Source of the DNA: an uncultured Gammaproteobacteria bacterium
Lineage (GTDB): Bacteria > Pseudomonadota > Gammaproteobacteria > Steroidobacterales > Steroidobacteraceae
Length of the DNA: 64,000 nucleotides
NCBI GenBank assembly: GCA_963695155.1
Contig: CAVOGD010000005.1
Span: 964 to 64,963 of the forward strand
Reading direction: 5' to 3'
Shown: in pieces, positions 1 to 64,000 of the stretch
Numbering within the stretch: position 1 is the first letter of the stretch
How the letters are laid out: the number at the start of each line of letters is the position of its first letter
The notes under the pieces: generated by a model
Database searches by the model: none
Told to the model about the DNA's origin: nothing
Seen by the model: only the letters and a program-made list of their open reading frames with translations
Made by a program: the position numbers and the translations under genes

Positions 1-752
1 GTTCGGTGGCGCCGCCGGCATAGCTCTGTGCCGCGGCGGCATGCGCACCCATCGTCTGCGCGTACATCGCCTTCCCTCGCCCGTAGCATAGGCACGAGGC
101 CTTTCGGAGGCCTGCGCCATTGAGAATGGCGATTTCTCCGCGCCTGTAGCTTATTAGGCCGCGCTCCTGTAACGAACTCGCCGCCTGTGTGATGCCCACG
201 CGCCGCACGCCGAGCATGTCGGCGAGAAATTCGTGCGTGAGATGAAAACAGTTGGAGAGCGCCCGATCCCGGGTCATCAGCATCCAGCGAGCGACGCGTG
301 ATTCCACGTCGTGGCGGTGGGTACAAGCGGCCGTTTGCGCCAGCTGGTTCATCCGCACCTGAATGTAGAGGTTCATCGCCAGTCGCAGTGCCGCGTCTTC
401 CTTGCAGTGACGGCGGAAGGCGGTCGCACTCATGCGTAACGCGGACCCCGCTCCCTGAACCACGGCATGTTGCAGCGAATCGCGCACGCCGAGGACAAGT
501 GGCGTTCCGAGCATGCCCTCATTGCCGACGATGCCGATCTCCAGCCGCGCTCCGTCGTCGAGCGACGTCACCAGCGAGATGACACAATTCAGTGGGAAGT
601 AGACGTTGCGAATCCGTGCCGCCCGACTCGCAAAGCACCTGCGCCAGGACCAGCTGGACCTGGTCACAACTCGCCAGGACACGCAGCCGGCTTCGATCCG
701 GCAGCGCCGCAATCAGGCGATTTTTCGGAGCGGCCTGTTTCAATGCCGGCAT
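1..752 (-). pseudogene. Crp/Fnr family transcriptional regulator, frameshifted; 3' end runs off the window start
   Basis: The N-terminal 47 aa (MPALKQAAPKNRLIAALPDRSRLRVLASCDQVQLVLAQVLCESGG) parallel the intact paralog at 1369-2088. The continuation lies in another frame: IRNVYFPLNCVISLVTSLDDGARLEIGIVGNEGMLG ... HTH LTHEFLADMLGVRRVGITQAASSLQERGLISYRRGEIAIL. The shift is near 610-622. Confidence 0.6.
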
Positions 753-859
753 TAGCTACCCTTGGCTGCAAGAACGTCGGCCGTGACAAGTCGCCGCAGC
801 GGCCGCCACTCGATGAGCCTATGCCAGGCGCAGCGGGTGACGGCTCGTCGCGGACCCGA

Positions 860-1171
860 TTACTTGACGTTCATGCCGTTCTTGACGTCTCTCACACCGC
901 TGACGGTGCGCGCCAACCTGATTGCCGTGGCGATATCCGCGGCTGAACTTACGAAGCCGCTCAACTGAACGACACCCTTGAAGGTCTCAACGTTGATCTC
1001 GGCAGCGCTCAGGGTCGACTCGCCTATGATGGCCGCCTTGACTTTGCTGGTGATGACGGTGTCGTCGATGTACTGGCCCGTGCTTTCCTGGGTCCGTGTG
1101 GACGCGCAGCCCATCGAGGTCGCCAGGAAGACAGCCGTGACAGCCGCGATGAGAATCTTTGTCGAATACAT
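860..1171 (-). CDS. BON domain-containing lipoprotein (OsmY-like)
   Basis: 103 aa starting at MYSTKILIAAVTAVFLATSMGC (lipobox). The BON-type core reads DDTVITSKVKAAIIGESTLSAAEINVETFKGVVQLSGFV...ARTVSGVRDVKNGMNV. ATG at 1171. Confidence 0.8.
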   Translation of the reverse strand: MYSTKILIAAVTAVFLATSMGCASTRTQESTGQYIDDTVITSKVKAAIIGESTLSAAEINVETFKGVVQLSGFVSSAADIATAIRLARTVSGVRDVKNGMNVK

Positions 1172-1368
1172 GAAATAGAACTCCAAATGCATTTCAAACG
1201 AGCCTGCGAAGGTCAGCTCGGTATGGAGTGTGGGCGTTGTTGCGCGCCCGGTCGGTGCGGGAGCGTACACAAGGACACTCATGGAACCCGCTAGTGGGAA
1301 CTTTGAGCGGGCGCTTTGCCTTATGGCGCGCCCGTCACGCCGCAAGTCGGCAGCCGCCTAACAGGACC

Positions 1369-2088
1369 TCATGGCTCGATGCGGTAGGGCAGCAGGCGAT
1401 CGTATTCCCGTTTGACGACCGCGTAGCACTCACAGGACCGGGCTTCCAGGCCGGGGCGGTCGAGCACGGCAATGTGGCCACGACGGTAGCTGATCAATCC
1501 TGCGTTCTGCAGCGCTCCCGCGGCCTCGGTGACTCCCTCGCGACGTACGCCGAGCATGTTGGCAATCAACTCCTGCGTCATGACGACTTCGTCCGTAGCA
1601 AGGCGGTCGATACTCAGCAACAACCACCGACACAGTTGCTGGTCGACAGAATGATGCCGATTGCAGACCGCGGTCTGCGCCATTTGCGTAATCAGGGCCT
1701 GTGTGTAGCGTAACAACAGGTACTGCAAGATCTCGGCCCTGGCGAATTCTTCCTTGAGCAACTTGGCCGGCAGACGGAAGGCATGCCCTGCGCTCTGCAC
1801 CACCGCCCGGCTGGGCGTGGTCTCGCCACCCATGAAGAGCGAGATGCCGACGATGCCCTCGTTGCCAACAACGGCGATTTCAGCGGAGGCGCCGTCCGCC
1901 AGGATATACAGCAGGGACACAATCGAGGTGGTTGGGAAATAAAGATGCCGCAGCTCGGCGCCGGATTCGTACAGCACCTGGCCCAGAGCTAACGGAACAA
2001 GTTCCAGGTGAGGTTTCAGCCGCTCGAAATCGGTCGCCGGTAAAGCGGCCAGCACGTGGTTCTGACTCGGCGTATGAGCGTCTGGCAT
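1369..2088 (-). CDS. Crp/Fnr family transcriptional regulator
   Basis: A cNMP-binding-like N-terminal half is followed by a C-terminal HTH (MTQELIANMLGVRREGVTEAAGALQNAGLISYRRGHIAVLD). The ORF extends to 2154; the internal Met at 2088 is the preferred start. Confidence 0.85.
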   Translation of the reverse strand: MPDAHTPSQNHVLAALPATDFERLKPHLELVPLALGQVLYESGAELRHLYFPTTSIVSLLYILADGASAEIAVVGNEGIVGISLFMGGETTPSRAVVQSAGHAFRLPAKLLKEEFARAEILQYLLLRYTQALITQMAQTAVCNRHHSVDQQLCRWLLLSIDRLATDEVVMTQELIANMLGVRREGVTEAAGALQNAGLISYRRGHIAVLDRPGLEARSCECYAVVKREYDRLLPYRIEP

Positions 2089-2325
2089 CGGCGTACTCCG
2101 ATCGCCCGGCCGGGGCCCTGCCACTCGGACAGGCAGACATGCGCCACCGCGCACTCAAAGATTAGTTTAGCGAGACCTATTGGCGTCGTTCAAGTAGCGA
2201 ATGGCCCGCACCTGGAGGCCAGACACCAATCGACCCCGGCAAGCCGCGCTCACCGGGGTCGAAAACGAGGCCTTGCGGGTGGACCTATGGTCTCAACCGG
2301 CTGTTTCTACAGTCATTTTCTACCG

Positions 2326-2688
2326 TCAGTCGTAGACGGTCCGGCATACCCGCCGGGTTTCCTGGTAGGTGTTGTTTTCCTGCATATTGTCCTGGATCCT
2401 GTTGCCGGCATAGCCACCAGCAACGGCGCCGCCGACAGTGGCCAGCTTCTTGCCGTCACCGCCGCCGACCTGATTGCCAAGAGCGCCGCCGATTACTGCA
2501 CCAACTACCGTTCCCGCAATCTTGTCGGGATCCTTGGTCTGTCGCGTGAGCGTGACGATTTCGTCACGGCATTCCTCGCGACCGACATTCGCCGACTTCG
2601 TGTCCATCGTCCGGTATCCTGCCACTGCGGCAACTGCCGTGATCGCCAGGGCACCCACAATGCCGCCAATGAGAAGTTGCTTGTTCAT
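2326..2688 (-). CDS. glycine zipper 2TM domain-containing protein
   Basis: MNKQLLIGGIVGALAITAVAAVAG... followed by IAGTVVGAVIGGALGNQVGGGDGKKLATVGGAVAGGYAGN. Paralogous to 6339-6773 and 7654-8189. Confidence 0.8.
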   Translation of the reverse strand: MNKQLLIGGIVGALAITAVAAVAGYRTMDTKSANVGREECRDEIVTLTRQTKDPDKIAGTVVGAVIGGALGNQVGGGDGKKLATVGGAVAGGYAGNRIQDNMQENNTYQETRRVCRTVYD

Positions 2689-2862
2689 ATCGAAACTACC
2701 TGGAGCCGCGAACTGCGGCGGTGACAATTTGAGGGTGGATCATGCGCGCTGGCGGTTCGGTCGTCTGTACGCCAGCGAACGTTTGGACTTGAGTCACAGC
2801 CGCGTGACTGGCAGAGGTTCAGGAACAGGCCGAACCTGTCCTGTAGCGAAGGGATCGTGGTG

Positions 2863-3081
2863 TTACGGCTTGGTGCGGACAACCAACAGAAAGCCACCGA
2901 TCAGGATGGCGCCAACACCGACCCAGATCGGGACATTGACGGTCTGCTTTTCATCGATGGACATGTGCAGAGGACCCATGTCGACTTCGTGAGTCTGTTT
3001 CGTGTAGGTAAAGCCGCCATACGCCAGCCCTAACACGCCGGCGCCGATCAGCACGATAGCCGCGATCTTGGTTGATTTCAT
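2863..3081 (-). CDS. small two-TM membrane protein, unknown function
   Basis: 72 aa (MKSTKIAAIVLIGAGVLGLAYGG...VPIWVGVGAILIGGFLLVV) with two hydrophobic helices. Sits in the small-protein cluster. Confidence 0.5.
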   Translation of the reverse strand: MKSTKIAAIVLIGAGVLGLAYGGFTYTKQTHEVDMGPLHMSIDEKQTVNVPIWVGVGAILIGGFLLVVRTKP

Positions 3082-3234
3082 CGAGTGTCGTCCTTCTTGC
3101 AAGAACATCGATGCTATAGGCGGCCTGCCACCGCGTCGGTACGCTGCCGTACGTAAGGGTAGCGCCGCGCCCTCAGATGCCACCGCGCGCAGGCCATTGG
3201 CAAAGATGGGCGCCAGACGCGGGTCTGGCCCGCC

Positions 3235-3366
3235 CTAGTCGTGCCGTGGCGTCCCCCTGGCTGCCTTCTTCGGCTTGTAGTCGCCGATGAGACCCTTTAC
3301 CTGGCACATACGAACGATGGGGCACTTCTTGCAACCGATGGCAAACGCGACAGGGCAAAGGGTCAT
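3235..3366 (-). CDS. 43-aa Cys-rich basic peptide (not in the supplied ORF track)
   Basis: Hand translation gives MTLCPVAFAIGCKKCPIVRMCQVKGLIGDYKPKKAARGTPRHD*. Its ATG overlaps the TGA of the upstream ORF (ATGA at 3363-3366). Cys pattern is C-x7-C-x2-C-x5-C. Confidence 0.4.
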   Translation of the reverse strand: MTLCPVAFAIGCKKCPIVRMCQVKGLIGDYKPKKAARGTPRHD

Positions 3367-3578
3367 GGCAGACCCCGGATCAGGCGCCGCTCAGCGAGAC
3401 TCCGGCGCGGCTGCTCGATACGCCGCAGCCAGACCTCAGAGGGATTCCAGCCCGCTGCGACCTGGCCGGACGCCGGTCCAGTGGTCGTGCCGGTCTCGGC
3501 GCTCGCGCTGTGCTGCGGTTCCTCCGACGCCAGGGCCAACTGAATCCAGGACTTCTGCAATGTCGAATCACTGCTCAT
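3363..3578 (-). CDS. 71-aa hypothetical protein
   Basis: MSSDSTLQKSWIQLALASEE...GWNPSEVWLRRIEQP... The start is preceded by GGGAGAAGAGG 5 nt upstream. The stop is coupled to the 43-aa ORF. Confidence 0.45.
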   Translation of the reverse strand: MSSDSTLQKSWIQLALASEEPQHSASAETGTTTGPASGQVAAGWNPSEVWLRRIEQPRRSLAERRLIRGLP

Positions 3579-3826
3579 AACGCCTCTTCTCCCGATGGGG
3601 TCTTGATGGCACTCTGTGATGTCTCGAACTGCTCGTCTGTCCGGCAGCGCACGGAACTGCCTCCAAGTGGTTGATTCCCTGACGCGCTGCGCGAACAAGG
3701 TCGCCGCCCTTCACTCGGTGCGCCAGCGAACAGACTGCGCCACCTGTGGCGGAGCAATCTCGCAGAGTGGCCTGGCGAAGCCGCAATCCTGTGGCTACCT
3801 GCGACACTAGAAGGAGTCAGATTCAG

Positions 3827-4303
3827 ATGAATAGCCGCTCTCTACAATTCATGCAGATATGCGTCGTGGCAGCCGGGGCGATTGCGGCCATGATGATGAC
3901 ATCCTGTGCTCTAACCAGGGCTTCTTCACCAAAGCAGCTGAGCGCGAGCAATCCCACCGTTACCTATCAATATCGCAACGACGATGAACTGATCCAGGCC
4001 AACCAGCGCGCGGTCGCGTTCTGCGAGCCTTACCAGTCCTTGCCCCAGGCGCGAAGTTTTTCCAACGACCCCGAGGGTCGCAGGATCGTTGTTTTCGAAT
4101 GTGTCCAGACTTCCCAGGCTGCACCGGTTGACCATCCAGATTCTGCTCTCCGCTTCAACTACCGGACTGACCAGGAATTGCTGGAGGCGTCGCGAAATGC
4201 CCAGATCTACTGCGTGAAGATCGGCAGGCCGGGCGTTGTGTCGAATGTTGTGGTCCACGCAGATGGCAGCAAGACCGTTACGTTCCAGTGCAGCCCGAGG
4301 TAG
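3827..4303 (+). CDS. lipoprotein with an internally duplicated ~45-aa Cys-pair module
   Basis: AAGGAG lies 8 nt before the ATG at 3827. Signal and lipobox are MNSRSLQFMQICVVAAGAIAAMMMTSC. The two repeats are TVTYQYRNDDELIQANQRAVAFC...IVVFEC and LRFNYRTDQELLEASRNAQIYC...TVTFQC. Confidence 0.65.
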   Translation: MNSRSLQFMQICVVAAGAIAAMMMTSCALTRASSPKQLSASNPTVTYQYRNDDELIQANQRAVAFCEPYQSLPQARSFSNDPEGRRIVVFECVQTSQAAPVDHPDSALRFNYRTDQELLEASRNAQIYCVKIGRPGVVSNVVVHADGSKTVTFQCSPR

Positions 4304-4372
4304 TGCGGTAGTCTTGGACAGGCGCGCAGCCGGGTGTGGAGCTGGCGGGCGACCAGGCGTACAGTGGCGGAC

Positions 4373-5851
4373 GTGAACGCGCTGCTGCTGTATCCCGCGT
4401 TTCCCGACACATTCTGGAGCTTCCGGCACGCGCTGAAGTTCGTGGGCCGGCGCGCCGCCATGCCGCCCCTCGGTCTGGTCACCATCGCGCCCATGCTGCC
4501 GCGCAGCTGGAACCTCCGGCTCGTGGACGTCAACGTGCGCCCGCTCGCCGCGGCCGAGCTGGAGTGGGCCGACCTGGTGCTGGTCAGCGCGATGAGCGCC
4601 CAGCGCTCCTCGGCTCGAGCGGTGATCGCGCGCTGCCGTGCCGCTGGCAAGACCATCGTTGCGGGCGGACCGTTGTTCGACGCGGAGCAGGCGGGCTTTC
4701 CTGAAGTTGACCATTTCGTCCTCGGCGAGGCGGAGGCGACGCTGGCTCCGTTTCTAGCCGACCTTGAGGCCGGCCGAGCGCGGCATGTCTATCTTCCGTC
4801 CGTGGTGCCCGATCTGAGTGCCACCCCGGTGCCGCGTTGGGACCTGCTCAGACTCGCTGACTATCAGTCGATGAGCGTCCAGTTCTCGCGCGGCTGCCCG
4901 TTCGACTGCGAGTTTTGCGACATCACTGCACGCTTCGGGCACCGGCCGCGCACCAAGGCCCCCGAACAGATCATCGCCGAGCTGGATGCACTCCATGCCC
5001 AGGGCTGGCACGGCTCGGTCTTCTTCGTCGACGATAACTTCATCGGCAACGTGCGAGAGCTCAAGACGCGCCTGCTACCCACGCTCGTTGCCTGGCGGAA
5101 AGACAAGCGCGGCATGCCCTTCTTTACCGAGGCCTCGATCAACCTGGCGCGCAACCCGGCCCTGCTAGCGCTGATGGTTGAGGCCGGGTTCAACTCCGTG
5201 TTCATCGGCATCGAGACGCCGGACGACGCCGGTCTGGCCGAGTGCAACAAGCGACAGAACCGCGGCCGAGACCTGCTGGCCGACGTCCGCACCATCCAGC
5301 GCGCAGGTATGCAGGTGCAGGGTGGGTTCATCGTCGGCTTCGACCACGACACGCCGGAGGTGTTCCGGCGCATGGTCGAGTTCATCCAGGACAGCGGCAT
5401 CGTCACCGCGATGGTCGGCATCCTCAACGCGCCCAGCACCACACGTCTTTACGAACGCATGAAACGTGAGGGCCGGTTGCTGGGCGAGATGACCGGCGAC
5501 AACGTCGACGGCACCACCAACATCCTGCCGCGCATGGGGCTGGGTGCGCTTCGCGAGGGTTATCGAGACATCCTGCGCAGCCTGTACTCGCCCGGCCCGT
5601 ACTACCGGCGCGTGCGCACGTTTCTGCGCGAGTACCGTCCGCCGAAGCTTCGTGGGATTCCTGACTGGCGCCACCTGCTCGCGTTCTTCTACTCGGTGGT
5701 GCGTCTCGGGGTGCTCGGACGTGAGCGGTTTCACTACTGGGGCCTGCTCGGCTGGACACTGTGCCGCCGCCCGCAGCTGCTCGCTGAAGCCGTGACGTTG
5801 TCCATTTACGGGCATCACTTCCGCAAGGTCTACGGGGCGCTCCGCGCCTGA
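4373..5851 (+). CDS. B12-binding domain-containing radical SAM protein (DUF4070-type C-terminus)
   Basis: The N-terminus NALLLYPAFPDTFWSFRHALKFVGRRAAMPPLGLVTIAPMLP is typical of this family. Radical SAM motif FSRGCPFDCEFCDI (CxxxCxxC) is present. The ORF opens at GTG 4334; GTG 4373 fits family N-termini better. Confidence 0.85.
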   Translation: MNALLLYPAFPDTFWSFRHALKFVGRRAAMPPLGLVTIAPMLPRSWNLRLVDVNVRPLAAAELEWADLVLVSAMSAQRSSARAVIARCRAAGKTIVAGGPLFDAEQAGFPEVDHFVLGEAEATLAPFLADLEAGRARHVYLPSVVPDLSATPVPRWDLLRLADYQSMSVQFSRGCPFDCEFCDITARFGHRPRTKAPEQIIAELDALHAQGWHGSVFFVDDNFIGNVRELKTRLLPTLVAWRKDKRGMPFFTEASINLARNPALLALMVEAGFNSVFIGIETPDDAGLAECNKRQNRGRDLLADVRTIQRAGMQVQGGFIVGFDHDTPEVFRRMVEFIQDSGIVTAMVGILNAPSTTRLYERMKREGRLLGEMTGDNVDGTTNILPRMGLGALREGYRDILRSLYSPGPYYRRVRTFLREYRPPKLRGIPDWRHLLAFFYSVVRLGVLGRERFHYWGLLGWTLCRRPQLLAEAVTLSIYGHHFRKVYGALRA

Positions 5852-6338
5852 GCAGCCTGAGCCTTGCCGGCTCGATCGCGTCTCTGGACGACTGGGCGCT
5901 TGGGTAGCGCGCAGACACCCGGGCGAGCCGGTGGCCAAGTGCCCCGCGGTGCACGACCGTGCGGACCATTCCAGTGCGCGCTTCCACCCTGGGTACGCCA
6001 GAGGGGCGGAATTAGTCGCCGACACGCGGTTTTTCAGTTCACGCCTGAACTGCGATGTGTTCATCTGGGCCTTCGACGATATCCCGCAGTCGGATGGATA
6101 GGCATGTTCCTTAGGCTTCCCACAGCCTTCCCAAGGCTCTCGCCTTCATCACTATCTTCGGCTCTGCATGTCACGGAGCGTATGGGGGATGCCGCCAACA
6201 CCCAGATCGGGCTCGCATTGACCGGCAAGAGGCAGTCCTCATCTCGCCGGGCTGTTGACGCTACGTACGGCGCCGCACAGACCTTGGCGGGATGATTGCC
6301 GGATGCTTGGCGTAGATTTCAAGAGAAGGTAGGTTCCC

Positions 6339-6773
6339 ATGAATAGCGTTGCCCTGAAGTCCGGTCTCGTTGCGCTGACCGTTCTGCTTGTTGCCGCCTG
6401 CAGTTCCCAGCCCCGCTACAACAACACCTGTAGCAACTGTGGCACCGTCGACCGGATCGAGCGCGTCCAACTCCAGGACCAGCACCAGAGCATCGGCGCG
6501 GGTGCCGTGATTGGCGCCATCATCGGCGGTGCGGCCGGCAGCCAGATCGGTTCCGACGACAACCAGACGGCCGCCATCGCGGCCGGCGCGGTCGTCGGAA
6601 GCGTGATCGGCCACCAGGTCCAGAAGCGCGGCAACGCGAACCAAGACGGTTACCTGTTCGAAGTCAGGCTCGACGACGGGCGCTGGGCCAGGGTCACCCA
6701 GCTGGAAAACCCGGGCCTGCGCGTCGGCAGCCGCGTGATCATCGTCAACGACGAGGTGCAGCGCCTGCGCTGA
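6339..6773 (+). CDS. glycine zipper 2TM domain lipoprotein (SlyB-like)
   Basis: Lipobox is LLVAACSS. Glycine zipper reads GAGAVIGAIIGGAAGSQIGSDDNQTAAIAAGAVVGSVIGHQV. The C-terminal beta domain reads YLFEVRLDDGRWARVTQ. Confidence 0.8.
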   Translation: MNSVALKSGLVALTVLLVAACSSQPRYNNTCSNCGTVDRIERVQLQDQHQSIGAGAVIGAIIGGAAGSQIGSDDNQTAAIAAGAVVGSVIGHQVQKRGNANQDGYLFEVRLDDGRWARVTQLENPGLRVGSRVIIVNDEVQRLR

Positions 6774-6935
6774 ATGGTCGGTTGTGCGTCAGCTGTCGTC
6801 CTGGATCGTGACGACCATGTGTCGCCATTGTTGGAAACACCCGCGGATGGTCCTCTGTTCGCTACCGCACTGAGCTTTTTCCGACCCGAGGACACACTGG
6901 CCTGGCTATTCAATCCATGACCGAAGGTGAATCAG

Positions 6936-7151
6936 ATGAACTGGGACCGCATACAAGGCAACTGGAAGAGGGTTACCGGCAGGGCCAAGGAGCAGTGGGG
7001 CAAGCTGACGGATGACGACCTCGACGTCATCGCCGGTCGCCGCGAGCAACTGTCCGGCAAAATCCAGGAGCGTTATGGCATTGCCAAGGACGAGGCCGAG
7101 AAGCAGCTCGCGGCATGGGAGCGCAAGGCGACCGACTCCTGGTTCAACTAG
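6936..7151 (+). CDS. CsbD family stress protein
   Basis: MNWDRIQGNWKRVTGRAKEQWGKLTDDDLDVIAGRREQLSGKIQERYGIAKDEAEKQL is the canonical CsbD signature. GAAGG precedes the ATG at 6936. Confidence 0.85.
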   Translation: MNWDRIQGNWKRVTGRAKEQWGKLTDDDLDVIAGRREQLSGKIQERYGIAKDEAEKQLAAWERKATDSWFN

Positions 7152-7299
7152 GGCGGCGAACGCGTCTGAATCGCGAATGTGAAACCGGCCGGATGGGTCG
7201 GATTCTGGTTCGCAAACAGTTCTTGCCGGGAGCTTGCGCATGGGCGGCCCGGGTCGCCAGGCGCAGGATGACCCGGCCACGACAATCAGGAGAGACATC

Positions 7300-7449
7300 A
7301 TGCTTTGGACAATCGCCGTTATCTTGTTCGTTCTCTGGCTTCTGGGCCTTGTCAGTTCGTACACCATGGGAGGGTTCATTCACATCCTCCTGGTCCTGGC
7401 GGTCATCGTCATCCTGGTCAACGTGATCCAGGGCCGACGCGCACTCTAG
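7300..7449 (+). CDS. lmo0937 family small membrane protein
   Basis: MLWTIAVILFVLWLLGLVSSYTMGGFIHILLVLAVIVILVNVIQGRR. CAGGAGAG lies upstream of the ATG at 7300. Confidence 0.75.
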   Translation: MLWTIAVILFVLWLLGLVSSYTMGGFIHILLVLAVIVILVNVIQGRRAL

Positions 7450-7541
7450 GGGTCCCGCAGCGGCTCCATTGAGGCGGCCGATCTGGGGTCGGTTCACATG
7501 CCGTGAGAGAACAGGAAACGGTAAACGTCCCAATGTGGGCT

Positions 7542-7582
7542 GGCGTCAGGGCGATAGTGCCTGACGCCGGGCTTCTTCCCTT
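7542..7582 (+). terminator. candidate rho-independent terminator
   Basis: A 9-bp stem (GGCGTCAGG at 7542-7550 with CCTGACGCC at 7560-7568) is followed by GGGCTTCTTCCCTT. Confidence 0.35.
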
Positions 7583-7653
7583 GCGAGGCCGGAAGAGCTA
7601 GTTGCGGCCACGATTGCAGAGGCCTGGCCACAGTCTCGAGAGGAGTAATACAG

Positions 7654-8189
7654 ATGAACAAGTCCCTGGTGGCCGGATTGATTCTCGGTGGTGCCGCGAT
7701 CACGGCGGTCGGCGCCTACGCAATCACACAGACGAATCTGAATCCCTGGCAAGACTATGCGCAGGTCGTAGCGGTCGAGCCCGCGTTCGACAACAAACGG
7801 ATTCCACGGCAGGTCTGCAATGACGAGACGGTCACGCAACAGGTGCCTGTCAAGGACGAGAAGAGGATTGCCGGCACGGCAGTCGGCGCCGTCATAGGCG
7901 GCGTGCTGGAAACCAGATCGGCGGTGGCGACGGGCAGAAGCTCGCGACCGCAGCGGGCGCGGTCGCTGGCGGCTATGCCGGCAGCAAAGTCCAGAAGCGC
8001 ATGCAGCAAGGCAATACCGAAACCACCGTGGTACAGGACTGCAAGACCGTCTACGACAACCACAAGATTCCAGCCGGCTACTCGGTCACCTACCTGCTCG
8101 ACGGCAGGCGAGGCGTCGTACGCATGGATCATGACCCAGGCAAGCGGATTCGCGTCGAAGACGGCGAGCTGGTCCTGACCAGGTCCTGA
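7654..8189 (+). pseudogene. glycine zipper 2TM domain protein, frameshifted
   Basis: Frame 1 gives MNKSLVAGLILGGAAITAV...IAGTAVGAVIGGVL. The zipper then continues in the next frame (GNQIGGGDGQKLATAAGAVAGGYAGSKVQKRMQQGNTETTVVQDCKTVYD...). The shift is at the GG run 7908-7909 (ctggaaac where ctgggaaac is expected). Confidence 0.7.
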
Positions 8190-8230
8190 ATCCTGCGCCA
8201 ACAGGCGACTCGGAAATTAACCTAGATTGC

Positions 8231-8264
8231 AAAGGCCCCTTCTCGGGGGCCTTGTGCATTTGTT
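8231..8264 (+). terminator. candidate rho-independent terminator
   Basis: GGCCCC (8234-8239) pairs with GGGGCC (8246-8251), followed by TTGTGCATTTGTT. Confidence 0.45.
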
Positions 8265-8329
8265 GCACAGCAAGGCCAGGCTGTCGCGCATGCTCTGCGA
8301 CTCCACAAGAAATTCGCCGGAGTGACCGC

Positions 8330-9064
8330 GTGTTGATCCCGCACCGAAGGTATCTGGTCATCCTGAGCCTGATCTTCGCGGTCTGGTGGCTTTTTCTCGC
8401 CATCGCCCCCTGGCATCGCGACGTCTGGTGGACGGAGAACATGCTCGTCATCCCGGCTGTCGCATTTCTGGTGGGGTTCCATCGAAAGCTGCTGTTCTCA
8501 CGAGTGTCCTACACGCTGATATTCATCTTCATGTGCGTGCACCAGGTGGGCGCGCACTACAGCTACGCGGAAGTTCCTTACGACATGTGGGTTGAGAATC
8601 TCACCGGCGAGACTTTCAACGACCTCGTCGGCTGGCAACGCAACAACTTCGATCGTGTCGTCCACTTTTCCTACGGCTTGCTGCTCGCTTATCCCATTCG
8701 CGAGATCTTCCTGCGCGTTGCCGACGTGCGTGGATTCTGGGGATATTTCCTGCCGCTTGACCTGACGATGTCGACGTCGATGCTTTTCGAGTTGATCGAG
8801 TGGCTAGTGGCAGTGTTGTTCGGCGGGGGCCTCGGCCAGGCATACCTCGGAGCCCAGGGCGATATCTGGGATGCCCAGAGTGACATGGCACTGGCCAGCC
8901 TGGGCGCCCTCATCGCGATGCTGATGACGGTCGTCGTGAACTTGCGTTTCCAGCGCGATTTCAACCGTGATTGGGCCGAGAGCATCCGCGTGAAACACAA
9001 AGCCCCGCTCGGCGAAGACTCACTCGCAAGGATGACGCGCAAGCACTCCCGCAAGCGCAAGTAA
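8330..9064 (+). CDS. DUF2238 (YjdF-like) membrane protein
   Basis: WHRDVWWTENMLVIPAVAFLVGFHRKLLFSRVSYTLIFIFMCVHQVGAHYSYAEVPYDMW matches the family signature as I recall it. GTG 8330 is the likely start; the ORF opens at 8252. Confidence 0.8.
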   Translation: MLIPHRRYLVILSLIFAVWWLFLAIAPWHRDVWWTENMLVIPAVAFLVGFHRKLLFSRVSYTLIFIFMCVHQVGAHYSYAEVPYDMWVENLTGETFNDLVGWQRNNFDRVVHFSYGLLLAYPIREIFLRVADVRGFWGYFLPLDLTMSTSMLFELIEWLVAVLFGGGLGQAYLGAQGDIWDAQSDMALASLGALIAMLMTVVVNLRFQRDFNRDWAESIRVKHKAPLGEDSLARMTRKHSRKRK

Positions 9065-9067
9065 GCA

Positions 9068-9628
9068 TTACGAAGCGCGGCACAGTCCGGCTGCCGGCCG
9101 AACTGGAACCGCACGCACGCCAAGTGGCATCCATCTTGCGCGCGTTGTCGGTGTACATCGCCATCGCAATGTCGAGCCTGTCTGGCGGTGGCCGAGCGCA
9201 CGCGTAACTTCGAAGCTGCCGAGGTGGGCGCCGACGAGGATCGCTCCACCACCCCGATGGAGTGCTCCGTGCAGCAGGTCTTCACCCTCGACGGAAATAT
9301 CAAACAGATCGAAGCGCCCGTTGAGCAGGAATACGCGGTCATGAATCGTTGAGGAGAAGCTGAGGAGGTGGCGGAACCAGTCGATCGCGGTCGGCGAGCG
9401 CCCGAGGATTCGACGGAGATAGTCGCGGGAGTGTCTCCTCGCGAGCGGGGCGAACAGGAAGAAGTAGGCAACGATGCCGTAAAGCACGATCCGGCTTGCC
9501 CGTCGCCCGAGCCGCAGCGAAATCCAGCTCATCAGCCGCAGCAACAGTCGCGAGCTGCGCTCAGCGTGGGTCACCCAGTCCGCCGCCGCTGCGCGCTGGT
9601 TGCCTGGTCTTTCGGCGCTACCCAACAT
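9068..9628 (-). pseudogene. LPLAT/LpxL-like lipid acyltransferase, frameshifted and 3'-truncated
   Basis: Family-like N-terminus: WVTHAERSSRLLLRLMSWISLRLGRRASRIVLYGIVAYFFLF...GGAILVGAHLGSFEVTRALG. The next conserved stretch (LDIAMAMYTDNARKMDA) lies in another frame near 9165. About 110 C-terminal residues are missing because the convergent DUF2238 gene occupies that space. Confidence 0.55.
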
Positions 9629-11300
9629 CAGGTTGCGCCGGGATCGCCGGGATGCCGATGGTGCCGCTGGCGACGATTCGGTCCTGCGCACGAATCGTAA
9701 AGCTGACGCGATGGTTTTCGGCCGGCTCGAAGTGGAGTTGCAGCAACTCACGCGGACGGGCGGCGCTCAGGAACTTGGCGGATTCGACCGTGCACTGCGA
9801 TATTGCAACCCCAAAGGACGTGGCGATTGCAGCAAGGGTTTCGTCGAGCAGTACGACGCCCGGCACGAGCGGATTTCCAGGGAAATGCCCGGCAAACGCC
9901 GGATGATCTGCGGCGATCGGCAGCGGGACGACGGTCGTCATTGTGCCGGTGGCCGGGCCAGCACTTGCCAGTCCACGGGATACTAGCGCCTGCAACTCGT
10001 GGTTCGGCAGCTTGCCGGTCGCGTTGCGGCGAATCTCCGGCACGAAGAGCAGTGGCCGCGGTAGAAACACGGGATCCAGGCGTTCGCGCAACTGCCGTAT
10101 AAGCGTTCCTGCATCGAGGCCCGGTGCCACGACAACCGCGCCCAGACGCGCGATGCCGATCGCAGCGGTTTCCGTGTCCTCCCGCATGAAGAACGCGCCA
10201 TCCACAACACCTGGAACACTCGTAAGTTGGTAGTCGAGATAGGCGAGCGAGCTTCGCTTGCCGGCGATGTTCACCAGATCTGCAACGCGGCCCCGTAGCA
10301 AGAAGCGATCCTCTGCCGTCACCTCGAGAATGTCCCCCATCGGCGTTGCCACCTCGACATGCCCACCCTCGACCCATGTCCGGCCGTCGCGGATCGCGAC
10401 ACGAACGTCGGGCCACAGCCACCATGCGGCGGTTTCCGTCGTCCGCCGGCTGGCTATTTGACCGGTTTCCGTGGAACCGAATATCTCCAGCACCGGCGCG
10501 CCATATCTGACCTCGACATCGCGCGCCAGCGTCTCGGCCAGCGGCGCCGTGGCTGATACGATCAGTTCGACAGCGGGCAGGTCGACATCGGACGCGATCA
10601 GTGTTCGAAGGTGGACCGGCGTTGACACCAGGACCCTGGGAGATGGAACAGCGGCGAGTGAGTCTGCAATGTCGGCGGGGTAGAACGGCCGCTCGGCACA
10701 CAGGGCATTGCCGCTCTGGAGCGCCAGCAGCACCGTCGATTCGAAACCGAACATGTGCTGCGGTGGTACCGTCGCCACTATCGCGCGGCGCTGCTCATCC
10801 TTGAATCCGAAACGCTCTGCTTCGATCCTGATTCCGCGGACCAGTCGACCCCAGGTCTTTGCATGGGGTACGGGCATACCCGTGGATCCTGAGGTGAAGA
10901 CATACGCAACACGCTGGTTTACTGGAATGCGCGGGATAAACCACCCGCGCGACTCCGGACTTGAGTCTTCGGAGAACAGGACCCTGGGCAGGTCAATGTC
11001 GCAGGTTGGATCGTCCGTCAGGCAAACCGCGTCGGGTGCGAAATGCTGGAGCTGATGGATGACCTCCGGTGTGGCGGTCGAGGGAAGGAGACTTACCCGG
11101 TTCGAGACGATCCCTGCCGCCAGCCCGACTGCAAAGTGGTAACGATCCTGGCAGTCATTCAGCACGTGGTTCGTGATCGGCAATGTCGCCGCGAGGCGGG
11201 TGACGTCCGCGATGAAGCGTCTTGCGTGGATTGGTTTGCCATGCCGGTAGGCGACCACGGCGTCCGGCGCAGCGTGGGCAAGAAGGGGAACGGCGTCCAT
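9618..11300 (-). CDS. acyl-AMP ligase (AMP-binding) fused to a C-terminal FabA/ApeI-like hotdog dehydratase
   Basis: 560 aa. AMP-binding motifs are VFTSGSTGMPV and IFGSTETGQIA. The C-terminal 110 aa read ADHPAFAGHFPGNPLVPGVVLLDETLAAI (hotdog dehydratase signature). Confidence 0.8.
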   Translation of the reverse strand: MDAVPLLAHAAPDAVVAYRHGKPIHARRFIADVTRLAATLPITNHVLNDCQDRYHFAVGLAAGIVSNRVSLLPSTATPEVIHQLQHFAPDAVCLTDDPTCDIDLPRVLFSEDSSPESRGWFIPRIPVNQRVAYVFTSGSTGMPVPHAKTWGRLVRGIRIEAERFGFKDEQRRAIVATVPPQHMFGFESTVLLALQSGNALCAERPFYPADIADSLAAVPSPRVLVSTPVHLRTLIASDVDLPAVELIVSATAPLAETLARDVEVRYGAPVLEIFGSTETGQIASRRTTETAAWWLWPDVRVAIRDGRTWVEGGHVEVATPMGDILEVTAEDRFLLRGRVADLVNIAGKRSSLAYLDYQLTSVPGVVDGAFFMREDTETAAIGIARLGAVVVAPGLDAGTLIRQLRERLDPVFLPRPLLFVPEIRRNATGKLPNHELQALVSRGLASAGPATGTMTTVVPLPIAADHPAFAGHFPGNPLVPGVVLLDETLAAIATSFGVAISQCTVESAKFLSAARPRELLQLHFEPAENHRVSFTIRAQDRIVASGTIGIPAIPAQPDVG

Positions 11301-11354
11301 GGGGTCAGATCGATCGCTGGTGCCCAGCTTCCGGCATGCGGGCGGAAAATCGCA

Positions 11355-11639
11355 TTACTTCGTCCTCTGCACGGCGATGAATGCCGCCAGGTCCCTCAGC
11401 GACCGAAAGATCTGCTGGTTCTCTACGCCCTCGGCCTTGATCTCGATCCCATATCGCTTCGAAATGACGAGCGCAATTTCGAGAATATCAATCGAGTCGA
11501 GCCCAAGGCCGTCGCGATAGAGGGGTGCCTCCGGGTCAATCGTGGCGGCCGGCACGTCGAGGTTGAGGGCCTGCGTGATCAGATCAGCGATTTCCCGTTC
11601 AAAATCGGTGTCTATCGAAGGCTCCACGGTTTGCATCAT
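11355..11639 (-). CDS. acyl carrier protein (phosphopantetheine-binding)
   Basis: 94 aa with the attachment motif DGLGLDSIDILEIAL. Confidence 0.8.
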   Translation of the reverse strand: MMQTVEPSIDTDFEREIADLITQALNLDVPAATIDPEAPLYRDGLGLDSIDILEIALVISKRYGIEIKAEGVENQQIFRSLRDLAAFIAVQRTK

Positions 11640-11821
11640 CGCCTTCTGGCAGCCGTGATGAACGTATCTTAGTATGCGCGGGTTCGTGCCGGTACGATGA
11701 ACCGATGTCCCTTATGAATCATGGGGATAGGACGCCCTGCACGACGCGCCCACGATGATGGATCCCTCGCACCTTTCACTGCCAACTTGCTGTGTCGGCA
11801 AGTATGAACGCCGCCGTACGG

Positions 11822-12582
11822 TCAGCGACCCCGCAGTCTGCGTGCGATAAGGGCTGGAATGCGAATCAGGAAACCAGCGAACAACCGCATGTGCATCCAC
11901 GTCAATAGAACATTGGTCCGCCCGTAGCGGAAATGCGAGACCCCGCCTTCCTCTGGGCGAAAATATCGAACCGCAGCCGGAAGATTCGACGGCCGGACCC
12001 CTTTCCAGCACAGCCGGACGGCAGCTTCGGCGTCGAAGTCGAAACCGCGCATCCAGATCCTGCGCCGCATGATTCGCTCTAGTGGAGCTGCCGGGTAGAC
12101 GCGGAACCCAAAAAGCGAGTCGTGATGGCCGCCCTAAGCGTCTCGACGTTCACCCACCAGTTCGAGATCCGGCGCCCGCGCACCCGCACGCGTGGGGCGC
12201 TCTCGTCAAAGACCGGCTCGCCTAGGATCATTGCGTCCGGCGCGGCACGCGACGCGGCCATGAATGGCGGGATTCGATCCGCCGGATGCTGTCCATCAGA
12301 ATCCATCGTGAGCACATGTGTAAAGCCTTCCTTCAGCGCGTCCCGCATGCCGTGAAGAATGGCTGCACCCTTGCCGCGGTTTCGCGGCAGCGTGAAGACA
12401 CGCAGGCCGGGGTCCTGATCGGCGATTGCGCGAAGCGCCTCACCCGTGCCGTCCGTGCTGCCGTCGACAATGACCCATATTGGCGCCCAGTGGGCGCGGG
12501 CCGCCGTCACGGTCTCGAATACCTTCGCACCCGGGTTGTAGCTTGGTATCACGACGACGTGAGTCGAGGAAGCCTGTTTCAT
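11822..12582 (-). pseudogene. family 2 glycosyltransferase, frameshifted
   Basis: The N-terminal part (MKQASSTHVVVIPSYNPG...VDGSTDGTGEAL...MDSDGQHP) ends at a stop at 12079. The C-terminal part (GHHDSLFGFRVYPAAPLERIMRRRIWMRGFDFDAEAAVRLCWKG...EGGVSHFRY) is in another frame. The shift is at the CCC run 12132-12134. Confidence 0.7.
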
Positions 12583-12841
12583 CGGCAACGCCTCACCCGG
12601 CCTGCTGCGGTGCATGCCGCGCGACGGCGAGAGACATCTTTGTCGCAGGAGTCGCCACCGCCTGGATCCTCAGGGAATCGTCCGCCCGCGTCGAGGCGGA
12701 GGAGTGTGAGTAGAACCTGGTTGCCCGGCACACATTCTACGTCAACGCCGCACTTCAAGACCCCACGCCCGGTGACCTGCCGGGGAAACCCGCCATGACC
12801 TGCGTGGGCTGGCGCGTTCGCGCCGATTGAGGAGGGCTGAG

Positions 12842-13640
12842 TGACCTTGCCCCCGTTCCCTGACGGTTCGTCGTTAGAGACTTGCCACTTCTGGCGTCCA
12901 ATTTCCCTGACGCTCTTGGGCGAACTCGTTCGGTGCCACGTTGCCGAGCAAGCTGTGCGGTGCATGTGCATTGCAATCGATGCGCCAGACCTCGATCTGG
13001 GCCCGGGCGTCGTCGATCGACAGGAACTGCGTGACGTTCAGGCATTCGTCGCGCAACCGGCCGTTGAACGACACTATGTGCCCGTTCTCAGTGGGTCTTC
13101 CCGGGCGGATGAGGTCGAGCTTCACGCCGCGCCGGTATGCCCATTCCTCGTGAACTCGCGACGTGAACTCGGTGCCGTGATCCACGGTGATCGACACCGG
13201 CCATCGAACAACTAATCGTGGACGAAATCCAAGCTCCAGCGCTCGTGTGTGCGCTGCGCCTGCGGCACGGACGCCGACGCAGGCGCATGTGCTTGCGACG
13301 ACGTACGCGCCTCTTGTTCACGAGCCAGCCCTCCCGCCGCAACATCACGCGGATGCCCTGGTACCCGAACTGCGGCCGAGCGTGCGCGATATCGCGGATA
13401 CGCAACCGCAATGCCGACTGGTCACGGGCCGTGCTCCTCGCGTACCACGCGGTGTGCGAAAACTCCGCCAGGCGACACGCTCGGCGTAGCGCTCCAAACG
13501 TGTGTTCTTCTCGCGCAACTAGCGCAACTCTCTCAGTTCGGTTAGCCCGAGCTTGTCGTACTTCTTCTCCCACAGATGGAAGCTCGCCTCGCTTACGCCT
13601 ATAGGTAGCACTTTCCGGTCTTTGCGGGAGAAGCAATGCG
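12842..13640 (-). mobile_element. decayed IS3-family (IS407/IS2-like) element: one terminal IR, orfA tail, internally deleted orfB
   Basis: A terminal repeat-like sequence TGACCTTGCCCCCGTTCCC starts at 12842. The orfB C-terminus is ITVDHGTEFTSRVHEEWAYRRGVKLDLIRPGRPTENGHIVSFNGRLRDECLN (12874-13197). The orfB N-terminus is RIRDIAHARPQFGYQGIRVMLRREGWLVNK and ERWSLDFVHD*LFDGR. The orfA tail is GVSEASFHLWEKKYDKLGLTELRELR*LREKNT. There are in-frame stops and about 55 aa of the DDE core is deleted. No second IR was found. Confidence 0.7.
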
Positions 13641-13734
13641 CCGTAGCGGGAGTATTGCAGGCTGGATCAGCGATCGCGCTTCACGGCGCGGCTGCTGGAT
13701 GGCGAGTGGATGACTGCGCTGTATGACCGACCCG

Positions 13735-13795
13735 ATATCGAGAAGTCCGATGGTCGGTCCGTGACGCCGGTGACCGCATGACATTTGAAGGGACC
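13735..13795 (+). repeat. repeat copy A (CGACCCGA-N9-GTCCGATGGTCGG plus GCCGGTGACCGCATGA)
   Basis: Hand alignment to copy C gives 30/37 identical, then 20/22 identical after a 24-nt insertion present only in C. Confidence 0.65.
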
Positions 13796-13907
13796 CTAAG
13801 TGGGTGCAAGACCCATGCCTGTCGGATTCGTCTCCCGAAATGGCCGCCTCTGCCCTGCCAGGTGACCTTCGAACCAGCCGGAACTTGCGTTTGCCGGTTG
13901 TTCTGAT

Positions 13908-13931
13908 AAGATAGTAATTAATTACTATCTT
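13908..13931. promoter_or_regulatory. perfect 24-bp palindrome, candidate TetR operator
   Basis: AAGATAGTAATT|AATTACTATCTT ends 17 nt upstream of the tetR ATG. It lies in an AT-rich stretch unusual for this DNA. Confidence 0.5.
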
Positions 13932-13947
13932 TATTGGGAAGACAGCC

Positions 13948-14556
13948 ATGAGCCAGAAGTCGAGGCATCTCCCTGCCGATCAACGGCGGGACGTCACGGT
14001 GGAGTCCGTGGTTGAACTTGCGGCGACGCGAAATCCCAGCGAGATAACGACCGCGGCCATCGCTACGCACATGAACCTCACGCAGGGCGCAGTGTTTCGT
14101 CACTTCCCCAGCAAGGACGCCATATGGCAGGCAGTCATGAAATGGGTTGCCGACACACTCCTGGCGACAATTGATCGCTCGGTCCAGGGAATTGACTCAC
14201 CGCTCGACGCGATGCAAGCCATGTTCATGGGGCATGTCGAGTTCGTGGTAACCCACCCGGGCGTTCCACGGATTCTGTTCGGTGAACTCCAGCGAGCCGA
14301 GTCGACCCCGGCCAAGCGCGAGGTGCAGACCCTGCTGAAGCGTTATGGAGAACGCCTGCATCAGCTCATTGAAAAAGGAAAGGCCTGCGGTGAACTGGAC
14401 GCCGCGCTCGACAATGAGGCTGCGGCCACGCTGTTCATTGGCACCATGCAAGGCTTGGTCATGCAATCGCTGCTTGCCGGCAACGTGCAACGCATACGCC
14501 GCGATGCGCCACGTGTCTTTGCGATTTATCGGCGTGGAATCGGTGGTGCCCAATGA
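13948..14556 (+). CDS. TetR/AcrR family transcriptional regulator
   Basis: The N-terminal HTH reads ITTAAIATHMNLTQGAVFRHFPSKDAIW. 202 aa. The stop overlaps the next start (ATGA at 14553). Confidence 0.9.
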   Translation: MSQKSRHLPADQRRDVTVESVVELAATRNPSEITTAAIATHMNLTQGAVFRHFPSKDAIWQAVMKWVADTLLATIDRSVQGIDSPLDAMQAMFMGHVEFVVTHPGVPRILFGELQRAESTPAKREVQTLLKRYGERLHQLIEKGKACGELDAALDNEAAATLFIGTMQGLVMQSLLAGNVQRIRRDAPRVFAIYRRGIGGAQ

Positions 14557-15704
14557 CAACTCTGCCGTTGCAAGGCCGAACCCTGGCATTGTTGGCCGTG
14601 ATCGTCCCGCTGCTCGCTCTGTTCGTCTATGTCGCGCTGCGGTCCGGACCGCTGGCGCCAGTTGCGGTCAGCGCCACACTGGTCGAATCGCGGGCGGTCG
14701 CCCCGGCCGCCTTTGGCATAGGTACCGTCGCGGCCCGCTATACGTACAAGATCGGCCCGACCTTTGCCGGGCGCGTGAAGCAAGTGGATGTGCAGGTCGG
14801 CGACCGGGTCAGCGCCGGGCAGGTGCTGGGCGAGATGGATCCGATTGACCTGGACGACCGGATTCGCTCGCAGTCATCGGCGCTCAAGCGCGCGCAGGCT
14901 CTTCTGCGCGAGGCGCAGTCGAGGCACGACCATGCGCAAACCCAGGCGCATCGCTACGAAGAACTCTATGCCGCACGCTTGGTCAGCGAGGAAGCTGCCA
15001 CGACCAGGCAACACGAGCTCAGGATAGCCGATGCCGCCAGGGCGGCCGCTCAGGAGGATCTCGCACGGGCCAGGTCCGATCACGACGGCCTGGTGGCGCA
15101 GAAGAGCAACCTGCGCCTGGTCGCACCGGTCGATGGTGTGGTAGCCGTGCGGCATGCTGACCCGGGCACGACCATCGTCGCTGGCCAGGCAGTGGTGGAA
15201 GTGATTGATCCCAGCAGCCTGTGGATCAATGTGCGTTTCGATCAAGTCAGTGCCGCGGGGATTGCCGCCGACCTCCCTGCGAGCATCGTGCTGCGTTCAC
15301 GCAACGGCCAGGCCATGACGGGTCGCGTGCTGCGTACCGAGCCTGTGGCCGACCCGGTCACCGAGGAGATTCTCGCCAAGGTGGTTTTCGATCAACTACC
15401 GGAGCCGCTACCACCGCTGGGCGAGTTGGCAGAGGTCACGGTTGACTTGCCGCCACTGCCTGCCGCCCCGGTCATTCCAAACGCCGCCGTTCAGCGTGTG
15501 GACGCCGAACTGGGAGTCTGGCAGGTCATAGGCGATGACTTGTTTTTTTCTCCGGTCACTCTGGGTGCTGCAGACTTGACTGGACTGGTGCAAGTTCAGC
15601 AGGGATTGGACGTCGGCGACCGGGTGATCGTTTATAGCGAAAAGGCGTTGAGCGCCCGTAGTCGCATTCACCTGGTCGAACAGCTTCCAGGAGTCAAGCA
15701 GTGA
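14553..15704 (+). CDS. HlyD/DevB-type membrane fusion (periplasmic adaptor) protein
   Basis: 383 aa with an N-terminal TM helix, a coiled-coil (IRSQSSALKRAQALLREAQSRHDHAQTQAHRYEELY), a lipoyl-like motif (VDVQVGDRVSAGQVLGEMD) and a beta-barrel. Confidence 0.85.
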   Translation: MTTLPLQGRTLALLAVIVPLLALFVYVALRSGPLAPVAVSATLVESRAVAPAAFGIGTVAARYTYKIGPTFAGRVKQVDVQVGDRVSAGQVLGEMDPIDLDDRIRSQSSALKRAQALLREAQSRHDHAQTQAHRYEELYAARLVSEEAATTRQHELRIADAARAAAQEDLARARSDHDGLVAQKSNLRLVAPVDGVVAVRHADPGTTIVAGQAVVEVIDPSSLWINVRFDQVSAAGIAADLPASIVLRSRNGQAMTGRVLRTEPVADPVTEEILAKVVFDQLPEPLPPLGELAEVTVDLPPLPAAPVIPNAAVQRVDAELGVWQVIGDDLFFSPVTLGAADLTGLVQVQQGLDVGDRVIVYSEKALSARSRIHLVEQLPGVKQ

Positions 15705-16909
15705 TCAGCCTGGCTGGGCGCGACATCATGCACGCCTGGGGGAAATTCGTCTTTACAGGCGTGGGGCTGGGCCTGTTGATTGGCGTGACCTTGTCAATGG
15801 CGGGCATTTATCGCGGCATGGTGGACGACGGCAAGGCGCTGCTCAGCAATAGCGGTGCTGATCTCTGGGTCGTGCAACAGGACACGCTGGGCCCTTACGC
15901 GGAGTCGTCCAGTGTCAATGACGAAGCGTATCGCGGGATTCTTGCCATGCCAGGAATCGCTCAGGCCGCCAACGTCACCTACCTGACCATGCAGGTGCGC
16001 AAGGGCGAACGCGACGTTCGGGCCATGGTGGTTGGTATTTCGCCCGGCAAGGTAGGAGCGATACCGGGATGGCCGCCCTACCTGGTGGCGGGGCGCCAGG
16101 TCACACGCAGTCACTACGAGGCGGTGGCCGACATTGCCAGCGGCTTTGGCCTCGGAGACCGTATCACCATCCGCCGCAATCAATACCATGTCGTGGGCCT
16201 GACACGTCGCATGGTGTCTTCCAGCGGCGACCCGATGGTCTTCATTCCGCTCAAGGACGCCCAGGAAGCACAGTTCCTCAAGGACAACGATGCCATCTGG
16301 CAGAGTCGCCGTCGCACCGAAGCCAACCCTGCTTTCAACCGGCCCGGCGTGCCCGACCTGCTCGATGCGGTGATCGCATCCCAGAGCACCAATTCGTATG
16401 TCAATGCGGTGCTGGTCAGGTTGCAGCCCGGGTATTCTCCAGACGACGTGGCCGATTCAATTCGCCGCTGGAAGCGCCTGACGGTTTACACCCGGGCACA
16501 AATGGAGGAGATCCTCGTAGGAAAGCTCATTGCCACGTCGTCCAGACAGATCGGCATGTTCCTGGTAATTCTCTCCATTGTCAGCGCCGCAATTGTCGCC
16601 TTCATCATCTATACCCTGACACTAGGCAAGATTCGCGAGATCGCGGTACTCAAGCTGATCGGCACCCGCAATCGCACCATTGCCGGCATGATCATGCAGC
16701 AGGCCATTGCACTCGGTGTGATCGGCTTCGTGGTGGGCAAGATCACCGCCACCTTGTTCATGGCGCCGATCTTTCCGAAGTATGTGCTGCTTGAGCCTGC
16801 CGACTCGGTACGCGGCTTTGCCATAGTCGTAATTATCTGTGTGCTGTCCAGCGTCATTGCGATCCGCGCAGCACTCAAGGTCGATCCGGCCGAGGCCATT
16901 GGTGGATAA
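15701..16909 (+). CDS. ABC transporter permease, FtsX/MacB/DevC-type
   Basis: 402 aa with one TM helix, a large periplasmic domain and three C-terminal TM helices (FtsX-like: IAVLKLIGTRNRTIAGMIMQQAIALGVIGF). The GTG start overlaps the previous stop (GTGA). Confidence 0.85.
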   Translation: MISLAGRDIMHAWGKFVFTGVGLGLLIGVTLSMAGIYRGMVDDGKALLSNSGADLWVVQQDTLGPYAESSSVNDEAYRGILAMPGIAQAANVTYLTMQVRKGERDVRAMVVGISPGKVGAIPGWPPYLVAGRQVTRSHYEAVADIASGFGLGDRITIRRNQYHVVGLTRRMVSSSGDPMVFIPLKDAQEAQFLKDNDAIWQSRRRTEANPAFNRPGVPDLLDAVIASQSTNSYVNAVLVRLQPGYSPDDVADSIRRWKRLTVYTRAQMEEILVGKLIATSSRQIGMFLVILSIVSAAIVAFIIYTLTLGKIREIAVLKLIGTRNRTIAGMIMQQAIALGVIGFVVGKITATLFMAPIFPKYVLLEPADSVRGFAIVVIICVLSSVIAIRAALKVDPAEAIGG

Positions 16910-16910
16910 C

Positions 16911-17621
16911 ATGGCTGGCAAAGGCATCCGAATAGAGGGGCTCAGGAAACGGTATGGCAAGGCCGATACCGCTGTTGATGCACTGAAAGGCGTCGACATG
17001 CAGGTGGCGCCTGGCGAGGTGGTGGGTTTGATCGGGCCCTCCGGCTCCGGCAAGACAACGTTGCTGAAATGTCTGGGGGCCGTCATCGATCCTACTGCCG
17101 GCCGCATGACTCTGGGCGACGAGGAAATTTATAACAATGGCTGGAAGGTGCGTGACCTGCGAGCCTTGCGGCGCGACAAGATCGGTTTCGTGTTCCAGGC
17201 GCCTTACCTGATTCCGTTTCTCGATGTCACGGATAACGTGGCATTGCTGCCGATGCTGGCGGGCTCCTCCAACACAGAGGCGCGAACGAGGGCGCTCGAG
17301 CTTTTCACTGCCCTGGAAGTGCAGCATCGCGCGCGCGCCATGCCCTCACAGCTATCCGGCGGTGAACAGCAACGGGTCGCGATTGCGCGTGGACTGGTCA
17401 ACCGCCCGCCCGTCATCCTGGCGGACGAGCCTACCGCACCGCTCGACAGCGAACGTGCCATGGCGGTTGTCAAGATCCTGAACGACATGGCGCGCAAGTA
17501 CGAAACTGCGATCATTGTTGTTACACACGACGAAAAGATCATTCCTACATTCAAGCGCATTTATCACATTCGTGACGGAGTGACTCATGAAGAGGCCGGC
17601 GAGGGACGAGGGTTCGAATGA
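16911..17621 (+). CDS. ABC transporter ATP-binding protein (DevA/MacB-NBD-like)
   Basis: Walker A GPSGSGKTT, signature LSGGEQQRVAIARG, Walker B VILADEPT. ATG at 16911. Confidence 0.9.
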   Translation: MAGKGIRIEGLRKRYGKADTAVDALKGVDMQVAPGEVVGLIGPSGSGKTTLLKCLGAVIDPTAGRMTLGDEEIYNNGWKVRDLRALRRDKIGFVFQAPYLIPFLDVTDNVALLPMLAGSSNTEARTRALELFTALEVQHRARAMPSQLSGGEQQRVAIARGLVNRPPVILADEPTAPLDSERAMAVVKILNDMARKYETAIIVVTHDEKIIPTFKRIYHIRDGVTHEEAGEGRGFE

Positions 17622-17719
17622 GCCTGTTCCCGCTCGCCGCACGTGACGTGGCGGGACCGCTCGTGACCGCGCGTCCGGCAACGGCCCACGCTGCTCGGAT
17701 CAGTGCGGCGAGGCCACCG

Positions 17720-20369
17720 TCATCCGGTGGTGCGCCACCTGGGTCGCATCATCGAACAGACTCCGTCAGGTCCTTCTCGACGGTGGCTCACGATCGTGCT
17801 CCGCCGCATTAAGAGCGAGACCAGGTGGTCGCGTGTATCGCGGACCAGCCCGACGACCGCGGATTCCACAGCCGGCCTGGCGATCAGGAAGCCCTGGACC
17901 GACACCTCACCGCAGGCCGCGAGAAAGTCGAGTTGGGCGGGACGCTCCACTCCCTCATCGTGACCTGTAGTCCGAGGCTGCGGCAGAGACGGATGATCGA
18001 GTGTGCGATCGCGGCCGAGCGCGGGCTGCTGTCGAGCGCGGCGATCACACTGCGGTCGAGCTTGACCCGGCTGAGCGGCAACCGCTCGATGGAAGTCAGC
18101 GACGAAAACCCGGTGCCGAAGTCGTCGAGCGCGGTATCGACCCTCATCATCCGCAATCCCTGCAATGCCTCGACGGTCACGGCGCCGGTCTGCAGCATTG
18201 TCTCCGTCAGCTCGAGTTCGATCGCTTCGGAGGCAAACCGTGCCGGGCGAGCAGACGTTCGAAATCGACCAGGAAATTGCCGGTCACGAACTGCTGCGCC
18301 GACACGTTGATCGCCACGCGCGCGTCAGGCCAACCGCTGCGCCGCCAATTGCTGACTGCCTCGGCAGCGGTCTCGAGAATCCAGTCGTTCAAGTCGAGCA
18401 TCAGGCCGGATTCCTCGACGATCTCGATGAACTCGCCGGCCGGAATGATCTGATTGTCGTTGAGTTGCCAACGCAGAAGTGCCTCGACGGCGATAGTGCG
18501 CTGCGTGCGCAGGCACACTTGCGGCTGGTAATGAAGCACGAACTCCCCGCCCTCGATGGCCTTGCGCAGAGCCTGCTCCACGCGGAAACGGTTCGACGCC
18601 TCACGAGCATGGATGGGTCGTGGATGCAATGTCGATTGCGACCGAGTTCCTTGGCACGAAACAGAGCGGCGTCTGCTGCGCGCAGCAGCGACGTCGCATC
18701 GCGGCCATGTTCCGGGTACATCGCGACGCCGCAGCTCGCGCCGATAGAGACCTCAGCGCCGATCAATGAGTAATGGCCGCTGAAAGCACCCGACCAGGTG
18801 CTCGGCGCGTCGCTCGACTTCAGTGGCGTCGCCCGAGTAGTTGAACACAAGCGTGAATTCGTCGCCGCCCAGCCTCGCGATGACAGCGGTTTCGCCGGCG
18901 ATCCAGCGCAGGCGCGCGCCGATCTCCGTCAGCACCCGGTCGCCGAAGTCGTGGCCCAGAGTGTCGTTGACGGTCTTGAAGTTGTCGAGATCGAGGAACA
19001 ACACGGCGATGTGGGATCCCGCGGAGCCTGCGGCGTCCGCAGTGTTGAGCATTTCATTCAGGCGCTGGAACAGCTGCCGTCGGTTCGGCAGGTTGGTGAG
19101 CGGATCGTGGTCGGCGAGGTGTCTGAGCTGCAGCGTGCGTTCCTCGACACGCTGCTCGAGCTGCGCCTGGTACGTCTTGACGACGAGCTCGGCGTTCGTC
19201 AGCTCCGTGGCCAAGTGGTTGAACGCGGAGGAGAGCTCATCGATCTCCCGGGCGCCGCCGCGCATCACGCGAGTTGCAAGATTACCGGACGCTAGAAGGC
19301 GGGTGCTCGCTGTCAGCCGGCGCACCGGCCGGGTAACTGCCCAGGCCGTGGTGAGCAATGCAAGCAACGTGAGCAGAATCGCCTTGTAGGTGGCGGTCCT
19401 GAGCGTTTGCTCGGACTGCGCGACGGCCTGCTGTGCGCCCGGGGCAGCCGCGCTGAATGCATGCCATGCGGGCGCTTCGACGTTCTCGCGAAAGTCCGAG
19501 GCGAGCGCGTTGCCGCCAACCGCAAATGCCTCCTGCCGCACCTCCATTTCCACACCGAGCCGCAGGGCCCGGCGTCGCTGCTCGACCGCCTGGCCGAAAT
19601 CCTCCAGCTGCAGCGCCAGCCAGCTTCGGCCGGGCGAGACTGACAATTCCGCGCGGTGGGCATCGAAGGCCCGGCGCAGTCGTGTTTCGCCACCGTTCGG
19701 CGCTGCGGCGAAGTTGCCACCGCCGGTCAGCTCGCTCGATACGTCACTCCGTGCCGCCTCGACGGCGCTTGCCAGTTCCGCCAGCGACGGTCGGGCCATG
19801 AGGCTGTTATCAACCAGGATACCGCCGCCGCCCGCGCCTTTGATGCGTCGGTCCAGTGCAGAGAACGCCGCCTCGAGCGCCCCGATTGATCGTCGGCGCT
19901 CGTCCTGCATGTCCAGGAGGCGGAATCCCTCGGCCTCGTGCTCGGCAACCTGCTGCAACAGATGACCCGCCGCTGGGGACGCCTCAGTTGCGCCAGCATC
20001 CACAGTTCGTCTTGCTGCGACTGTCAATCGCTCAGCCGCCGCCATCACGGCGGCGCGGTTGTCGCTCGTGTCGGCACGGACGTAAGCGAGGACAACTCGA
20101 TCGAAGGCAGCGAGGCCTTCGCCCAGGTCCCGCACGCTGCGCGACAACGGTTCGAACTGCTGCTGCATCTTCGCGAGCTCGGCCGTGGCGCTCTGGGTGC
20201 TGCGCAGCGAGACGACGATGGCCGCTGCGAACGCGACGATGACGAGCGTGTAGCCGAGCACCAGCCACACGCCAATCGGCAGGCCGATCGGGCGGCTGGG
20301 TGGAGCCGGCGAATTCGGGGTCGTCATCACGGGCACAGCAAGCTGCCGATCCCCCCGGGTCATGGACAT
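17720..20369 (-). pseudogene. membrane sensor diguanylate cyclase/phosphodiesterase (HAMP-GGDEF-EAL), four frameshifts
   Basis: The domain order is continuous only if the frame changes at about 18790, 18620, 18200 and 17950. The segments are: TM+HAMP+GGDEF (LARLGGDEFTLVF), the GGDEF end (VSIGASCGVAMYPEHGRDATSLLRAADAALFRAKELGRN), EAL (FVLHYQPQV...EALLRW, then DDFGTGFSSLTSIERLPLSRVKLD, then GVERPAQLDFLAACGEVSVQGFLIARP). Confidence 0.75.
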
Positions 20370-20620
20370 CGATTTGACGATAATGCGGCCCCGCAGCTGA
20401 TCTTCATGAGATCTGGGTCACAAAGACAAGCGCTTTCTGCGCCGAAGGCCTCTGTTTTTGGCGGGCCTGATACGCGGAACTTCAATGGACCGCAACGTGT
20501 TGCGCGCAACTCAGAGCGCCTTCCGCCTGGAAAGGCCTGACAGGCAATCAAAGAAGTGTCACCAGGTCCGTCAATTGTGACGCCACCGGTCTCACCCACA
20601 CTTGATCAGGTGGCTATTGA

Positions 20621-20719
20621 CTAGCGGGGAGGCGACCCGAACCCCAGATGTCCGATGGTCGGCCAGCCTGCTGCCGCGTCGGGTCCTCTAGAGGTGACCT
20701 GACTCGTCGCCTCCCCTAG
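20621..20719 (+). promoter_or_regulatory. candidate structured 5' leader upstream of ORF 20751-20963
   Basis: A perfect 11-bp long-range stem (GGGGAGGCGAC at 20626-20636 with GTCGCCTCCCC at 20706-20716) encloses repeat copy B. An overlapping alternative helix pairs GACCCGA (20634-20640) with TCGGGTC (20679-20685). CCTCC in the 3' strand is anti-SD-like. Confidence 0.3.
20633..20662 (+). repeat. repeat copy B (CGACCCGA-N9-GTCCGATGGTCGG)
   Basis: Same bipartite motif, spacing and orientation as copies A and C. Confidence 0.55.
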
Positions 20720-20750
20720 AATGATCTCTTCGCTGAAAGGAGCATTGACC

Positions 20751-20963
20751 ATGGGCTTTTCAACTCAGAGCACCGTCGCGGACCTTCTGGACAACGAGAC
20801 AACCAAGGCCGTACTCGAGCAAGTCCTGCCCGGTATCGCCAACCACCCACAGATCGGTATGGCGCGAGGGATGTCCCTGGCCACGGCGGCGCAGTTCTCC
20901 GGCGGACTGATCAGCCAGGACGCGCTCGACAGGATCGACGCCGCGCTCAAGGCCCTGGGCTGA
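20751..20963 (+). CDS. 70-aa hypothetical protein
   Basis: AAGGAG (20737-20742) lies 8 nt before the ATG at 20751. Sequence is MGFSTQSTVADLLDNETTKAVLEQVLPGIANHPQIGMARGMSLATAAQFSGGLISQDALDRIDAALKALG. No family recognised. Confidence 0.5.
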   Translation: MGFSTQSTVADLLDNETTKAVLEQVLPGIANHPQIGMARGMSLATAAQFSGGLISQDALDRIDAALKALG

Positions 20964-21025
20964 CGCGACACGCGGACGCAGGAGCAGAAACCCAGGCACT
21001 CAGTTGGGCTTGATTGCAGGCCCTG

Positions 21026-21154
21026 GTCTCTCCACAACCCCTTGAACCGATCCGGCGCCATCTCCGTGTAGCGCACGGTGTGGACAATGTTCTTGTGCCC
21101 CAGGTAGTGCTGCAGCGCCCCAGTTCGCGCCTGCGTCACACAAGACCGACCCAA
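21026..21154 (-). pseudogene. tyrosine recombinase/integrase, C-terminal stub only
   Basis: ALQHYLGHKNIVHTVRYTEMAPDRFKGLWRD matches the conserved C-terminal end (catalytic Tyr region) of FimB/phage-type integrases. Only about 85 nt separate it from the tRNA, so the remaining ~300 aa are absent. Confidence 0.6.
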
Positions 21155-21225
21155 TATTCAATAGTCCGATGGTCCGCCCGGATGGCAGGCGATGGCCGGC
21201 TGGCGATGCCGGTGACCGCATGAAA
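21144..21225 (+). repeat. repeat copy C (CGACCCAA-N9-GTCCGATGGTCCG, 24-nt insertion, GCCGGTGACCGCATGA)
   Basis: Lies between the integrase stub and tRNA-Phe. Direct repeat of copy A, 7.4 kb away. Confidence 0.65.
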
Positions 21226-21241
21226 TTCAACGAGTTGGAAA

Positions 21242-21317
<76 letters not shown>

Positions 21318-21418
21318 ACAGGCAGGGTCGCGTATTACACAAGTACCGCGCACGGTCGTCAAGAAACCCTGCGGGCGGCATTCGACCGCAGCGCGGAATG
21401 ATGCGAGGATCCGCGGCC

Positions 21419-21985
21419 ATGAGCCGATTCCCTTCACTTCCAGAACGCCCCACGCTGGCCGACGTCTTCAAGCGCTTCCCGGAAGGGGCCAGACCCCTGC
21501 TCGAGTATCACGACGCCCTGTTGCGCGGCCCGTCGCCGCTCACGATCGCCGAGCGCGAGTTGATCGCCGCGTTCGTGTCGGGACTCAACGCCTGTGAGTA
21601 CTGCCACGGCGCGCACCGCATCGTCGCCGAGGTGCACGGCATGGACCCGGACCTGTTCGCGAAACTCGTGGCCGACCCGGCTGCCGCGGGCGTAGACGCG
21701 AAGCTGCTGCCCCTGCTGGCCTACGTGCGCAAGCTGTCGAACGCGCCGGCGCGCGTGACCGACGCCGATGCCGCGGCTGTGTACGCCGCCGGCTGGGACG
21801 AGCAGGCCTTGTTCCACGCCGTCTCGATCTGCGGGCTGTTCAACATGATGAACCGGATCGTCGAGGGCTGCGGCGTCGTGACCGATGCCACCACGCAAGC
21901 AGAACAGCGCGCCCGTCACGAGTCGCTCAAGGACCGGCCCGATACCTACCGTTCCTTTGGCAGCAAGATCGGCCTCGATCAATAA
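21419..21985 (+). CDS. carboxymuconolactone decarboxylase family / AhpD-like peroxidase-related protein
   Basis: SPLTIAERELIAAFVSGLNACEYCHGAH (CxxC-H motif) and ALFHAVSICGLFNMMNRIV. Confidence 0.85.
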   Translation: MSRFPSLPERPTLADVFKRFPEGARPLLEYHDALLRGPSPLTIAERELIAAFVSGLNACEYCHGAHRIVAEVHGMDPDLFAKLVADPAAAGVDAKLLPLLAYVRKLSNAPARVTDADAAAVYAAGWDEQALFHAVSICGLFNMMNRIVEGCGVVTDATTQAEQRARHESLKDRPDTYRSFGSKIGLDQ

Positions 21986-22012
21986 TCCGACGACACGCCC
22001 CCGGGGAGTCCC

Positions 22013-23371
22013 ATGGACAGCCTGCACGCCTGGATCACGTCGCTGAACTCGTTCGTCTGGGGTCCGGCCATGCTGGCGCTGATCCTGGGCACCGGTTTCT
22101 TCCTGCAGCTGCGGCTCGGCGGCATGCCGATCCGCCAGATCGGCGCCGGCTTCCGCCTGGTGTGGCGCGGCCGCACGGGCGATGCCGGCGCACACGGCGA
22201 GGTCACGCCGTTCGCCGCCCTGATGACCGCGCTGGCGGCCACGGTGGGCGTGGGCAATATCGCGGGCGTGGCCACGGCCATCGCGCTCGGCGGACCGGGC
22301 GCGGTGTTCTGGATGTGGGTCACCGCGCTGGTCGGCATGGCGACCAAGTACGCCGAGGTGGTGCTGGCGGTGCACTTCCGCGAGCGCGACGAGAATGGCC
22401 GCTTCGTGGGTGGCCCCATGTACGCCATCAAGAACGGCCTCGGCCGGCGCTGGGCCTGGCTGGGTGCTGCGTTCGCCGTGTTCGGCGGCCTGGCCGGGTT
22501 CGGCATCGGCAACATGGTGCAGGCCAACACCATCGCGGCTGCGCTCGGCAATTCGTTCGGGCTGGACCCGGGTGTCATCGCCACGGCGCTGCTGGTGGTG
22601 ACCGCGGCGGTCATCCTGGGCGGCATCCAGCGCATCGCGGCCGTCGCCAAGCGGCTCGTGCCGTTCATGATCGTGGCCTACATCGGCGGCGCGCTCGCCG
22701 TGCTGTTCGTGCATGCCGCCGAGGTGCCGGCCGCCTTCATGCTGATCGTGGACAGCGCCTTCACGCCGACCGCCGCCACCGGCGGCTTCGCGGGCGCGGC
22801 CGTCATGGCCGGCATCCGCTTCGGCGTGGCGCGCGGCATTTTCTCCAACGAAGCGGGCCTCGGCACGGCCGGCATCGCACAGGCGGCGGGCCAGAGTTCC
22901 AGCCCGGTGCGCAGCGGCCTGGTCGGCATGATGGGCACGTTCCTGGACACCATCGTCGTCTGCACCATGACCGCGCTCGCCATCGTCGCGTCCGGCGCCT
23001 GGACGACCGGCGAGACCGGCGCGGTATTGACGCAGCTCGCGTTCGAGTCGGCGCTGCCCGGGCTGGGCGGCAGCATGGTGGCGGTCGCGGTGACCGTGTT
23101 CGCGGTGACCACGATCTTCGGCTGGGCCTACTACGGCGAGCGCTGCTGGCAGTTCCTGCTGGGCGTGAAGATCATCGTCCCGTACCGCATCCTGTGGTGC
23201 GCGGCGGTGTTCCTGGGCGCGATCACGCACCTCGACCTGGCCTGGCAGGTGGCCGACACGCTCAACGCCCTGATGGCGCTGCCGAACCTCGTTTCGCTTC
23301 TGGCGCTGTCGCCGGTGATCGTGCAGTTGACGCGACAGCAACTGGCGGCCGCGCTGGCGTCCGCGCCCTGA
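22013..23371 (+). CDS. alanine/glycine:cation symporter (AGCS) family transporter
   Basis: 452 aa, polytopic. Family-typical motifs are FAALMTALAATVGVGNIAGVATAIALGGPGAVFWMW and GIFSNEAGLGTAGIAQAAG. Confidence 0.9.
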   Translation: MDSLHAWITSLNSFVWGPAMLALILGTGFFLQLRLGGMPIRQIGAGFRLVWRGRTGDAGAHGEVTPFAALMTALAATVGVGNIAGVATAIALGGPGAVFWMWVTALVGMATKYAEVVLAVHFRERDENGRFVGGPMYAIKNGLGRRWAWLGAAFAVFGGLAGFGIGNMVQANTIAAALGNSFGLDPGVIATALLVVTAAVILGGIQRIAAVAKRLVPFMIVAYIGGALAVLFVHAAEVPAAFMLIVDSAFTPTAATGGFAGAAVMAGIRFGVARGIFSNEAGLGTAGIAQAAGQSSSPVRSGLVGMMGTFLDTIVVCTMTALAIVASGAWTTGETGAVLTQLAFESALPGLGGSMVAVAVTVFAVTTIFGWAYYGERCWQFLLGVKIIVPYRILWCAAVFLGAITHLDLAWQVADTLNALMALPNLVSLLALSPVIVQLTRQQLAAALASAP

Positions 23372-23382
23372 AGGAGAGCCGC

Positions 23383-23875
23383 ATGAATCACCCTGGCTAC
23401 CTGCTCATCGCCCTCGGCCTCGCCGCAATGGCGCACTCGGCGCCCGTGGCCGCCGGGCCGCCGACGGATCCCGCGGCTTGCGCGGCCATCGATGCCGACG
23501 CGTCGCGGCTGGCGTGCTACGACGCATGGTTCCGCAAGGCGGCACCGGCCGAACAGGCACGGCGGCGCCCGCGAACCGGCAGCACCGGCCGCGGCAGCCG
23601 CGTCGCAGGCCGAAGCGAGGTTTGGCCTCATCGAGCGGGCCGAGCCTGTTCAGGTCAAGGAGTTGACCAGCCGCGTCGTGGAGGTCGGCCAGCGCGCAGC
23701 CGACAGGGTGGTGCTGACGCTGGAAAACGGCCAGCGCTGGCAGACCAACGAGGCCGCAGATGCGCGCTATTTCCGGCCCGGCGACCTGGTCACGATCGAG
23801 CCGGCGGCGCTGGGCTCGTTCCGCGCGAGGAAAGAGGGCCGCAACCGGGCGTTTCCGGTCCGCCGCGTGGACTGA
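23383..23875 (+). pseudogene. secreted hypothetical protein, frameshifted
   Basis: AAGGAGAG precedes the ATG at 23383. The signal peptide MNHPGYLLIALGLAAMAHSAP is followed by ...RLACYDAWFRKAAPAEQ. The rest is in the +1 frame: AAPAAAAASQAEARFGLIERAEPVQVKELTSRVVEV...LENGQRWQT...VTIEPAALGSFRARKEG. Shift near 23555-23585. Confidence 0.55.
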
Positions 23876-23886
23876 GGCCGGATTCC

Positions 23887-24164
23887 TCAGTCCTTCTTGT
23901 CGGGCTCCACGTAGCCCTCGGGCTTCGTCGAGCCTTCGCCGAACAGGAACTTCTCCATCTCGGTGGCGAGGAACTTGCGGGCGTTCGGGTCGATGGCGTT
24001 GAGGCGGTACTCGTTCATGAGCATGGTCTGGTGCCGCTGCCATTGCGCCACGCTTCCTTCGAGACGTTCTCGTAGATGCGCTGGCCGAGGTCGCCCGGCC
24101 ACGGGACCCGGTCGAGTCCCTCCGCTTCCCTGCCCAGCACTGCGCACTTCACCATTCGCGTCAT
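23887..24164 (-). pseudogene. yggX: Fe(2+)-trafficking / oxidative damage protection protein YggX, frameshifted
   Basis: [39 protein letters not shown] then, in another frame, [53 protein letters not shown]. It is collinear with E. coli YggX as I recall it. The shift is at the CC run 24048-24049. The ATG overlaps the mutY stop. Confidence 0.8.
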
Positions 24165-25258
24165 TCCGGAGTCCCTCCCCGCGGCCGATCCCGCGCTGCG
24201 CCCGCACGAGCGCGGATGAGCGCCGCCACCGGCGCCGCGAGGCCGAGCTTCGCCGGGGCGCGCGAGTTATACCAGACGTACCCTTCGCCATCCATGACGA
24301 CACCCGGCCCGGGCACGCGCAACTCGAGCGGCACGATGTCGAGGTCGAAGTGCGTGAAGCTGTGCCGCACCGTCTCGCCCGCACGGAAGCGCGCCGACCG
24401 CAGCCGCAGGTGCTTCCTGGACCAGCCGGCCGCCCCTGCGGTATCGGCGAACTGCGGCAGGCCCCACAGCCCGCCCCATAGTCCCGCCGCCGGGCGGCGT
24501 TCGAGCAGCACGCTGGCGTCGTCGCGCACGGCCAGCAGCATGTGCGTGCGCTCGACCCGGCGCGCGCCGCGCCGCGGGCGCGGCCCCGGCAAGCTGTCCT
24601 CGATGCCGCGCGCGGGCGCCACGCACAGCGACTCGAGCGGACAGCGCCCGCAGGCCGGTTTCGTGCGCGTGCAGACGGTCGCGCCGAGATCCATGACCGC
24701 CTGGGTGTAGCGATGCACGTCTCGCGTGGGCGTGCAGGCGTCGGCGAGGTCCCACAGGCGGCGCTCCACCTCGCGCTCCCCGGGCCAGCCTTCGATCGCG
24801 AAGACGCGCGCCAGCACGCGCTTGACGTTGCCGTCGAGGATGGCGTGGCGCTGGCGGCACGACAGCGCCAGGATCGCGCCGGCCGTCGAGCGGCCGATGC
24901 CCGGCAGCGCCTGCAGGTCCGCCAGGGTGCGCGGCAGCCGGCCGCGATGCTGCACCACGATGGCCTGCGCGGTGCGATGCAGGTTGCGCGCCCGTGCGTA
25001 GTAGCCGAGGCCCGACCACAGGTGCAGCACTTCGTCGAGCGGCGCGGCGGCGAGCGCGCGCAGGCTCGGGAAGCGCTTCGTGAAGCGCTCGAAGTACGGC
25101 AGCACGGTGCCCACCTGGGTCTGCTGCAGCATGATCTCCGACAGCCAGACCCGGTACGGCGTCGGGTTCTTCTGCCACGGCAGGTCGTGGCGTCCGTGCC
25201 GCGTGAACCAGCGCAACAGGCGCGGCGCGACCGCGGCACATCGTCGCGCGGGAGTCAC
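24161..25258 (-). CDS. mutY: A/G-specific adenine DNA glycosylase
   Basis: [61 protein letters not shown], the Fe-S loop [17 protein letters not shown], and a C-terminal NUDIX-like domain. GTG start at 25258. Confidence 0.9.
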
Positions 25259-25815
25259 GGGTGATCGCCGCGTTGCGCGCGCGTCTCGACGTTGGCGAAC
25301 ATGGTGCGCGTGGCCGTCTCCAGCGTCGCCAGCATCGCCGCGCGCACCAGGAAGCGCGGCATCCAGAACGATGGCTCGAACTCGGTGCGGTAGCTCACGC
25401 GGGTGCGCCCGCCCTGTTGCTCGAAATGGGTCACCGCCCGGCCGCGCACGAGGTCGCCCCGGCCCGGCACCGCTTCCGCGACGAGCGACATCTCGGATTG
25501 CGTGACGCGTTCATAGCGGTCCATGTCGCGGCACAGCCAGGAGCCGAGGCAGCCGCGCAGTCGCGTGAACAACAGCGGCGACCCCTGGCCATCGTCTTCG
25601 ATGCGCGCCTCCACGATGCGCGGGTCCAGCGACGGATAGCGCACGTAGTCCGTCAGCACGGCGATGACGCCGCCGGCCGGCGCGTCGAGGACCGCCTCGA
25701 ACTCCACGAAGTACGCGCCGTCGCGCTCGCCCACGTCCAGCCGCTCCACGTCCATCGCCCGGCACGGCCCCGGCAGCGACATCACCAGCAGCATGCACAG
25801 CCACCGCACGTTCAC
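25255..25815 (-). CDS. SRPBCC (START/polyketide cyclase-like) family protein with signal peptide
   Basis: VNVRWLCMLLVMSLPGPCRA signal, then FEAVLDAPAGGVIAVLTDYVRYPSLDP. The GTG start overlaps the asmA stop (GTGA at 25812-25815) and the stop overlaps the mutY GTG. Confidence 0.65.
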   Translation of the reverse strand: MNVRWLCMLLVMSLPGPCRAMDVERLDVGERDGAYFVEFEAVLDAPAGGVIAVLTDYVRYPSLDPRIVEARIEDDGQGSPLLFTRLRGCLGSWLCRDMDRYERVTQSEMSLVAEAVPGRGDLVRGRAVTHFEQQGGRTRVSYRTEFEPSFWMPRFLVRAAMLATLETATRTMFANVETRAQRGDHP

Positions 25816-27111
25816 GGCCTGGCGCCCGCTGGAGTCGGCTCGATCCTGATGCGCAGCCCCCTCGCGACGACGCCCGAGGACTTCGCCTCGCCGAAGCGCA
25901 GGTCCGCCTCGAGTTCGAGCGCCGCGAGCTCGCCGAGCAGCGATTCGAGCGTCGCCTGCGGCGCGCCGGCCGCCTCCACCTCGGGCGGCAGGTAGCGGTC
26001 GAGGTCGATGCGGTCGAATTCGAGTTGCACTTGCGGCGGACCGTCGGCCGGCAGGGCCAGGCGTCCCGTGACCCGCGTGTCGTCGAATCGCGCCTCGATG
26101 ACTTCGAGCGACCACCGGCCATCCGCGTACTCGCCCTGCATCGTCGCTTCGGCACGCGCCAGCGCCGCGGCGTCCGCCGTGTCGGGCAACGGGCGGTTCA
26201 GCGAATTGGCCAGCGCACGCGGCGCGAACGGCTCCGTGCCGAAGCCGAAGGCGACGCGCGCGTCGCCGTCGAGACCGGCGACTTCCGCGCGCCCGGCGAG
26301 CCGCAGGCCGAGTCCCTCCAGGCTGAAGTCGCCGAGCGTCACGGTGCCCGCCGCCAGGTCGGCCCGCAGGTTCGCCCAGCGACCCGGCCAGTTCCACGCC
26401 GCCCGTGCCGAGACCCAGGCCGCCCAGCCAGCCGCGATAGTCGAGCCCACGCGCCGCGTAGAGGTCGCGCCCGGGATCGAGCATGGCCTCGCCGGCCAGC
26501 GTGGCATGCATGACGACATCCGGGCCGTGCCCCGCCAGCCGCCATTGCAGCGGGAAGAAGCTTCCCGGCGCCAGCCGGCTGGCGGTCAGCGTCATGCCGG
26601 TCAGTTCGAACTGCGTGCCGTCGCGCGCGTCCGCATAGCTGACCGTTCCTTCATCCACCTGCAGCGCACCGAGCGACCAGGCCGCTGGTTCGTCGCCGCC
26701 CAGGCTCGCGAGCCGTTCCACGAGCGGCTCCCAGTTGCCGCGGCCCGTCGCGTCCACGCCGAGCCGCAGCTGCGGCGCGGACAGGTCCAGGCGCGTCACG
26801 CGCAACTCGCCGCCCAGCAGCGTGCGCCACGGCAGCGTGGCACGCGCACGGGCCAGCTCGACCAGCAACGGCGCCTGCGATTCACGGCCGGCCGCGATCG
26901 CCAGCTCGCCGATGCCCAGCGACGGCGTGGGCAGGTAACCGAGCGTGAGGCGGCCCACCGTGACGCGCGCGTCGAGTTGGGCCGACAGCCAGTCGCCCGC
27001 CTGGCGCTCGAACCACGACATGCGCACCAGCCCGTACAGCACGGCGGCCATGACCGCGGCCAGCACGACCGGCACGGCGAACAGGGTCAGGGCGATCCGG
27101 GAGCGGCGCAT
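25812..27111 (-). pseudogene. AsmA family protein, frameshifted
   Basis: N-terminal anchor MRRSRIALTLFAVPVVLAAVMAAV, with the AsmA-like region in frame 0 up to about GGVELAGSLG. It continues in another frame (ANLRADLAAGTVTLGDFSLEGLGLRLAGRAEV...DLRFGEAKSSGVVARGLRIRIE). Shift near 26380. Confidence 0.7.
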
Positions 27112-27207
27112 GAGACTCGCGTCGGGACTGGGGCGGCCCGATTCTAGCAGCGTGCAGCGGACGGGCGGCTGTCATGGCCGCCCGTCCGGTGTGTCGCGGC
27201 AACCGCT

Positions 27208-28098
27208 TCAGTGGTTGCAGAGCCCGATGTTGCCCGACAGCGTGGTGATGCGGACCCGCGCGGCACCGCCGCCCTCGGTGAACCGCAGCTCGAGCCCCGG
27301 CCCGTACTTGCTCTTGCGCTGCGGCGCCGGGCCGAAGCAGTTGTCGATGCTGCCGCTGTGGCTGCCGACGTCGAACTCGGCGTCCACGGGCTTCTGCAGC
27401 GACAGTTCCACGCCGCCGCTGATGGTCTCGACCTCGACGCGGCCGGCACCGGCGACGCCGGCGCGCGCCACGATGTCGCCCGACACCGACTTCATGCCCA
27501 GCCGGGTTGCGCCGTCCACCTCGACGTCCAGCTCGCCGCTGACCGTCTTGGCCTCGACCTCGCCCTTGAGCCCCCGGGCGGTGAGGTCGCCGCTCACGCT
27601 GGCGAGCCTGGCGCCTGCCTTGCCGCCCTGCCCGCGCACCTGTGCATCGCCGCTGATCGTGCGCAGGTCCAGCGCCTCGTCGAACACGATCGTGGTGATG
27701 TCGCCGCTGACCGACTCGAGCCGCTGCGTACCGCGGATGCCGTCCACCGCGATGTCGGCGCTCACGGTCTGCGCATTGAGCAGCGAGGCGAGCGGCACCT
27801 TGATGTCCAGGCGCGCCTCACGGCGCCCCATCTGCCGGTCCTGCTCGGGGCGCACCTTGATGATCACGCGCTTGTCGTCGGCGGTGAATTCCAGTTCGTC
27901 CTTGTCGTTGTCGATCACACCGGTCACCTTCACCTCCTGGCGATCCCAGCCGGTGACCGTGACCTTGCCCTGGATGTTGGAGATTTCGACGGACGGGCTG
28001 GCGCCCGTCTTCAGGCTGCGGTCGATGTCCTGCGCCGCTTGCGCCACCGGAATGGCGAGCGCGGCGACGATGGCGATGGCAACGTGCTTGATGTTCAT
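27208..28098 (-). CDS. DUF4097 beta-strand-repeat protein (putative adhesin-like), secreted
   Basis: Signal MNIKHVAIAIVAALAIPVAQA, then repeated SGDI/SGDL/SGEL beta units (VSGDITT, ISGDAQV, VSGDLTA, VSGELDV, VSGDIVA, ISGGVEL, LSGNIGL). Confidence 0.8.
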   Translation of the reverse strand: MNIKHVAIAIVAALAIPVAQAAQDIDRSLKTGASPSVEISNIQGKVTVTGWDRQEVKVTGVIDNDKDELEFTADDKRVIIKVRPEQDRQMGRREARLDIKVPLASLLNAQTVSADIAVDGIRGTQRLESVSGDITTIVFDEALDLRTISGDAQVRGQGGKAGARLASVSGDLTARGLKGEVEAKTVSGELDVEVDGATRLGMKSVSGDIVARAGVAGAGRVEVETISGGVELSLQKPVDAEFDVGSHSGSIDNCFGPAPQRKSKYGPGLELRFTEGGGAARVRITTLSGNIGLCNH

Positions 28099-28100
28099 GG

Positions 28101-28694
28101 TCAGGTCCTCCGGCCGGCGGCTTCCGCCGTGGCGGCCACGCTTGAATAAAGTTCGATTTCATCCTGGTAGGTGCTGAGCAGAAGCTGGTTGAGCAACTGG
28201 CTGGCCGGATCGCCGGCCAGCGCGGCGTCGATGGCGTCGGCCGCGCCCTGGATGGTCGCCAGGTTCTGCTCGATGCGCGCGCGGGGCTCGTCCGGCAGGT
28301 CGGCCAGCCGCGCCTTGAACAACTGGAACATCTCGGCTCGCATCGCGACGTACTCGGGCCCCAGCCCCGAGTGGTCGCCGTACGCAACCGGTTGAAGCGC
28401 CGCGACCGTTGCCGGCCGTGCGCCCGCCAGCTGCTCCGTCCCGCGCCCGGCCGGCTGCAGGGCCATCCACGTGAACAGCACGGACACCGCAGCCACCGCC
28501 ACGCCGGCCGCCACGGCCCATTGCCACGACAGGCCCCGCGTCACGCGCCGTGTACCCGGCGCCTCGCGCTCGATGCGGCTGCGGATCGTGGGCCACAGGT
28601 CGCGGCCTGGCGGCACGCTGTGCGGCAACCCGGCCACCTTTGTGAGCAGCGGGTCGCGCTCGCGCTCGCTACGCCCGAACCGGATCATGCTCAT
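28101..28694 (-). CDS. putative anti-sigma factor (single-pass membrane protein)
   Basis: The start overlaps the sigma gene stop (ATGA). It has a cytoplasmic N-terminus, one TM helix (WQWAVAAGVAVAAVSVLFTWMAL) and a periplasmic C-terminus. Called from position and topology only. Confidence 0.55.
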   Translation of the reverse strand: MSMIRFGRSERERDPLLTKVAGLPHSVPPGRDLWPTIRSRIEREAPGTRRVTRGLSWQWAVAAGVAVAAVSVLFTWMALQPAGRGTEQLAGARPATVAALQPVAYGDHSGLGPEYVAMRAEMFQLFKARLADLPDEPRARIEQNLATIQGAADAIDAALAGDPASQLLNQLLLSTYQDEIELYSSVAATAEAAGRRT

Positions 28695-29314
28695 GTAAAA
28701 GCCTCCTCACCCATGCGTTCGCGCAGCAGCCGCCGCGCGCGGTGCAGCTGCGCCTTGCTGGTGCCGACCGCCACGCCCAGCATCCGTGCCGCCTCCTCGT
28801 GGCTGTAGCCGTACACGCCGTACAGCACCAGCACGTGACGCGCGCCCTGCGGCAGCGTCGCGATGCCGCGTTCGAGGTCGATCGGCGTGGCCGGGTCGGT
28901 CGGCCCCGCCGCGACGAACTCGCGGTCCGCGCCCGTCTCGTCCACCAGGCTCACCTCGCCGCGACCCTGCGGCGACCGGCTGCGCGCCAGCACGGCGTTG
29001 ACCGCGATGCGGTGCAGCCAGGTGCCGAGCCCGCTGCGCCCCTCGAAGCCCGCCAGGCTGCGCCACGCATTCACGAAGGTCTCCTGGGTCAGGTCCTCGG
29101 CCGTCTGGGGGTGTCCAGTCATGCGCAGGCACAGGCCATGGACGCGCCCCACGTGGGCCCGGTAGAGGCGCTCGAAGGCGGCGTGGTCGCCCGCCCGCGC
29201 GTCCGCTATCCAGTCGGCCTCGTCCGGTTCGGCTTGCAGCTGTGCGTCTGCCACGATCGAGCGTCTCCCTTCTGCCGCGCGACCCGGGCGCACCCCGGAT
29301 TTGGTCGGCTTCAT
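28691..29314 (-). CDS. ECF-type RNA polymerase sigma-70 family factor
   Basis: Region 2 is AFERLYRAHVGRVHGLCLRMTGHPQTAEDLTQETFVNAWRSLAGFEGRSGLGTWLHRIAVN. Region 4 is LPQGARHVLVLYGVYGYSHEEAARMLGVAVGTSKAQLHRARRLLRE. The start codon is uncertain. Confidence 0.85.
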   Translation of the reverse strand: MKPTKSGVRPGRAAEGRRSIVADAQLQAEPDEADWIADARAGDHAAFERLYRAHVGRVHGLCLRMTGHPQTAEDLTQETFVNAWRSLAGFEGRSGLGTWLHRIAVNAVLARSRSPQGRGEVSLVDETGADREFVAAGPTDPATPIDLERGIATLPQGARHVLVLYGVYGYSHEEAARMLGVAVGTSKAQLHRARRLLRERMGEEAFT

Positions 29315-29373
29315 GGGATTAGAGGCCGCCGGCGCCGGAAAGGTTTAAGGCGGGGCCAGGCGCGGCGGAGAGA

Positions 29374-30087
29374 TCAGACCGCCAGGCCGATTTCCACGCG
29401 TTTGTTGCGCTTGCCCTCATTGCGGATCCTCAGCACGCGGATGCCGCCGATCTCGGCGATGTTCCTCACGTGCGTACCGCCGCAGGGCTGCAGGTCTATG
29501 CCCGGGATGCGCAGCAGGCGGATGCGCCCGGCGCCGCGCGGCGGCTGCACGCTCATGGTCTTGACCAGTTCCGGCCGCGCGTCGAGTTCCTCGTCCGTGA
29601 TCCAGACGCTCTCCGTGTCCACGCCGCGCTCGATCAGCGCATTCGTGCCGCGCTCGATCGCGGCTGCGTCGAGCAGGCTCATGTCAATGTCGAAATCGAG
29701 GCGGGCCTTGTCCGGCGCGATGTTGCCCCCGGTCACCGGCGCGACCACGACACAGGACATCACGTGCAGCGCCGTGTGCAGCCGCATCACGGCGTGACGG
29801 CGCGGCCAGTCGAGCTCGAGCGACACCTGCTCCCCAAGCGCCGGCAGCCGGGCACCGGGGGTGACGAGGTGGCGCACGGTATCCGGCGCCGCGCCCTTGC
29901 GGGTGTCCACGACCGCGACGCGCGTGCCGTCCGCGCACAAGAGCCAGCCTGTGTCGCCGGGCTGGCCGCCGCCCAGCGGGTAGAAGATCGTGCGGTCGAG
30001 TTCGACGCCGCCCGCGTCCACCGCGGTCACGCGCGCGGATGCCGTCCTGAGGTAGGCGTCGTCCCGGAACAACAGTTCGGTGGTCAT
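29374..30087 (-). CDS. alanyl-tRNA editing protein (AlaX-type, Thr/Ala-tRNA synthetase second additional domain)
   Basis: TIFYPLGGGQPGDTG, zinc/editing motifs HTALHV and CGGTHV, MTTELLFRDDAY start at 30087. Confidence 0.8.
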   Translation of the reverse strand: MTTELLFRDDAYLRTASARVTAVDAGGVELDRTIFYPLGGGQPGDTGWLLCADGTRVAVVDTRKGAAPDTVRHLVTPGARLPALGEQVSLELDWPRRHAVMRLHTALHVMSCVVVAPVTGGNIAPDKARLDFDIDMSLLDAAAIERGTNALIERGVDTESVWITDEELDARPELVKTMSVQPPRGAGRIRLLRIPGIDLQPCGGTHVRNIAEIGGIRVLRIRNEGKRNKRVEIGLAV

Positions 30088-30208
30088 GGCGTCGCGCCCC
30101 GCGGCGGCCGGCGACCGGCCGGCCCGTCGCCGCCCATTATGCGCCGCGGGCGCAAGAAGGCCCGGCACCCCTCTGCAGGGCGCCGGGCCGATGTGGGAGC
30201 GGCGGTCC

Positions 30209-31060
30209 TTACTCCGGCTTGACGAACTTCAGCGTCATGCGGTCCGACTCGCCGATGGCGTCGTAGGGCGCACGGTCGAAGGTCGGGTCCGGGTCCTTGC
30301 CCGAGCCGTACGGCACCGTGAGCCTGGCCGGCGGCAGCGTCCACACGCCGAACGGGTGGTCCTTGGTGTCCTTCGGGTTGGCGTTGATCTCGGAACGGGC
30401 CGCCAGCTTGAAGCCGGCCGCCTCGACCTTGCCGATCAGGTAGGCCTCCGTCACGTAGCCGCTCACGGCCGCCGGGTCCTGCTCGCCGGGATTCGCGCGG
30501 TGTTGCTCGACGGCCAGGATGCCGCCCGGCTTGAGCGCGGTGTACAGGTCCGCGAACACCTTCTCGACGCGGCCTTCCGCACGCATCCAGCCGTGGAACG
30601 AGCGCGCGACCAGCACGAAATCGAAGGTGCCGGCCGGCGGCGGGGCGGAATCGCTGCCCCAGTTCACGACGCCCGCCTCGCCGTACAGCCCCGACCTGGC
30701 GGCCAGCTCCGCCTCCTGGCTGGCGCGCGCGGCGCGCGCGCGTTCGGAGAGCTTCGGGTCCTCGAGGTCGGGGCCGGTCGCGTAATAGCGCCCGCCGGTC
30801 GTGCGCGCATAGGGCGCCAGGATGTCGGTCCACCAGCCGCCGCCCGGCTGGACTTCCAGGATCGCCATCCCTGGGGCGAGGCCCCAGAACGTGAGCGACT
30901 CGACCGGGTGCCGCGCGTCGTCGCGCGCACGGTCTTCGGCCGAGCGCCATTCGCCGGCCACCGCCGCCACCAATGCCTCGTCCGCTGCGGCGATGGCTGG
31001 CGTTCCCGCCAGTACGGCGCACGCCGCGATGGCGACAGTCGCTGCTCTCATCAGGGTCAT
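30209..31060 (-). CDS. class I SAM-dependent methyltransferase with signal peptide
   Basis: MTLMRAATVAIAACAVLAGTPAIAA signal. Motif I-like ILEVQPGGGWW. LKPGGILAV. Confidence 0.65.
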   Translation of the reverse strand: MTLMRAATVAIAACAVLAGTPAIAAADEALVAAVAGEWRSAEDRARDDARHPVESLTFWGLAPGMAILEVQPGGGWWTDILAPYARTTGGRYYATGPDLEDPKLSERARAARASQEAELAARSGLYGEAGVVNWGSDSAPPPAGTFDFVLVARSFHGWMRAEGRVEKVFADLYTALKPGGILAVEQHRANPGEQDPAAVSGYVTEAYLIGKVEAAGFKLAARSEINANPKDTKDHPFGVWTLPPARLTVPYGSGKDPDPTFDRAPYDAIGESDRMTLKFVKPE

Positions 31061-31110
31061 GGCTTCTCTCCTCGGGGAAACGTCAACGAAGGCCCACATG
31101 GTAGCGCGCA

Positions 31111-31145
31111 GGAAAAACGGGCGCCGGGGAATCCGCGGCGCCCGT
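31111..31145 (-). terminator. rho-independent terminator of cytochrome c copy 1
   Basis: A 10-bp perfect stem (31117-31126 with 31136-31145) is followed on the minus strand by TTTTT. Confidence 0.55.
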
Positions 31146-31189
31146 CATCGGCCTTGCAGTGCGCGCCCCGACGGGAACGCGCGACGTGG

Positions 31190-31459
31190 CTACTTGGCCG
31201 TGGCGAAGTAGGCAGCGAGGTCGGCGATGTCGGCGTCCGACAGGGTCAGCTTCGGCTTGTGCTTCGAGGTCGCCGCCAGCTGGGCCTTGATGCTCGCCGC
31301 AATCGCGTCGGCCTTCTGGCCGGCAAATTCCGCCGGTTCGTGGCAATCGATGCAGGCATCGGCCTTCTTTTCGCCCGCCGCTGCGTCGCCGGCCATGGCC
31401 GCGCCGCTGAACGCCAGGGCGCCGGCCGCCAGCGTCATGACCATCCACTTCGTCTTCAT
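31190..31459 (-). CDS. small monohaem c-type cytochrome (copy 1)
   Basis: 89 aa. Signal MKTKWMVMTLAAGALAFSGAAMA, haem motif CIDCH, C-terminal LSDADIADLAAYFATAK. Confidence 0.75.
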   Translation of the reverse strand: MKTKWMVMTLAAGALAFSGAAMAGDAAAGEKKADACIDCHEPAEFAGQKADAIAASIKAQLAATSKHKPKLTLSDADIADLAAYFATAK

Positions 31460-31620
31460 CGCTGTCTCCTTGGGCTCTGGGGCCGCCGGCCTCCTGGGGG
31501 AATCCCCGCCGGAATGGCTCCTCGTGTTGCTACTGAGGGGAAGATGCACCTGGGAAACTGAATGCTGCCTTAACCGGGCAACGCAGCGGAATAAGGTGTT
31601 TTCCTGAGTCCCGGCCCAAG

Positions 31621-31658
31621 AAAAAACGCCCCGGGCGGCAGCGCCGCCCGGGGCGTTT
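31621..31658 (-). terminator. rho-independent terminator of cytochrome c copy 2
   Basis: A 13-bp perfect GC stem (31627-31639 with 31643-31655) has a 3-nt loop and is followed on the minus strand by TTTTTT. Confidence 0.65.
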
Positions 31659-31669
31659 GCGGTCAATGC

Positions 31670-31942
31670 TTACTTGCCCGAGGCGAAGAAAGCCGCGATG
31701 TCAGCGGCATCGGCATCGGACAGCGTCACCTTCTTGGTGTGCTTGGCCGTGCCTGCGACCACCGCCTTGATCTTGCCTTCGATGTCCGCGGCCTTCTGGC
31801 CCGCGAAATCCTCGGCCGGCTCGTGGCAGTCGAGGCACGCATCGGCCTTCTTTTCGCCCGCCGCCGCATCCCCGGCCATGGCCGCGCCGCTGAACGCCAG
31901 GGCGCCGGCCGCCAGGGTCATCACCATCCACTTCGTCCGCAT
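31670..31942 (-). CDS. small monohaem c-type cytochrome (copy 2)
   Basis: 90 aa. Signal MRTKWMVMTLAAGALAFSGAAMA, haem motif CLDCH, LSDADAADIAAFFASGK. Confidence 0.75.
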   Translation of the reverse strand: MRTKWMVMTLAAGALAFSGAAMAGDAAAGEKKADACLDCHEPAEDFAGQKAADIEGKIKAVVAGTAKHTKKVTLSDADAADIAAFFASGK

Positions 31943-32160
31943 TGTTGTCTCCTTGAGGTCTGGGGCCGCTGGCCCGCCCGGAAATATCCCCAGCGAAGCG
32001 ACCCCTCGCTGAAAACTGAGGGAAAGATTAGGGCTGGGATCCTGAATGCTGCCTGAATGCGCCGACAAAGTGAACCGGCGGTTGCGGCCCGGGCCCCGGC
32101 CGCTGGCCCGGCCGGGGCTTGCGGTTAGAATGGCCCTCCCCCGGATTCGCGGAGATTCCC

Positions 32161-33258
32161 GTGCCGAACGCCACGATCACAGGATGGGGCAAGTGCATGC
32201 CCCCCGCCGTCCTGTCCAATGCGGACCTGGCCACGTTCATGGATACGGACGACGAGTGGATCACGTCCCGCACCGGCATCAGCGAGCGGCGCGTGTCGCA
32301 CGTCCCGCTCGGCGAGCTGGGCTACGTCTCCGCCGTGCGCGCGCTGGCCTGTGCCGGCCTCGAGGCGAAGGACCTCGACCTGATCATCTTCGGCACCTGC
32401 AGCATGGACGAGCAGGTGCCGAACATGGCCTCCGGCCTGCAGAAGCGCCTCGGCGCAGTGCACGCCGGCGCCATGGACATCAACACCGCCTGCACCAGCT
32501 ACCTGTACGGCCTCACCACCGCCGACGCCATGATCCGCTGCGGCATGATCAGGAACGCGCTGGTCATCGGCGGCGAGGTGATCACGTCCATGATGGACTG
32601 GTCCGACCGCAACGTGGCGGTGCTGTTCGGCGACGGCTGCGCCGCCACCGTGCTCCAGGCCACCGACCGGGACGAGGGCCTGCGGTCGAACAAGCTGGGC
32701 TGCTACGGTGAAGTGCGCGAGATCCTGCAGGTGCACGGCCTCGGCATCCGCTACGCGAACCGCGGCTGGCCGCTCGGCGATACGCACTGGAACTTCGACG
32801 GTCCCGAGATCTTCAAGCGCGCCGCGGTGGGCATGAGCCGCGCCTGCAAGCACGTCATGGAGGAATGCTCGCTCGGCCCCGACGACATCCACCTGGTCGT
32901 GCCCCACCAGGCCAACCTGCGCATCATCGAGGCGGTGGTGAAGCGCGCCGGCATCCCCATGGAGCGCTGCTTCGTCAACATCCAGCGCTACGGCAACATG
33001 TCGGCCGCGACCGTCCCCGTGGCGCTGGTCGAGGCGCTCGAGGAAGGCCGCGTCGCGCCGGGGGCCACGCTGCTGCTGACCGGCTTCGGCGCCGGCCTGT
33101 CGTGGTCCGCACACGTGCTGCGCTGGGGGCAGCGGGTCACGCCGCTGGCGGAGGCCGACATCGCCCTGCCGCCCTGCGAGCGCAGCGGCCTGGCGATCGT
33201 GCAGGGCCATATCGCCGCCAAGCGCAACAGCCGCTGGACCGAGGACTTCCGCGCCTGA
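32161..33258 (+). CDS. beta-ketoacyl-ACP synthase III (FabH-like) with ~45-aa C-terminal extension
   Basis: Catalytic triad contexts are NTACTSYLYG (Cys), VVPHQAN (His) and YGNMSAATVP (Asn). GGAG lies 6 nt before the GTG at 32161. Confidence 0.8.
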   Translation: MPNATITGWGKCMPPAVLSNADLATFMDTDDEWITSRTGISERRVSHVPLGELGYVSAVRALACAGLEAKDLDLIIFGTCSMDEQVPNMASGLQKRLGAVHAGAMDINTACTSYLYGLTTADAMIRCGMIRNALVIGGEVITSMMDWSDRNVAVLFGDGCAATVLQATDRDEGLRSNKLGCYGEVREILQVHGLGIRYANRGWPLGDTHWNFDGPEIFKRAAVGMSRACKHVMEECSLGPDDIHLVVPHQANLRIIEAVVKRAGIPMERCFVNIQRYGNMSAATVPVALVEALEEGRVAPGATLLLTGFGAGLSWSAHVLRWGQRVTPLAEADIALPPCERSGLAIVQGHIAAKRNSRWTEDFRA

Positions 33259-33372
33259 CCGTCGCGGGCGGCGCAACGGCAGCGTGACAATCCGTACCGC
33301 GCGTGGCGCCGGGCTTGACTACAATGGCGCCCGCGCCGGCATCCCCGCCGCACCGATGAGGTCCTTGCACCG

Positions 33373-35563
33373 TTGCTGAAAGCCCTGCCCGGGACCGGGC
33401 TCCTGTTACTTGCGATCACGGCCACGGCCGCGGAAACCGCGGCGACACCCGCGCGCGTGACCCCGACCCTGCGTGTCCACGCGCTCGAGTCGGCGCCGGT
33501 GCTGGACGGCCGCGTGCTCGGCGACCCCGCCTGGCAGGGCGCCGCACCGGCCACCGGTTTCTCGCAGGTGCGCCCGGACGAGGGGCGGCCGGCCACGCAG
33601 CGCACCGAGGTGTTCGTCGGCGTCACCGACGAGGCGCTTTATATCGGCGTGGTCTGTTACGACGACAATCCCGGCGGGATCATCGTGGCCGGCAGCCAGC
33701 GCGACGCCTCGCTCACCGAGACCGACAGCTTCCAGGTGATCCTCGACACGTTTCGCGACCGGCAGAACGGCCTGGTGTTCGGCACCAATCCCGCCGGCGT
33801 CGAGTACGACGGGCAGGTCACCCGCGAGGGCACGGTGCAGTTCGGCTCCGGCGGCGGTGGCTTCAACCTCGACTGGGACACGACCTGGGAGGTCAGGACG
33901 CAGGTGTCCGACATCGGCTGGAGCGCGGAGATGGAGATCCCGTTCAAGTCGCTGCGCTACGGCCGCGAGGCCGTGCAGACCTGGGGCGTCAATTTCCAGC
34001 GCAACATCCGCCGCAACAACGAGGCGGCCTTCTGGGCGCCGCTGCCGCGCCAGCACAACCTGTACCGGGTCTCCCAGGCGGGCGACCTCGAGGGGGTGCG
34101 CATCCCGCGGCAACGCAACCTGAAGGTCACGCCGTACCTGCTGGGCACGGCGGCGCGCGGCGGCGACCTGCCCGCCGGTACGCACGACGACCAGGAATTC
34201 GGCGTCGACCTCAAGTACTCGCTGACCCCGGGCCTGACGCTGGACCTCACCTACAACACGGACTTCGCGCAGGTCGAGGCCGACGAGGTGCAGGTCAACC
34301 TCGACCGGTTCAGCCTGTTCTTCCCGGAGAAGCGGCCGTTCTTCCTCGAGAACGCGGGGCAGTTCGCGGTGGGTACGCCGGGCGCGGTCGAGCTGTTCTT
34401 CAGCCGGCGCATCGGCATCGGCCAGGCCGGCACACAGATCCCCATCGACGGCGGCCTGCGCCTGTCCGGCAAGGTCGGCGCCAGCACCAACGTCGGCTTC
34501 CTGCAGATGCGCTCGGCGGAAGTGAGCGGCGTGGCCCCGCGCAACGACTACACCGTGGCGCGCGTCAGCCGCGAGCTGCCGAACCGCTCTTCGTTCGGCG
34601 CGATCGCCGTGCAGCGCCAGGGCGCGAGCGGCGACGACTACAACCGTACCTTCGGCATCGACGGGCGCTGGGGGCTGGGCGACAACACGCTCCTGTCGGG
34701 CTACGCGGCGGTGACCGACACGCCGGGCCTGTCGGGCGACGAGCACGCCTTCAACCTCAAGGCCGAGTACAACTCCGAGACCTGGACGAACAACGCCGGC
34801 TACACGGAAGTCGGCGCGAACTTCAACCCGGAGGTGGGCTTCCTGTCGCGGCGCGGCTACCGCCGGGGCGACTTCCTGGTGCTGCGGCGCTTCCGGCCGG
34901 ACGACCTGTGGGGCCTGCAGGAACTGCGCCCGCACGCGTCGTGGCGCAGCTTCTGGGACTTCGACGGGTATTACGAGACCGGCTACCTGCACGTGGACAA
35001 CCACTGGGAGTGGAAAAGCGGCCACGAGGTCCATACCGGCGTCAACTTCACGCATGAGGGCGTGAAGCAGCCCTTCGAGATCGTCCGCGGCGTGACGGTG
35101 CCGGTCGGCGAGTACGACCACGAGGAAGCGCAGCTGGTCTTCTTCACCAACCAGGGCGCGCCGCTGAGCTTCTTCCTCGAGGCGAGGATCGGCGGGTTCT
35201 TCGGCGGCGACCGCGTGAGGTTGTCGCCGAATGTGGAGTACCGCATCGGCGAGGCTTTCAACGTGGAACTGAGCTGGGACCGCAACGACATCAAGCCTGC
35301 CGGTGCCGAACGGCGACTTCACGGTGAACGTCGGGCGGCTGCGCGCCACGTATTCGTTCACGCCGAAGATGTCGGTGTCCGCCCTGCTGCAATACGACGA
35401 CCGCAACGACCTGCTGGCGACCAACCTGCGTTTCGCCTGGCTGCAGTCGGCCAGCGCGGGGCTGTACCTCGTCTACAACGAGATCGACGAGGACCGCGCC
35501 GGCCTGGCGACCGAGCCGCGGCGCGAGTTCATCCTCAAGTACAGCAGGATCTTCGATTTGTAG
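33373..35563 (+). pseudogene. CBM9-like / DUF5916 family protein, frameshifted near the 3' end
   Basis: N-terminal VLDGRVLGDPAWQGAAPATGFSQVRPDEGRPATQRTEVFVGVTDEALYIGVVCYD is followed by a long beta-rich body. After ...ELSWDRNDIK the conserved tail (LPVPNGDFTVNVGRLRATYSFTPKMSVSALLQYDDRNDLLATNLRFAWLQSASAGLYLVYNE) is in the +1 frame. Shift at about 35292. The start (TTG 33373) is uncertain. Confidence 0.7.
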
Positions 35564-35566
35564 GCA

Positions 35567-35638
35567 CCGATCACTGATCACCAATCACCGATCACCGGAC
35601 AACGACCAGTGATCGGTGATCAGTGATTGGTGATTGGC
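35567..35638. repeat. inverted array of heptamer repeats (4 x CNATCAC, spacer, 4 x GTGATNN) between convergent genes
   Basis: Left arm is CGATCAC TGATCAC CAATCAC CGATCAC. Right arm is GTGATCG GTGATCA GTGATTG GTGATTG. There are five GATC sites in 72 nt. The arms form an imperfect 32-nt hairpin with alternative registers. Confidence 0.7.
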
Positions 35639-35656
35639 AAGAACGCGAGCAGCGGC

Positions 35657-36163
35657 TTAGCCGTAGCTGATGACCGTGCGGCAGGGCATCCCTTCCCAGC
35701 GGAAGTCCTTGACCAGCTGCAGGTCCAGCAGCACGCCCAGCGCGTCGACCTCGTAACCGGCCATGCGCGCCAGCGTCGCGGAGGCCGCCAGCGTCCCGCC
35801 GGTCGCCAGCACGTCGTCCACCAGCAGCAATCGCCCCTCGCCGCGCTGCATCTCCAGCACGCCGGACCCGTACTCGAGCGCATAGGGCACGTCCACCACG
35901 GGCGGCGGCAGCTTCCCCTGCTTGCGGATCGGCACGAAGCCCTTGCCGCGCCGCGTCGCCATGGCGGCGGCCAGGATGAAGCCCCGCGACTCGATGCCGG
36001 ACACGGCGTCCACGGACTGCCACTCTGCCTCGCTGAACAGGGCGTCCATGGCCGCGATCGTCTCGCTGAAATGCGAGCGCAGCAGCGGGCAGATGTCGCG
36101 GAACAGGATTCCCGGCTTCGGGAAATCCGGCACATCCCGGATCAGGCTCTTCAGTTTGGACAT
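35657..36163 (-). CDS. apt: adenine phosphoribosyltransferase
   Basis: MSKLKSLIRDVPDFPKPGILFRDI and the PRPP motif LLLVDDVLATGGTL. Confidence 0.92.
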   Translation of the reverse strand: MSKLKSLIRDVPDFPKPGILFRDICPLLRSHFSETIAAMDALFSEAEWQSVDAVSGIESRGFILAAAMATRRGKGFVPIRKQGKLPPPVVDVPYALEYGSGVLEMQRGEGRLLLVDDVLATGGTLAASATLARMAGYEVDALGVLLDLQLVKDFRWEGMPCRTVISYG

Positions 36164-36340
36164 CTTTACCCCGGCCCCGTGACCGGGGCGCTTCATACCG
36201 TTGGTCGGGCGCGCTCATTCCGCGCAGGGCGGGCGCCCGGCGCCATGATAGAACATCGCGGCCCCGCCGGGCCTTCCCGCCCTGCCGGGCACCGCGTTGT
36301 CGTATCCTGCTGCCCGGACCAGTCCCGTCACGGCAACACG

Positions 36341-37519
36341 ATGACATTGAGCAGCACGATTCGCGCCTGCGCCGCGACCACGCTCGCGGCAATCGCGGCT
36401 CTCCATGCGCCGCTGGCCGCGGCGGCCGGCGCGTATGTACCACCGGCCGGCGCCTGGGCATCCAGGCCGGCCTCCGAACTTGGCATGGACGCCGCCCTCC
36501 TCGATGCCGCGGCCGCGTACGCCGTGGCGCACGAGTCGCGCCAGCCGCGGGACCTGGCGCTGGCGGTGCCGCTATCCTTTGCGCGCGAGCCGTTCGACGC
36601 GCTGATCGGCCCCACGCAACCGCGCGGCGACCCGACCGGCCTCGTGATCCGCCACGGCTTCGTCGCTGCGCAGTGGGGCGACCCGAGCCGCGTGGACATG
36701 ACGTTCAGCATCACCAAGAGCTTCCTGTCCACGGTCGTGGGCATCGCGCTGGCACGCGGCAGGATCGATGCGCTCGAGGAACGCGTGTCGTCGCGCCTCG
36801 ACCTGCCGGAATTCCGGGGCACGCCCAACGGCGAGATCACCTGGGACCAGTTGCTGCGCCAGACCAGCGGCTGGCGCGGCACGCTGTGGGGCAAGCCGGA
36901 CTGGGCCGACCGGCCGCAGGGCGACGACGCGTTCGCGTGGCCGACGGCAGCGGTGCCGGCGCCGGGCGCAGCGTGGAAATACAACGACGTGCGCGTCAAC
37001 GCGCTGGCGCTGGCGGCACTGCACCTGTGGCGCGAGCCGCTGCCGGCCGTGCTGCAGCGCGAGGTCATGGGACCGATCGGCGCCTCGGGCAGCTGGCGCT
37101 GGCACGGCTACGACAACTCGTGGGTGGACCTCGACGGGGCGCGCGTGCAGTCGGTCAGCGGCGGCGGCCATTGGGGCGGCGGCCTGTTCATCAGCGCCTG
37201 GGACCTGGCCCGCTTCGGCTTGCTGTGCCTGCGCCGCGGCCAGTGGGGTGAGGTCGAGGTGTTTCCGCCCGCCTGGTACGACATCGCCAGCCGGCCGACC
37301 GCGCACAACCCGCAGTACGGCGTCATGAACTGGTTCCTGAACACGAACCGCGAGCTGCTGCCCAGCGCGCCGGCCGAGGCCGTCGTGCACTTCGGCGCGG
37401 GCACCAACCTGGTGTACGTGGACCCGGTCAACGACCTCGTGGTGGTGGCGCGCTGGATCGAGCGCAGCGAGGTGGACGCCTTCATCGGCCGCGTGCTGGG
37501 CGCGCTGGTGCCGCAATGA
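36341..37519 (+). CDS. serine hydrolase (beta-lactamase/transpeptidase-like fold), secreted
   Basis: Signal MTLSSTIRACAATTLAAIAALHAPLAAAAG. SxxK motif is FSITKSF. 392 aa. Confidence 0.75.
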   Translation: MTLSSTIRACAATTLAAIAALHAPLAAAAGAYVPPAGAWASRPASELGMDAALLDAAAAYAVAHESRQPRDLALAVPLSFAREPFDALIGPTQPRGDPTGLVIRHGFVAAQWGDPSRVDMTFSITKSFLSTVVGIALARGRIDALEERVSSRLDLPEFRGTPNGEITWDQLLRQTSGWRGTLWGKPDWADRPQGDDAFAWPTAAVPAPGAAWKYNDVRVNALALAALHLWREPLPAVLQREVMGPIGASGSWRWHGYDNSWVDLDGARVQSVSGGGHWGGGLFISAWDLARFGLLCLRRGQWGEVEVFPPAWYDIASRPTAHNPQYGVMNWFLNTNRELLPSAPAEAVVHFGAGTNLVYVDPVNDLVVVARWIERSEVDAFIGRVLGALVPQ

Positions 37520-37535
37520 ACGGACGCGGTTTCCC

Positions 37536-39315
<1,780 letters not shown>

Positions 39316-39334
39316 CGGCCCGCAAAGAGAAAGG

Positions 39335-39358
39335 GGCCGCGCCCTCGCGGGCGCGGCC
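39335..39358 (-). terminator. GC-rich hairpin between convergent genes
   Basis: GGCCGCGCCC-TCGC-GGGCGCGGCC. On the minus strand it is followed by CCTTTCTCTTTG. Confidence 0.45.
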
Positions 39359-39388
39359 TCTGGTCATCGGACCCGAATGTACCGATGC

Positions 39389-40741
39389 TTATGGAGTGCC
39401 CGCCAGCGCGGCGTCGGCCGTGATCAGGCCGCTGCCGGTAGCGTCGGCGCCCCAGCAGCTGCCACCAAAGCACCCAGCGCCCAGGAAAATGGCTGCGGCT
39501 TCGAGGATGCCCTCGGCCTCGCCAGCCGTCAGGCCCGTCCTCTTCTGCGCCATCAGCGCGACGATGCCGGCCACATGTGGCGCGGCCATGCTGGTGCCGC
39601 TGAGGTAGTAGTAGCTCGTCTGGCCACTGTTGACCTGGTAGGGGCCGACCACCCAGGAGCCCGGCGCCGCCACGTCGAGGTCCTGCCCTGGCAGTTCGCG
39701 GCTGGAGAAGTCCGCGATATAGAAGTCAGTGGCAACCATCGGATCGGCCACATCCAGCGTTCGCCACCAGGATGGAGCCGTCCACTCGTCAACCCAACCA
39801 CTCGCCGCGACCGAGATGACCGGCGCGTAGGCGCCCGGATAGCCCATGCCGCGGTGCCGCGGTTGCCGGCCGAGGCGACGATGATCACGCCCTTGCTGAT
39901 CGCGTAGTCGATGGCGGCCTTTTCAACGCCGTCCAGCACCGAGCCGCCCAGGCTCATGTTGATGACCACCGGAGAGCCGGCCAGCGGGCCGGCCTTGAGG
40001 TCCGCCACGTAGGTGATGCCGCGCGCGATCACCGACGACCAGCCCGAGCCGTTCTGGTTCAGCACCTTGACCGGGATCACGGTGGCCATCGGGCGCGACG
40101 CCGTTGACGGGCGTGCCGCCCAGGCTGTAGCCGAGGATGGTGCTGGTGACGTGCGTGCCGTGCGAGTTCTGGTCGTGCTCCCACTTGTTGGGCTGCTCGG
40201 AGACGTTGCCGTTTTCCCCGCCGCCACCGCCGAACGACTTCGCGTACTGGGTCGCGATGCGCTCCTGCGGGAAGTACTGGCGCCAGGAGTCGAGCAGGCC
40301 GGTGTCGAGCACCGCCACGTACACGCCGCTGCCGTCGTAAGCAATCGTGGCGGTTGTCGAAGCCGAAGTCGGTGACGTTGATGGCATCGTGGTCCCAGGT
40401 GCTCAGGCCATCGGCTGAAGTCGGTGGCGGCCACGGTGTCCACCGGCGCGCCGTGGCGCTCCGCGTCGGGATTCGCCGACGCCACGAACGGCAGCGAGCG
40501 GATCGCGTCGAGGTCCGCCTCGCGGGCGCGCATGGCCAGCGCGTCGATCGCCTCGATGCGGTCCTGCACCTTGCCGAAAACCTCGAGCGCCTTGACGCGA
40601 TCGGCGGTGACGTCGCCGTTCAGGACCACGTTGATGCCGATGGTCTTGCCGGTCGTCTTGCCGGCGGGCGCCGCGTCCACCGGCGCGGCGAATGTCATCA
40701 CGATCGCAGCGGCCGACCAGGCCGGCGAGAATGCGCTTCAT
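39389..40741 (-). pseudogene. S8 family (subtilisin-like) serine peptidase, five frameshifts
   Basis: Catalytic contexts are GVYVAVLDTG (Asp), HGTHVTSTI (His) and SGTSMAAPHVAGIVALM (Ser). A collinear protein requires frame changes at about 40710, 40410, 40345, 40095 and 39850. Confidence 0.8.
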
Positions 40742-40889
40742 TGTTCGTCCCCTTTTCGATGTCGCCGGCGCAGGCCAGCTTGCTGTAATTCGCGCTGACG
40801 AACATAGGCGCCTGAACGGCGCAGGTCAACGCCGGTCCGGCTTATGTCAACCCGGCCAGGCCGACGCCGTGGCGCAGGCCGGCCGGCGC

Positions 40890-41498
40890 TCAGTTCACGC
40901 CCGTGATGTTGATGAAGCGCAGGAATTCCGTGCGCGTGCGCGGGTCGCTGCGGAACGCGCCGATCATGCGGCTGGTGACCATGGACACGCCGCGCTTGTG
41001 CACGCCGCGCGTCGTCATGCACTCGTGCTTGGCCTCGATCACGACGCCCACGCCGCGCGGCTTGAGCACCGTGTTGATGCACCGCGCAATCTCGGCGGTC
41101 ATCTTCTCCTGCACCTGGAAACGCCGCGCGTAGCCGTCCACCACCCGCGCCAGCTTGCTGATGCCGACGACCTTGTTGGTCGGCAGGTAGCCGACGTGCG
41201 CCCGGCCGATGATGGGCGCCATGTGGTGCTCGCAGTGCGACTCGAACTCGATGTCGCGCAGCACGACCATCTCGTCGTAGCCGGCGACTTCCTCGAAGGT
41301 GCGCCGCAGGTAGTCGGCGGGGTCGGTCTGGTAGCCGGAGAACCAGTCCAGGTAGCCCTCCACCACCCGGCCCGGCGTGTCGAGCAGCCCTTCGCGCCCG
41401 GGATCCTCGCCCGCCCAGCGCAATAGCGTGCGTACCGCGTTCTCGGCGGCGGCGCGCGTCACCGCCTGGGTGCCCTGTTTCTTCTTCCTGGCTGCCAT
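40890..41498 (-). CDS. folE: GTP cyclohydrolase I
   Basis: [49 protein letters not shown]. 202 aa. Confidence 0.92.
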
Positions 41499-41624
41499 GT
41501 CCTGTCCTCCACGGCCGGTTGCCGGCCCGCCGACTATAACCCAGCGCCCGTCCCCGTCCCGGGGATGCGCGCGGCGGCGTAGCGCCGTATCCTGCGGGTC
41601 GCGACCCCCACCGAGTGCGCCACC

Positions 41625-42287
41625 ATGCTTACCGAGCGCTACAAGCAGGCCCTGCAGTTCACCGCCGAGGTCCACGAGGGCCACCAGAAGAAGGGCACCA
41701 GCGTGTCCTACCTGTCGCACCTGCTGTCGGTGTCCGCGCTGGTCATGGAAAACGACGGCGACGAGGACGAGGCGATCGCCGGCCTGTTGCACGACTCGGT
41801 CGAGGATCGCGGCGACGACTACCGGACGCGCTGCGGCGCCAAGCCGCCCGAGGGCCGCGGCGCGCTGAAGCACGACATCGAGAAGCTGTTCGGGCCGCGC
41901 GTGCGCGACCTGGTCATGCACTGCACGGACGACGAGTACCTGCCGCAGGGCAAGCCCGCGGACAAGGGCACCGCGGAGGAATGGCACACCCGCAAGGCGG
42001 CCTACCTGAAGCGCCTCAGGATCCAGCCCGACACCGGTGCGTTGCGGGTGGCCTGCGCCGACAAGCTGCACAATGCGCGCGCCATCCTGGTCGACTACCA
42101 GACCCTCGGCGAGGAGGTGTGGCAGCGCTTCCGCGTCAAGACGCGCAAGCAGCAGCTCTGGTACTACCGCGGCCTGGCCGACATCTTCACGGAGCGCGCC
42201 ACGGAATTCGACGACGTGGGCCTCAAGCGCCTCGCCTCCATGCTGGACGCCACGGTGCGCGCCATCGAACGCATGAAGCCCGACTAG
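41625..42287 (+). CDS. HD domain-containing protein (RelA/SpoT-type hydrolase-like)
   Basis: [32 protein letters not shown]...[10 protein letters not shown] (H...HD...D pattern). Confidence 0.7.
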
Positions 42288-43312
42288 TCGTGCAGTTCCA
42301 CGACGTCGCCGTCCGCGACGGCGTGGTCGCGGCCGACCTGCTGGCCGTCGAAGCCTGAGCTGCCCCACAGGCGTGCGAAGCGGATCGTGTCGGCCAGCTC
42401 GCGGTGCACGAGGCGCGCCACGTCGGCCACTGTCTGGCCGCGGCTCAGCGTGAACGGCTTCGTCTGGTCCGCCGGCTTGCCCGGCGCCTTGGTGTAGACG
42501 CGCACGATCGCCAGCTCGTTAAACAGCCACTTGCCGAGCGCGCCCAGGCCCTCGCCAGTCTCCGCCGAGACCGCCAGCGCCGGGAAGCGGGTGCCGAGCA
42601 GTTCCTTGAGCGCGCCGATGTCGGCCGCGCAGTCGGGGTCGAGGTCCGCCTTGTTGGCCAGCAGCAGCGTCGGCAGCGCCAGCCCGAACGGGTCGTCCTC
42701 GTCGTCCTGCGCGGCCGCCGCCGGCGCGCGGTCCGACCCGGGCCAGATCCGCGTCAGGCCGACCCGGCGCTCCGCGAGTATGTCCATCACGTCCGCCGCC
42801 TGTTGCACGACCGCGGCATCGGCGATGTCCAGCACCAGCAGGCAGGCGTCGGCCGACTGCAGGGTGCTGCCGATCCACGTCACCGGGTGCTGCGACGACA
42901 GCGGCGGCAGGTCCACCAGCTGCAGGTGGATGTCCTCGATGGGCATCATTCCCGGCTCGGGGAACTGGGTCGTGAACGGGTACGGCGCGATCCTGGCCGA
43001 GGAACCCGTCAGGCGCGCGTGCAGCGCCGACTTGCCGCTGTTGGGGGGCCCGATGAGCGCCAGCTGGGCCGCGCCCTCGGGGCGGATGACCAGCGCCGGA
43101 CCGCTGCGCGCGCCGCCCTTCTTCGGCCCCGCCAGTTCCTCGTCGAGTTCCTTGATGCGGCGCTTGAGGTCCGCCTGCAGGTGGTCCGTGCCCTTGTGCT
43201 TCGGGATGACCCGCAGCATCTCGCGCAGGTGCTCGAGCCGCTGCTCGGGATCGCGCGCGCGCCGCAGCGCCTCGGCGGCGGCCTTGTATTCCGGTGACAG
43301 GTTAGCCGGCAC
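42284..43312 (-). CDS. Obg/DRG-like GTPase with C-terminal TGS domain
   Basis: G1 is GPPNSGKS. G2 region is YPFTT. G3 position reads DLPP instead of DxxG. G4 is NKAD. The TGS-like tail reads VYTKAPGK...[15 protein letters not shown]...DGDVVELH. Confidence 0.8.
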
Positions 43313-43339
43313 TTTCCCTCGCCAGGCGCGGCCGCCGGC

Positions 43340-44050
43340 TCAATCGCCGGTCAGCGCGTCGAGCACCAGCCGCACCATGTCGTCCACCCCGGTGGCGCGC
43401 TGCTCCGCCGTCATCTGCTCGTCGTGCAGCAGGTGATCGCTGACCGTCATCACGGCCAGCGCCTCGACGCCCATCTCGGCCGCCAGTGCATACAGCGCCG
43501 CCGCCTCCATCTCGATGGCGAGGACGCCCATCCGCGCCAGCAGCTTCCGCAGCGCCGGGTCCGGGTGATAGAAGATGTCGCTGGAAAAGACGTTGCCGAC
43601 GCGCACTTCACGCTGCCGCGCCTCGGCCTCGCGGGTCACCTTGCGCAGCAGCGGCCAGCTCGCCGTCGCCGGCAGGTCGTAGTCCAGGAAGCGGATGCGG
43701 TTGACGCGCGAGTCGGTGCCGGCACCGAGCGCCACCACGATGTCGCCGACGCCCAGCGATGCGCAGACGGCGCCGCAGGTCCCGACCCGCACCAGGCGCT
43801 TGACGCCGAAGTCGCGCACCAGTTCGGTGGCGTAGATGAGCGTGGACGGGATGCCCATGCCGCCGCCCATCACCGACAGGCGCCGGCCGCGCCAGCTGCC
43901 CGTGTAGCCCAGCATGTTGCGTACGTTGTTGACCTCGACCGAGCCCTCGAGCAGCGTCTCGGCGATGTGCCTGGCGCGCAGCGGGTCGCCCGGCAGCAGC
44001 ACCGTGTCCGCGAAATCGCCCGGCTCGGCGTTGATGTGAGGTGAACTCAT
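43340..44050 (-). CDS. deoD: purine-nucleoside phosphorylase, DeoD type
   Basis: HINAEPGDFADTVLLPGDPLRA, MGGGMGIPS, AIEMEAAALYA. 236 aa. The ATG overlaps the deoB stop. Confidence 0.9.
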   Translation of the reverse strand: MSSPHINAEPGDFADTVLLPGDPLRARHIAETLLEGSVEVNNVRNMLGYTGSWRGRRLSVMGGGMGIPSTLIYATELVRDFGVKRLVRVGTCGAVCASLGVGDIVVALGAGTDSRVNRIRFLDYDLPATASWPLLRKVTREAEARQREVRVGNVFSSDIFYHPDPALRKLLARMGVLAIEMEAAALYALAAEMGVEALAVMTVSDHLLHDEQMTAEQRATGVDDMVRLVLDALTGD

Positions 44051-45327
44051 GCGTTGCTCCGTGTCGCCCGGCCGCCCGCGGGCTGCGGCAGGAAGGACGT
44101 GCCATGGACGAGCGGCGCGATGCCGAACCACTCGGCCAGCGACTGGCCGATGTCGGCGAAGGTCTCGCGCCGGCCTATCGAGCGCGGCGGCAGGGCCGGA
44201 CCGGCGGCCAGCACCGGCACGAACTCGCGGGTGTGGTTCCAGCCCTCCCAGGTCGGGTCGTTGCCGTGGTCCGCGGTCAGCACCAGCAGGTCGTTCACGC
44301 CCAGCCGCCCGAGCAGCGTCTCGAGCATGCCGTCGAACCGCTCCAGCTCGGCCGCGTAGCCGGGCACGTTGCGCCGGTGGCCGTATTCCTGGTCGAAGTC
44401 CACGAGGTTCGTGAACACCAGCGTGCGGTCGCCGGCCTGAAGCAGTGCGCGCTGCGAGGCTTCCATCAGCCCCGCCAGGCCGCTGGCCTTGACGCCATGC
44501 GAGATGCCGCGGCCGGCGAAGATGTCCGGCACCTTGCCCACGCCCACCACGGTGCCGCCTGCGGCGACGAGCCCGTCCAGCACCGTGCCGGCGGGCGGCG
44601 GCACCGAATAGTCGCGGCGATGCGCGGTGCGCCTGAAGTCCCCGGCCGACGTGCCCAGGAACGGCCGGGCGATGACGCGGCCGATGCGCAGTTCGTCCAC
44701 CAGCAAGCGCGCGGCGGCGCATATCTCGTACAGGCGCTCGAGCCCGAAGGCCTCCTCGTGCGCGCAGATCTGCAGCACGGAATCGGCGGAGCAGTACACG
44801 ATCGGCCGGCCGGTCCGCAGGTGTTCCTCGCCCAGTTCCTCGATGATCGTCGTGCCCGACGCATGCCGGTTGCCCAGGAACCCCGCCACGCCGGTACGGC
44901 GCGCGAGCTCGTCGAGCAGCGGTTGCGGCACCGAGTCGGTGAGGCGCGTGAAGTAGCCCCATTCATGCTCGACGGGCTGGCCCGCCATTTCCCAGTGTCC
45001 CGAGATCGTGTCCTTGCCCTTCGACAGCTCGGCCGACCAGCCCCAGGTGCCGGTGGGCGCCTGCGGGGTCGCAAAACCGGCCGGCCGCGCGCCGCGCGCG
45101 CCCGCCGCCGCCTCGACCAGCCCCAGGCGCTGCAGCGTCGGGATGCGCAGCGGCCCGGAACGTCCCTGGTCCGCACGGCCGGCGGCGCAGGCCTCCGCGA
45201 TGTGCCCGAACGTGTCGGCGCCCGCGTCGCCATAGCTGGCGGCGTCGGGCAACGCGCCGATGCCCAGGGAATCCACCACCAGCAGCAAGGCGCGGCGCGG
45301 TGCCCGGTTCGTTTGGGTGTCGCTCAT
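44047..45327 (-). CDS. deoB: phosphopentomutase
   Basis: LLVVDSLGIGALPDAASYGDAGADTFGHI, GKDTISGHWEMAG, LVDFDQEYGHRRN, LTADHGNDPT. Confidence 0.9.
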   Translation of the reverse strand: MSDTQTNRAPRRALLLVVDSLGIGALPDAASYGDAGADTFGHIAEACAAGRADQGRSGPLRIPTLQRLGLVEAAAGARGARPAGFATPQAPTGTWGWSAELSKGKDTISGHWEMAGQPVEHEWGYFTRLTDSVPQPLLDELARRTGVAGFLGNRHASGTTIIEELGEEHLRTGRPIVYCSADSVLQICAHEEAFGLERLYEICAAARLLVDELRIGRVIARPFLGTSAGDFRRTAHRRDYSVPPPAGTVLDGLVAAGGTVVGVGKVPDIFAGRGISHGVKASGLAGLMEASQRALLQAGDRTLVFTNLVDFDQEYGHRRNVPGYAAELERFDGMLETLLGRLGVNDLLVLTADHGNDPTWEGWNHTREFVPVLAAGPALPPRSIGRRETFADIGQSLAEWFGIAPLVHGTSFLPQPAGGRATRSNA

Positions 45328-45339
45328 GCGCCTGTATTA

Positions 45340-46683
<1,344 letters not shown>

Positions 46684-46828
46684 GATGCGGCGGGCCGGCC
46701 CGCCAGCCACCCATGCGTGCGTCGCGGAAATAGCGGCAGGTCGAGAATCACGGTTGGCTCCATGGGGATCCGGCCCACGATACGGCAGGCCCGCGCCACG
46801 TCAAGGACCCACGGCCGTACGCGCGCGC

Positions 46829-47281
46829 TCAACCCGCCGACAGCTTGAAGGCGCAGGGCAGGAGCTCGCCGATGCTCATGCTGCGCAGCCCGGCACCGTG
46901 CCAGGCAAAGTGCACGATCGCGTCCTCGCCGGCCGCGTGCTCGAAGATGCGCTGCCGGCAACCGCCGCAGGGCGAAATCGCGGCCGCCTGGCCCGCCTTG
47001 CCCGCCGCCCAGACCGCGACCTCGGCAATTCGGAATGCGGGGCCTTCGGCCAGCACGCCGGCGGCGATGGCCCCCGCCTCGGCGCAGCTGCCCAGCGGGT
47101 AGGCCGCATTCTCCACGTTGCAACCTGCGTACACGCTGCCCGACGTCGCCAGCACCGCGGCACCCACGTGCAGCCCTGAATACGCGGCATGCGCCTGTGG
47201 GGCGGCGGCCTCCGCCGCGGCCAGCAGCGCTTTGCGCGTGGCCGCCCGGCCGGGCACCAGTGGGAGACGATGGTCGGTCAT
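46829..47281 (-). CDS. cdd: cytidine deaminase
   Basis: Zinc motifs are CAEAGAI and SPCGGCRQ. The start is at MTDHRLPL (47281). Confidence 0.85.
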   Translation of the reverse strand: MTDHRLPLVPGRAATRKALLAAAEAAAPQAHAAYSGLHVGAAVLATSGSVYAGCNVENAAYPLGSCAEAGAIAAGVLAEGPAFRIAEVAVWAAGKAGQAAAISPCGGCRQRIFEHAAGEDAIVHFAWHGAGLRSMSIGELLPCAFKLSAG

Positions 47282-47626
47282 GAGTGGGCGTTTCCGCGAT
47301 CCCGGCACCGGCGCCGGGCGCACACTTTGCCTCCTGCCGATGGCAATGGCCACTGGGTGGGCCACAGGGATCGCTCAATGCGGACATCCTGGACCGGCGC
47401 ATGGACCAAAGATGTGCCAAAATAAGTCGTTACATCAAGGGGTTGTGGTACGTCCGGCGCGGCGCCGATCCTGCCGTCCGACCGCTCGCCACGGACCCGG
47501 GATCGAGGCAGCGCCAGGCAGCGCGGAGGTCTTGCGGTAATTCGCATTGCGCCGGCGGCGATGAACGGTAAATTGGGCGCCCCCCGGCCGGACCGGGGCG
47601 GGTGTCGTTTGCGAGAGAGGGGCAGC

Positions 47627-48520
47627 ATGAGCAGCAAACAGACTGGGGCCGGCTTCGAGATCGTCGCGCGCGAGGACTTCTCGGATGTCACGTACCTGCT
47701 GGAGGTGCACCATCCCGCGATGGCGCGCGCCGCGAAGCCAGGTCAGTTCGTGATCGTGATGTGTCACGAGAACGGCGAGCGCATCCCGCTCACCATCGCC
47801 GACTACGATCGCGCCAGGGGCACCATCACGCTGGTCATCCAGGCGGTCGGCAAGTCCACCCGCGAGATGCAGCAGGACTGCCAGGTCGGCACGAAGCTGT
47901 TCGCACTGGTCGGGCCGATGGGCATCCCGAGCCACATCGGCAAGCCGAAGAAGGTGCTGTGTGTCGGCGGCGGCCTGGGCGTCGCGCCGGTGTTTCCGCA
48001 GGCCCGCGCCTTCAAGGAAGCCGGCGCCTACGTCATCGGCGTGGTCGGGTTCCGCAACAAGGACCTGGTCTTCTGGGAAGACAAGTTCCGCGCCTGCTGC
48101 GACGAGCTGATCGTCTGCACCGATGACGGATCGGCGGGCGTCAAGGGCATGGTGACGGAAGGCATCCGGCTGGCCGTCGAGCGTCACGCCGACATAGACG
48201 AGTGCCTCGCCATCGGCCCGCCGATCATGATGAAGGGCTGCGCCGAGGCGACCCGCCCGCACGGCATCAAGACGATGGTCAGCCTCAATCCCATCATGGT
48301 GGACGGCACCGGCATGTGCGGCGGCTGTCGCGTGAAGATCGGCGAGAGCATCAAGTTCGCCTGCGTGGACGGTCCCGATTTCGACGGCCATACGGTGGAC
48401 TTCGACGACCTGATGGCGCGGCTCAGCCGCTACCAGGCGACCGAGCGCGACGCCTACCAGCGCTGGCAGGACAGCTGCCGCCTGCGCAGCCAGGCCGACG
48501 GCAAGGCCGCCCGCGCCTGA
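47627..48520 (+). CDS. NfnA/SudB/PyrK-like FAD/NAD(P)-binding [2Fe-2S] oxidoreductase subunit
   Basis: FEIVAREDFSDVTYLLEVHHP, RIPLTIADYD, VGGGLGVAPV, and the C-terminal cluster motif GMCGGCRV...FACVDGPDF. Confidence 0.85.
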   Translation: MSSKQTGAGFEIVAREDFSDVTYLLEVHHPAMARAAKPGQFVIVMCHENGERIPLTIADYDRARGTITLVIQAVGKSTREMQQDCQVGTKLFALVGPMGIPSHIGKPKKVLCVGGGLGVAPVFPQARAFKEAGAYVIGVVGFRNKDLVFWEDKFRACCDELIVCTDDGSAGVKGMVTEGIRLAVERHADIDECLAIGPPIMMKGCAEATRPHGIKTMVSLNPIMVDGTGMCGGCRVKIGESIKFACVDGPDFDGHTVDFDDLMARLSRYQATERDAYQRWQDSCRLRSQADGKAARA

Positions 48521-48561
48521 TTCCGCACCCGACGGCATCCTGAACACCAGGCGGTAACCCG

Positions 48562-50112
48562 ATGGCAGTCAAGAAGCGGACGATCCGCACCATTCCCCAG
48601 GAGCGGACCCCCGCGCGCGAGCAGGATCCCGCCGAGCGGGCCAGGAATTTCCGCGAGGTCAACTGCGGCTACACGCCGGAGGACGCGCTGCGCGAGGCCG
48701 AGCGCTGCCTGTACTGCCCCGAGCAGCCCTGCGTGGCCGGCTGCCCGGTCAACATCGACATTCCGGGGTTCATCCAGAGGATCAGCGAGCAGAACTACCG
48801 CGGCGCCTACGACGTCATCACCGACACCAACCTGCTGCCGGCGATCTGCGGGCGCGTCTGCCCGCAGGAGACGCAGTGCGAGAAGGTGTGCACCGTCGGC
48901 GAGGGCAAGCTGGAGCCGGTCGCGATCGGGCGCCTCGAGCGCTGGGTCGGCGACATGGCCATCGCCGAGAACTGGACCAACATTCCCTACATCGAGCCGA
49001 ACGGCCTGCGCGTCGGCATCGTCGGTTCCGGGCCGGCGGGCATGGCCTGCGCAGCCGACATGGCCAAGGCCGGCTGCGACGTCACGGTGTTCGAGGCCTT
49101 CCACGAACCCGGCGGCGTGCTGAAGTACGGCATCCCCGACTTCCGGCTGCCCAACGAGGTGATCGACGCCGAGATCGACAAGCTGGTCAGGCTCGGCATC
49201 CGCTTCGAGTGCAACACGCTGGTGGGCCGGCTGTTCACCATCGAGCAGATGCTGCAGGACATGGGCTTCCATGCCGTGTTCATCGGTACCGGCGCCGGCT
49301 ACCCCAGCTTCATGGGCATCCCGGGCGAGTCGCTGAACGGCGTGCTGTCCGCCAACGAGCTGCTGACCCGCTGCAACCTGATGCGCGGCCGCGACTTCCC
49401 GAACTTCGACACGCCGATCCAGCCGGGCAAGCGGGTCGCCGTGATCGGCGCGGGCAACACGGCAATGGACGCGATGCGCGTCAGCCTGCGGCTCGGCGCC
49501 GAGAAGGTGTACTGCATCTACCGGCGCACCCTCGACGAGGCGCCGGCGCGCGTCGAGGAGATCCACCATGCCGAGGAGGAAGGCGTCGAGTTCCACTGGC
49601 TGACCAGCCCGGTCGAGCTCCTCGACGACGGCAACAAGGGCGTGCGCGGCATGCGCTGCATCAGGATGGAGCTCGGCGCGCCGGACGACTCGGGGCGCCG
49701 CCGGCCGGTGCCGGTCGAGGGCAGCGAGTTCGAGTTCGAGGCCGACATGATCGTCTATGCGATCGGCACCAACGCCAACCCGATCATCGGCCAGACCTCG
49801 GGGCTGAAGCTGAACAAGCGGGGCTACATCGCGGCCGACGAGAACCTCGCGACCTCCATCGCGGGGGTGTACGCGGGCGGCGACATCGTGACCGGCGCCG
49901 CAACCGTCATCGAGGCCATGGGCGCCGGCCGCAGGGCGGCGCGCGCGATGAAGGACTGGCTCGGGCTGCGCGACACCGAGGTCGTCTACCGCGACCCGCC
50001 GGAAGGCCCGGTTGACCGGCCGTTCGGCTTCGATCCGTCGGAGCACGACTTCGCACTGGTGAGGATCCCGGCGCCAGCCGCCGCACAGCAGACCGGGGGC
50101 ACGCCGGCCTGA
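48562..50112 (+). CDS. GltD/NfnB-like NAD(P)H-dependent FAD oxidoreductase subunit (glutamate synthase small chain family)
   Basis: Fe-S Cys motifs are CLYCPEQPCVAGCP and CGRVCPQETQCEKVC. Dinucleotide folds are VGIVGSGPAGMACA and VAVIGAGNTAMD. GVYAGGD is present. Confidence 0.88.
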   Translation: MAVKKRTIRTIPQERTPAREQDPAERARNFREVNCGYTPEDALREAERCLYCPEQPCVAGCPVNIDIPGFIQRISEQNYRGAYDVITDTNLLPAICGRVCPQETQCEKVCTVGEGKLEPVAIGRLERWVGDMAIAENWTNIPYIEPNGLRVGIVGSGPAGMACAADMAKAGCDVTVFEAFHEPGGVLKYGIPDFRLPNEVIDAEIDKLVRLGIRFECNTLVGRLFTIEQMLQDMGFHAVFIGTGAGYPSFMGIPGESLNGVLSANELLTRCNLMRGRDFPNFDTPIQPGKRVAVIGAGNTAMDAMRVSLRLGAEKVYCIYRRTLDEAPARVEEIHHAEEEGVEFHWLTSPVELLDDGNKGVRGMRCIRMELGAPDDSGRRRPVPVEGSEFEFEADMIVYAIGTNANPIIGQTSGLKLNKRGYIAADENLATSIAGVYAGGDIVTGAATVIEAMGAGRRAARAMKDWLGLRDTEVVYRDPPEGPVDRPFGFDPSEHDFALVRIPAPAAAQQTGGTPA

Positions 50113-50132
50113 GGCCGCGCGGCAAGGACATC

Positions 50133-52061
50133 ATGACCACCAAGCAAGCGACCAGGCCCACGAAGAAGCCAGCTGCCCCGGCGGCAGCCGCGCCCGCCAC
50201 CAGGCAGGCGATCGTGCTCAACGAGCATGTCGTCGAGATCATCAGCGATTCCGGCGAGGGCGCGCAGCGCTGCGGCCAGTCGTTCGGCTCGATCGCCGCA
50301 CGCATGGGCAACGGCGTGTGGACCGTCGAGATCATCCCTGCGGAGATCCAGCCGCCCGCGCGCAGCGTGGCCGGCGCCAGCGGCAACCGCATCCGGCTCG
50401 GCACCGGCGCGGTCACCAACGGCGGCGACGAGGCCGACCTGGTGATCGCCTTCAACGAGCAGGTGCTGCTGGGGCGCGTGCGCGACGGCGAGCTCAAGCC
50501 GGGCTGCCTGATCCTGCTGGAGGGCATGTGGCGCGAGCACCGCGACGCCGGGATCCGCGCCATGTTCACCGGAACGGTGGACCAGCTGATCGCCGACGGC
50601 TACCGGGTCGTCGAGGTGCCGATGGAAAAGCAGTGCCTGCAGATCGTCACCGATGCCAGGCGCGGCAAGAACATGTTCGCGCTCGGCATGCTGTGCAGCA
50701 TCTACAGCCTCGACACGGACCTCGGCCGCTCGCAGATCGCGTACACGTTCCGCAAGAAGGGCGCCAAGGTCATCAAGCCCAACCAGGACCTGTTCGACGC
50801 CGGTTACGCGTGGGCCGAGGCCAACCTCGACCTCAAGTTCAGCATTCCGGCGAGCCAGGTGTCCGAGCCGCAGATCGTGGTCAACGGCAACACCGCGCTG
50901 GCGCTCGGCGTGCTCGCATCGGGCATGGAAATCTGCGCGATGTACCCGATCACGCCCGCCACGTCCGTGTCCCACTACCTGAGCGACGTGTTCGAGAAGG
51001 TGGGCGGCATCGTGCACCAGGCCGAGGACGAGATCGCCGCGGCCACCTTCGCGATCGGCGCCTCGTACGCGGGCAACGTCGCGGTCACGGTGACCTCCGG
51101 GCCCGGCTATTCGCTCAAGCAGGAGGCGATCGGCCTGGCGGTGATGGCCGAGATCCCGCTGGTCGTCATCAACGTGCAGCGCGGCGGCCCCAGCACCGGC
51201 CAGCCGACCAAGGCCGAGCAGGGCGACCTGCTGACCACGGTGTACGGCAGCCACGGCGACGCGCCCAAGGTCGTGATGGCGGCTTCCAGCATCGAGGACT
51301 GCTTCTACTCGGTCATCACGGCGCGCAAGATCGCCGAGACCTTCAACATGGTCGTGGTCGTGCTGTCCGACGCGGCGCTCGCCACCGCGCAGACGCTGTT
51401 CCCGCGGCCGCAGTTCAGCGAAGCCTGGCTCGCACCGCCGCTCGACCAGAGCCCCGTCCCGGCGGGCGCCAAGCCCTACGACTGGGACGAGCACACCGGT
51501 CTGTTCCGCCGCTTCGTGCCGGGCCAGGCCGGCGGCATGCACACGCTGACCGGGCTGGCGCACGACCGCGCCAGCAAGGTCGCCTACGACCCGGTCAACA
51601 ACGAGGAAGGCCTGCGCCGCCGCAGCCTGAAGCTGGCGGCGCTGCAGAAGACGCTGACCACGCCGGCGGTCTTCGGCGACGAGGACGGCGACCTGCTGAT
51701 CGTCGGCTGGGGCAGCACCAAGGGCGCGATCGAGGAAGCGGTCACGCGGCTGCGCGCCGAGGGCCACAAGGTGTCCTCGCTGCACCTCACGTTCATCCAG
51801 CCGATGCCGAGCGGAATCCGCCAGATCCTCAAGCGGTTCGACCGCGTGATGACGGTGGAGAACAACTGGTCGGATACGACGCAGGACCAGATCATCGACG
51901 AGGACAACCGGCGCTACTCCGCGCTCGCCCTGATGCTGCGCGGCAGGTTCCTCGCGGACGTCGACTGCTGGACCGAATCACGCGGCCGGCCGCTCACGCC
52001 CGGCGCCATCTGCCGCGCGGTCCGTCCGCGCCTGGCCGGCCAGAAGGGGAAAGCGGCATGA
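50133..52061 (+). CDS. korA: 2-oxoacid:acceptor (ferredoxin) oxidoreductase subunit alpha
   Basis: 642 aa with fused gamma-like and alpha domains (ISDSGEGAQRCGQSFG; NGNTALALGVLASGMEICAMYPITPAT; VNVQRGGPSTGQPTK). Confidence 0.9.
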   Translation: MTTKQATRPTKKPAAPAAAAPATRQAIVLNEHVVEIISDSGEGAQRCGQSFGSIAARMGNGVWTVEIIPAEIQPPARSVAGASGNRIRLGTGAVTNGGDEADLVIAFNEQVLLGRVRDGELKPGCLILLEGMWREHRDAGIRAMFTGTVDQLIADGYRVVEVPMEKQCLQIVTDARRGKNMFALGMLCSIYSLDTDLGRSQIAYTFRKKGAKVIKPNQDLFDAGYAWAEANLDLKFSIPASQVSEPQIVVNGNTALALGVLASGMEICAMYPITPATSVSHYLSDVFEKVGGIVHQAEDEIAAATFAIGASYAGNVAVTVTSGPGYSLKQEAIGLAVMAEIPLVVINVQRGGPSTGQPTKAEQGDLLTTVYGSHGDAPKVVMAASSIEDCFYSVITARKIAETFNMVVVVLSDAALATAQTLFPRPQFSEAWLAPPLDQSPVPAGAKPYDWDEHTGLFRRFVPGQAGGMHTLTGLAHDRASKVAYDPVNNEEGLRRRSLKLAALQKTLTTPAVFGDEDGDLLIVGWGSTKGAIEEAVTRLRAEGHKVSSLHLTFIQPMPSGIRQILKRFDRVMTVENNWSDTTQDQIIDEDNRRYSALALMLRGRFLADVDCWTESRGRPLTPGAICRAVRPRLAGQKGKAA

Positions 52062-53062
52062 AGACCACGGGCGCCAAGACCAGCGATTGCCTCGTCAAGC
52101 TGTACGAGGAGCGCCGCCAGCTGGAGGACTACCAGGGCGGCGTGCCGCGCTGGTGCAGCGGCTGCGGCGACAGCGCCATCCTGACCGCGGTGCAGCGGCT
52201 GTGCCGCGACGAGGGGCTGCGCCCCGAGAAGAGCGTGTTCGTGTCGGGCATCGGCTGCTCGAGCCGCCTGCCGCACTACATGAAGACCTACGGTTTCCAC
52301 GGCATCCACGGCCGCGCGCTGCCGATCGCGCAGGGCGTCAAGATGGCGCGCCCGGACCTGCACGTGTTCGTGAGCACCGGCGACGGCGACAACTGCAGCA
52401 TCGGCGCCGCGCACTGGATCCACGCGATCCGCTACAACATGAACATGACCATGATGCTGCACGACAACCACATCTACGGGCTCACCAAGAAGCAGGCGTC
52501 GCCGACCTCGCCGATCGGCCTGAAGAGCAACACGACCCCGCGCGGCGCCTACCTGGACGCGCTCAACCCGCTGACGGTGACGCTGGGGATACAGAACGTC
52601 TCGTTCGTCGCGCAGGCGGTGGACTGGATCCCGGAACTGCTGTCCGACATCATCTCGCGGGCGTTTCGCCACAAGGGCTTCTCGTTCGTGCGCATCATCC
52701 AGCGCTGTCCGGAGTTCCTGCCCAAGATGTTCGACGCCTGGCTGCAGGACACGCAGCGCACGCTGCTGGTCACGCACGAGAACGGCATCAGGCCGAGCGC
52801 GGCGATCGGCCAGTTGTACCGCAACCAGATCCAGCACGACCCGTCGGACATCGACCGGGCGCGCGAGATCGCCTCGGGACTCGACCCGATCCCGGTGGGC
52901 ATCCTGTACCACAACCCCGCCGTGCCCTGTTACGAGGACATTCGCAACGCCGGGCAGCTGCGCACGCCCGAGATGATCAAGGCCGGGCTCGAGTCCGAAT
53001 TCGACAAGTTCACCGTCTGGCCGGAAGGCCACCCGCAGGCGCAGGTCTCTCCAGCATCATGA
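52058..53062 (+). CDS. korB: 2-oxoacid:ferredoxin oxidoreductase subunit beta (TPP-binding)
   Basis: RWCSGCGDSAIL, GIGCSSR, GDGDNCSIGAAH, HDNHIYGLTKKQASPT. The ATG overlaps the korA stop. Confidence 0.9.
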   Translation: MKTTGAKTSDCLVKLYEERRQLEDYQGGVPRWCSGCGDSAILTAVQRLCRDEGLRPEKSVFVSGIGCSSRLPHYMKTYGFHGIHGRALPIAQGVKMARPDLHVFVSTGDGDNCSIGAAHWIHAIRYNMNMTMMLHDNHIYGLTKKQASPTSPIGLKSNTTPRGAYLDALNPLTVTLGIQNVSFVAQAVDWIPELLSDIISRAFRHKGFSFVRIIQRCPEFLPKMFDAWLQDTQRTLLVTHENGIRPSAAIGQLYRNQIQHDPSDIDRAREIASGLDPIPVGILYHNPAVPCYEDIRNAGQLRTPEMIKAGLESEFDKFTVWPEGHPQAQVSPAS

Positions 53063-55302
53063 ATGCCAACCTCCAGCAACAGACCGTCTTCCACCTGACC
53101 GGCAGGCGGCCGGCGGAATCCCTGGAGCCGCTGTCCGGACGGCAGCTGCGCCCGGCACTGGTCGCGCGTTATCGCGACCTGACGCGCCTGCGTTACGACT
53201 TCCCGGTGGTGCTGGTCAGCGGCGCGCAAGACGCGCCTTTCGTCCGCTCGCTGACCGAGATCGTCAACGCCTTCCTGCGCGCGAACGCCGCGCCGGGCCC
53301 GGATGGCGAGGGGCTGCGCAAGCACGTCATGCGCGTCGAGCGCGAGATCCGCCGCGACCTGGCGGCCGGCAAGCGCGGCCGCCTGTCGGAATTGTGGCCC
53401 CGTGCCGCGCTGCGCCTGGCGGAGCACGCCGACGCGGCGCTGGCCGAAGCACTGGAACATGCCGGCAGTTCGCTGGGCGTGGACGGCGAGCTGCTGGACT
53501 GCGGCGAGGACATGCCGGCCGCGGTGCTGGAGCACGCGTGGCGCCGCGTGCAGGACGCACGGGCCCGCGACGCACGCGTCGAGATCAATGCGCTGATCGT
53601 GCGCCTCAACGACATCCTGCGGGTCGATTACGCCAACTCGGAGGCCGGCCGCACGCCCGACAGTCTCGGCAGGTCGGTCGGCACCAAGCAGGCCGGCATG
53701 TTCGACTTCGAAATGATGTCGCGCATCCTCGCGCTGGGCTCGCCGGTGCGGCGCCTTTCCGACAGCCGCCGTGCGCGCATCGACGACGCACTCGCGGTGA
53801 TGCGTTCGCAGCGCTTCTTCCCGGTGGTGACCACGGGCAGCGAGGCGGTCCAGCCGTTCGGCTTCGTCTTCGACTCCTGTCGCGAGGCGCTGCAGGAGTA
53901 CTCGAATCGCCTGCCGCTGATGGCGGAGCTCGTCAGGGCGATGTCCATCGCCGCACTCGAGGCGGACGGCCGCTACGTCGAGGCCAAGCACGACCCGCTG
54001 TTCGCGGACAGCGACCCGGATTCGCTGCGGGCGCAGGACCTGGCGATGTTCCCCGACTACCTCGTGTGCCTGCGGCGCCGCGAGCACGGCGTCGCGGCCG
54101 ACGCGCCCTTGATGGAGCTGCTGTCCTCCGGCATGCCGGCCAAGGTGCTGGTGCAGGTGGACGACATCCTCGAGGAAGCCTCGCTGGGCCAGGGCCGCTT
54201 CCCCTTCGGCATGCGCAGCGTGCAGCTGGCCAGCACCGCCATCGGGCTGACCGAGACCTTCGTGCTGCAATCGAGCAGCTCGAACCTGCTGCAGTTGCGC
54301 GACCGCATCCGCGCCGGCATGGAGCACGCGGGCTCCGCGCTGTTCAGCGTCTTCTCCGGCAGCGCGGCCGGCGGCGACGGCCTGCCCGCCTACCTGGTGA
54401 GCGCCGCGGCGATGCAGTCGCGCGCGTTCCCGGCCTTCACGTACGATCCCGGCACGGGCACCGACCTCGCCTCGCGTTTCTGCCTCGAGCACAACCCGCA
54501 GGCCGAGGCCGCGTGGCCGGTGACCTCGTTCGAGTACGCCGACGCGGACCTGCAGCGCATCACCGGGCCGCTGGCTTTCACGCTGGCCGACTTCATCGCC
54601 TGCGACCCGCGCCACGCAAGGCATTTCGCGCTGGTGCCCCAGGGGGCCTGGAACGAAGCGATGATGCCGGTGGCCGAGTGGCTGTCCCGGGATACGGACG
54701 AGCCCGACGGCAAGGTGCCTTACCTGCTGGCCGTGGACGAGGCCAACGTCCTGCACCGCATCATCGTCGACGACAAGATCATCCAGGCCGCACGGCGTTG
54801 CGGCGAGAACTGGCGCCGGCTGCAGGAACTGGGCGGCATCAACAACTCCTATGCCGAGCGCCTGCTGGCCCGCGAGAAGGCCCTGTGGGAAGAGGCCAGG
54901 CAGAAGGAAATCGCGGCGCTGTCAGGCGCCCGGGCGCAGCCCGCGGCAGCCGAGGCATCGCCGGCGGCCGACGCAGAGCCGGCCGCGACCCCCGCAGAGC
55001 CAGCGCCGGCCGCCGCAGAGCCGGCGCCGGCCGTCGAGGAAGCCGCGCGCTCGCCCGACGAGCCGTACATCGAGACCATCCGCTGCTCGTCGTGCAACGA
55101 GTGCACGAACATCAACGACGCGATGTTCAAGTACAACGACGACCAGCAGGCCTACGTCGCCGACCTGAAGGCCGGCACCTACCGGCAGATGGTCGAGGCC
55201 GCGGAGAGCTGCCAGCTCGCCATCATCCATCCGGGCAAGCCCTGGAACCCGAAGGAGCCCGGCCTCGAGGACCTGCTCAAGCGCGCGGCGACTTTCGACT
55301 GA
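53059..55302 (+). CDS. 747-aa uncharacterised protein with C-terminal single-cluster ferredoxin domain
   Basis: The ATG overlaps the korB stop (ATGA at 53059-53062). Codon usage matches neighbours over 2.2 kb. The ~640-aa N-terminal region has no recognised motif. It is followed by an Ala/Pro/Glu linker and then PYIETIRCSSCNECTNINDAMFKY...MVEAAESCQLAIIHPG (CxxCxxC...C). Confidence 0.75.
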   Translation: MNANLQQQTVFHLTGRRPAESLEPLSGRQLRPALVARYRDLTRLRYDFPVVLVSGAQDAPFVRSLTEIVNAFLRANAAPGPDGEGLRKHVMRVEREIRRDLAAGKRGRLSELWPRAALRLAEHADAALAEALEHAGSSLGVDGELLDCGEDMPAAVLEHAWRRVQDARARDARVEINALIVRLNDILRVDYANSEAGRTPDSLGRSVGTKQAGMFDFEMMSRILALGSPVRRLSDSRRARIDDALAVMRSQRFFPVVTTGSEAVQPFGFVFDSCREALQEYSNRLPLMAELVRAMSIAALEADGRYVEAKHDPLFADSDPDSLRAQDLAMFPDYLVCLRRREHGVAADAPLMELLSSGMPAKVLVQVDDILEEASLGQGRFPFGMRSVQLASTAIGLTETFVLQSSSSNLLQLRDRIRAGMEHAGSALFSVFSGSAAGGDGLPAYLVSAAAMQSRAFPAFTYDPGTGTDLASRFCLEHNPQAEAAWPVTSFEYADADLQRITGPLAFTLADFIACDPRHARHFALVPQGAWNEAMMPVAEWLSRDTDEPDGKVPYLLAVDEANVLHRIIVDDKIIQAARRCGENWRRLQELGGINNSYAERLLAREKALWEEARQKEIAALSGARAQPAAAEASPAADAEPAATPAEPAPAAAEPAPAVEEAARSPDEPYIETIRCSSCNECTNINDAMFKYNDDQQAYVADLKAGTYRQMVEAAESCQLAIIHPGKPWNPKEPGLEDLLKRAATFD
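54973..55035 (+). repeat. 3 x 21-nt in-frame tandem repeat (GCAGAGCCNGCNCCNGCCNNC) encoding AEPAxxx
   Basis: Units start at 54973, 54994 and 55015. They translate as AEPAATP / AEPAPAA / AEPAPAV. Confidence 0.7.
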
Positions 55303-55317
55303 GGCTGCGGCGCAGGC

Positions 55318-56415
55318 GTGAGCGGCATGACGGACGGCGGGGCGCGGGGCGATTCGGCGACGCCGGCCGGACGGTCGCCGACCGGGCCGGTACGCGAGGA
55401 GCACCGCTTCGACGAGGCCGCCCTGCTGCGCTGGCTGCAGGCGCACCTGCCCGGCTTCGAAGGCCCGCTCGAACTGCTGCAGTTCGACGCGGGGCAGTCC
55501 AACCCGACCTTCCTGCTTCGCGCCGCGTCGGGCCAGTACGTGCTGCGCAAGCAGCCGCCCGGCAAGCTGGTCGCCTCCGCCCACTCGATGGACCGCGAGT
55601 ACCGCGTGCTGTCGGCGCTGGCCGGCAGCGACGTGCCGGTACCCATGGCGCTCGCGTACTGCGACGACCCGGCGCAGATCGGCACGCAGTTCTACGTCAT
55701 GGAGTACGTGCCGGGTCCGGTCTTTCACGACCCGTTGCTGCCGGGAGCGACGCCCGCGCAGCGCGCGGCCCTGTATGACTCGATGAATGCCGCGCTCGCG
55801 GCGCTGCACTCGGTGGACTGGCGCGGCGCGGGCCTGGACGGCTTCGGGCGCCCCGACCACTACGTCGAGCGGCAGGTCGCCCGCTGGGGCAAGCAGAACG
55901 ACGCGCTGGGCAGCGCCGACGCCGGCCCGCTGACCGCGCTGCGCGCGTGGCTCGAGGCCCACCTGCCCGACGACGAGCCGGCCGCCATCGCGCACGGCGA
56001 CTATCGCATGGGCAACATGATCTGCGCGCTGGACCGGCCGCGCGTCGTGGCCATCCTGGACTGGGAACTCGCGACCATCGGCCATCCGCTCGCCGACCTG
56101 GCCTATTGCTGCATGGCCTACGATTTCCCGGCCGGCCACGCCGTCTCGAAGGGCTTCGCGGGCGCCGACCTGGCCGAACTGGGGATTCCCGCCGAGGACG
56201 ACTTCGTGGCCGCCTACGCGCGTCGAACCGGGCGCGACGAGGTGCCCCACTGGCGCTTCTTCAAGGCTTTCAGCCTGTACCGCATGGCGTCCATCCAGCG
56301 CGGCGTATACGCGCGCGCGCTGGCCGGCAATGCCAGTTCGACGATGGCGCACCTGTTCGGCGAGAGCTGGCGCATGGTCGCCGAGGCCGGTCATGCCGTG
56401 ATCGCCGGGCGCTGA
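55318..56415 (+). CDS. phosphotransferase (APH/ChoK-like kinase fold) family protein
   Basis: LELLQFDAGQSNPTFLLRAASGQYVLRKQPPG, FYVMEYVPG, the catalytic loop IAHGDYRMGNMI, and ILDWELATIGHPLADL. Confidence 0.8.
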   Translation: MSGMTDGGARGDSATPAGRSPTGPVREEHRFDEAALLRWLQAHLPGFEGPLELLQFDAGQSNPTFLLRAASGQYVLRKQPPGKLVASAHSMDREYRVLSALAGSDVPVPMALAYCDDPAQIGTQFYVMEYVPGPVFHDPLLPGATPAQRAALYDSMNAALAALHSVDWRGAGLDGFGRPDHYVERQVARWGKQNDALGSADAGPLTALRAWLEAHLPDDEPAAIAHGDYRMGNMICALDRPRVVAILDWELATIGHPLADLAYCCMAYDFPAGHAVSKGFAGADLAELGIPAEDDFVAAYARRTGRDEVPHWRFFKAFSLYRMASIQRGVYARALAGNASSTMAHLFGESWRMVAEAGHAVIAGR

Positions 56416-56434
56416 CGGCCCGACGGCGCGCCGC

Positions 56435-57691
56435 TCAGGCGTCGCCCGGCACCGACAGCCACGGCGCGGTGGCGCCGCGCCGTTCGGCCGCGGCCTTCAT
56501 CTCCAGTTTCGCCACAGTGCGCAGGTGCACCTCGTCGGGCCCGTCGGCGACGCGCAGCGCCCGCCCCCAGGTCCACATCGAGGCCAGCGGCGTGTCGTTG
56601 GAAAGGCCCATCGCGCCGAATACCTGCATGGCGCGGTCGCACACCGCCACCTGCACACCCGGCACCAGCGCCTTGATCATGGCGACTTCCCGCGCCGCAC
56701 CCTGCGCCCCCTCGCGGTCGATCAGCCAGGCGGTGCGCAGCACCAGCAGGCGCGCCTGCTCGATCTCGATGCGCGAGCGCGCGATCCACTCCGCCACGGT
56801 GCCATGCTGGTGCAGGTGCCGGCCGAAGGCCTTGCGGTCCGCAGCGCGCTCGCACATCAGTTCCAGCGCCAGCTCGGCCTGGCCGATGGAACGCATGCAA
56901 TGATGGATGCGCCCCGGCCCGAGGCGGGCCTGCGCCATGGCAAAGCCCGCGCCCTCCTCGTGCACGAGGTTGGCCGCGGGCACCCTGACGTTCCTGAACA
57001 GCAGCTCGCAGTGACCCTCGGGCGAGTGGTGGTTCATGACCGGCATGTCCCGCACCACCGTCAGGCCGGGCGCGTCCATCGGCACCAGCACCAGGCTGTG
57101 GCGCCGGTACGGCCCGGCTTCCGGGTCGGTGACGCCCAGCACGATCGTCAGGCGGCAGTTCGGGTGCGCGGCGCCCGTGATGAACCACTTGCGGCCGTTG
57201 ACGACGTACTCGTCGCCCTCGCGGCGGATCGACGTCTGGATGTTGGTCGCATCCGAGGACGCGACGTCCGGCTCCGTCATGGAGAAGCACGAGCGGATCG
57301 ATCCCGCCAGCAGCGGCGCCAGCCACGCCTCGCGCTGCGCGGGGCTCGCGAACAGGTGCAGGATCTCCATGTTGCCGGTGTCCGGCGCGCTGCAGTTGAA
57401 GACCTCGGACGACCAGTGGACCCGTCCCATGAGCTCGGCGAGCGGCGCGTATTCGAGGTTGCTGAGGCGCGTGCCGGGCTCGTCGTCGCGCAAGCCCGGC
57501 AGGAACAGGTTCCACAGGCCCTCGGAACGCGCCAGGTCCTTGAGGTCCTCGATGACCGCCGGGTGGCGGCTGCCCGCGGCCACCTCCCGCTGCCACCGCG
57601 GCATGGCCGGCACGACGTATTCCTCGAGGAAGCGCCTTACCCGCAAACGCAGTTCTTCCGTGCGCGCCGAGTACCCGAAATCCATGGTCAC
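56435..57691 (-). CDS. acyl-CoA dehydrogenase family protein
   Basis: 418 aa. CFSMTEPDVASSDATN, GRKWFITGA, and the C-terminal helical domain with ...ADGPDEVH. Confidence 0.9.
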   Translation of the reverse strand: MTMDFGYSARTEELRLRVRRFLEEYVVPAMPRWQREVAAGSRHPAVIEDLKDLARSEGLWNLFLPGLRDDEPGTRLSNLEYAPLAELMGRVHWSSEVFNCSAPDTGNMEILHLFASPAQREAWLAPLLAGSIRSCFSMTEPDVASSDATNIQTSIRREGDEYVVNGRKWFITGAAHPNCRLTIVLGVTDPEAGPYRRHSLVLVPMDAPGLTVVRDMPVMNHHSPEGHCELLFRNVRVPAANLVHEEGAGFAMAQARLGPGRIHHCMRSIGQAELALELMCERAADRKAFGRHLHQHGTVAEWIARSRIEIEQARLLVLRTAWLIDREGAQGAAREVAMIKALVPGVQVAVCDRAMQVFGAMGLSNDTPLASMWTWGRALRVADGPDEVHLRTVAKLEMKAAAERRGATAPWLSVPGDA

Positions 57692-57763
57692 GCCTCCGCC
57701 CAGCCAGGGGGCCGTTGATTTGCGCGAGTCATGGGGTGCAATGCTAGCAGGCGCGGGCCGTCG

Positions 57764-58528
57764 TCAGAGTTGCTCCCGGATCGTCAGGCCGCCGTCCACG
57801 ACGAGGGTCTGGCCGGTCAGGTACGCCGCCGCGGCCGAGGCCAGGAACACCGCCACGCCACCGATGTCCTGCGGCTCGCCGATGCGCGGCACGGGCGTGA
57901 AGCGTTCCAGCCGCGCCAGCGCCGCGGCGTTCTGCCACAGCGCCTTCGAGAAATCCGTGCGGATCAGCCCCGGCGCGATGCAGTTGGCGCGGATGCCCTT
58001 CGGCCCCCACTCCACGGCGAGGTTGCGCACCAGCGCTGCGTCCGCCGCCTTGGACATGCCGTACACGCCCAGCATCGAGCTGCCCTGCCCGCCCACGATG
58101 CTCGAGATCACGATGATGGACCCGCCGCCGCGCGCCGCCATGTGCGGCGCCGCCATGTTGCACAGCCAGAAGTTGCTGCGCACGTTGCTGCCCATGATCT
58201 TGTCGTAAGCCTCGTCGGAGATGCCGGACATCGGCCCGAAATGTGGATTCACCGCCGCATTGCAGACCAGCACGTCCAGGCCGCCCCACGCGCCTACGGC
58301 GGCGTCCACCAGGCCGGCCAGCTGGGCCTTGTCGGAGACGTTGCACTGCACCGCCATGGCCTGCCCGCCTGCCTCGGCGATCGCCGCGACGACCTGCTCG
58401 CAGGCGTCCAGCTTGCGGCTCGCCACCACGACCTTCGCGCCGGCCAGCGCCATGCTTTCCGCAATGGCGCGGCCGATGCCGCGGCTCGCGCCGGTGATCA
58501 CCGCAACCTTGCCGTCGAGTCCGAACAT
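57764..58528 (-). CDS. SDR family oxidoreductase
   Basis: TGASRGIG (cofactor motif), NAAV, the YGMSK catalytic motif, and PGLIRT. Confidence 0.9.
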   Translation of the reverse strand: MFGLDGKVAVITGASRGIGRAIAESMALAGAKVVVASRKLDACEQVVAAIAEAGGQAMAVQCNVSDKAQLAGLVDAAVGAWGGLDVLVCNAAVNPHFGPMSGISDEAYDKIMGSNVRSNFWLCNMAAPHMAARGGGSIIVISSIVGGQGSSMLGVYGMSKAADAALVRNLAVEWGPKGIRANCIAPGLIRTDFSKALWQNAAALARLERFTPVPRIGEPQDIGGVAVFLASAAAAYLTGQTLVVDGGLTIREQL

Positions 58529-58776
58529 CGTCCCGCTCCTGGCCGGCTGGGTTGGCCGGCGATCCGCGTCACATCCTGTTGCGGGATCCCCGCGCAATCA
58601 AGCGCCACGCGCGCGCCGGCACGCCCGGCTAGCGGAAAACCCCCGTGGAATAGGCATTTGCGAAGGATGGTTCGGTACTACCCACCAAGCGGGCGCGCCG
58701 GTCCGGTGCCTAGAATTTATCGTTTTCGCCCGGATTCATTGGCCGCCCGTGGCGCGGTCGCTCCAGGAACGGCTTC

Positions 58777-60468
58777 ATGAACGACAGACCCAGCTTCGTG
58801 CACGGCGCCAGCGACGTCCCGCTGCGCTACCTGACCGTCGGCGCATTGCTCGACGAAACCGTCGCGCGCCATGGCGACCGCGAGGCGCTCGTCGTGCCCC
58901 ACCAGCGGGTGCGCTGGACCTATCGCGAACTTGCGCAGCGGGCGGAGCGGTTCGCAGCGGGCCTGTACCGGCTGGGCATCCGGCCCGGCGACCGGGTCGG
59001 CATCTGGTCGCCGAACAATGCCGAGTGGGTCGTCACACAGCTGGCGACCGCCCGGCTCGGCGCGATCCTGGTCAACATCAACCCGGCCTACCGCCTGGCG
59101 GAACTCGAATTCGTGCTGAACAACGTCGGTTGCCGCACGCTGGTGCTGGCCGACGAGTTCAAGAGCAGCGACTACGTCGCCATGATCCGCGAGCTGGCGC
59201 CCGAGCTGGGCAGCTGCATGCCGGGAGCGCTGACGTCCGGCCGGCTGCCGACGCTGCAGCACGTCATCCACCTCGGCGCCGACGCCCTGCCAGGCTTCCT
59301 GCGCTTCGAGGACGTCGACCGCCTGGGCGATCCCGCCGACCGCGAGGACATCGCGGCGCTCGCCGCGCGGCTGCAGCCCGACGACCCGATCAACATCCAG
59401 TTCACGAGCGGCACGACCGGGCTGCCGAAGGGCGCGACGCTCACGCATTGCAACATCGTCAACAACGGCTACTTCGTGGCCGAGGGCATGAGCTTCACGG
59501 AGCAGGACCGGCTGTGCATCCCGGTGCCGCTGTATCACTGCTTCGGCATGGTGCTGGGCGTGCTGGGCTGCGTGAGCCATGGCGCGGCCATGATCTTCCC
59601 TGGCGCGGCATTCGAGGCCGGCAGCGTGCTGGCGGCGGTCCAGGCGGAGCGCTGCACCGCGCTGTACGGCGTGCCGACCATGTTCATCGCCGTGCTCGAG
59701 CACCCCGACTTCCGGGGCGCCGATTTCTCGTCCCTGCGCACGGGCGTGATGGCCGGTGCGCCGTGCCCGGTCGAGGTGATGAAGCGCGTCGTCAGCGAAA
59801 TGAACATGCAGCAGGTGACGATCGCCTATGGCATGACCGAGACCAGCCCGGTGAGCTTCCAGAGCGGGCCGCACGACTCGCTGGAGCGGCGGGTCGGGAC
59901 GGTCGGCCGCGTGCACCCGCACGTGCAGGTCAAGATCGTGGACGAGGCCGGCCGCGTGGTGCCGCGCGGGCAGAAAGGCGAGCTGCTGACGCGCGGCTAC
60001 AGCGTCATGAAGGGCTACTGGGAGGACGAGGAGAAGACCCGCAGGTCCATCGACGCGGACGGCTGGATGCACAGCGGCGACCTGGCGACGCTCGACGACG
60101 AGGGTTACTGCAACATCGTCGGACGGGTCAAGGACATGATCATCCGCGGCGGCGAGAACATCTTCCCCGCGGAGATCGAGGATTACCTGTTCCGGCACCC
60201 GAAGATCCAGGACGCACAGGTCTTCGGCGTCCCGCACGAACGCCTCGGCGAGGCGGTTTGCGCCTGGATCCGCCTCAAGCCCGGCCAGTCGTGCACCGAG
60301 GAAGAGGTGCTCGCGTTCTGTCGCGGCCAGATCGCCCACTACAAGATCCCGCTGTACATCCGCTTCGTGGACGACTACCCGATGACGGTCACCGGCAAGG
60401 TGCAGAAATTCGTCATGCGCGAGCGGATGGCGGCGGAGCTGGGGCTACGGGCGGCGCAGACGGCCTGA
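58777..60468 (+). CDS. AMP-binding acyl-CoA synthetase (fatty-acid-CoA ligase)
   Basis: [51 protein letters not shown], and the terminal TGKVQKF. Confidence 0.9.
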
Positions 60469-60573
60469 GTCCGGCAATCCCGATCCCCTGAGGGCGCCCA
60501 GCCGCCGCCACGGCGGCCGACCCTGGCATATGATGCGCTCGCCGCCGCTGGCGCCCTTCACAGGACCCTCACC

Positions 60574-62214
60574 ATGCGTCTCGCCGCCGGAGTACTCGCC
60601 ATGACCTTGATCGCCACCAGTCCGGGTACGTCCGCCGCCGCCGGCGACGCCGGATCCGCCGGCTACGAGCAGTTGCTCGCGCTGTTCACAGAGTGGCGGT
60701 CCTTCGAGCAGCCCAAGCCCCGCAACGGCGCGCCCGACTACACGGCCGCGACGCTGGAGCGCCAGCACGCGGAGTTGAAGTCCTGGCAGGCGCGGCTGGC
60801 CGCGATCGACCCGGGCGGCTGGCCCGTCGAAAGGCAGGTGGACTGGCACCTCGTACGGGCTGAGATGAACGGCTTCGACTTCAACCTCCGCGTCCTCAAG
60901 CCGTGGCAGCGCGACCCCGCCTTCTACAAGACCGTGTGGACCGAGCAAAGCGACACGCCGGCGCACGAAGGCCCGACGCATCACCAGGCGGTTGAGCTGT
61001 GGACCTATGCCTTTCCGTTGTCGCCCGCCGCCGAGGCCGAACTCGCCGCCGGGCTCGGCATCATCCCGCCGTTGCTCGAGCAGGCCCGCATGAACCTCAC
61101 CGGCAATGCGCGGGACCTATGGGTCTCCGGCGTCGGCACACTCCGCCAGCAGGTCGCCGATCTCGACGCACTCGCCGGTTCGCTACCGGGGGCGACGCCG
61201 GCGCTGCGGCAGGCGCTGCACGAGGCGCGGCAGGCGACCGTCGAATTCGTCTCCTGGCTCGAGCAGCAGGCACCCGCCAAGACCGGCCCGTCCGGCATCG
61301 GCAAGGACCACTACACCTGGAACCTGCGGAACGTTCACCTCGTGCCGCTGACCTGGGAGGAGGAAGTCGTGATCCTCGAACGCGAGCTCGCTCGCGCGCA
61401 TGCCGCGCTGCGGATCGAGGAGCACCGCAACCGCGACCTGCCGCCGCTGCAGGCGATCGGCAGTCCCGAGGAATTCGAGCGCCGCACTGACCAGGCGGTC
61501 GGCAAGTACATGGCGTTCCTGCGGGACCGCGAGGTACTTCACGTGCGCGACTACATGGAACCCGCCCTGCGCGCGAAGCGCGGCAGCTTCGTGCCCGTGG
61601 AGCAGCGCAACTTCTTCTGGATCGCGACGCACCTCGAGCCGATGACCTTGTACACGCACTTCTATCACTGGTGGGACCTGGCCCGCATGCGCGAGGACCC
61701 GCACCCCAGCCCGATCCGCCGCGGGCCATTGCTCTACAACATCTGGGACAGCCGTGCCGAGGGCGTGGCGACGGGGATGGAAGAGATCGTGATGCACGCC
61801 GGGTATTACGACGACAACCCGCGTGCGCGGGAGATCGTCTGGATCATGCTGGCGCAGCGCGCGGCGCGCGGCCTCGGCTCGCTGTACGCGCACGCCAACG
61901 AGTTCACGATGAAGCAGGCCGCGGACTTCCACGTTGCCTGGACGCCGCGCGGCTGGATGCGCGAGGACCTGGACCTGCTGGGATTCGAGCAGCAGCTGTA
62001 CCTGCGCCAGCCGGGTTACGGCACCAGCTACGTGACCGGCAAGCACCTCCTGGACACACTGCTCAAGGACCGCTCGCGCCAACTCGGGGACGGCTTCACG
62101 CTGGCGCGCTTCTTCGAGGAGGTGGACGCGGCCGGGATGATCCCCGTCTCGCTGCTGCGCTGGCAGCTGACGGGCGACGGCGACGAGATCCGGTCCCTGA
62201 CCAGCAACCCGTGA
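60574..62214 (+). CDS. secreted DUF885-like protein
   Basis: Signal MRLAAGVLAMTLIATSPGTSAAA. The C-terminal region (...YLRQPGYGTSYVTGKHLLDTLLKD) resembles DUF885 as I recall it. The family call is tentative. Confidence 0.55.
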   Translation: MRLAAGVLAMTLIATSPGTSAAAGDAGSAGYEQLLALFTEWRSFEQPKPRNGAPDYTAATLERQHAELKSWQARLAAIDPGGWPVERQVDWHLVRAEMNGFDFNLRVLKPWQRDPAFYKTVWTEQSDTPAHEGPTHHQAVELWTYAFPLSPAAEAELAAGLGIIPPLLEQARMNLTGNARDLWVSGVGTLRQQVADLDALAGSLPGATPALRQALHEARQATVEFVSWLEQQAPAKTGPSGIGKDHYTWNLRNVHLVPLTWEEEVVILERELARAHAALRIEEHRNRDLPPLQAIGSPEEFERRTDQAVGKYMAFLRDREVLHVRDYMEPALRAKRGSFVPVEQRNFFWIATHLEPMTLYTHFYHWWDLARMREDPHPSPIRRGPLLYNIWDSRAEGVATGMEEIVMHAGYYDDNPRAREIVWIMLAQRAARGLGSLYAHANEFTMKQAADFHVAWTPRGWMREDLDLLGFEQQLYLRQPGYGTSYVTGKHLLDTLLKDRSRQLGDGFTLARFFEEVDAAGMIPVSLLRWQLTGDGDEIRSLTSNP

Positions 62215-62339
62215 GGGGGATCGCGGCCGTACCTGTGTCTTTCATGCCACAGTAGCTACGGCTCCTGGATTAAGGTATACATTCGTGCTGTAACAGTCGC
62301 GTCGCGATTGTTGCGCTACTACCAATGAGGGGGAAATTC

Positions 62340-64000
62340 ATGACTACCAGAACCTCGCTTGCCGGAGCGGTCCGGCTGGCGATAGGCGGAGCTGTCGGAC
62401 TGTCCGCAGCCTTGGCAGCGCCCTTGGCACTGGCACAGGTGGAGGAAATCGTCGTCACCGGCTCACGCATTGCGCGCGCCGGCGATTTCGAGAGCGCGTC
62501 GCCGGTGATCACCGTGGACCGCGAGACCATCCTGCAGTCGGGCTACAACAACCTGCAGCAGCTGCTGGAGAAGATCCCGGCCTCCGGGAACGGCACCTTC
62601 TCGACCCGCGGCAACAACCAGGACTCGACCGCGAACGGCGCATCGGCCATCAGCCTGCGCGGCCTCGGCGCGGACGCCACGTTGGTGCTGGTCAACGGCC
62701 GCCGCGTCTCGATCAGCCCGTTCGGCGAGAGCATCACGACCAACTTCGTCGACATCAACGCCATCCCGGTGTCCGCGATCGAGCGCGTCGAGGTCCTGAA
62801 GGACGGCGCCTCGGCCGTGTACGGCTCCGACGCGGTCGCAGGCGTGATCAACATCGTGCTGCGCAAGGACTTCGAGGGCTTCGAGGTCACTGCCGGCTAC
62901 GGCGACGTCACCAGCGGCAGCAATTCCGAGACCACGGCCTCGGCCATCTGGGGCACTGGCAGCGACAATGGCAACGTCACGGTGATCTTCGACTACTTCA
63001 AGAACAGCACGCTATACAACACGGAGCGCGGTTCGCTGGCATCCGCCAACCAGACCGCGCGCGGTGGCGAGGACTTCCGCTCGTCCCGCGGTTATCCCGG
63101 CAGCTTCGTCGTGAACGGCGTGAACACCAGGGATCCGAGCTGCCCGCCGGAGCGCAGCAGCGGCGCCAACTGCCTTTTCGACTACGGCCCCTTCAACCTG
63201 CTGACGCCTGAATCGGAGCGCAGCGGTCTCGTGATGCTGGGTCACCGGGATTTCGGCGGCGTGGAGTTGTTCGCCGAGTTTGCGGCGCAACACAACACCT
63301 CGATCGCCCAGGGCGCACCCACGCCGCTCGACGGAGACGCCGGGCTGACCGTGCCGATCACGCACCCGAACAACCCGTTCCCGACGGCGACCGGGGTCAT
63401 CGGCATCCGGCGCTACCGGACGGTGGACGCCGGCCCGCGTCAGTGGGACATCGAGACCGACAACCTGCGCGCGCTGGTCGGCCTGCGCGGCAGCATCAAC
63501 GACTGGGACTGGGAGGTGGCGGCGCAGCGCGGCCGCAGCGAATCGGAGCAGAGCGGCGACCGTTCGATGGGCTGGGTGCGCACCGATTTCCTGCAGGCTG
63601 AGATCAACGCCGGTCGCTACAACCCGTTCGGCGCCACCGTCAACCCACAGTCGGTGATCGACAGCATCACCACCAGCCTCGTACGCCGCGGCAAGTCCGA
63701 CCTGACCGCCCTCGATGCGACGATCAGCGGCGAGCTGTTCGACATGTCGGCCGGTCCGGTCATGATGGCTGCGGGCCTCGAGTACCGCGACGAGAGCGTC
63801 TCCGACGTGCCGGACGACCAGTTCCAGCGCGGCCTGATCTTCGGCACCGAGTCGGTGTCGGCGTCGGCCCAGCGGGATAACTGGTCGGCCTTCGTCGAGT
63901 TCTCGGTGCCGCTGCTCGACAACCTGGAGTTGTCGGTCGCCGGCCGCTACGACGACTACAGCGACTTCGGCGACACCTTCAATCCCAAGGTCGCTCTGCG
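62340..64000 (+). CDS. TonB-dependent receptor, 5' partial (continues beyond window end)
   Basis: Signal ...LAAPLALAQ. TonB-box/plug is VEEIVVTGSRIARAG, with ISLRGLGADATLVLVNGRR and IERVEVLKDGASAVYGSDAVAGVINIVLRK. The frame is open to the window end and is not in the ORF track because it has no stop. Confidence 0.9.
   Translation, partial: MTTRTSLAGAVRLAIGGAVGLSAALAAPLALAQVEEIVVTGSRIARAGDFESASPVITVDRETILQSGYNNLQQLLEKIPASGNGTFSTRGNNQDSTANGASAISLRGLGADATLVLVNGRRVSISPFGESITTNFVDINAIPVSAIERVEVLKDGASAVYGSDAVAGVINIVLRKDFEGFEVTAGYGDVTSGSNSETTASAIWGTGSDNGNVTVIFDYFKNSTLYNTERGSLASANQTARGGEDFRSSRGYPGSFVVNGVNTRDPSCPPERSSGANCLFDYGPFNLLTPESERSGLVMLGHRDFGGVELFAEFAAQHNTSIAQGAPTPLDGDAGLTVPITHPNNPFPTATGVIGIRRYRTVDAGPRQWDIETDNLRALVGLRGSINDWDWEVAAQRGRSESEQSGDRSMGWVRTDFLQAEINAGRYNPFGATVNPQSVIDSITTSLVRRGKSDLTALDATISGELFDMSAGPVMMAAGLEYRDESVSDVPDDQFQRGLIFGTESVSASAQRDNWSAFVEFSVPLLDNLELSVAGRYDDYSDFGDTFNPKVAL

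Follow-up and report, generated by a model that had tools for sequence, protein, structure and literature searches.

The window analysed here is a stretch of 64,000 nucleotides on contig CAVOGD010000005.1 of an uncultured gammaproteobacterium of the Steroidobacteraceae (GCA_963695155.1). To the left of the tRNA-Phe gene the GC content is 58-66%, compared to 70-74% from position 21500 onward and a genome mean of 70%. This stretch is full of relics, i.e., frameshifts, truncated clusters, an IS relic and a recombinase stub, and it contains three copies (A, B and C) of a repeat that is referred to as the arm in the following. The features are listed below, with arm scores from R1, a sequence model constructed from copy C and 10 arms of other genomes; genomes of the genus are designated by G numbers.

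1-21241, no strand: low-GC foreign region, from the composition profile, reaching the contig start
5993-6040, minus strand: degenerate 3' fragment of tRNA-Phe, from the 3' end to the anticodon loop, 89% identical to the tRNA over 38 nt
12700-13600, minus strand: IS3-family relic, orfA/orfB in three frames (six-frame translation)
13601-13786, plus strand: copy A with its leftward extension, a degenerate arm (R1 E-value 3.9e-7 for 13725-13767)
13898-17622, plus strand: tetR, membrane-fusion protein, FtsX/MacB permease and ABC ATPase of the DevBCA/MacAB type (Pfam)
17720-20369, minus strand: HAMP-GGDEF(-EAL) sensor gene, with HAMP and GGDEF in a 538-aa ORF at 18753-20369 (Pfam)
20630-20686, plus strand: copy B, a short arm fragment with model positions 4-37 and then, probably still part of it, CTGCCGCGTCGG (R1 E-value 0.003)
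20752-20963, plus strand: 70-aa ORF, 84-88% DNA identity with G011 and G004
21026-21124, minus strand: C-terminus of a FimB-like small tyrosine recombinase, 33 residues TGALQHYLGHKNIVHTVRYTEMAPDRFKGLWRD, 88% identical to a G006 protein (tblastn)
21144-21241, plus strand: copy C, a complete arm and the trailer of tRNA-Phe (R1 83 bits, E-value 3.5e-25)
21242-21317, minus strand: tRNA-Phe(GAA) (ARAGORN; Rfam tRNA 75.2 bits)

An initial annotation had described a 7.4-kb module bracketed by A and C. This segment is indeed the cargo between the two copies; however, the foreign region is far larger and extends from tRNA-Phe to the contig start over at least 22 kb. The tetR-devBCA genes lack any DNA match in the other 15 genomes of the genus and share 75.5% nucleotide identity with a module found on plasmids of Citrobacter, Klebsiella and Aeromonas, where it is situated in a Tn3/Tn21-type setting. 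The tetR-ABC exporter is strain-specific and recent cargo related to the plasmid-borne module. The HAMP-GGDEF(-EAL) sensor gene is apparently broken, and paralogues with 64-68% identity are present at other loci in most genus genomes. The 70-aa ORF has no Pfam match and aligns with G011 and G004 from ~60 nt upstream of the ATG through the stop codon; it is island cargo that these two genomes have as well. The IS3 relic reported beside copy A is real and 5'-truncated at ~13600, within a few nucleotides of the start of the extended copy A, the arm homology of which begins at 13601. That copy A is a terminal inverted repeat of this IS was rejected, as the relic lacks its first ~170 nt and arm homology is also found at IS-free loci. 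The degenerate tRNA-Phe fragment at ~6000 is located 7.7 kb beyond A and matches G002:C7:5148-5182 beyond the core; it is a further att core within the foreign region. In G002, the content between its arm and tRNA-Phe is different.

All three copies are located at most 7.5 kb from tRNA-Phe and share one orientation, as stated before for A and C. Their boundaries were revised. Copy A, originally set to 13735-13795, is a genuine repeat, but it starts at 13725 and its shared part covers 13725-13786. For copy C (21144-21225) the start was correct, while the end lies at 21227 or, taken as the family unit, at 21241. Copy B is present with an extent of 20630-20666 instead of 20633-20662, and it probably reaches ~20686, given that the CTGCCGCGTCGG block matches the arms of relatives. 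Realignment (family D1) returned the same count of 30/37 identical positions for the left block of A and C, and the right block, reported as 20/22, was found to comprise ~21/23 past a 24-nt gap in A. The bipartite core and spacing ascribed to copy B were recovered as an exact 11-mer, GTCCGATGGTC, and CGACCCGA at the family spacing. A search of both strands of the 2.57-Mb assembly located the 11-mer at A, B and C and nowhere else, and when up to 3 mismatches were allowed in the bipartite core just four other matches appeared, all of them poor. With filters off, an R1 scan of 30 kb ranked C, A and B at the top, followed by a match with an E-value of 0.088.

Copy C aligns end to end with arms of G011, G003, G004, G002 and G014 and contains GATG(G/C) as a direct repeat four times, at intervals of 10-14 nt (GATG at 21168, 21181, 21191 and 21205). 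Copy A is devoid of 24 nt, corresponding to two GATGG units, and of the last ~12 nt of the arm, its homology ending after CATGACATT (13786); copy B has no GATGG units. The identity of A to the G002 arm (86% over 44 nt) exceeds that to C (81%). Together with its extension, A is collinear with G002:C7:4826-5020, and the flanks common to both are 86-89% identical. Copy B is positioned exactly at a synteny break, where homology to G011 and G004 begins at ~20690 just to its right, and it borders the conserved small-ORF block on the left. No tRNA-like sequence was found after A or B, showing that neither copy has a tRNA core.

The tRNA-Phe(GAA) gene is intact and the only tRNA-Phe among the 52 tRNAs of the assembly. 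Its 3' end is directed toward copy C and the foreign DNA, with 17 nt separating it from the part of C that is shared, and the gene is the integration target. The Rfam scan of 12000-23000 was passed by this tRNA alone, the arm had no match, and RNAalifold on the arms of both strands resulted in no consensus fold (-2.1 and -0.4 kcal/mol, 8-9 scattered pairs), for which reasons a structured RNA was rejected. A small hairpin with a few compensatory changes is located ~25 nt past tRNA-Phe.

Arms matching R1 occur in at least 9 of the 16 genus genomes. Their length is ~100 nt in the genus, but one subfamily reaches ~190 nt, and the version in G001 is compact. The family is also widespread in metagenomes from freshwater and sediment, with 110 arm-homologous stretches found. 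Nearly all arms in the genus genomes and metagenomes adjoin tRNA-Phe or a 3' fragment of tRNA-Phe. The arm directly follows the 3' end of the full tRNA-Phe in G000, G004, G011, G013, G014 and G001. In G002 another trailer follows the full tRNA-Phe, and in G006, G007 and G009 no arm was found beside tRNA-Phe.

Several genomes contain arrays of these units. In G011 at least 10 arms are distributed across 79 kb (995.5-1074.5 kb), and G001 has five units, with tRNA-Phe and 4 joints at a spacing of 1.1-2.9 kb. Arms inside one genome are 15-25% divergent and form three subfamilies, and core 'c' of G011 bears the T-stem allele of another species, so the units were imported separately and are not local duplications. 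The 81 metagenome joints analysed are located at a full tRNA-Phe (13), at a fragment of 33-52 nt (~55) or at a fragment of 10-18 nt (~8), and joints outnumber complete tRNA-Phe genes by 5 to 1. The fragments break in the anticodon loop (~45 nt) or in the T loop (~16 nt). These two positions are the ones at which tyrosine integrases are known to recombine when inserting islands into tRNA genes, as Williams reportedly described in 2002. Homology between units stops sharply at the arm edges, and the islets are small (1-11 kb) and of mixed content, including genes for Fic, hydrolase, AraC, cold-shock, sigma-54 activator and VapC proteins. When 1552 ORFs from 80 metagenome loci were clustered all against all, a DDE transposase (12 loci) was the only conserved family on the arm side. 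A large ORF cluster over the arm in the metagenome loci turned out to be the translated arm and tRNA only. A gene split across the att site, as for SSV-type integrases, was also rejected, as the frames that a conserved ATG of the arm opens antisense through the tRNA end after 21-105 codons at 14 joints and no frame continues into a gene.

The integrase stub named in the initial annotation is real: its 33 residues match the C-terminal end of a G006 tyrosine recombinase of 211 aa at 88% identity (G006:C122 14096-14731; PF00589 at 3.8e-42), and its DNA is 88-91% identical to G006 and G002. It lacks ~170 N-terminal residues and has lost its native stop codon. The genome contains no full copy of this recombinase, and its four PF00589 genes are all located elsewhere, not at the tRNA-Phe locus; tRNA-Phe has no recombinase gene on its flanks and is bordered on the right by an alanine:sodium symporter gene. 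As array enzyme the FimB-like recombinase was dismissed, since it lies beside a tRNA-Phe fragment in G006 only, there in opposite orientation to the stub in the window, and is missing from 11 other array loci. In 17 genus loci only two G006 recombinase genes were matched, neither of them in the usual arrangement of tRNA and integrase gene, and in the arrays of G011, G002, G003 and G014 no recombinase was found. G011 and G003 have arrays, yet their whole genomes contain XerC and XerD only. For the 326 kb around the 81 metagenome joints, a search for tyrosine and serine recombinases gave 0 matches, while the positive control worked. No recombinase gene adjoins any of the arms examined.

Taken together, A, B and C are probably the arms of old att sites, left over from a tandem array of islands at tRNA-Phe that has since decayed. 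Among the readings offered in the initial annotation, it is that of att-like scars or a tandem island array that the comparative data support. The repeat is associated with att sites as assumed, though it is not the crossover core but the adjoining arm, the core being the 3' half of tRNA-Phe. Nor are A and C a fresh pair of attL and attR from a single 7.4-kb element: A is collinear with the G002 arm, and C is the arm of the tRNA-proximal unit. As A and the G002 arm occur in the same order after common flanks, copy A seems to be older than the split from the G002 species. Several points count against the att-arm reading. Recombinase genes are missing beside the arms examined, and G011 and G003 have arrays with XerC and XerD only. 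Having no tRNA core, A and B also lack the repeat by which an att pair is defined, and the blocks of identity usually described are shorter than an arm of 100-200 nt.

Mechanistically, elements integrating at tRNA-Phe would bring their own 3' half of tRNA-Phe together with an arm as attachment site, and crossover would occur in the anticodon loop, the T loop being the less frequent position. The incoming copy would complete the tRNA and displace the earlier copy outward as arm plus tRNA fragment, so that repeated rounds would create a tandem array of islets, each with a terminal arm. In the window this array would have decayed, leaving C as the intact arm and current trailer of the sole tRNA-Phe gene, A as an older arm and B as a remnant of 35-55 nt, the latter two without tRNA core. 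The GATGG repeats missing from A and B were probably lost through slippage between repeats. Cargo makes up the 7.4 kb that separate A from C, i.e., the tetR-ABC exporter, the broken GGDEF sensor gene, the 70-aa ORF and the recombinase stub. Protein binding by the arm, which had also been suggested, would be compatible with this scheme as a sub-function, given the GATGG direct repeats. Since no recombinase for the site is left in the genome, the repeats would now be inert scars.

Less probable, and in our view unlikely, is that the units are cassette-like islets without integrase, inserted and excised at tRNA-Phe in trans by an integrase encoded elsewhere, e.g., on a plasmid, a phage or a large ICE. 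Here, the 110-250 nt of tRNA-Phe 3' half plus arm would be the sole conserved part and the recombination site, and the array would grow as in integrons or cis-mobilizable elements. The lack of recombinases in the 326 kb around the joints and in the four arrays of the genus, the small and heterogeneous units, the sharp end of homology at the arm edges and the excess of joints over complete tRNA-Phe genes would all be expected from this. However, the absence of integrases is weak evidence, since contigs from metagenomes are short and end at repeats, and mobile DNA gets lost in MAG binning. No candidate trans-acting integrase tracks the arrays, with only XerC/D in G011 and G003, and the decay throughout the window fits fossils at least equally well. 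If the missing integrases around the 81 joints are not an assembly artefact, they would point to trans-mobilised islets.

It is still more doubtful that the arm is a native tRNA trailer, acting as host element in 3' processing or termination of tRNA-Phe or as a small RNA, with the additional copies as by-products. Its position directly after the full tRNA-Phe in six genomes and the hairpin past the tRNA agree with such a role, and because tRNA-Phe is single-copy an incoming element must supply a workable trailer, so that a trailer function and the att-arm reading can coexist. On the other hand, G002 has a different trailer, three genomes have no arm at the tRNA, neither a consensus fold nor an Rfam match was obtained, and 5-10 copies per genome are left unexplained. 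A dispersed small repeat of the REP or MITE type, also raised initially, or chance similarity is scarcely credible. The copies are short, imperfect, GC-rich and intergenic, and copy A has an 8-bp inverted repeat (GACCGACC...GGTCGGTC), but the 2.57 Mb contain no more than three copies, all at the tRNA-Phe locus, and the members in relatives are tied to tRNA-Phe. The restriction of GTCCGATGGTC to A, B and C argues against a REP-type family, which the genome-wide copy counts refute, and the E-values are far below those expected by chance.

With the repeats read as att arms, the structure, a worn-down stack of islands with att joints, is of a kind already known. Tandem accretion and decay to cis-mobilizable elements (CIMEs) are established for ICESt1/ICESt3 of Streptococcus thermophilus, and the arrays resemble those described here in having tandem units at the 3' end of one target gene with repeated att sites between them and most units without integration genes (PMC5704250). 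The window contains three arms and one tRNA fragment in direct orientation, and relatives have 5 to at least 10 integrase-less units. In contrast to ICESt1/ICESt3, the target is tRNA-Phe in an uncultured genus of ~70% GC, the repeat consists of a core plus an arm of 100-200 nt, no functional partner element or integrase is present in the arrays examined, and two of the three arms in the window have no core. In the ssrA-linked arrays of Dehalococcoides, too, islands entered one and the same single-copy small-RNA gene repeatedly and in a site-specific manner, with a target and lineage that differ from those here (PMC3146451).

The Asn-tDNA hot spots of Klebsiella are a case of tRNA-gene genomic islands (PMC4891358). 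With such islands the locus shares the position at the 3' end of an intact, restored tRNA at the boundary, the 3' fragment of ~45 or ~16 nt at the far joint, the foreign composition with atypical GC, and a presence and cargo that vary among relatives and strains. Unlike in these islands, no integrase gene lies beside the tRNA, the element containing the 33-residue stub only, and homology extends far beyond the tRNA end. The A-C pair has no distal direct repeat of the 3' part of the tRNA, a fragment of which is present in the larger array at ~5993-6040. To integron cassette arrays there is a likeness in layout only, with an array at one locus, small mixed units and a conserved recombination site of ~60-250 nt at the end of each. 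Integrons have IntI, attI and attC; this locus has neither a gene of the IntI type nor a folded site resembling attC, its units comprise several genes with regulators of their own, and its site is derived from a tRNA. Should the cassette-like scheme be true, the islets would constitute a tRNA-anchored analogue of the integron, with long arrays at tRNA-Phe. The att-arm reading explains the stretch left of tRNA-Phe as a graveyard of imported DNA in which the repeats are landmarks of unit joints, and the sequence of the arm family offers a simple means of recognising island joints at tRNA-Phe in this uncultured high-GC genus and in sediment metagenomes.

The three imperfect repeats near the tRNA-Phe gene, copies A, B and C, are best read as scars of attachment-site arms, i.e., of the sequence that lies immediately 3' of tRNA-Phe, and belong to a decayed tandem island array at this gene. 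This was the first of the readings offered by the initial annotation and it holds. The features in the window are the following:

13725-13786, direct orientation, copy A
20630-20666, probably to about 20686, direct orientation, copy B
between the 70-aa ORF block and copy C, a recombinase stub of 33 residues
21144-21227, direct orientation, copy C; as family unit it extends to 21241, one base short of tRNA-Phe
21242-21317, minus strand, tRNA-Phe(GAA)
about 5993-6040, a degenerate tRNA-Phe 3' fragment

The presence and common orientation of the three copies were confirmed in the sequence, with the start of copy A, which had been placed 10 nt too high, corrected to 13725. The earlier alignment of copies A and C was reproduced, with 30/37 identical nt in the left block and 24 nt extra in C, followed by a right block of about 21/23 nt. 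It had also been proposed that a motif spread over the genome would speak for a REP-like repeat family. The exact 11-mer GTCCGATGGTC occurs only three times in the whole 2.57-Mb, 8-contig assembly, in copies A, B and C at this one locus, and a REP-like family is thereby excluded. The sequence-only model R1, built from copy C and ten arms of other genomes, finds its best three matches in the window in copies C (E 3.5e-25), A (3.9e-7) and B (0.003).

A search of 41 related genomes with window 21100-22100 as query revealed copy C-like sequences in several congeneric species, directly adjoining tRNA-Phe or a fragment matching only its 3' part. Alignment of 17 arm sites defined a consensus of about 98 nt, GACCGACCCaATATCCAATAGTCCGATGGTC..CCCGGATGGC.C.CGATGGTCGCC.TGCCGCG...GCGGCATG.AA.TCAACGAGTTGGAAG, which is followed by TGGTGGCCAGGG..., the tRNA 3' end on the opposite strand. 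R1 found arms in 9/16 genomes of the genus and missed the shorter arm of G001 (about 62 nt). The adjoining tRNA fragments break at two places, one in the anticodon loop and one in the T stem-loop, at distances from the 3' end of about 45 nt and about 16-20 nt, respectively; at G002_a, G011_f and G011_g the T stem-loop break is followed by the common sequence GGGTGAGGCCGG....

Copy C contains four direct repeats of GATG(G/C), spaced by 10-14 nt, and from analogy with the arm-type sites of integrases and excisionases we infer that these are putative binding sites for a recombination protein. The stretch bearing them is missing from copies A and B and from one G011 arm (997547), which fits slippage between the repeats. 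The compact G001 arms and G011_a terminate at their far end in GCGGA-N7-TCCGC, with the stems and spacing of the tRNA-Phe anticodon arm (GCGGA-CTGAAAA-TCCGC) and a variable loop that differs from that of the tRNA. The arms with this end, a motif that is rare elsewhere in the G001 and G011_a loci, are located as follows:

L118 (G001:C2), 4143, 6684, 7794, 9085 and 12009
L013, 5680

The arms of the genome studied here retain only CGGACTATTG of it, and this end and its remnant may represent either what is left of an older core or a second site for recombinase binding.

Tandem arrays occur in relatives: in G011, a single 3.1-Mb contig, tRNA-Phe lies at 995.5 kb and is followed by at least 10 arms up to 1074.5 kb, and G001 has tRNA-Phe and four joints (arm plus tRNA-Phe or fragment) spaced by 1.1-2.9 kb. 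Since arms inside one genome are 15-25% divergent and fall into three subfamilies, and since the T-stem allele of one G011 core differs from that of G011's own tRNA, the array units are separate imports and not local copies. This follows from the integration geometry: if crossover falls within the anticodon loop, the arm and the tRNA 3' half would form one block from a single source, the incoming block would complete the tRNA and the resident block would be pushed outward. In public metagenomes the pattern of arm end plus tRNA 3' end was found in 110 stretches, and 80 fetched loci contained 81 joints, adjoining a full tRNA-Phe (13/81), a 33-52-nt fragment (about 55/81) or a 10-18-nt fragment (about 8/81). 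In 12/80 of these loci (L170 and 11 others) a DDE (rve-type) transposase flanks the joint on the side of the arm, so that these arrays frequently contain insertion sequences; an IS3 relic is present in the window at 12700-13600. In G004, tRNA-Phe is called a second time, together with an arm, on a small contig of its own (L024, G004:C446, 116-192); this call is 77 nt long with the anticodon at position 35, reflecting either MAG strain heterogeneity or a second copy.

Arrays that grow by accretion and then decay to CIME-like units, i.e., cis-mobilizable elements without integration genes, are a known kind of structure (PMC5704250). Two aspects are less ordinary, namely how long the conserved arm is and that no linked integrase was seen across many joints, and both keep in play a cassette-like model in which the units are mobilized in trans, although we consider this unlikely. 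The stub matches, at 88% identity, the C-terminal end of a FimB-like tyrosine recombinase of 211 aa from G006. Searches for the tyrosine recombinase domain PF00589 in ten genus genomes gave no integrase in or beside the arrays except two genes on G006:C122, neither of which has the usual tRNA-int layout; G011 and G003 have two such genes each in the whole genome, likely the XerC/XerD pair. The G006:C122 genes (L020), a 376-aa integrase and the complete 211-aa FimB-like recombinase (7828-8958 and 14096-14731), lie in low-GC DNA ending at a tRNA-Phe 3' fragment (15055-15095). Of all joints inspected, only this one had recombinases nearby, and beside the 376-aa gene neither a tRNA gene nor a tRNA fragment was detected. 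The metagenome loci (326 kb, 1552 ORFs) were screened by phmmer, using six diverse tyrosine recombinases and a serine resolvase as queries; all controls were recovered and no recombinase was detected, a negative finding that is weakened by short contigs and MAG binning, yet consistent.

The decayed array in the window was compared with G002, the closest relative, whose flanks are 86-89% identical. GC is 58-66% from tRNA-Phe leftward to the window start, which lies 963 nt from the contig end, and 70-74% rightward (genome mean 70%). Both genomes share, in the same order, 1-3170, 7176-7477, a few short pieces and 13601-13786, the last corresponding to the extended G002 arm at 4826-5020. Copy A thus has about 125 nt of extra homology on its left side and is collinear with the distal arm of G002, which suggests that it is older than the split of the two species. 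The homology ends just past CATGACATT (13786), where the G002 arm runs on into a 16-nt tRNA core and the window into unrelated sequence and then the tetR gene; at its left edge, extended A and the orfA truncation point of the IS3 relic are a few nt apart at most. Copy B lies exactly at the start of the G011/G004 homology to the 70-aa ORF block. An 11-bp helix around it (GGGGAGGCGAC / GTCGCCTCCCC, 20626-20716), a candidate leader, is not conserved upstream of the 70-aa ORF in G011 and G004, and its 5' strand derives from the arm, which speaks against a regulatory fold that is conserved. The 5993-6040 fragment lies within a 4-kb segment (3170-7176) missing from G002 and matches G002:C7:5148-5182 beyond the core; as the G002 piece is on the other side of the arm, window and G002 are rearranged here. 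The other side of the tRNA is variable too, since its 5' flank and the alanine:sodium symporter gene are about 16 kb apart in G002 (L015/L016, G002:C7, 8416-24524) and about 30 nt apart in the window (21391 to 21419).

As to the cargo, most relatives carry paralogues of the GGDEF sensor at other loci. The tetR and MacAB/DevBCA-type exporter module (13898-17622) lacks any match at the DNA level in the 15 remaining genomes of the genus. Across 3.7 kb it shares 75.5% identity with a four-gene module of Citrobacter, Klebsiella and Aeromonas plasmids, which is striking for a bacterium of about 70% GC. This tetR/membrane-fusion/permease/ATPase counterpart (L122, NZ_CP026237.1 8039-11754) is carried by over 100 plasmids of enterobacteria and Aeromonas, where it continues into a cytochrome c and an outer-membrane factor in a Tn3/Tn21-type setting; in pCFR-9161 it adjoins IS4321/IS5075, a resolvase and a Tn3-type transposase fragment.

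Follow-up and report, generated by a model that had tools for sequence, protein, structure and literature searches.

Do the five same-strand genes found at positions 47627-55302 (+) of the window, by which we mean the whole 64,000-nucleotide stretch of DNA analysed here, encode one redox system that joins 2-oxoacid chemistry to NAD(P)H, or separate enzymes that happen to be expressed together?

Gene layout of the locus

The five genes, here named A to E, were confirmed by the ORF list and the junction sequences:

47627-48520, + strand: gene A, 297 aa, NfnA-type small subunit, PyrK-like, with FAD and a [2Fe-2S] cluster on Asp(Cys)3 ligands
48562-50112, + strand: gene B, 516 aa, NfnB-type large subunit, GltD-like, with two [4Fe-4S] clusters, FAD and an NADPH site
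50133-52061, + strand: gene C, 642 aa, KorA, the fused gamma+alpha subunit of a two-subunit 2-oxoacid:acceptor oxidoreductase
52058-53062, + strand: gene D, 334 aa, KorB, the beta subunit, predicted from its motifs to bind TPP and a single [4Fe-4S] cluster
53059-55302, + strand: gene E, 747 aa, with a C-terminal ferredoxin domain

Spacers of 41 nt (A/B) and 20 nt (B/C) are followed by two junctions of -4 nt, the ATGA start/stop overlaps lying exactly at 52058-52061 (C/D) and 53059-53062 (D/E). The same-strand arrangement with small gaps and two overlaps claimed in the preliminary description is thus borne out, and the domain make-up that it gave for the five products is matched by the Pfam/NCBIfam assignments. 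Downstream of E an unrelated APH-family gene follows after 15 nt, and no terminator was found in the junction between the two, which is a point against reading the five genes as one functional module.

Genes A and B encode an NfnAB-type pair

The start of gene A was set at the ATG at 47627, since homology to NfnI-S can be followed from residue 10 onwards and the codon is preceded by the ribosome-binding site AGGGG. Its product matches PF10418 (DHODB_Fe-S_bind) and the SudB-like model NF004862 (383 bits), conserves the VDGTGMCGGCRV…FACVDGP motif, and scores 324 bits against P. furiosus NfnI-S (5jca_S) and 262 bits against T. maritima NfnA (4ylf_A), compared with just 168 bits for the non-bifurcating NfnII-S (5vj7_B). 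The gene B product combines Fer4_20 and Pyr_redox_2 domains with eight N-terminal cysteines; the cluster ligands Cys 49/52/57/61 and 96/100/106/110, as well as the Glu of the CPQE motif, are all there, and comparison yielded 576 bits with T. maritima NfnB (4ylf_B), 488 bits with NfnI-L, 464 bits with NfnII-L and 284 bits with GltD (6s6s_G). Overall, the crystallised electron-bifurcating NfnAB gives far better scores with A and B than GltD or NfnII does. Judged by these bit scores the two proteins are NfnAB orthologues and not generic GltD/PyrK proteins, which sharpens the earlier claim of a PyrK/NfnA-like plus GltD/NfnB-like pair, correct as to family. The alignment of B to solved Nfn large subunits ends at residue 467-468, and a clade-specific tail (about residues 468-505), whose motif LGLRDT…FG…EH…ARVR is kept in related loci, reaches beyond it; such a tail suggests adaptation to a partner.

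Orthology to NfnAB puts electron bifurcation or confurcation on the table, and A/B may possibly bifurcate by the Nfn mechanism as used here (PMC8097209). The same wiring could also operate without bifurcation. A/B would in that case resemble P. furiosus NfnII in being a simple NADPH:ferredoxin reductase, and the module, as a plain 2-oxoacid:NADP+ oxidoreductase, would match the KGOR of Azoarcus evansii in function. NfnII (5vj7) is indeed a close homologue of NfnI and yet non-bifurcating (PMC8097209), B scores nearly as well against NfnII-L as against NfnI-L, and there is an established precedent in a KGOR that reduces NADP+ and has a GltD-like subunit (cited in PMC10134865). Nonetheless the NAD site lies on the small subunit, and this subunit is far nearer to NfnI-S and NfnA than to NfnII-S. 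In some genomes, moreover, a KGOR-sized three-gene set or a second korA-korB pair accompanies the module (see below), a coexistence that argues against redundancy between the two systems; we therefore regard the absence of bifurcation as unlikely.

Genes C and D encode KorAB

Gene C carries POR, POR_N and PFOR_II domains, exceeds the cut-off of TIGR03710 (512.5 against 482.75) and shows the KorA YPITP motif at residue 271, its best solved relative being the alpha chain of Magnetococcus OGOR (6n2n_A, 269 bits). The product of gene D contains TPP_enzyme_C and PFO_beta_C domains, a GDGD motif at residue 108 followed by HDN, and all of Cys 33/36/67/217; it gives 179 bits with the StOFOR2 beta subunit (5b46_B) and 178 bits with that of MmOGOR, and falls slightly under the cut-off of TIGR02177 (244.6 against 261.9). 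Neither Pfam nor the comparison with solved OFORs revealed a delta (ferredoxin) domain in KorAB. With regard to substrate the matches are to subfamily models only, and 2-oxoglutarate is the probable one.

Protein E carries a tethered ferredoxin

Protein E belongs, by sequence, to a large uncharacterised family. Searched over its whole length, it matched Pfam only in Fer4_13 (residues 673-724), and residues 1 to about 660 matched no Pfam or NCBIfam model. Four regions can be delimited:

53059-53865, + strand: residues 1-269, all-helical N-terminal region (AF2 model)
53866-54933, + strand: residues 270-625, diverged PFOR domain-VI / OFOR-beta-like (PP-fold) module (Foldseek)
54934-55059, + strand: residues 626-667, variable Ala/Pro/Glu-rich flexible linker (pLDDT and alignment)
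55060-55302, + strand: residues 668-747 and stop, single-[4Fe-4S] ferredoxin domain (C676, C679, C682, C718)

The N-terminal region is modelled with confidence (mean pLDDT 90) and has the invariant residues R45, P49, L65 and R240; searches of Pfam, NCBIfam, PDB sequences and folds detected no homologue of it. For the model of residues 270-625 the top 27 PDB matches in Foldseek are all OFOR-family chains, headed by PFOR (7plm_A, E 6.9e-6, TMq 0.45; 1b0p_A, TMq 0.41) and continued by the beta subunits of OOR, MaPFOR, StOFOR and MmOGOR and then by ThDP PP domains. This relationship to PFOR comes from the fold search only, in which TMq does not exceed 0.45; neither profile-sequence nor hhalign comparisons reached significance. 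Residues 340-344, the counterpart of GDG, vary, the TPP motif is missing, and no cluster cysteine is conserved in this region in any family member. The region would accordingly represent a cofactor-less and catalytically dead PFOR-like scaffold, that is, a pseudo-enzyme.

In the linker the pLDDT drops under 50 (residues 630-655), and conservation is lower than anywhere else in the protein; over 95 homologues the linker ranges in length from 26 to 62 residues (median 39) and its composition is 32% Ala, 17% Pro and 12% Glu. The ferredoxin domain beyond it is the best-conserved part (median 66% identity vs 39-43% elsewhere in E). It scores 27.4 against Fer4_13 (cut-off 24.5), matches D. africanus ferredoxin I (1dax/1fxr) by sequence and fold (TMt 0.81), and keeps C676, C682 and C718 of its CxxCxxC…C motif in 95/95 sequences and C679 in 94/95. 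A tethered ferredoxin at the end of the 747-aa protein had been proposed beforehand, and the near-invariant cluster cysteines and the disordered Ala/Pro-rich tether confirm it. The protein had been called unknown, and it still stands without a characterised family, Pfam and NCBIfam offering none that is unrelated to electron transfer; that view needs refining in that the protein holds a cofactor-less PFOR domain-VI-like fold.

Conservation of the five-gene arrangement

The survey covered 80 related loci, which represent at least 80 species-level genomes (581 matched). Where over 5.7 kb of sequence precedes E, order and strand of A-B-C-D-E are kept in every locus (54/54), and the truncated loci are all consistent with this order (26/26), an arrangement conserved far beyond chance. 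It holds even in L084, whose E is only 36% identical, whereas the genes flanking the block are unrelated among relatives. The conservation of the neighbourhood asserted earlier is therefore upheld. A second, divergent korA-korB pair occurs in 19/80 loci, and in some loci a separate set of a 626-aa GltD-like protein, a 624-aa KorA and a 351-aa KorB adjoins the module, which would make the five-gene module a distinct paralogous system.

In the distant relatives examined (L081, L082, L083, L085, L086) E comes right after korB in 5/5, and in 4/5 an RnfB-like Fe-S gene lies downstream of E, replacing nfnAB. Long members of the E family bear a degenerate PorA-like extension with PFOR_II. As korB-E is kept while the partner gene varies, E would be an adaptor on the KorAB side to whichever ferredoxin-dependent partner the lineage has; on sequence grounds the core pairing is korAB plus E, the NAD(P)H-side partner depending on lineage (nfnAB here, RnfB-like genes elsewhere). 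The occurrence of E after korAB without nfnAB, together with the free-standing nature of NfnAB in those organisms in which it was investigated (PMC8097209), could be taken to mean that KorAB+E and NfnAB are merely co-regulated, independent low-oxygen enzymes sharing a soluble ferredoxin pool, the ferredoxin domain of E serving KorAB alone or an activity of E's own. We find this improbable, given that nfnA-nfnB-korA-korB-E is consistent in 80/80 loci that diverge widely, the genes being set apart by short gaps or overlapping, that the conserved NfnB tail hints at a partner, and that lineages lacking nfnAB place another ferredoxin-type Fe-S protein after E (4/5), so that there too a partner gene is adjacent.

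Upstream region and regulation

47366-47626, + strand: intergenic region upstream of gene A, presumed promoter region, divergent from cdd/deo genes

No sigma-70-like site was found in this region on the + strand. An FNR-type box precedes gene A in 40/55 relatives, vs 2.4 expected, at about -120 to -146. Most relatives thus seem to have the operon under FNR-type control, a sign of expression at low oxygen. Upstream of the window's own gene A a search allowing up to 3 mismatches detected no box of the FNR type, a point against low-oxygen regulation here.

A proposed module and the direction of electron flow

Gene content, cofactor motifs, the fold of E, the strict synteny and the FNR boxes of relatives are established. 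The synteny suggests an enzyme complex through which 2-oxoacid chemistry would be coupled to NAD(P)H, and of which we found no description within the searchable literature, and we somewhat favour the five genes being one functional redox module, 2-oxoacid ⇄ NAD(P)H via the tethered ferredoxin. In the model that we infer for the physical complex, its electron route, bifurcation, substrate and direction, KorAB would interconvert 2-oxoacid + CoA with acyl-CoA + CO2, and E would be its dedicated electron carrier. The dead PFOR-like scaffold may dock on the enzyme, carrying the single-[4Fe-4S] ferredoxin on a flexible Ala/Pro-rich arm of some 40 residues, and this domain would carry electrons one at a time between the cluster in KorB and the [4Fe-4S] chain in NfnB. 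NfnAB, as the NAD(P)H-side partner, would couple low-potential electrons to pyridine nucleotides, most likely by flavin-based confurcation/bifurcation, so that overall the reaction could read: 2-oxoacid + CoA + NADH + 2 NADP+ ⇄ acyl-CoA + CO2 + NAD+ + 2 NADPH.

The same wiring is compatible with the reductive direction, in which NADPH would be bifurcated by NfnAB to the tethered ferredoxin and on to KorAB acting as a 2-oxoacid synthase, for CO2 fixation or for anaplerotic supply of 2-oxoglutarate or pyruvate under oxygen limitation. Among solved enzymes KorAB comes closest to 6n2n, the 2-oxoglutarate synthase of the rTCA in Magnetococcus, the Nfn reaction is reversible (PMC8097209), and the FNR-type boxes of relatives suggest low-oxygen expression. 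Nothing in the sequence fixes the direction, however, and no further rTCA marker gene lies near the operon within the window. The KGOR of Azoarcus evansii, moreover, reportedly works oxidatively. A reductive role is possible, though less likely than not.

Comparison with known systems

The KGOR (KorABC) of Azoarcus evansii / Aromatoleum likewise combines a two-subunit KorAB-type OFOR with a GltD-family Fe-S flavoprotein and reduces NADP+. It has one GltD-like subunit and lacks both a PyrK/NfnA-like subunit and an E-like protein. The subunit sizes are those reportedly given by Ebenau-Jehle et al. 2003, a study cited in PMC10134865, with ~63 kDa for the GltD-like subunit. The precedent, named in the preliminary description, was apt, as the set adjoining the module in some loci has the same size pattern; the KorA and KorB of that set are only 27-36% identical to those of the module. 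Characterised NfnAB align end to end with A/B at 262-576 bits, with the Asp(Cys)3 [2Fe-2S] and both [4Fe-4S] ligand sets conserved, but they are free-standing and use soluble ferredoxin, whereas here the pair belongs to one fixed operon together with OFOR and ferredoxin-fusion genes, and NfnB has its extra conserved C-terminal tail. The OGOR of Magnetococcus marinus (6n2n) and the OFOR of Sulfurisphaera tokodaii (5b46/5b48) share with KorAB the fused gamma+alpha chain and a beta subunit with one [4Fe-4S] and TPP and no delta ferredoxin domain; they rely on separate small ferredoxins, in contrast to the 747-residue fusion gene that here always overlaps/abuts korB.

The phenylglyoxylate:NAD+ oxidoreductase PadEFGHI of Azoarcus evansii also joins an OFOR core to ferredoxin-like and flavoprotein subunits and reduces NAD+. 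It differs in subunit families, in substrate and in lacking an E-like protein; the similarity is at a generic OFOR level only, NF045764 and NF045766 matching module proteins weakly (E 4e-13 and 1e-3, far below cut-offs). Single-chain PFORs (D. africanus 1b0p, M. thermoacetica 6cin, 7plm) share with E the domain-VI (PP-fold) architecture of residues 270-625 and a ferredoxin-type domain of their own, and the long E relatives add their PFOR_II-containing extension. Neither the TPP motif GDG…N nor the cysteines of the proximal cluster are present in E, which bears a C-terminal single-cluster ferredoxin on a flexible linker instead of the internal two-cluster domain V and is not detectably similar to these PFORs in sequence. 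As a purely mechanistic analogy, without homology and with a [4Fe-4S] ferredoxin in place of a lipoyl domain, E recalls the lipoyl 'swinging arms' of 2-oxoacid dehydrogenase E2, where a carrier domain on a core-anchored Ala/Pro-rich linker is likewise a small carrier whose tether lets it visit several active sites.

Organization and conservation of the operon

The preliminary description of this DNA had proposed five same-strand genes separated by short gaps or ATGA overlaps, an arrangement that the ORF table and the junction sequences bear out with exact coordinates. The operon and the gene that follows it are:

47627-48520, + strand, gene A, NfnA-type small subunit, 297 aa
48562-50112, + strand, gene B, NfnB-type large subunit, 516 aa
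50133-52061, + strand, gene C, KorA, 642 aa
52058-53062, + strand, gene D, KorB, 334 aa
53059-55302, + strand, gene E, 747-aa protein with a C-terminal ferredoxin domain
55318-56415, + strand, APH-family phosphotransferase gene, starting 15 nt past the gene E stop

Genes A and B are spaced by 41 nt and B and C by 20 nt, and ATGA overlaps join C to D (52058-52061) and D to E (53059-53062). Because the G+C content is about 70% across the operon part of the window, many long spurious ORFs overlap this region; the operon gene calls are the five ORFs with homology support. Upstream, the flank consists of cdd/deoA/deoB genes on the - strand, part of a divergent nucleoside-salvage cluster (43340-47365, -) whose translations look like cytidine deaminase, thymidine phosphorylase, phosphopentomutase and purine nucleoside phosphorylase. 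The downstream flank encodes the APH-family kinase, an acyl-CoA dehydrogenase, an SDR and an AMP-ligase. Our scan of the window for promoters and terminators returned nothing informative, including no terminator-like site between E and the APH-family gene, which may be co-transcribed with the operon in this genome. Elsewhere in the window, a tRNA-Phe (GAA) gene (21242-21317, -) lies exactly at a step in G+C content from 0.61-0.65 to about 0.70 or more. The part with the lower values (1-22000) has B12-binding radical SAM/DUF4070, AMP-binding/ApeI-like, HlyD/MacB efflux pair and HAMP-GGDEF genes and could represent a genomic island that integrated at this tRNA gene.

With each species represented by one genome, the scan retrieved 581 genomes with an E relative, from which the best 80 loci were fetched. 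The neighbourhood survey strengthened the case for a coupled unit, since every one of the 54 loci that extend more than 5.7 kb upstream of E keeps the A-B-C-D-E order on one strand, the remaining 26 of the 80 ending at contig edges and all being consistent with it. Median identity to the window proteins in related loci is 73-78% for A-D and 50% for E, and the order persists in a more distant metagenomic locus (L084) whose E is 36% identical. Most of the hosts belong to the Beta- and Gammaproteobacteria and are represented by metagenome-assembled genomes (Burkholderiales, Casimicrobiaceae, Rhodoferax, Propionivibrio, Steroidobacteraceae, Nevskiaceae, Rhodanobacteraceae), mostly from soil, groundwater and wastewater. 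The window's flanking genes were not found beside the module in the related loci, which sets the limits of the conserved unit at the A start and the E stop; the APH-family and deo genes were ruled out as module members for the same reason.

More distant loci with E relatives define which part of this arrangement is constant. In five of them (L081, L082, L083, L085 and L086) E directly follows korB in every case, L085 being a short contig that covers the korB-E junction only. The other four are:

L081, 8001-13262, E after korB, RnfB-like gene next
L082, 3027-6960, E after korB, RnfB-like gene next
L083, E after korB, RnfB-like gene next
L086, 2949-11180, E after korB, RnfB-like gene next

These four loci have no nfnAB beside E, the next gene being RnfB-like (PF04060 plus a dicluster ferredoxin) and sometimes followed by further PorA-like genes. 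The distant E homologues measure 756-1,460 aa, some of them with a degenerate PorA-like N-terminal extension (PFOR_II). L086 also carries a 712-aa KorB+POR_N fusion, with H+-PPase and cytochrome bd genes nearby. Given the korB-E adjacency throughout, the constant pairing is korAB plus E; which partner stands on the NAD(P)H side depends on the lineage, and the partner gene is always adjacent.

A two-subunit KorAB and an NfnAB pair

By Pfam, C is a fusion of the gamma (POR) and alpha (POR_N, PFOR_II) parts of a 2-oxoacid:ferredoxin oxidoreductase (OFOR), scoring 512.5 against TIGR03710 (cut-off 482.75) and carrying YPITP at residue 271, as in the alpha chain of two-subunit OFORs. D has the features of the corresponding beta chain: GDGD at residue 108 with HDN downstream, which together give the TPP GDG…N motif, and cysteines 33, 36, 67 and 217 as the four for a single [4Fe-4S] cluster; its score against TIGR02177 (244.6) is slightly under the cut-off of 261.9. 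Pfam detected no Fer4 domain in either protein, so that these domains and motifs agree with the preliminary view of a two-subunit KorAB devoid of a ferredoxin-like delta subunit. Among solved enzymes, the Magnetococcus 2-oxoglutarate:ferredoxin oxidoreductase (MmOGOR, 6n2n) and the Sulfurisphaera OFORs come nearest. No substrate-specific (equivalog) NCBIfam model matched C or D at its cut-off, and 'Kor' is thus a reasonable though unproven name, with 2-oxoglutarate as the putative substrate.

The small subunit A matched the NCBIfam SudB-like model NF004862 (383 bits) as well as PF10418, and the large subunit B matched T. maritima NfnB (4ylf_B) with 576 bits over residues 14-467, compared with 284 bits against glutamate synthase GltD. 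In Nfn enzymes the small-subunit [2Fe-2S] cluster is held by Asp(Cys)3 ligands and the large subunit has two [4Fe-4S] sites, one of which includes Glu among its ligands (PMC8097209). All these ligand patterns were found in A and B. A, small and PyrK-like, combines an FAD/NAD module with the Asp(Cys)3 pattern and a conserved VDGTGMCGGCRV…FACVDGP motif; B is a large GltD-like protein with FAD and an NADPH site, in which eight cysteines and the Glu of a CPQE motif make up two [4Fe-4S] patterns, one being Glu(Cys)3. Ligand patterns and bit scores together identify A and B, at the level of sequence, as NfnAB orthologues, in keeping with the NfnA-like and GltD/NfnB-like flavoproteins first proposed.

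A non-bifurcating, simply NADP+-linked enzyme is a rival reading, and the two subunits differ in how far they separate it from a bifurcating one. The large subunit barely discriminates between these readings, B scoring 488 bits against P. furiosus NfnI-L and 464 bits against the non-bifurcating NfnII. The small subunit is clearly closer to the bifurcating type, as A scores 324 bits against P. furiosus NfnI-S (5jca_S) and 262 bits against T. maritima NfnA (4ylf_A), versus 168 bits against the NfnII small subunit and 68 bits against PyrK. B also ends in an additional segment:

49963-50112, + strand, C-terminal tail of B (residues 468-516; LGLRDT…FG…EH…ARVR, about 40 residues)

The related loci conserve this tail, which lies outside the stretch aligning to the solved NfnB/NfnI-L structures and may act as a docking peptide.

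Protein E combines a predicted PFOR-like core with a tethered ferredoxin

Pfam recognized only a C-terminal Fer4_13 domain in E and NCBIfam gave no match; residues 1 to about 660 had no match in Pfam, in NCBIfam, by phmmer against the PDB or by hmmsearch against the PDB (profiles A2 and A3). E has at least 1,957 relatives in a 90%-clustered collection and 2,133 clusters among 50%-identity representatives, 885 of them at E ≤ 1e-30, whose public names are 'hypothetical protein' or 'ferredoxin' only. An AF2 model built from 95 homologues (pLDDT 90, pTM 0.80) comprises a helical part (1 to about 330), an alpha/beta part (about 330-570), two long helices (572-625), a disordered segment (630-655) and a compact ferredoxin domain.

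Several lines of evidence converge on the last of these parts. The motif C676-x2-C679-x2-C682…C718 is nearly universal (C676, C682 and C718 invariant, C679 in 94 of the 95 sequences), residues 668-747 score 27.4 against PF13370 (cut-off 24.5), the family profile retrieves D. africanus ferredoxin I (1dax_A, E 6e-5), and the predicted fold superposes on 1fxr_A with TMt 0.81 and rmsd 1.4 Å. Motif and fold are those of a single-cluster [4Fe-4S] ferredoxin, and the earlier account of E as a 747-aa protein of otherwise unknown type ending in a ferredoxin domain thus holds. This domain is the best conserved part of E (median identity 66%, compared with 39-43% for the rest). The Ala/Pro/Glu-rich linker preceding it varies from 26 to 62 residues among homologues, a composition and length variation that are the signature of a flexible tether.

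Fold comparison was informative for the core. With the full E model as query, the first 18 Foldseek matches were all single-chain pyruvate:ferredoxin-oxidoreductases (PFORs; probability 1.0). A separate model of residues 270-625 (pLDDT 87) had OFOR-family chains as its top 27 PDB matches (best values E 6.9e-6, probability 1.0, TMq 0.45), including PFOR chains (7plm, 6ci*, 1b0p, 2c3y) and the beta subunits of oxalate oxidoreductase, M. acetivorans PFOR, StOFOR and MmOGOR, followed by the PP domains of other ThDP enzymes; its predicted fold is that of the PP domain, i.e. PFOR domain VI or the OFOR beta subunit. The TPP/Mg motif GDG-X(24-27)-N is absent from E, the equivalent positions (340-344) being variable across the 95 homologues, and the GDG at residue 439 of the window protein falls in a non-conserved loop. 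Neither are any proximal-cluster Cys ligands conserved at ligand positions in residues 270-625; the only conserved cysteines outside the ferredoxin domain, C148 (89/95) and C581 (66/95), are not at such positions. The cofactor motifs are likewise absent from the 840-aa and 1,236-1,460-aa forms, some of the long forms having an N-terminal extension with a PFOR_II domain. E as an active TPP enzyme was ruled out, these motifs being missing across the whole family.

Sequence-based comparisons of this core were not significant, either for profile-sequence searches of the PDB or for hhalign of the E family with the KorB and KorA alignments from the loci (probability 0.5% and 0.1%, respectively); the non-significant alignment with KorB sits in the register predicted by the fold match. 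By eye, 'SRAFPAFTYDP' in E resembles what we take to be the D. africanus PFOR sequence 'SGYWPLFRYDP', which we regard as a lead only. From the structural models we conclude that this part of E is a pseudo-enzyme scaffold, predicted to be a cofactor-less module of PFOR domain-VI type that has diverged strongly. Residues 1-269 had no match by sequence or fold.

Putative low-oxygen regulation

A TTGAT-N4-ATCAA box, the known consensus of FNR/CRP-family regulators, precedes gene A in 14 of 55 loci when ≤1 mismatch is allowed (0.2 expected) and in 40 of 55 when ≤2 are allowed (2.4 expected); relative to the start codon, the boxes cluster at -117 to -146. No such box occurs in the window's own 300 nt upstream (47327-47626), even at 3 mismatches. 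The presence of these boxes suggests low-oxygen induction of the operon in most relatives. A rival reading has KorAB plus E and NfnAB co-regulated yet unwired, and the distant loci that keep korAB-E and have no nfnAB beside it are consistent with this; the invariant five-gene order in the related loci speaks against it.

A tentative model for electron transfer

Two-subunit OFORs require a low-potential partner, and to our knowledge little is established about how non-fermentative proteobacteria supply or drain electrons at this potential. The module offers a testable answer in the form of a private, tethered ferredoxin plugged into a putatively bifurcating Nfn-type flavoprotein; the evidence for this reading is computational throughout. 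The [4Fe-4S] domain of E would carry single electrons, held by a flexible arm on an OFOR-derived scaffold, and KorAB, having no delta ferredoxin of its own, would pass electrons to this carrier. The arm could reach both the KorB cluster and the NfnB [4Fe-4S] chain, and NfnAB would then use two ferredoxin-level electrons together with NADH to reduce two NADP+ in a coupled reaction, or work in reverse. The net reaction would be:

2-oxoacid + CoA + NADH + 2 NADP+ ⇄ acyl-CoA + CO2 + NAD+ + 2 NADPH

It is tempting to speculate on a five-protein supercomplex in which the E ferredoxin swings between the KorB cluster and the NfnB chain, coupling the 2-oxoacid half-reaction to bifurcation without free ferredoxin, a proposal that we put forward tentatively and consider somewhat doubtful in its entirety. 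Such a supercomplex would be a bifurcating or confurcating enzyme of a class not yet described, by which facultative Beta- and Gammaproteobacteria under O2 limitation could use 2-oxoacid oxidation plus NADH to obtain two NADPH. The scheme is written as reversible, and a mainly reductive (carboxylating) role is a rival reading; under O2 limitation the supercomplex might alternatively serve reductive carboxylation driven by NADPH alone.

Confirmation of the tethered-ferredoxin model would provide a new architecture for flavin-based electron bifurcation, a function for a large uncharacterised family (>2,000 clusters at 50% identity) and a case in which a PFOR domain, now a pseudo-enzyme, has been taken on as a scaffold. 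It would also alter models of NADPH supply, and possibly of CO2 fixation, in environmentally abundant hosts under hypoxia.

Comparison with known systems

NfnAB, two-subunit OFORs and the NAD(P)-linked OFORs, i.e. Azoarcus 2-oxoglutarate oxidoreductase (KGOR) and phenylglyoxylate:NAD+ oxidoreductase, are already known, as are PFORs with a built-in ferredoxin domain. PFOR and the four-subunit OFORs differ from the present KorAB in having a delta ferredoxin relay domain. The NADP+-reducing KGOR of Azoarcus evansii reportedly consists of 63-, 62- and 37-kDa subunits (Ebenau-Jehle and co-workers, 2003, a study cited in PMC10134865), with a single GltD-like gamma of about 63 kDa as sole NADP-linked partner. 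Here, by contrast, the partner is a 516-aa NfnB-type protein with a separate NfnA, and the 626-aa type is a different, neighbouring gene. In 19 of the 80 loci there is another korA-korB pair, divergent in sequence (27-36% identical) and mostly located after a GltD-like gene; in the sole second-set locus examined in detail, from which the 626-aa size comes, this set lies within 10 kb of the module:

L010, 12495-17369, second gene set: 626-aa GltD-like protein, 624-aa KorA, 351-aa KorB

These sizes match those reported for the three-subunit A. evansii enzyme. Since a KGOR-sized set coexists beside it as a separate paralogue, and the subunit set differs, the module is distinct from KGOR and an Azoarcus KorABC type was ruled out. 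The literature searched describes neither a fixed nfnAB-korAB-E operon nor the E family, nor a tethered ferredoxin borne by a pseudo-PFOR scaffold. In transcriptomics of the Riftia symbiont, a 'PFOR-like' gene reportedly changes expression with a dimeric korAB isoform (PMC11636981), and this gene may be a member of the E family.

Follow-up and report, generated by a model that had tools for sequence, protein, structure and literature searches.

Gene X (53059-55302, plus strand) of the window, the whole 64-kb stretch of DNA analysed here, is a real, widely conserved and unnamed gene. It stands last in an operon with the order nfnA-nfnB-korA-korB-X. Remote homology places the body of its product with the C-terminal half of PFOR, in a degenerate and apparently catalytically dead form. 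A ferredoxin domain on a flexible tether is predicted at the C-terminus, and a role for X as an accessory subunit of KorAB is moderately favoured.

Gene X, its operon and its family

X encodes 747 aa, and its stop-free translation was the sequence quoted in the preliminary description. The G+C content of the window is 70% and long spurious ORFs are frequent in it, for example at 52930-54756 on the minus strand, a point in favour of reading X as a frame kept open by chance, or as a pseudogene in decay, in a high-G+C genome. Against this stand the GC3 of 0.92 in the X frame, similar to that of neighbouring genes, and the confident AF2 model (pLDDT 85.7). There were also 1,957 homologous clusters (90% identity) with 52-94% identity over the full length of X, with 86 invariant columns and members in many phyla. 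The probability of a chance frame or pseudogene is negligible, and this reading was ruled out by the conservation data. The ORF had been described as encoding an uncharacterised 747-aa protein, and the GC3, a start codon at the same position as in homologues and the full-length homologues confirmed that the gene is real. The korB stop codon TGA (53060-53062) overlaps the X start codon ATG (53059-53061) in an ATGA read from the sequence. Translational coupling of X to korB, as had been proposed, was supported by this overlap at 53059-53062. The korA/korB overlap is likewise ATGA, at 52058-52061. Most homologues have no such overlap but a gap of approximately 60 nt between korB and X.

The first operon gene, nfnA-like (47624..48520, plus strand), encodes an NADH-dependent reduced ferredoxin:NADP+ oxidoreductase small subunit of the FAD/[2Fe-2S] type. 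Its product matched PDB 5jca_S (NfnI small subunit; E 1e-95), 4ylf_A (E 6e-77), Pfam DHODB_Fe-S_bind and NCBIfam PRK06222. The large subunit, with FAD, two [4Fe-4S] and an NADPH site, is encoded by nfnB-like (48562..50112, plus strand). It matched PDB 4ylf_B (E 7e-172) and 5jca_L (E 3e-145), with the match stopping at residue 467 of 516, and Pfam Fer4_20 and Pyr_redox_2. Its C-terminal extension of approximately 45 aa is specific to the X operon and conserved across loci. korA (50133..52061, plus strand) encodes a 2-oxoacid:acceptor oxidoreductase alpha subunit with fused gamma and alpha parts (domains III, I and II), matching Pfam POR, POR_N and PFOR_II and, over the cut-off, NCBIfam TIGR03710 (512 bits). 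korB (52058..53062, plus strand) encodes the beta subunit, in which the thiamine-diphosphate motif is intact and four Cys are available for one [4Fe-4S]. KorB aligned with PDB 5b46_B and 6n2n_B (E ~1e-51) at the CxxC, GCSS, GDGD...DN and CP motifs. It has one cluster only, and KorAB is without a delta subunit or domain V. Apart from that of X, no ferredoxin motif was found within the 64-kb window.

The X family comprises at least 1,800 clusters at 50% identity and occurs in at least 590 species genomes. The preliminary description had called the architecture unusual, which does not hold for a family of this size with fixed synteny. Aerobic or facultative Proteobacteria and Bacteroidota of soil and freshwater make up most of the hosts. 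korB lies directly upstream of X in all 130 related loci, korA is upstream in 101 of 102, and nfnB is upstream in all 80 loci having at least 5.7 kb of flank; these loci were collected by similarity to X, and the counts are silent on whether KorAB of this clade occurs without X. The genes flanking the five-gene set vary between loci. Partner proteins share 70-83% identity across loci versus 46-60% for X. A distant clade (L097, L122, L087 and L104) has the order korA-korB-X-rnfB-(pseudo-PFOR)-rnfCDGEA. The Nfn and Rnf partners alike are ferredoxin-dependent NAD(P)+ oxidoreductases. The X family has no Pfam or NCBIfam model, and such a model would better annotate thousands of "hypothetical protein" or "ferredoxin" entries.

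Body, tether and ferredoxin domain of X

The N-terminal part of X gave no match in Pfam, NCBIfam or PDB sequence searches. No enzyme-family profile matched the body, and direct sequence and profile searches linking X to PFOR/OFOR were negative. The earlier statement that this region shows no assignable motif is correct in that no curated family covers it. The region is not of unknown origin, as both Foldseek on the AF2 model and hhalign assign it to PFOR. The X family aligned with PFORs of rnf operons over X residues 11-747 (hhalign, probability 100, E 2.2e-63) and these in turn aligned with E. coli YdbK (probability 100, E 4e-73), the homology of X to YdbK being a transitive profile-profile chain through these giant PFORs. 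Direct hhalign of X with YdbK 1030-1104 gave an E value of 0.0098, and hhalign with a 1526-aa PFOR-like protein of the distant clade (L097) gave a probability of 98.7 (E 3e-16). Foldseek matched the X model to PFOR 6cin (E 1.5e-4, probability 1.00) and OOR beta 5exe_C (E 1e-2), and also to PFOR 7plm and 1b0p and to OFOR/OOR beta subunits. The region therefore falls in part to a well-studied family, by remote homology. The catalytic motifs are gone, so X does not belong to the functional members of that family.

X residues 1-296 (53059..53946, plus strand; pLDDT 76-96) comprise a segment aligned with PFOR domain IV by hhalign and a MAFFT chain alignment, followed by a mostly helical region. Within the helical region dicluster domain V is deleted in the chain alignment, which also places C148, one relic Cys, where PFORs have the CxGC proximal-cluster motif. 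The helical insertion of this segment is otherwise present only in the rnf-operon PFORs. Residues 297-590 (53947..54828, plus strand) were assigned by Foldseek and hhalign to a degenerate PFOR domain VI, a diphosphate-binding Rossmann-like fold, and then a beta-rich extension. This segment has lost the GDG motif and the cluster Cys and has retained the motifs GPALFSVY and SRAFPAFxYDP. Residues 591-625 (54829..54933, plus strand) form a long conserved helix, GG(I/V)xNSxAxRLLAxE...W, ahead of the tether, with the helix H597-625 taken from the AF2 secondary structure. The six scattered Cys reported for the N-terminal part were located at residues 148, 274, 337, 475, 515 and 581. Many Arg, Asp, His, Tyr and Trp residues of the body, polar or aromatic, are invariant, and several of its invariant motifs also occur in real PFORs. 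An acidic strand end, VLVxxDDxLEE, is conserved at the position of the PFOR Mg-binding residues.

As in the PFORs of E. coli (YdbK), D. africanus (1b0p) and M. thermoacetica (6cin), to whose C-terminal half the X body is homologous, a domain IV segment and domain VI are present; the corresponding PFOR motifs are GPSLIIAY and FWPLYRFDP. Unlike PFOR, X lacks the Pyr domain (I) and domains II and III, which KorA alone supplies, separately. It also lacks the GDG/Mg-thiamine-diphosphate motif, the GGDG column reading "RRRE" or similar, and Pfam TPP_enzyme_C found no match in it. Three of the four proximal-cluster Cys are lost and one is retained, the GC(S/T)S and final C positions not being Cys. 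The two CxxCxxCxxxCP motifs of the domain V dicluster ferredoxin are absent from X, which has a single CxxCxxC...C set instead. X differs further in its added helical insertion, beta-rich extension and tethered C-terminal ferredoxin. Taken at the level of profiles and motifs, the body is a remote, degenerate homologue of the PFOR C-terminal half and is predicted to be catalytically dead. X probably arose out of a C-terminal PFOR half, in a lineage that already bore a tethered C-terminal ferredoxin. The enzyme part would then have decayed to a pseudoenzyme body with no thiamine-diphosphate site, proximal cluster or domain V, making X a clear example of a PFOR-derived pseudoenzyme.

The tether (residues 626-665, 54934..55053, plus strand) contains 19 Ala (48%), 8 Pro (20%) and 6 Glu (15%) out of 40 residues. 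Residues 628-660 have pLDDT below 50, the sole long stretch of this kind in the AlphaFold2 model. The reported flexible, Ala/Pro/Glu-rich linker agrees with both composition and low pLDDT. Its reported likeness to the linkers of 2-oxoacid dehydrogenase E2 extends to the Ala/Pro-rich composition only, as no lipoyl/biotinyl carrier domain or E2 catalytic core was found in X by Pfam, even at E <= 1. Low-complexity weak matches of X to cytochrome cy (6xkw_Y) and PspA likewise reflect tether composition. In the family the tether varies from approximately 0 to 70 residues past the helix, with 35% A, 17% E and 16% P, and is very short in some members (minimum approximately 0 beyond the helix).

Residues 666-725 (55054..55233, plus strand) are predicted to form a single-cluster ferredoxin domain with ligands C676, C679, C682 and C718. 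Pfam PF13370 (Fer4_13) matched residues 673-724 with 27.4 bits against a gathering score of 24.5. The four Cys align one to one with those of Desulfovibrio africanus ferredoxin I (1dax) and are invariant in 120 homologous sequences. The modelled domain superposed on 1fxr_A in Foldseek with a TM of 0.78 and an rmsd of 1.7 A over 59 columns. X thus shares its fold and CxxCxxC...C register with this single [4Fe-4S] Fer4_13 ferredoxin. It differs in its Gln after the fourth Cys, a 22-residue tail and the attached 625-residue body. The residue after C718 is Gln in X and in 158 of 179 family sequences, in place of the canonical CP; the 19 sequences with Pro come from the distant clade and fusion forms. 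These results uphold the three-part architecture and the C-terminal single-cluster ferredoxin, with Gln for Pro after the last Cys, given in the preliminary description. Residues 726-747 and the stop codon (55234..55302, plus strand) form a conserved tail, HPGKPxNPxEPGLxxLxxRAxxF. The distance from the fourth Cys to the C-terminus is a constant 30 residues in the family, and conservation of the tail extends to the distant clade and to the Bacteroidota and Gemmatirosa PFORs. Ferredoxin and tail are the best-conserved part within X. As judged from the alignments, the tether, the predicted [4Fe-4S] domain and the tail are under strong constraint.

Full-length PFORs carrying the same module

The helix, tether, Fer4_13 domain and tail also end PFORs of approximately 1,630 aa in Persicobacter, Aquiflexum and Muricauda, where the PFOR gene opens the rnfCDGEA operon. 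PFORs of approximately 1,630-1,690 aa with a C-terminal Fer4_13 domain were found in Persicobacter, Flammeovirga, Aquiflexum, Muricauda and Gemmatirosa. All of X aligns to their C-terminal half, and they share with X the helical insertion, beta-rich extension, helix, tether, ferredoxin and tail. Like X, they are encoded beside a ferredoxin:NAD+ oxidoreductase. X differs in being a separate polypeptide that would rely on KorAB for catalysis. The Persicobacter and Gemmatirosa proteins retain CxGC, GC(T/S)S, GGDG...DTQVYSNTGGQ and the fourth Cys and match Pfam TPP_enzyme_C. With all catalytic domains and motifs present, the rnf-operon PFORs are probably active enzymes. Their annotation goes no further than "2-oxoacid:acceptor oxidoreductase family protein" or "pyruvate ferredoxin oxidoreductase", and a literature search found no paper describing rnf-operon PFORs with a C-terminal Fer4_13 domain. 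Those of Bacteroidota with a tethered ferredoxin make up a large and apparently unstudied class.

Proposed role of X

Two-subunit KorAB enzymes are common among aerobic and facultative bacteria. To our knowledge, their handling of low-potential electrons in these hosts is poorly understood. The moderately favoured reading makes X an accessory subunit of KorAB. Its tethered [4Fe-4S] domain would carry electrons from KorB to a ferredoxin:NAD(P)+ oxidoreductase or back, most likely wiring KorAB to the NAD(P)H-linked NfnAB of its own operon. The body would anchor to KorAB and/or the partner enzyme. The ferredoxin would dock at the single [4Fe-4S] of KorB, take one electron at a time and then swing to the site at which NfnB, or RnfB in other lineages, accepts ferredoxin. 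The five-gene operon could then act as a self-contained 2-oxoacid:NAD(P)+ oxidoreductase without need of free ferredoxin. With its built-in ferredoxin, this widespread unnamed fifth gene would make the operon a closed electron circuit. Placed between KorAB and an NfnAB-type transhydrogenase or Rnf pump, X would explain OFOR use in such hosts without a dedicated free ferredoxin pool. The substrate and direction may be, for example, 2-oxoglutarate + CoA + NADH + 2 NADP+ -> succinyl-CoA + CO2 + NAD+ + 2 NADPH, or the reverse. The adjacency of X to korB is evidence that the two are functionally linked and does not establish a stable complex or a swinging arm. Counterpoints to the accessory-subunit reading are the korB-X gap in most homologues, the very short tethers of some members and the departure from canonical CP after the fourth Cys. 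The invariant polar and aromatic residues of the body might also exceed the needs of a passive anchor.

X could instead be a freely diffusing, high-molecular-weight cognate ferredoxin of KorAB that forms no stable complex, with the body serving otherwise, such as in solubility, dimerisation or recognition of several partners. Its ferredoxin identity and co-operonic position fit this equally well, and X is less conserved than its neighbours. This is nevertheless unlikely, as a 640-aa body under purifying selection in at least 1,800 clusters would be an expensive handle, a flexible tether makes sense only with its other end fixed, and the related PFORs bear the module covalently on the enzyme. 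The invariant residues of the body, together with its cofactor-binding domain fold and the acidic strand end at the Mg-binding position, would also suit a body that has kept or gained a ligand-binding or catalytic function served by the ferredoxin; for a diphosphate-binding fold the ligand may be CoA, a nucleotide or another diphosphate-bearing compound. That is considered quite improbable given the missing GDG motif, Pyr domain partner and cluster ligands and the failure of any enzyme-family profile to match, and several of the invariant motifs are structural ones common to real PFORs. Domain VII of D. africanus PFOR and the FeSII protein of nitrogenase offer loose parallels for a protective or regulatory X that senses redox state or oxygen via its cluster and shields or switches KorAB. 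Oxygen-sensitive OFORs would need protection in the largely aerobic or facultative hosts, and domain VI, present as a pseudoenzyme copy, could lie over the surface of KorB. Nothing specific favours this very improbable role, and the constant association of X with ferredoxin-consuming Nfn or Rnf points to electron delivery rather than sensing.

An extended form of the accessory-subunit reading is offered tentatively, at somewhat below even chances. KorAB, X and NfnAB may form a stable supercomplex in which the [4Fe-4S] ferredoxin, on its 40-residue leash, shuttles electrons between the thiamine-diphosphate enzyme and the flavin-based bifurcating module. If so, aerobic Proteobacteria would possess an NADPH generator that is driven by 2-oxoacids and self-sufficient in ferredoxin or, running backwards, a 2-oxoacid synthase driven by NADPH. 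In aerobic Bacteroidota, full-length PFORs would be linked directly to the Rnf ion pump by the same kind of swinging ferredoxin arm, and X would be a pseudoenzyme scaffold recycled from an rnf-type PFOR.

The role proposed for the ferredoxin of X is that of the OFOR delta subunit and PFOR domain V (2 x [4Fe-4S]), which lead electrons out from the cluster beside thiamine diphosphate to an external acceptor. In contrast to them, X has one predicted cluster, belongs to another ferredoxin family and would be mobile and tethered rather than rigidly docked. Membrane-anchored cytochrome cy has an Ala/Pro-rich linker and 2-oxoacid dehydrogenase E2 has lipoyl swinging arms. A tethered redox carrier is also found in the CYP51-ferredoxin fusion of Methylococcus capsulatus (PMC7947880). 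All three resemble X as small carriers on a flexible Ala/Pro-rich linker; carrier, enzyme family and partners differ, and X has no lipoyl or haem domain.

Azoarcus evansii KorABC is a three-subunit 2-oxoglutarate:NADP+ oxidoreductase with one GltD-like KorC subunit. It has the same overall chemistry, KorAB being coupled directly to pyridine nucleotide via an extra flavo-iron-sulfur protein, and is not known to include NfnA, X or a tethered ferredoxin. Among the loci compared here, a KorC-like gene pair stands separately in L003.

A fifth gene in the nfnAB-korAB operon

The translation of 53059-55302 on the plus strand is stop-free and yields X, a protein of 747 amino acids with an N-terminal body, a tether and a C-terminal ferredoxin module. 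The window has a G+C content of approximately 70% and is crowded with long meaningless ORFs on all six frames, so ORF length alone is no proof of coding. The GC3 of the X frame was 0.92, equal to that of nfnB, korA and korB, and its ATG lies at the same position as the start of the homologues. A search against 5.8 billion protein clusters returned 1,957 relatives, the best 120 of which had identities of 52 to 94% over the full length. Eighty-six columns were invariant in the 120-sequence alignment. A chance ORF is excluded by this conservation, and the ORF and 747-residue sequence given in the preliminary description were confirmed.

X is encoded by the last of five genes. These are an nfnA-like gene (PDB 5jca_S, E 1e-95), an nfnB-like gene (PDB 4ylf_B, E 7e-172), a korA with fused gamma and alpha parts (TIGR03710), korB (5b46_B and 6n2n_B, E ~1e-51) and X. 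The thiamine-diphosphate and cluster motifs of KorB are intact. ATGA stop/start overlaps join korA to korB (52058-52061) and korB to X (53059-53062), the latter in agreement with the translational coupling described earlier. Most related loci have a gap between korB and X, with a median of ~64 nt between alignment ends. Scans for promoters and terminators scored no higher than expected from shuffled sequence. A thymidine/pyrimidine-nucleoside phosphorylase gene (Glycos_transf_3, PYNP_C; 45340-46710, minus strand) lies divergently upstream of the operon, ~900 nt from nfnA (46710-47624). An APH-family phosphotransferase gene (55318-56415, plus strand) starts 16 nt after X and is convergent with an acyl-CoA dehydrogenase gene (56435-57691, minus strand), which is followed by genes for an AMP-binding ligase (58777-60468) and a DUF885 protein (60574-62214). 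None of these last four was found beside X in 164 related loci. The APH kinase and the acyl-CoA dehydrogenase, absent from 164/164, were rejected as operon members.

Of the 164 related loci, 80 were metagenomic; the other 84 came from genomes representing species or were retrieved by exact look-up. korB was directly upstream of X in all 130 loci with enough sequence, korA was upstream in 101 of 102, and all 80 loci with 5.7 kb of flank or more had nfnB upstream in the same orientation; as the loci were collected through X, these counts are one-directional and say that X always occurs with KorAB, not KorAB with X. Genes outside the five vary between loci. Loci L088, L099 and L159 have nfnAB downstream and convergent, and L097, L122, L087 and L104 have the order korA-korB-X-rnfB-pseudoPFOR-rnfCDGEA. 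KorAB is the single constant partner of X; the partner that varies is in every case an NAD(P)+ oxidoreductase dependent on ferredoxin.

The architecture had been called unusual, which does not hold. With at least 590 stretches in the one-genome-per-species data and at least 1,803 clusters at 50% identity, the X family is very large; it is also syntenically fixed and apparently unstudied. Hosts are Beta-, Gamma- and Alphaproteobacteria, and also Thermoleophilia, Gaiellaceae and Acidobacteria MAGs. X, the five-gene operon and the tethered-ferredoxin PFORs of rnf operons were not described in the literature searched, in which subscription journals were poorly covered, so an earlier description elsewhere is possible. 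Source names for the homologues were "hypothetical protein", "ferredoxin" and, once, "cytochrome c5" (P0011, JGI). The last name is probably spurious and due to the Ala/Pro-rich linker, which in X gave weak matches to cytochrome cy and PspA.

The N-terminal body and its relation to PFOR

The N-terminal part was previously said to carry no assignable motif. This stands for curated libraries and direct searches. No match to residues 1-640 was found in Pfam (E ≤ 1), NCBIfam, a phmmer search of the PDB or an hmmsearch of the PDB with a 120-sequence profile, and neither Pfam nor NCBIfam has a model for the body. Matches of X to PspA, cytochrome cy and TssA were rejected as low-complexity linker artefacts. 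An hhalign comparison of the X family with KorA and KorB gave no significant match when the latter two were represented by shallow alignments of sequences from the related loci. The claim fails once structure and homology intermediates are considered, both of which identify the body as a decayed half of PFOR.

In a Foldseek search with the full AlphaFold2 model, PFORs ranked first (6cin, E 1.5e-4, probability 1.00, 383-438 aligned columns; then 7plm and 1b0p), followed by oxalate and 2-oxoacid oxidoreductase beta subunits and other thiamine-diphosphate enzymes. TM-scores were low (0.2) because the match covers only part of each chain. A second AlphaFold2 model, of residues 262-626 from a 15-sequence alignment, had a pLDDT of 56 and was discarded.

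Homology of X to the OFOR superfamily was visible only through giant PFOR-like proteins encoded in rnf operons. In a distant clade of X loci, to which L097 and L122 belong, X is followed by an rnf operon. Residues 1162-1444 of a 1,526-residue protein from such an operon at L097 matched residues 297-588 of X (hhalign, probability 98.7, E 3e-16), and the N-terminus of that protein is plainly PFOR (PDB 6cin, E 7e-32). A profile of four such proteins, from L097, L122, Persicobacter psychrovividus pPP1 and Gemmatirosa kalamazoonensis plasmid 1, matched the X family from residue 11 to the C-terminus (probability 100, E 2.2e-63) and the E. coli PFOR YdbK over 1,090 columns (probability 100, E 4e-73). 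By these alignments X is homologous to the C-terminal half of PFOR.

In the joint alignment, the N-terminus of X (FHLTG...LRPALxxRYRDLxRLRYDFP) falls on the PFOR domain IV segment ahead of the first CxxCxxC of domain V. X has lost domain V by deletion. "DGExxDC" in X aligned to the proximal-cluster motif "GDGACxGC" with one Cys kept, C148. Other residues stand in place of the GC(S/T)S Cys, of the last cluster Cys and of the GGDG thiamine-diphosphate/Mg motif. Structural motifs are kept, GPALFSVY for PFOR GPSLIIAY and SRAFPAFxYDP for PFOR GFWPLYRFDP, and they also appear in the weak direct match of YdbK to X (E 0.0098). X and the rnf-operon PFORs share elements that YdbK lacks: a helical insertion of ~100 residues, a beta-rich extension, a long helix and the tether, ferredoxin and tail. 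Three defining features of PFOR were looked for in X and not found, so X is a PFOR homologue and not a functional member. These structural and evolutionary statements are made with high confidence.

The Persicobacter (1,629 aa) and Gemmatirosa (1,692 aa) proteins retain every catalytic motif in the alignment and matched POR_N, PFOR_II, POR and TPP_enzyme_C in Pfam, the Gemmatirosa protein also Fer4_13. Judged by these motifs, both look active. PFORs of ~1,630-1,690 aa with a tethered C-terminal Fer4_13 domain and intact catalytic motifs head rnfCDGEA operons in Persicobacter pPP1 (L166:5548-10434), Gemmatirosa plasmid 1 (L167:5008-10083), Aquiflexum (L168:8001-12908) and Muricauda (L169:8001-12968). 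Their conservation across aerobic Bacteroidota is very high (75-81% identity). In Persicobacter, Aquiflexum balticum and Muricauda rnfC-D-G-E-A directly follow the PFOR gene and rnfB is nearby. A search with the Persicobacter protein gave 4,937 relatives at E ≤ 1e-20. The best 120 were all of 1,617-1,656 aa with 75-99% identity, mostly from aerobic Bacteroidota (Flammeovirga, Cecembia, Aquiflexum, Fulvivirga, Muricauda, Saprospiraceae), and many had a precomputed Fer4_13 match. The relatives are annotated only as "pyruvate ferredoxin oxidoreductase" or "2-oxoacid:acceptor oxidoreductase family protein".

The 1,526-residue protein of L097 (7346-11923) and its counterpart in L122 (8057-12628) are encoded between rnfB and rnfC. 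Both have lost the GDG motif, the proximal-cluster Cys and the C-terminal ferredoxin, and neither had a Pfam match to POR or TPP_enzyme_C. They look like full-length pseudo-PFORs in an rnf operon beside korA-korB-X, and the ferredoxin in these loci is supplied by X. Three fusion forms, P0204, P0261 and P0269 (1,236-1,377 aa), have a divergent PFOR domain I/II region ahead of an X-like protein; their only PFOR_II signal was a weak match and none matched TPP_enzyme_C. They are intermediate in form between stand-alone X and the giant PFORs. The N-terminal extension of P0204 had no match in a word-indexed search.

Tether, ferredoxin domain and tail

The first 640 residues of X contain six Cys (148, 274, 337, 475, 515 and 581), scattered as first noted. 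The linker (626-665) has 19 Ala, 8 Pro and 6 Glu in 40 residues. It was the sole long stretch with pLDDT below 50 in the AlphaFold2 model (mean pLDDT 85.7, pTM 0.76), which bears out its description as flexible. The C-terminal module has four Cys (676, 679, 682 and 718), the last followed by Gln. It scored above the curated threshold of Pfam Fer4_13, aligned Cys-for-Cys with D. africanus ferredoxin I and superposed on 1fxr_A with a TM of 0.78 and an rmsd of 1.7 Å. The single-cluster ferredoxin originally proposed was thereby recovered, and the domain is a bona fide Fer4_13 member, the CP motif excepted. Gln follows the fourth Cys in 158 of 179 X-family sequences and the canonical Pro in 19, which are from distant clades; the Gln is a clade feature. 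As all four ligands are present, a [4Fe-4S] cluster would be the simplest expectation. The domain is followed by a 22-residue tail of constant length (HPGKPxNPxEPGLxxLxxRAxxF); few parts of the protein are better conserved, and the conservation extends to the most distant relatives.

Proposed function and alternatives

Two-subunit OFORs have a single [4Fe-4S] cluster beside thiamine diphosphate and need an external ferredoxin. NfnAB interconverts 2 reduced ferredoxin + NADH + 2 NADP+ and 2 oxidised ferredoxin + NAD+ + 2 NADPH, and Rnf oxidises ferredoxin with NAD+. The ferredoxin motif of X is the sole one in the operon and in the 64-kb window, and a homologous tethered module is covalently joined to the complete PFORs that head rnf operons. 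The tethered domain would be anchored by the degenerate PFOR body and would carry electrons between KorB and NfnB (or RnfB), and the conserved tail and long helix may contribute to docking. A candidate docking counterpart is a conserved C-terminal extension of NfnB (window 49966-50112), which runs ~45 residues past the match to T. maritima and P. furiosus NfnB. Its motif, LGLRD..VY...FG(I/F/L)..EH.(F/Y)A.VR, is kept in the same operon elsewhere, and it may dock to KorAB or X. Flow would run either from 2-oxoacid oxidation to NADPH or from NADPH to 2-oxoacid synthesis. Direction, substrate, stoichiometry and a stable complex are putative elements of the model.

This carrier, anchor and docking reading is the most economical. 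As a whole, the functional model, in which X, a pseudoenzyme of the OFOR superfamily carrying a tethered ferredoxin, acts as a dedicated KorAB partner, is considered somewhat probable. More doubtful is the proposal that KorAB, X and NfnAB form a supercomplex in which the ferredoxin arm shuttles physically. A free, diffusible giant ferredoxin would be compatible with the genomic context, but the cost of a conserved 625-residue body and the logic of a tether make it unlikely. Alternatively, the body could bind a ligand or catalyse a reaction, through a function kept or newly gained. This is suggested by its many invariant polar residues and by an acidic strand end at the position of Mg binding in PFOR. 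X lacks, however, every known catalytic motif as well as the Pyr-domain partner, and such a role seems improbable. Protection or regulation against oxygen, for which the support is circumstantial, is the least probable of these.

The role proposed for X as an electron exit from an OFOR is that of the OFOR delta subunit and of PFOR domain V. As tethered carriers, cytochrome cy and the E2 lipoyl arms resemble X. So does the Methylococcus capsulatus CYP51-ferredoxin fusion, also a tethered carrier (PMC7947880). X is not, however, a member of the delta subunit/domain V, CYP51-ferredoxin, cytochrome cy or E2 families. The chemistry proposed for the operon is of a familiar kind, and the operon and the swinging ferredoxin hypothesis are worth testing by specialists in 2-oxoacid oxidoreductases and flavin-based bifurcation.

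A second OFOR set was observed upstream of the five-gene operon in one related locus (L003:1-3382, GCA_017880775.1, minus strand). There a 605-residue Fer4_20 + Pyr_redox_2 + Fer4_7 protein adjoins a POR/POR_N alpha subunit, an arrangement reminiscent of KorC-type NADP-dependent 2-oxoglutarate oxidoreductase.
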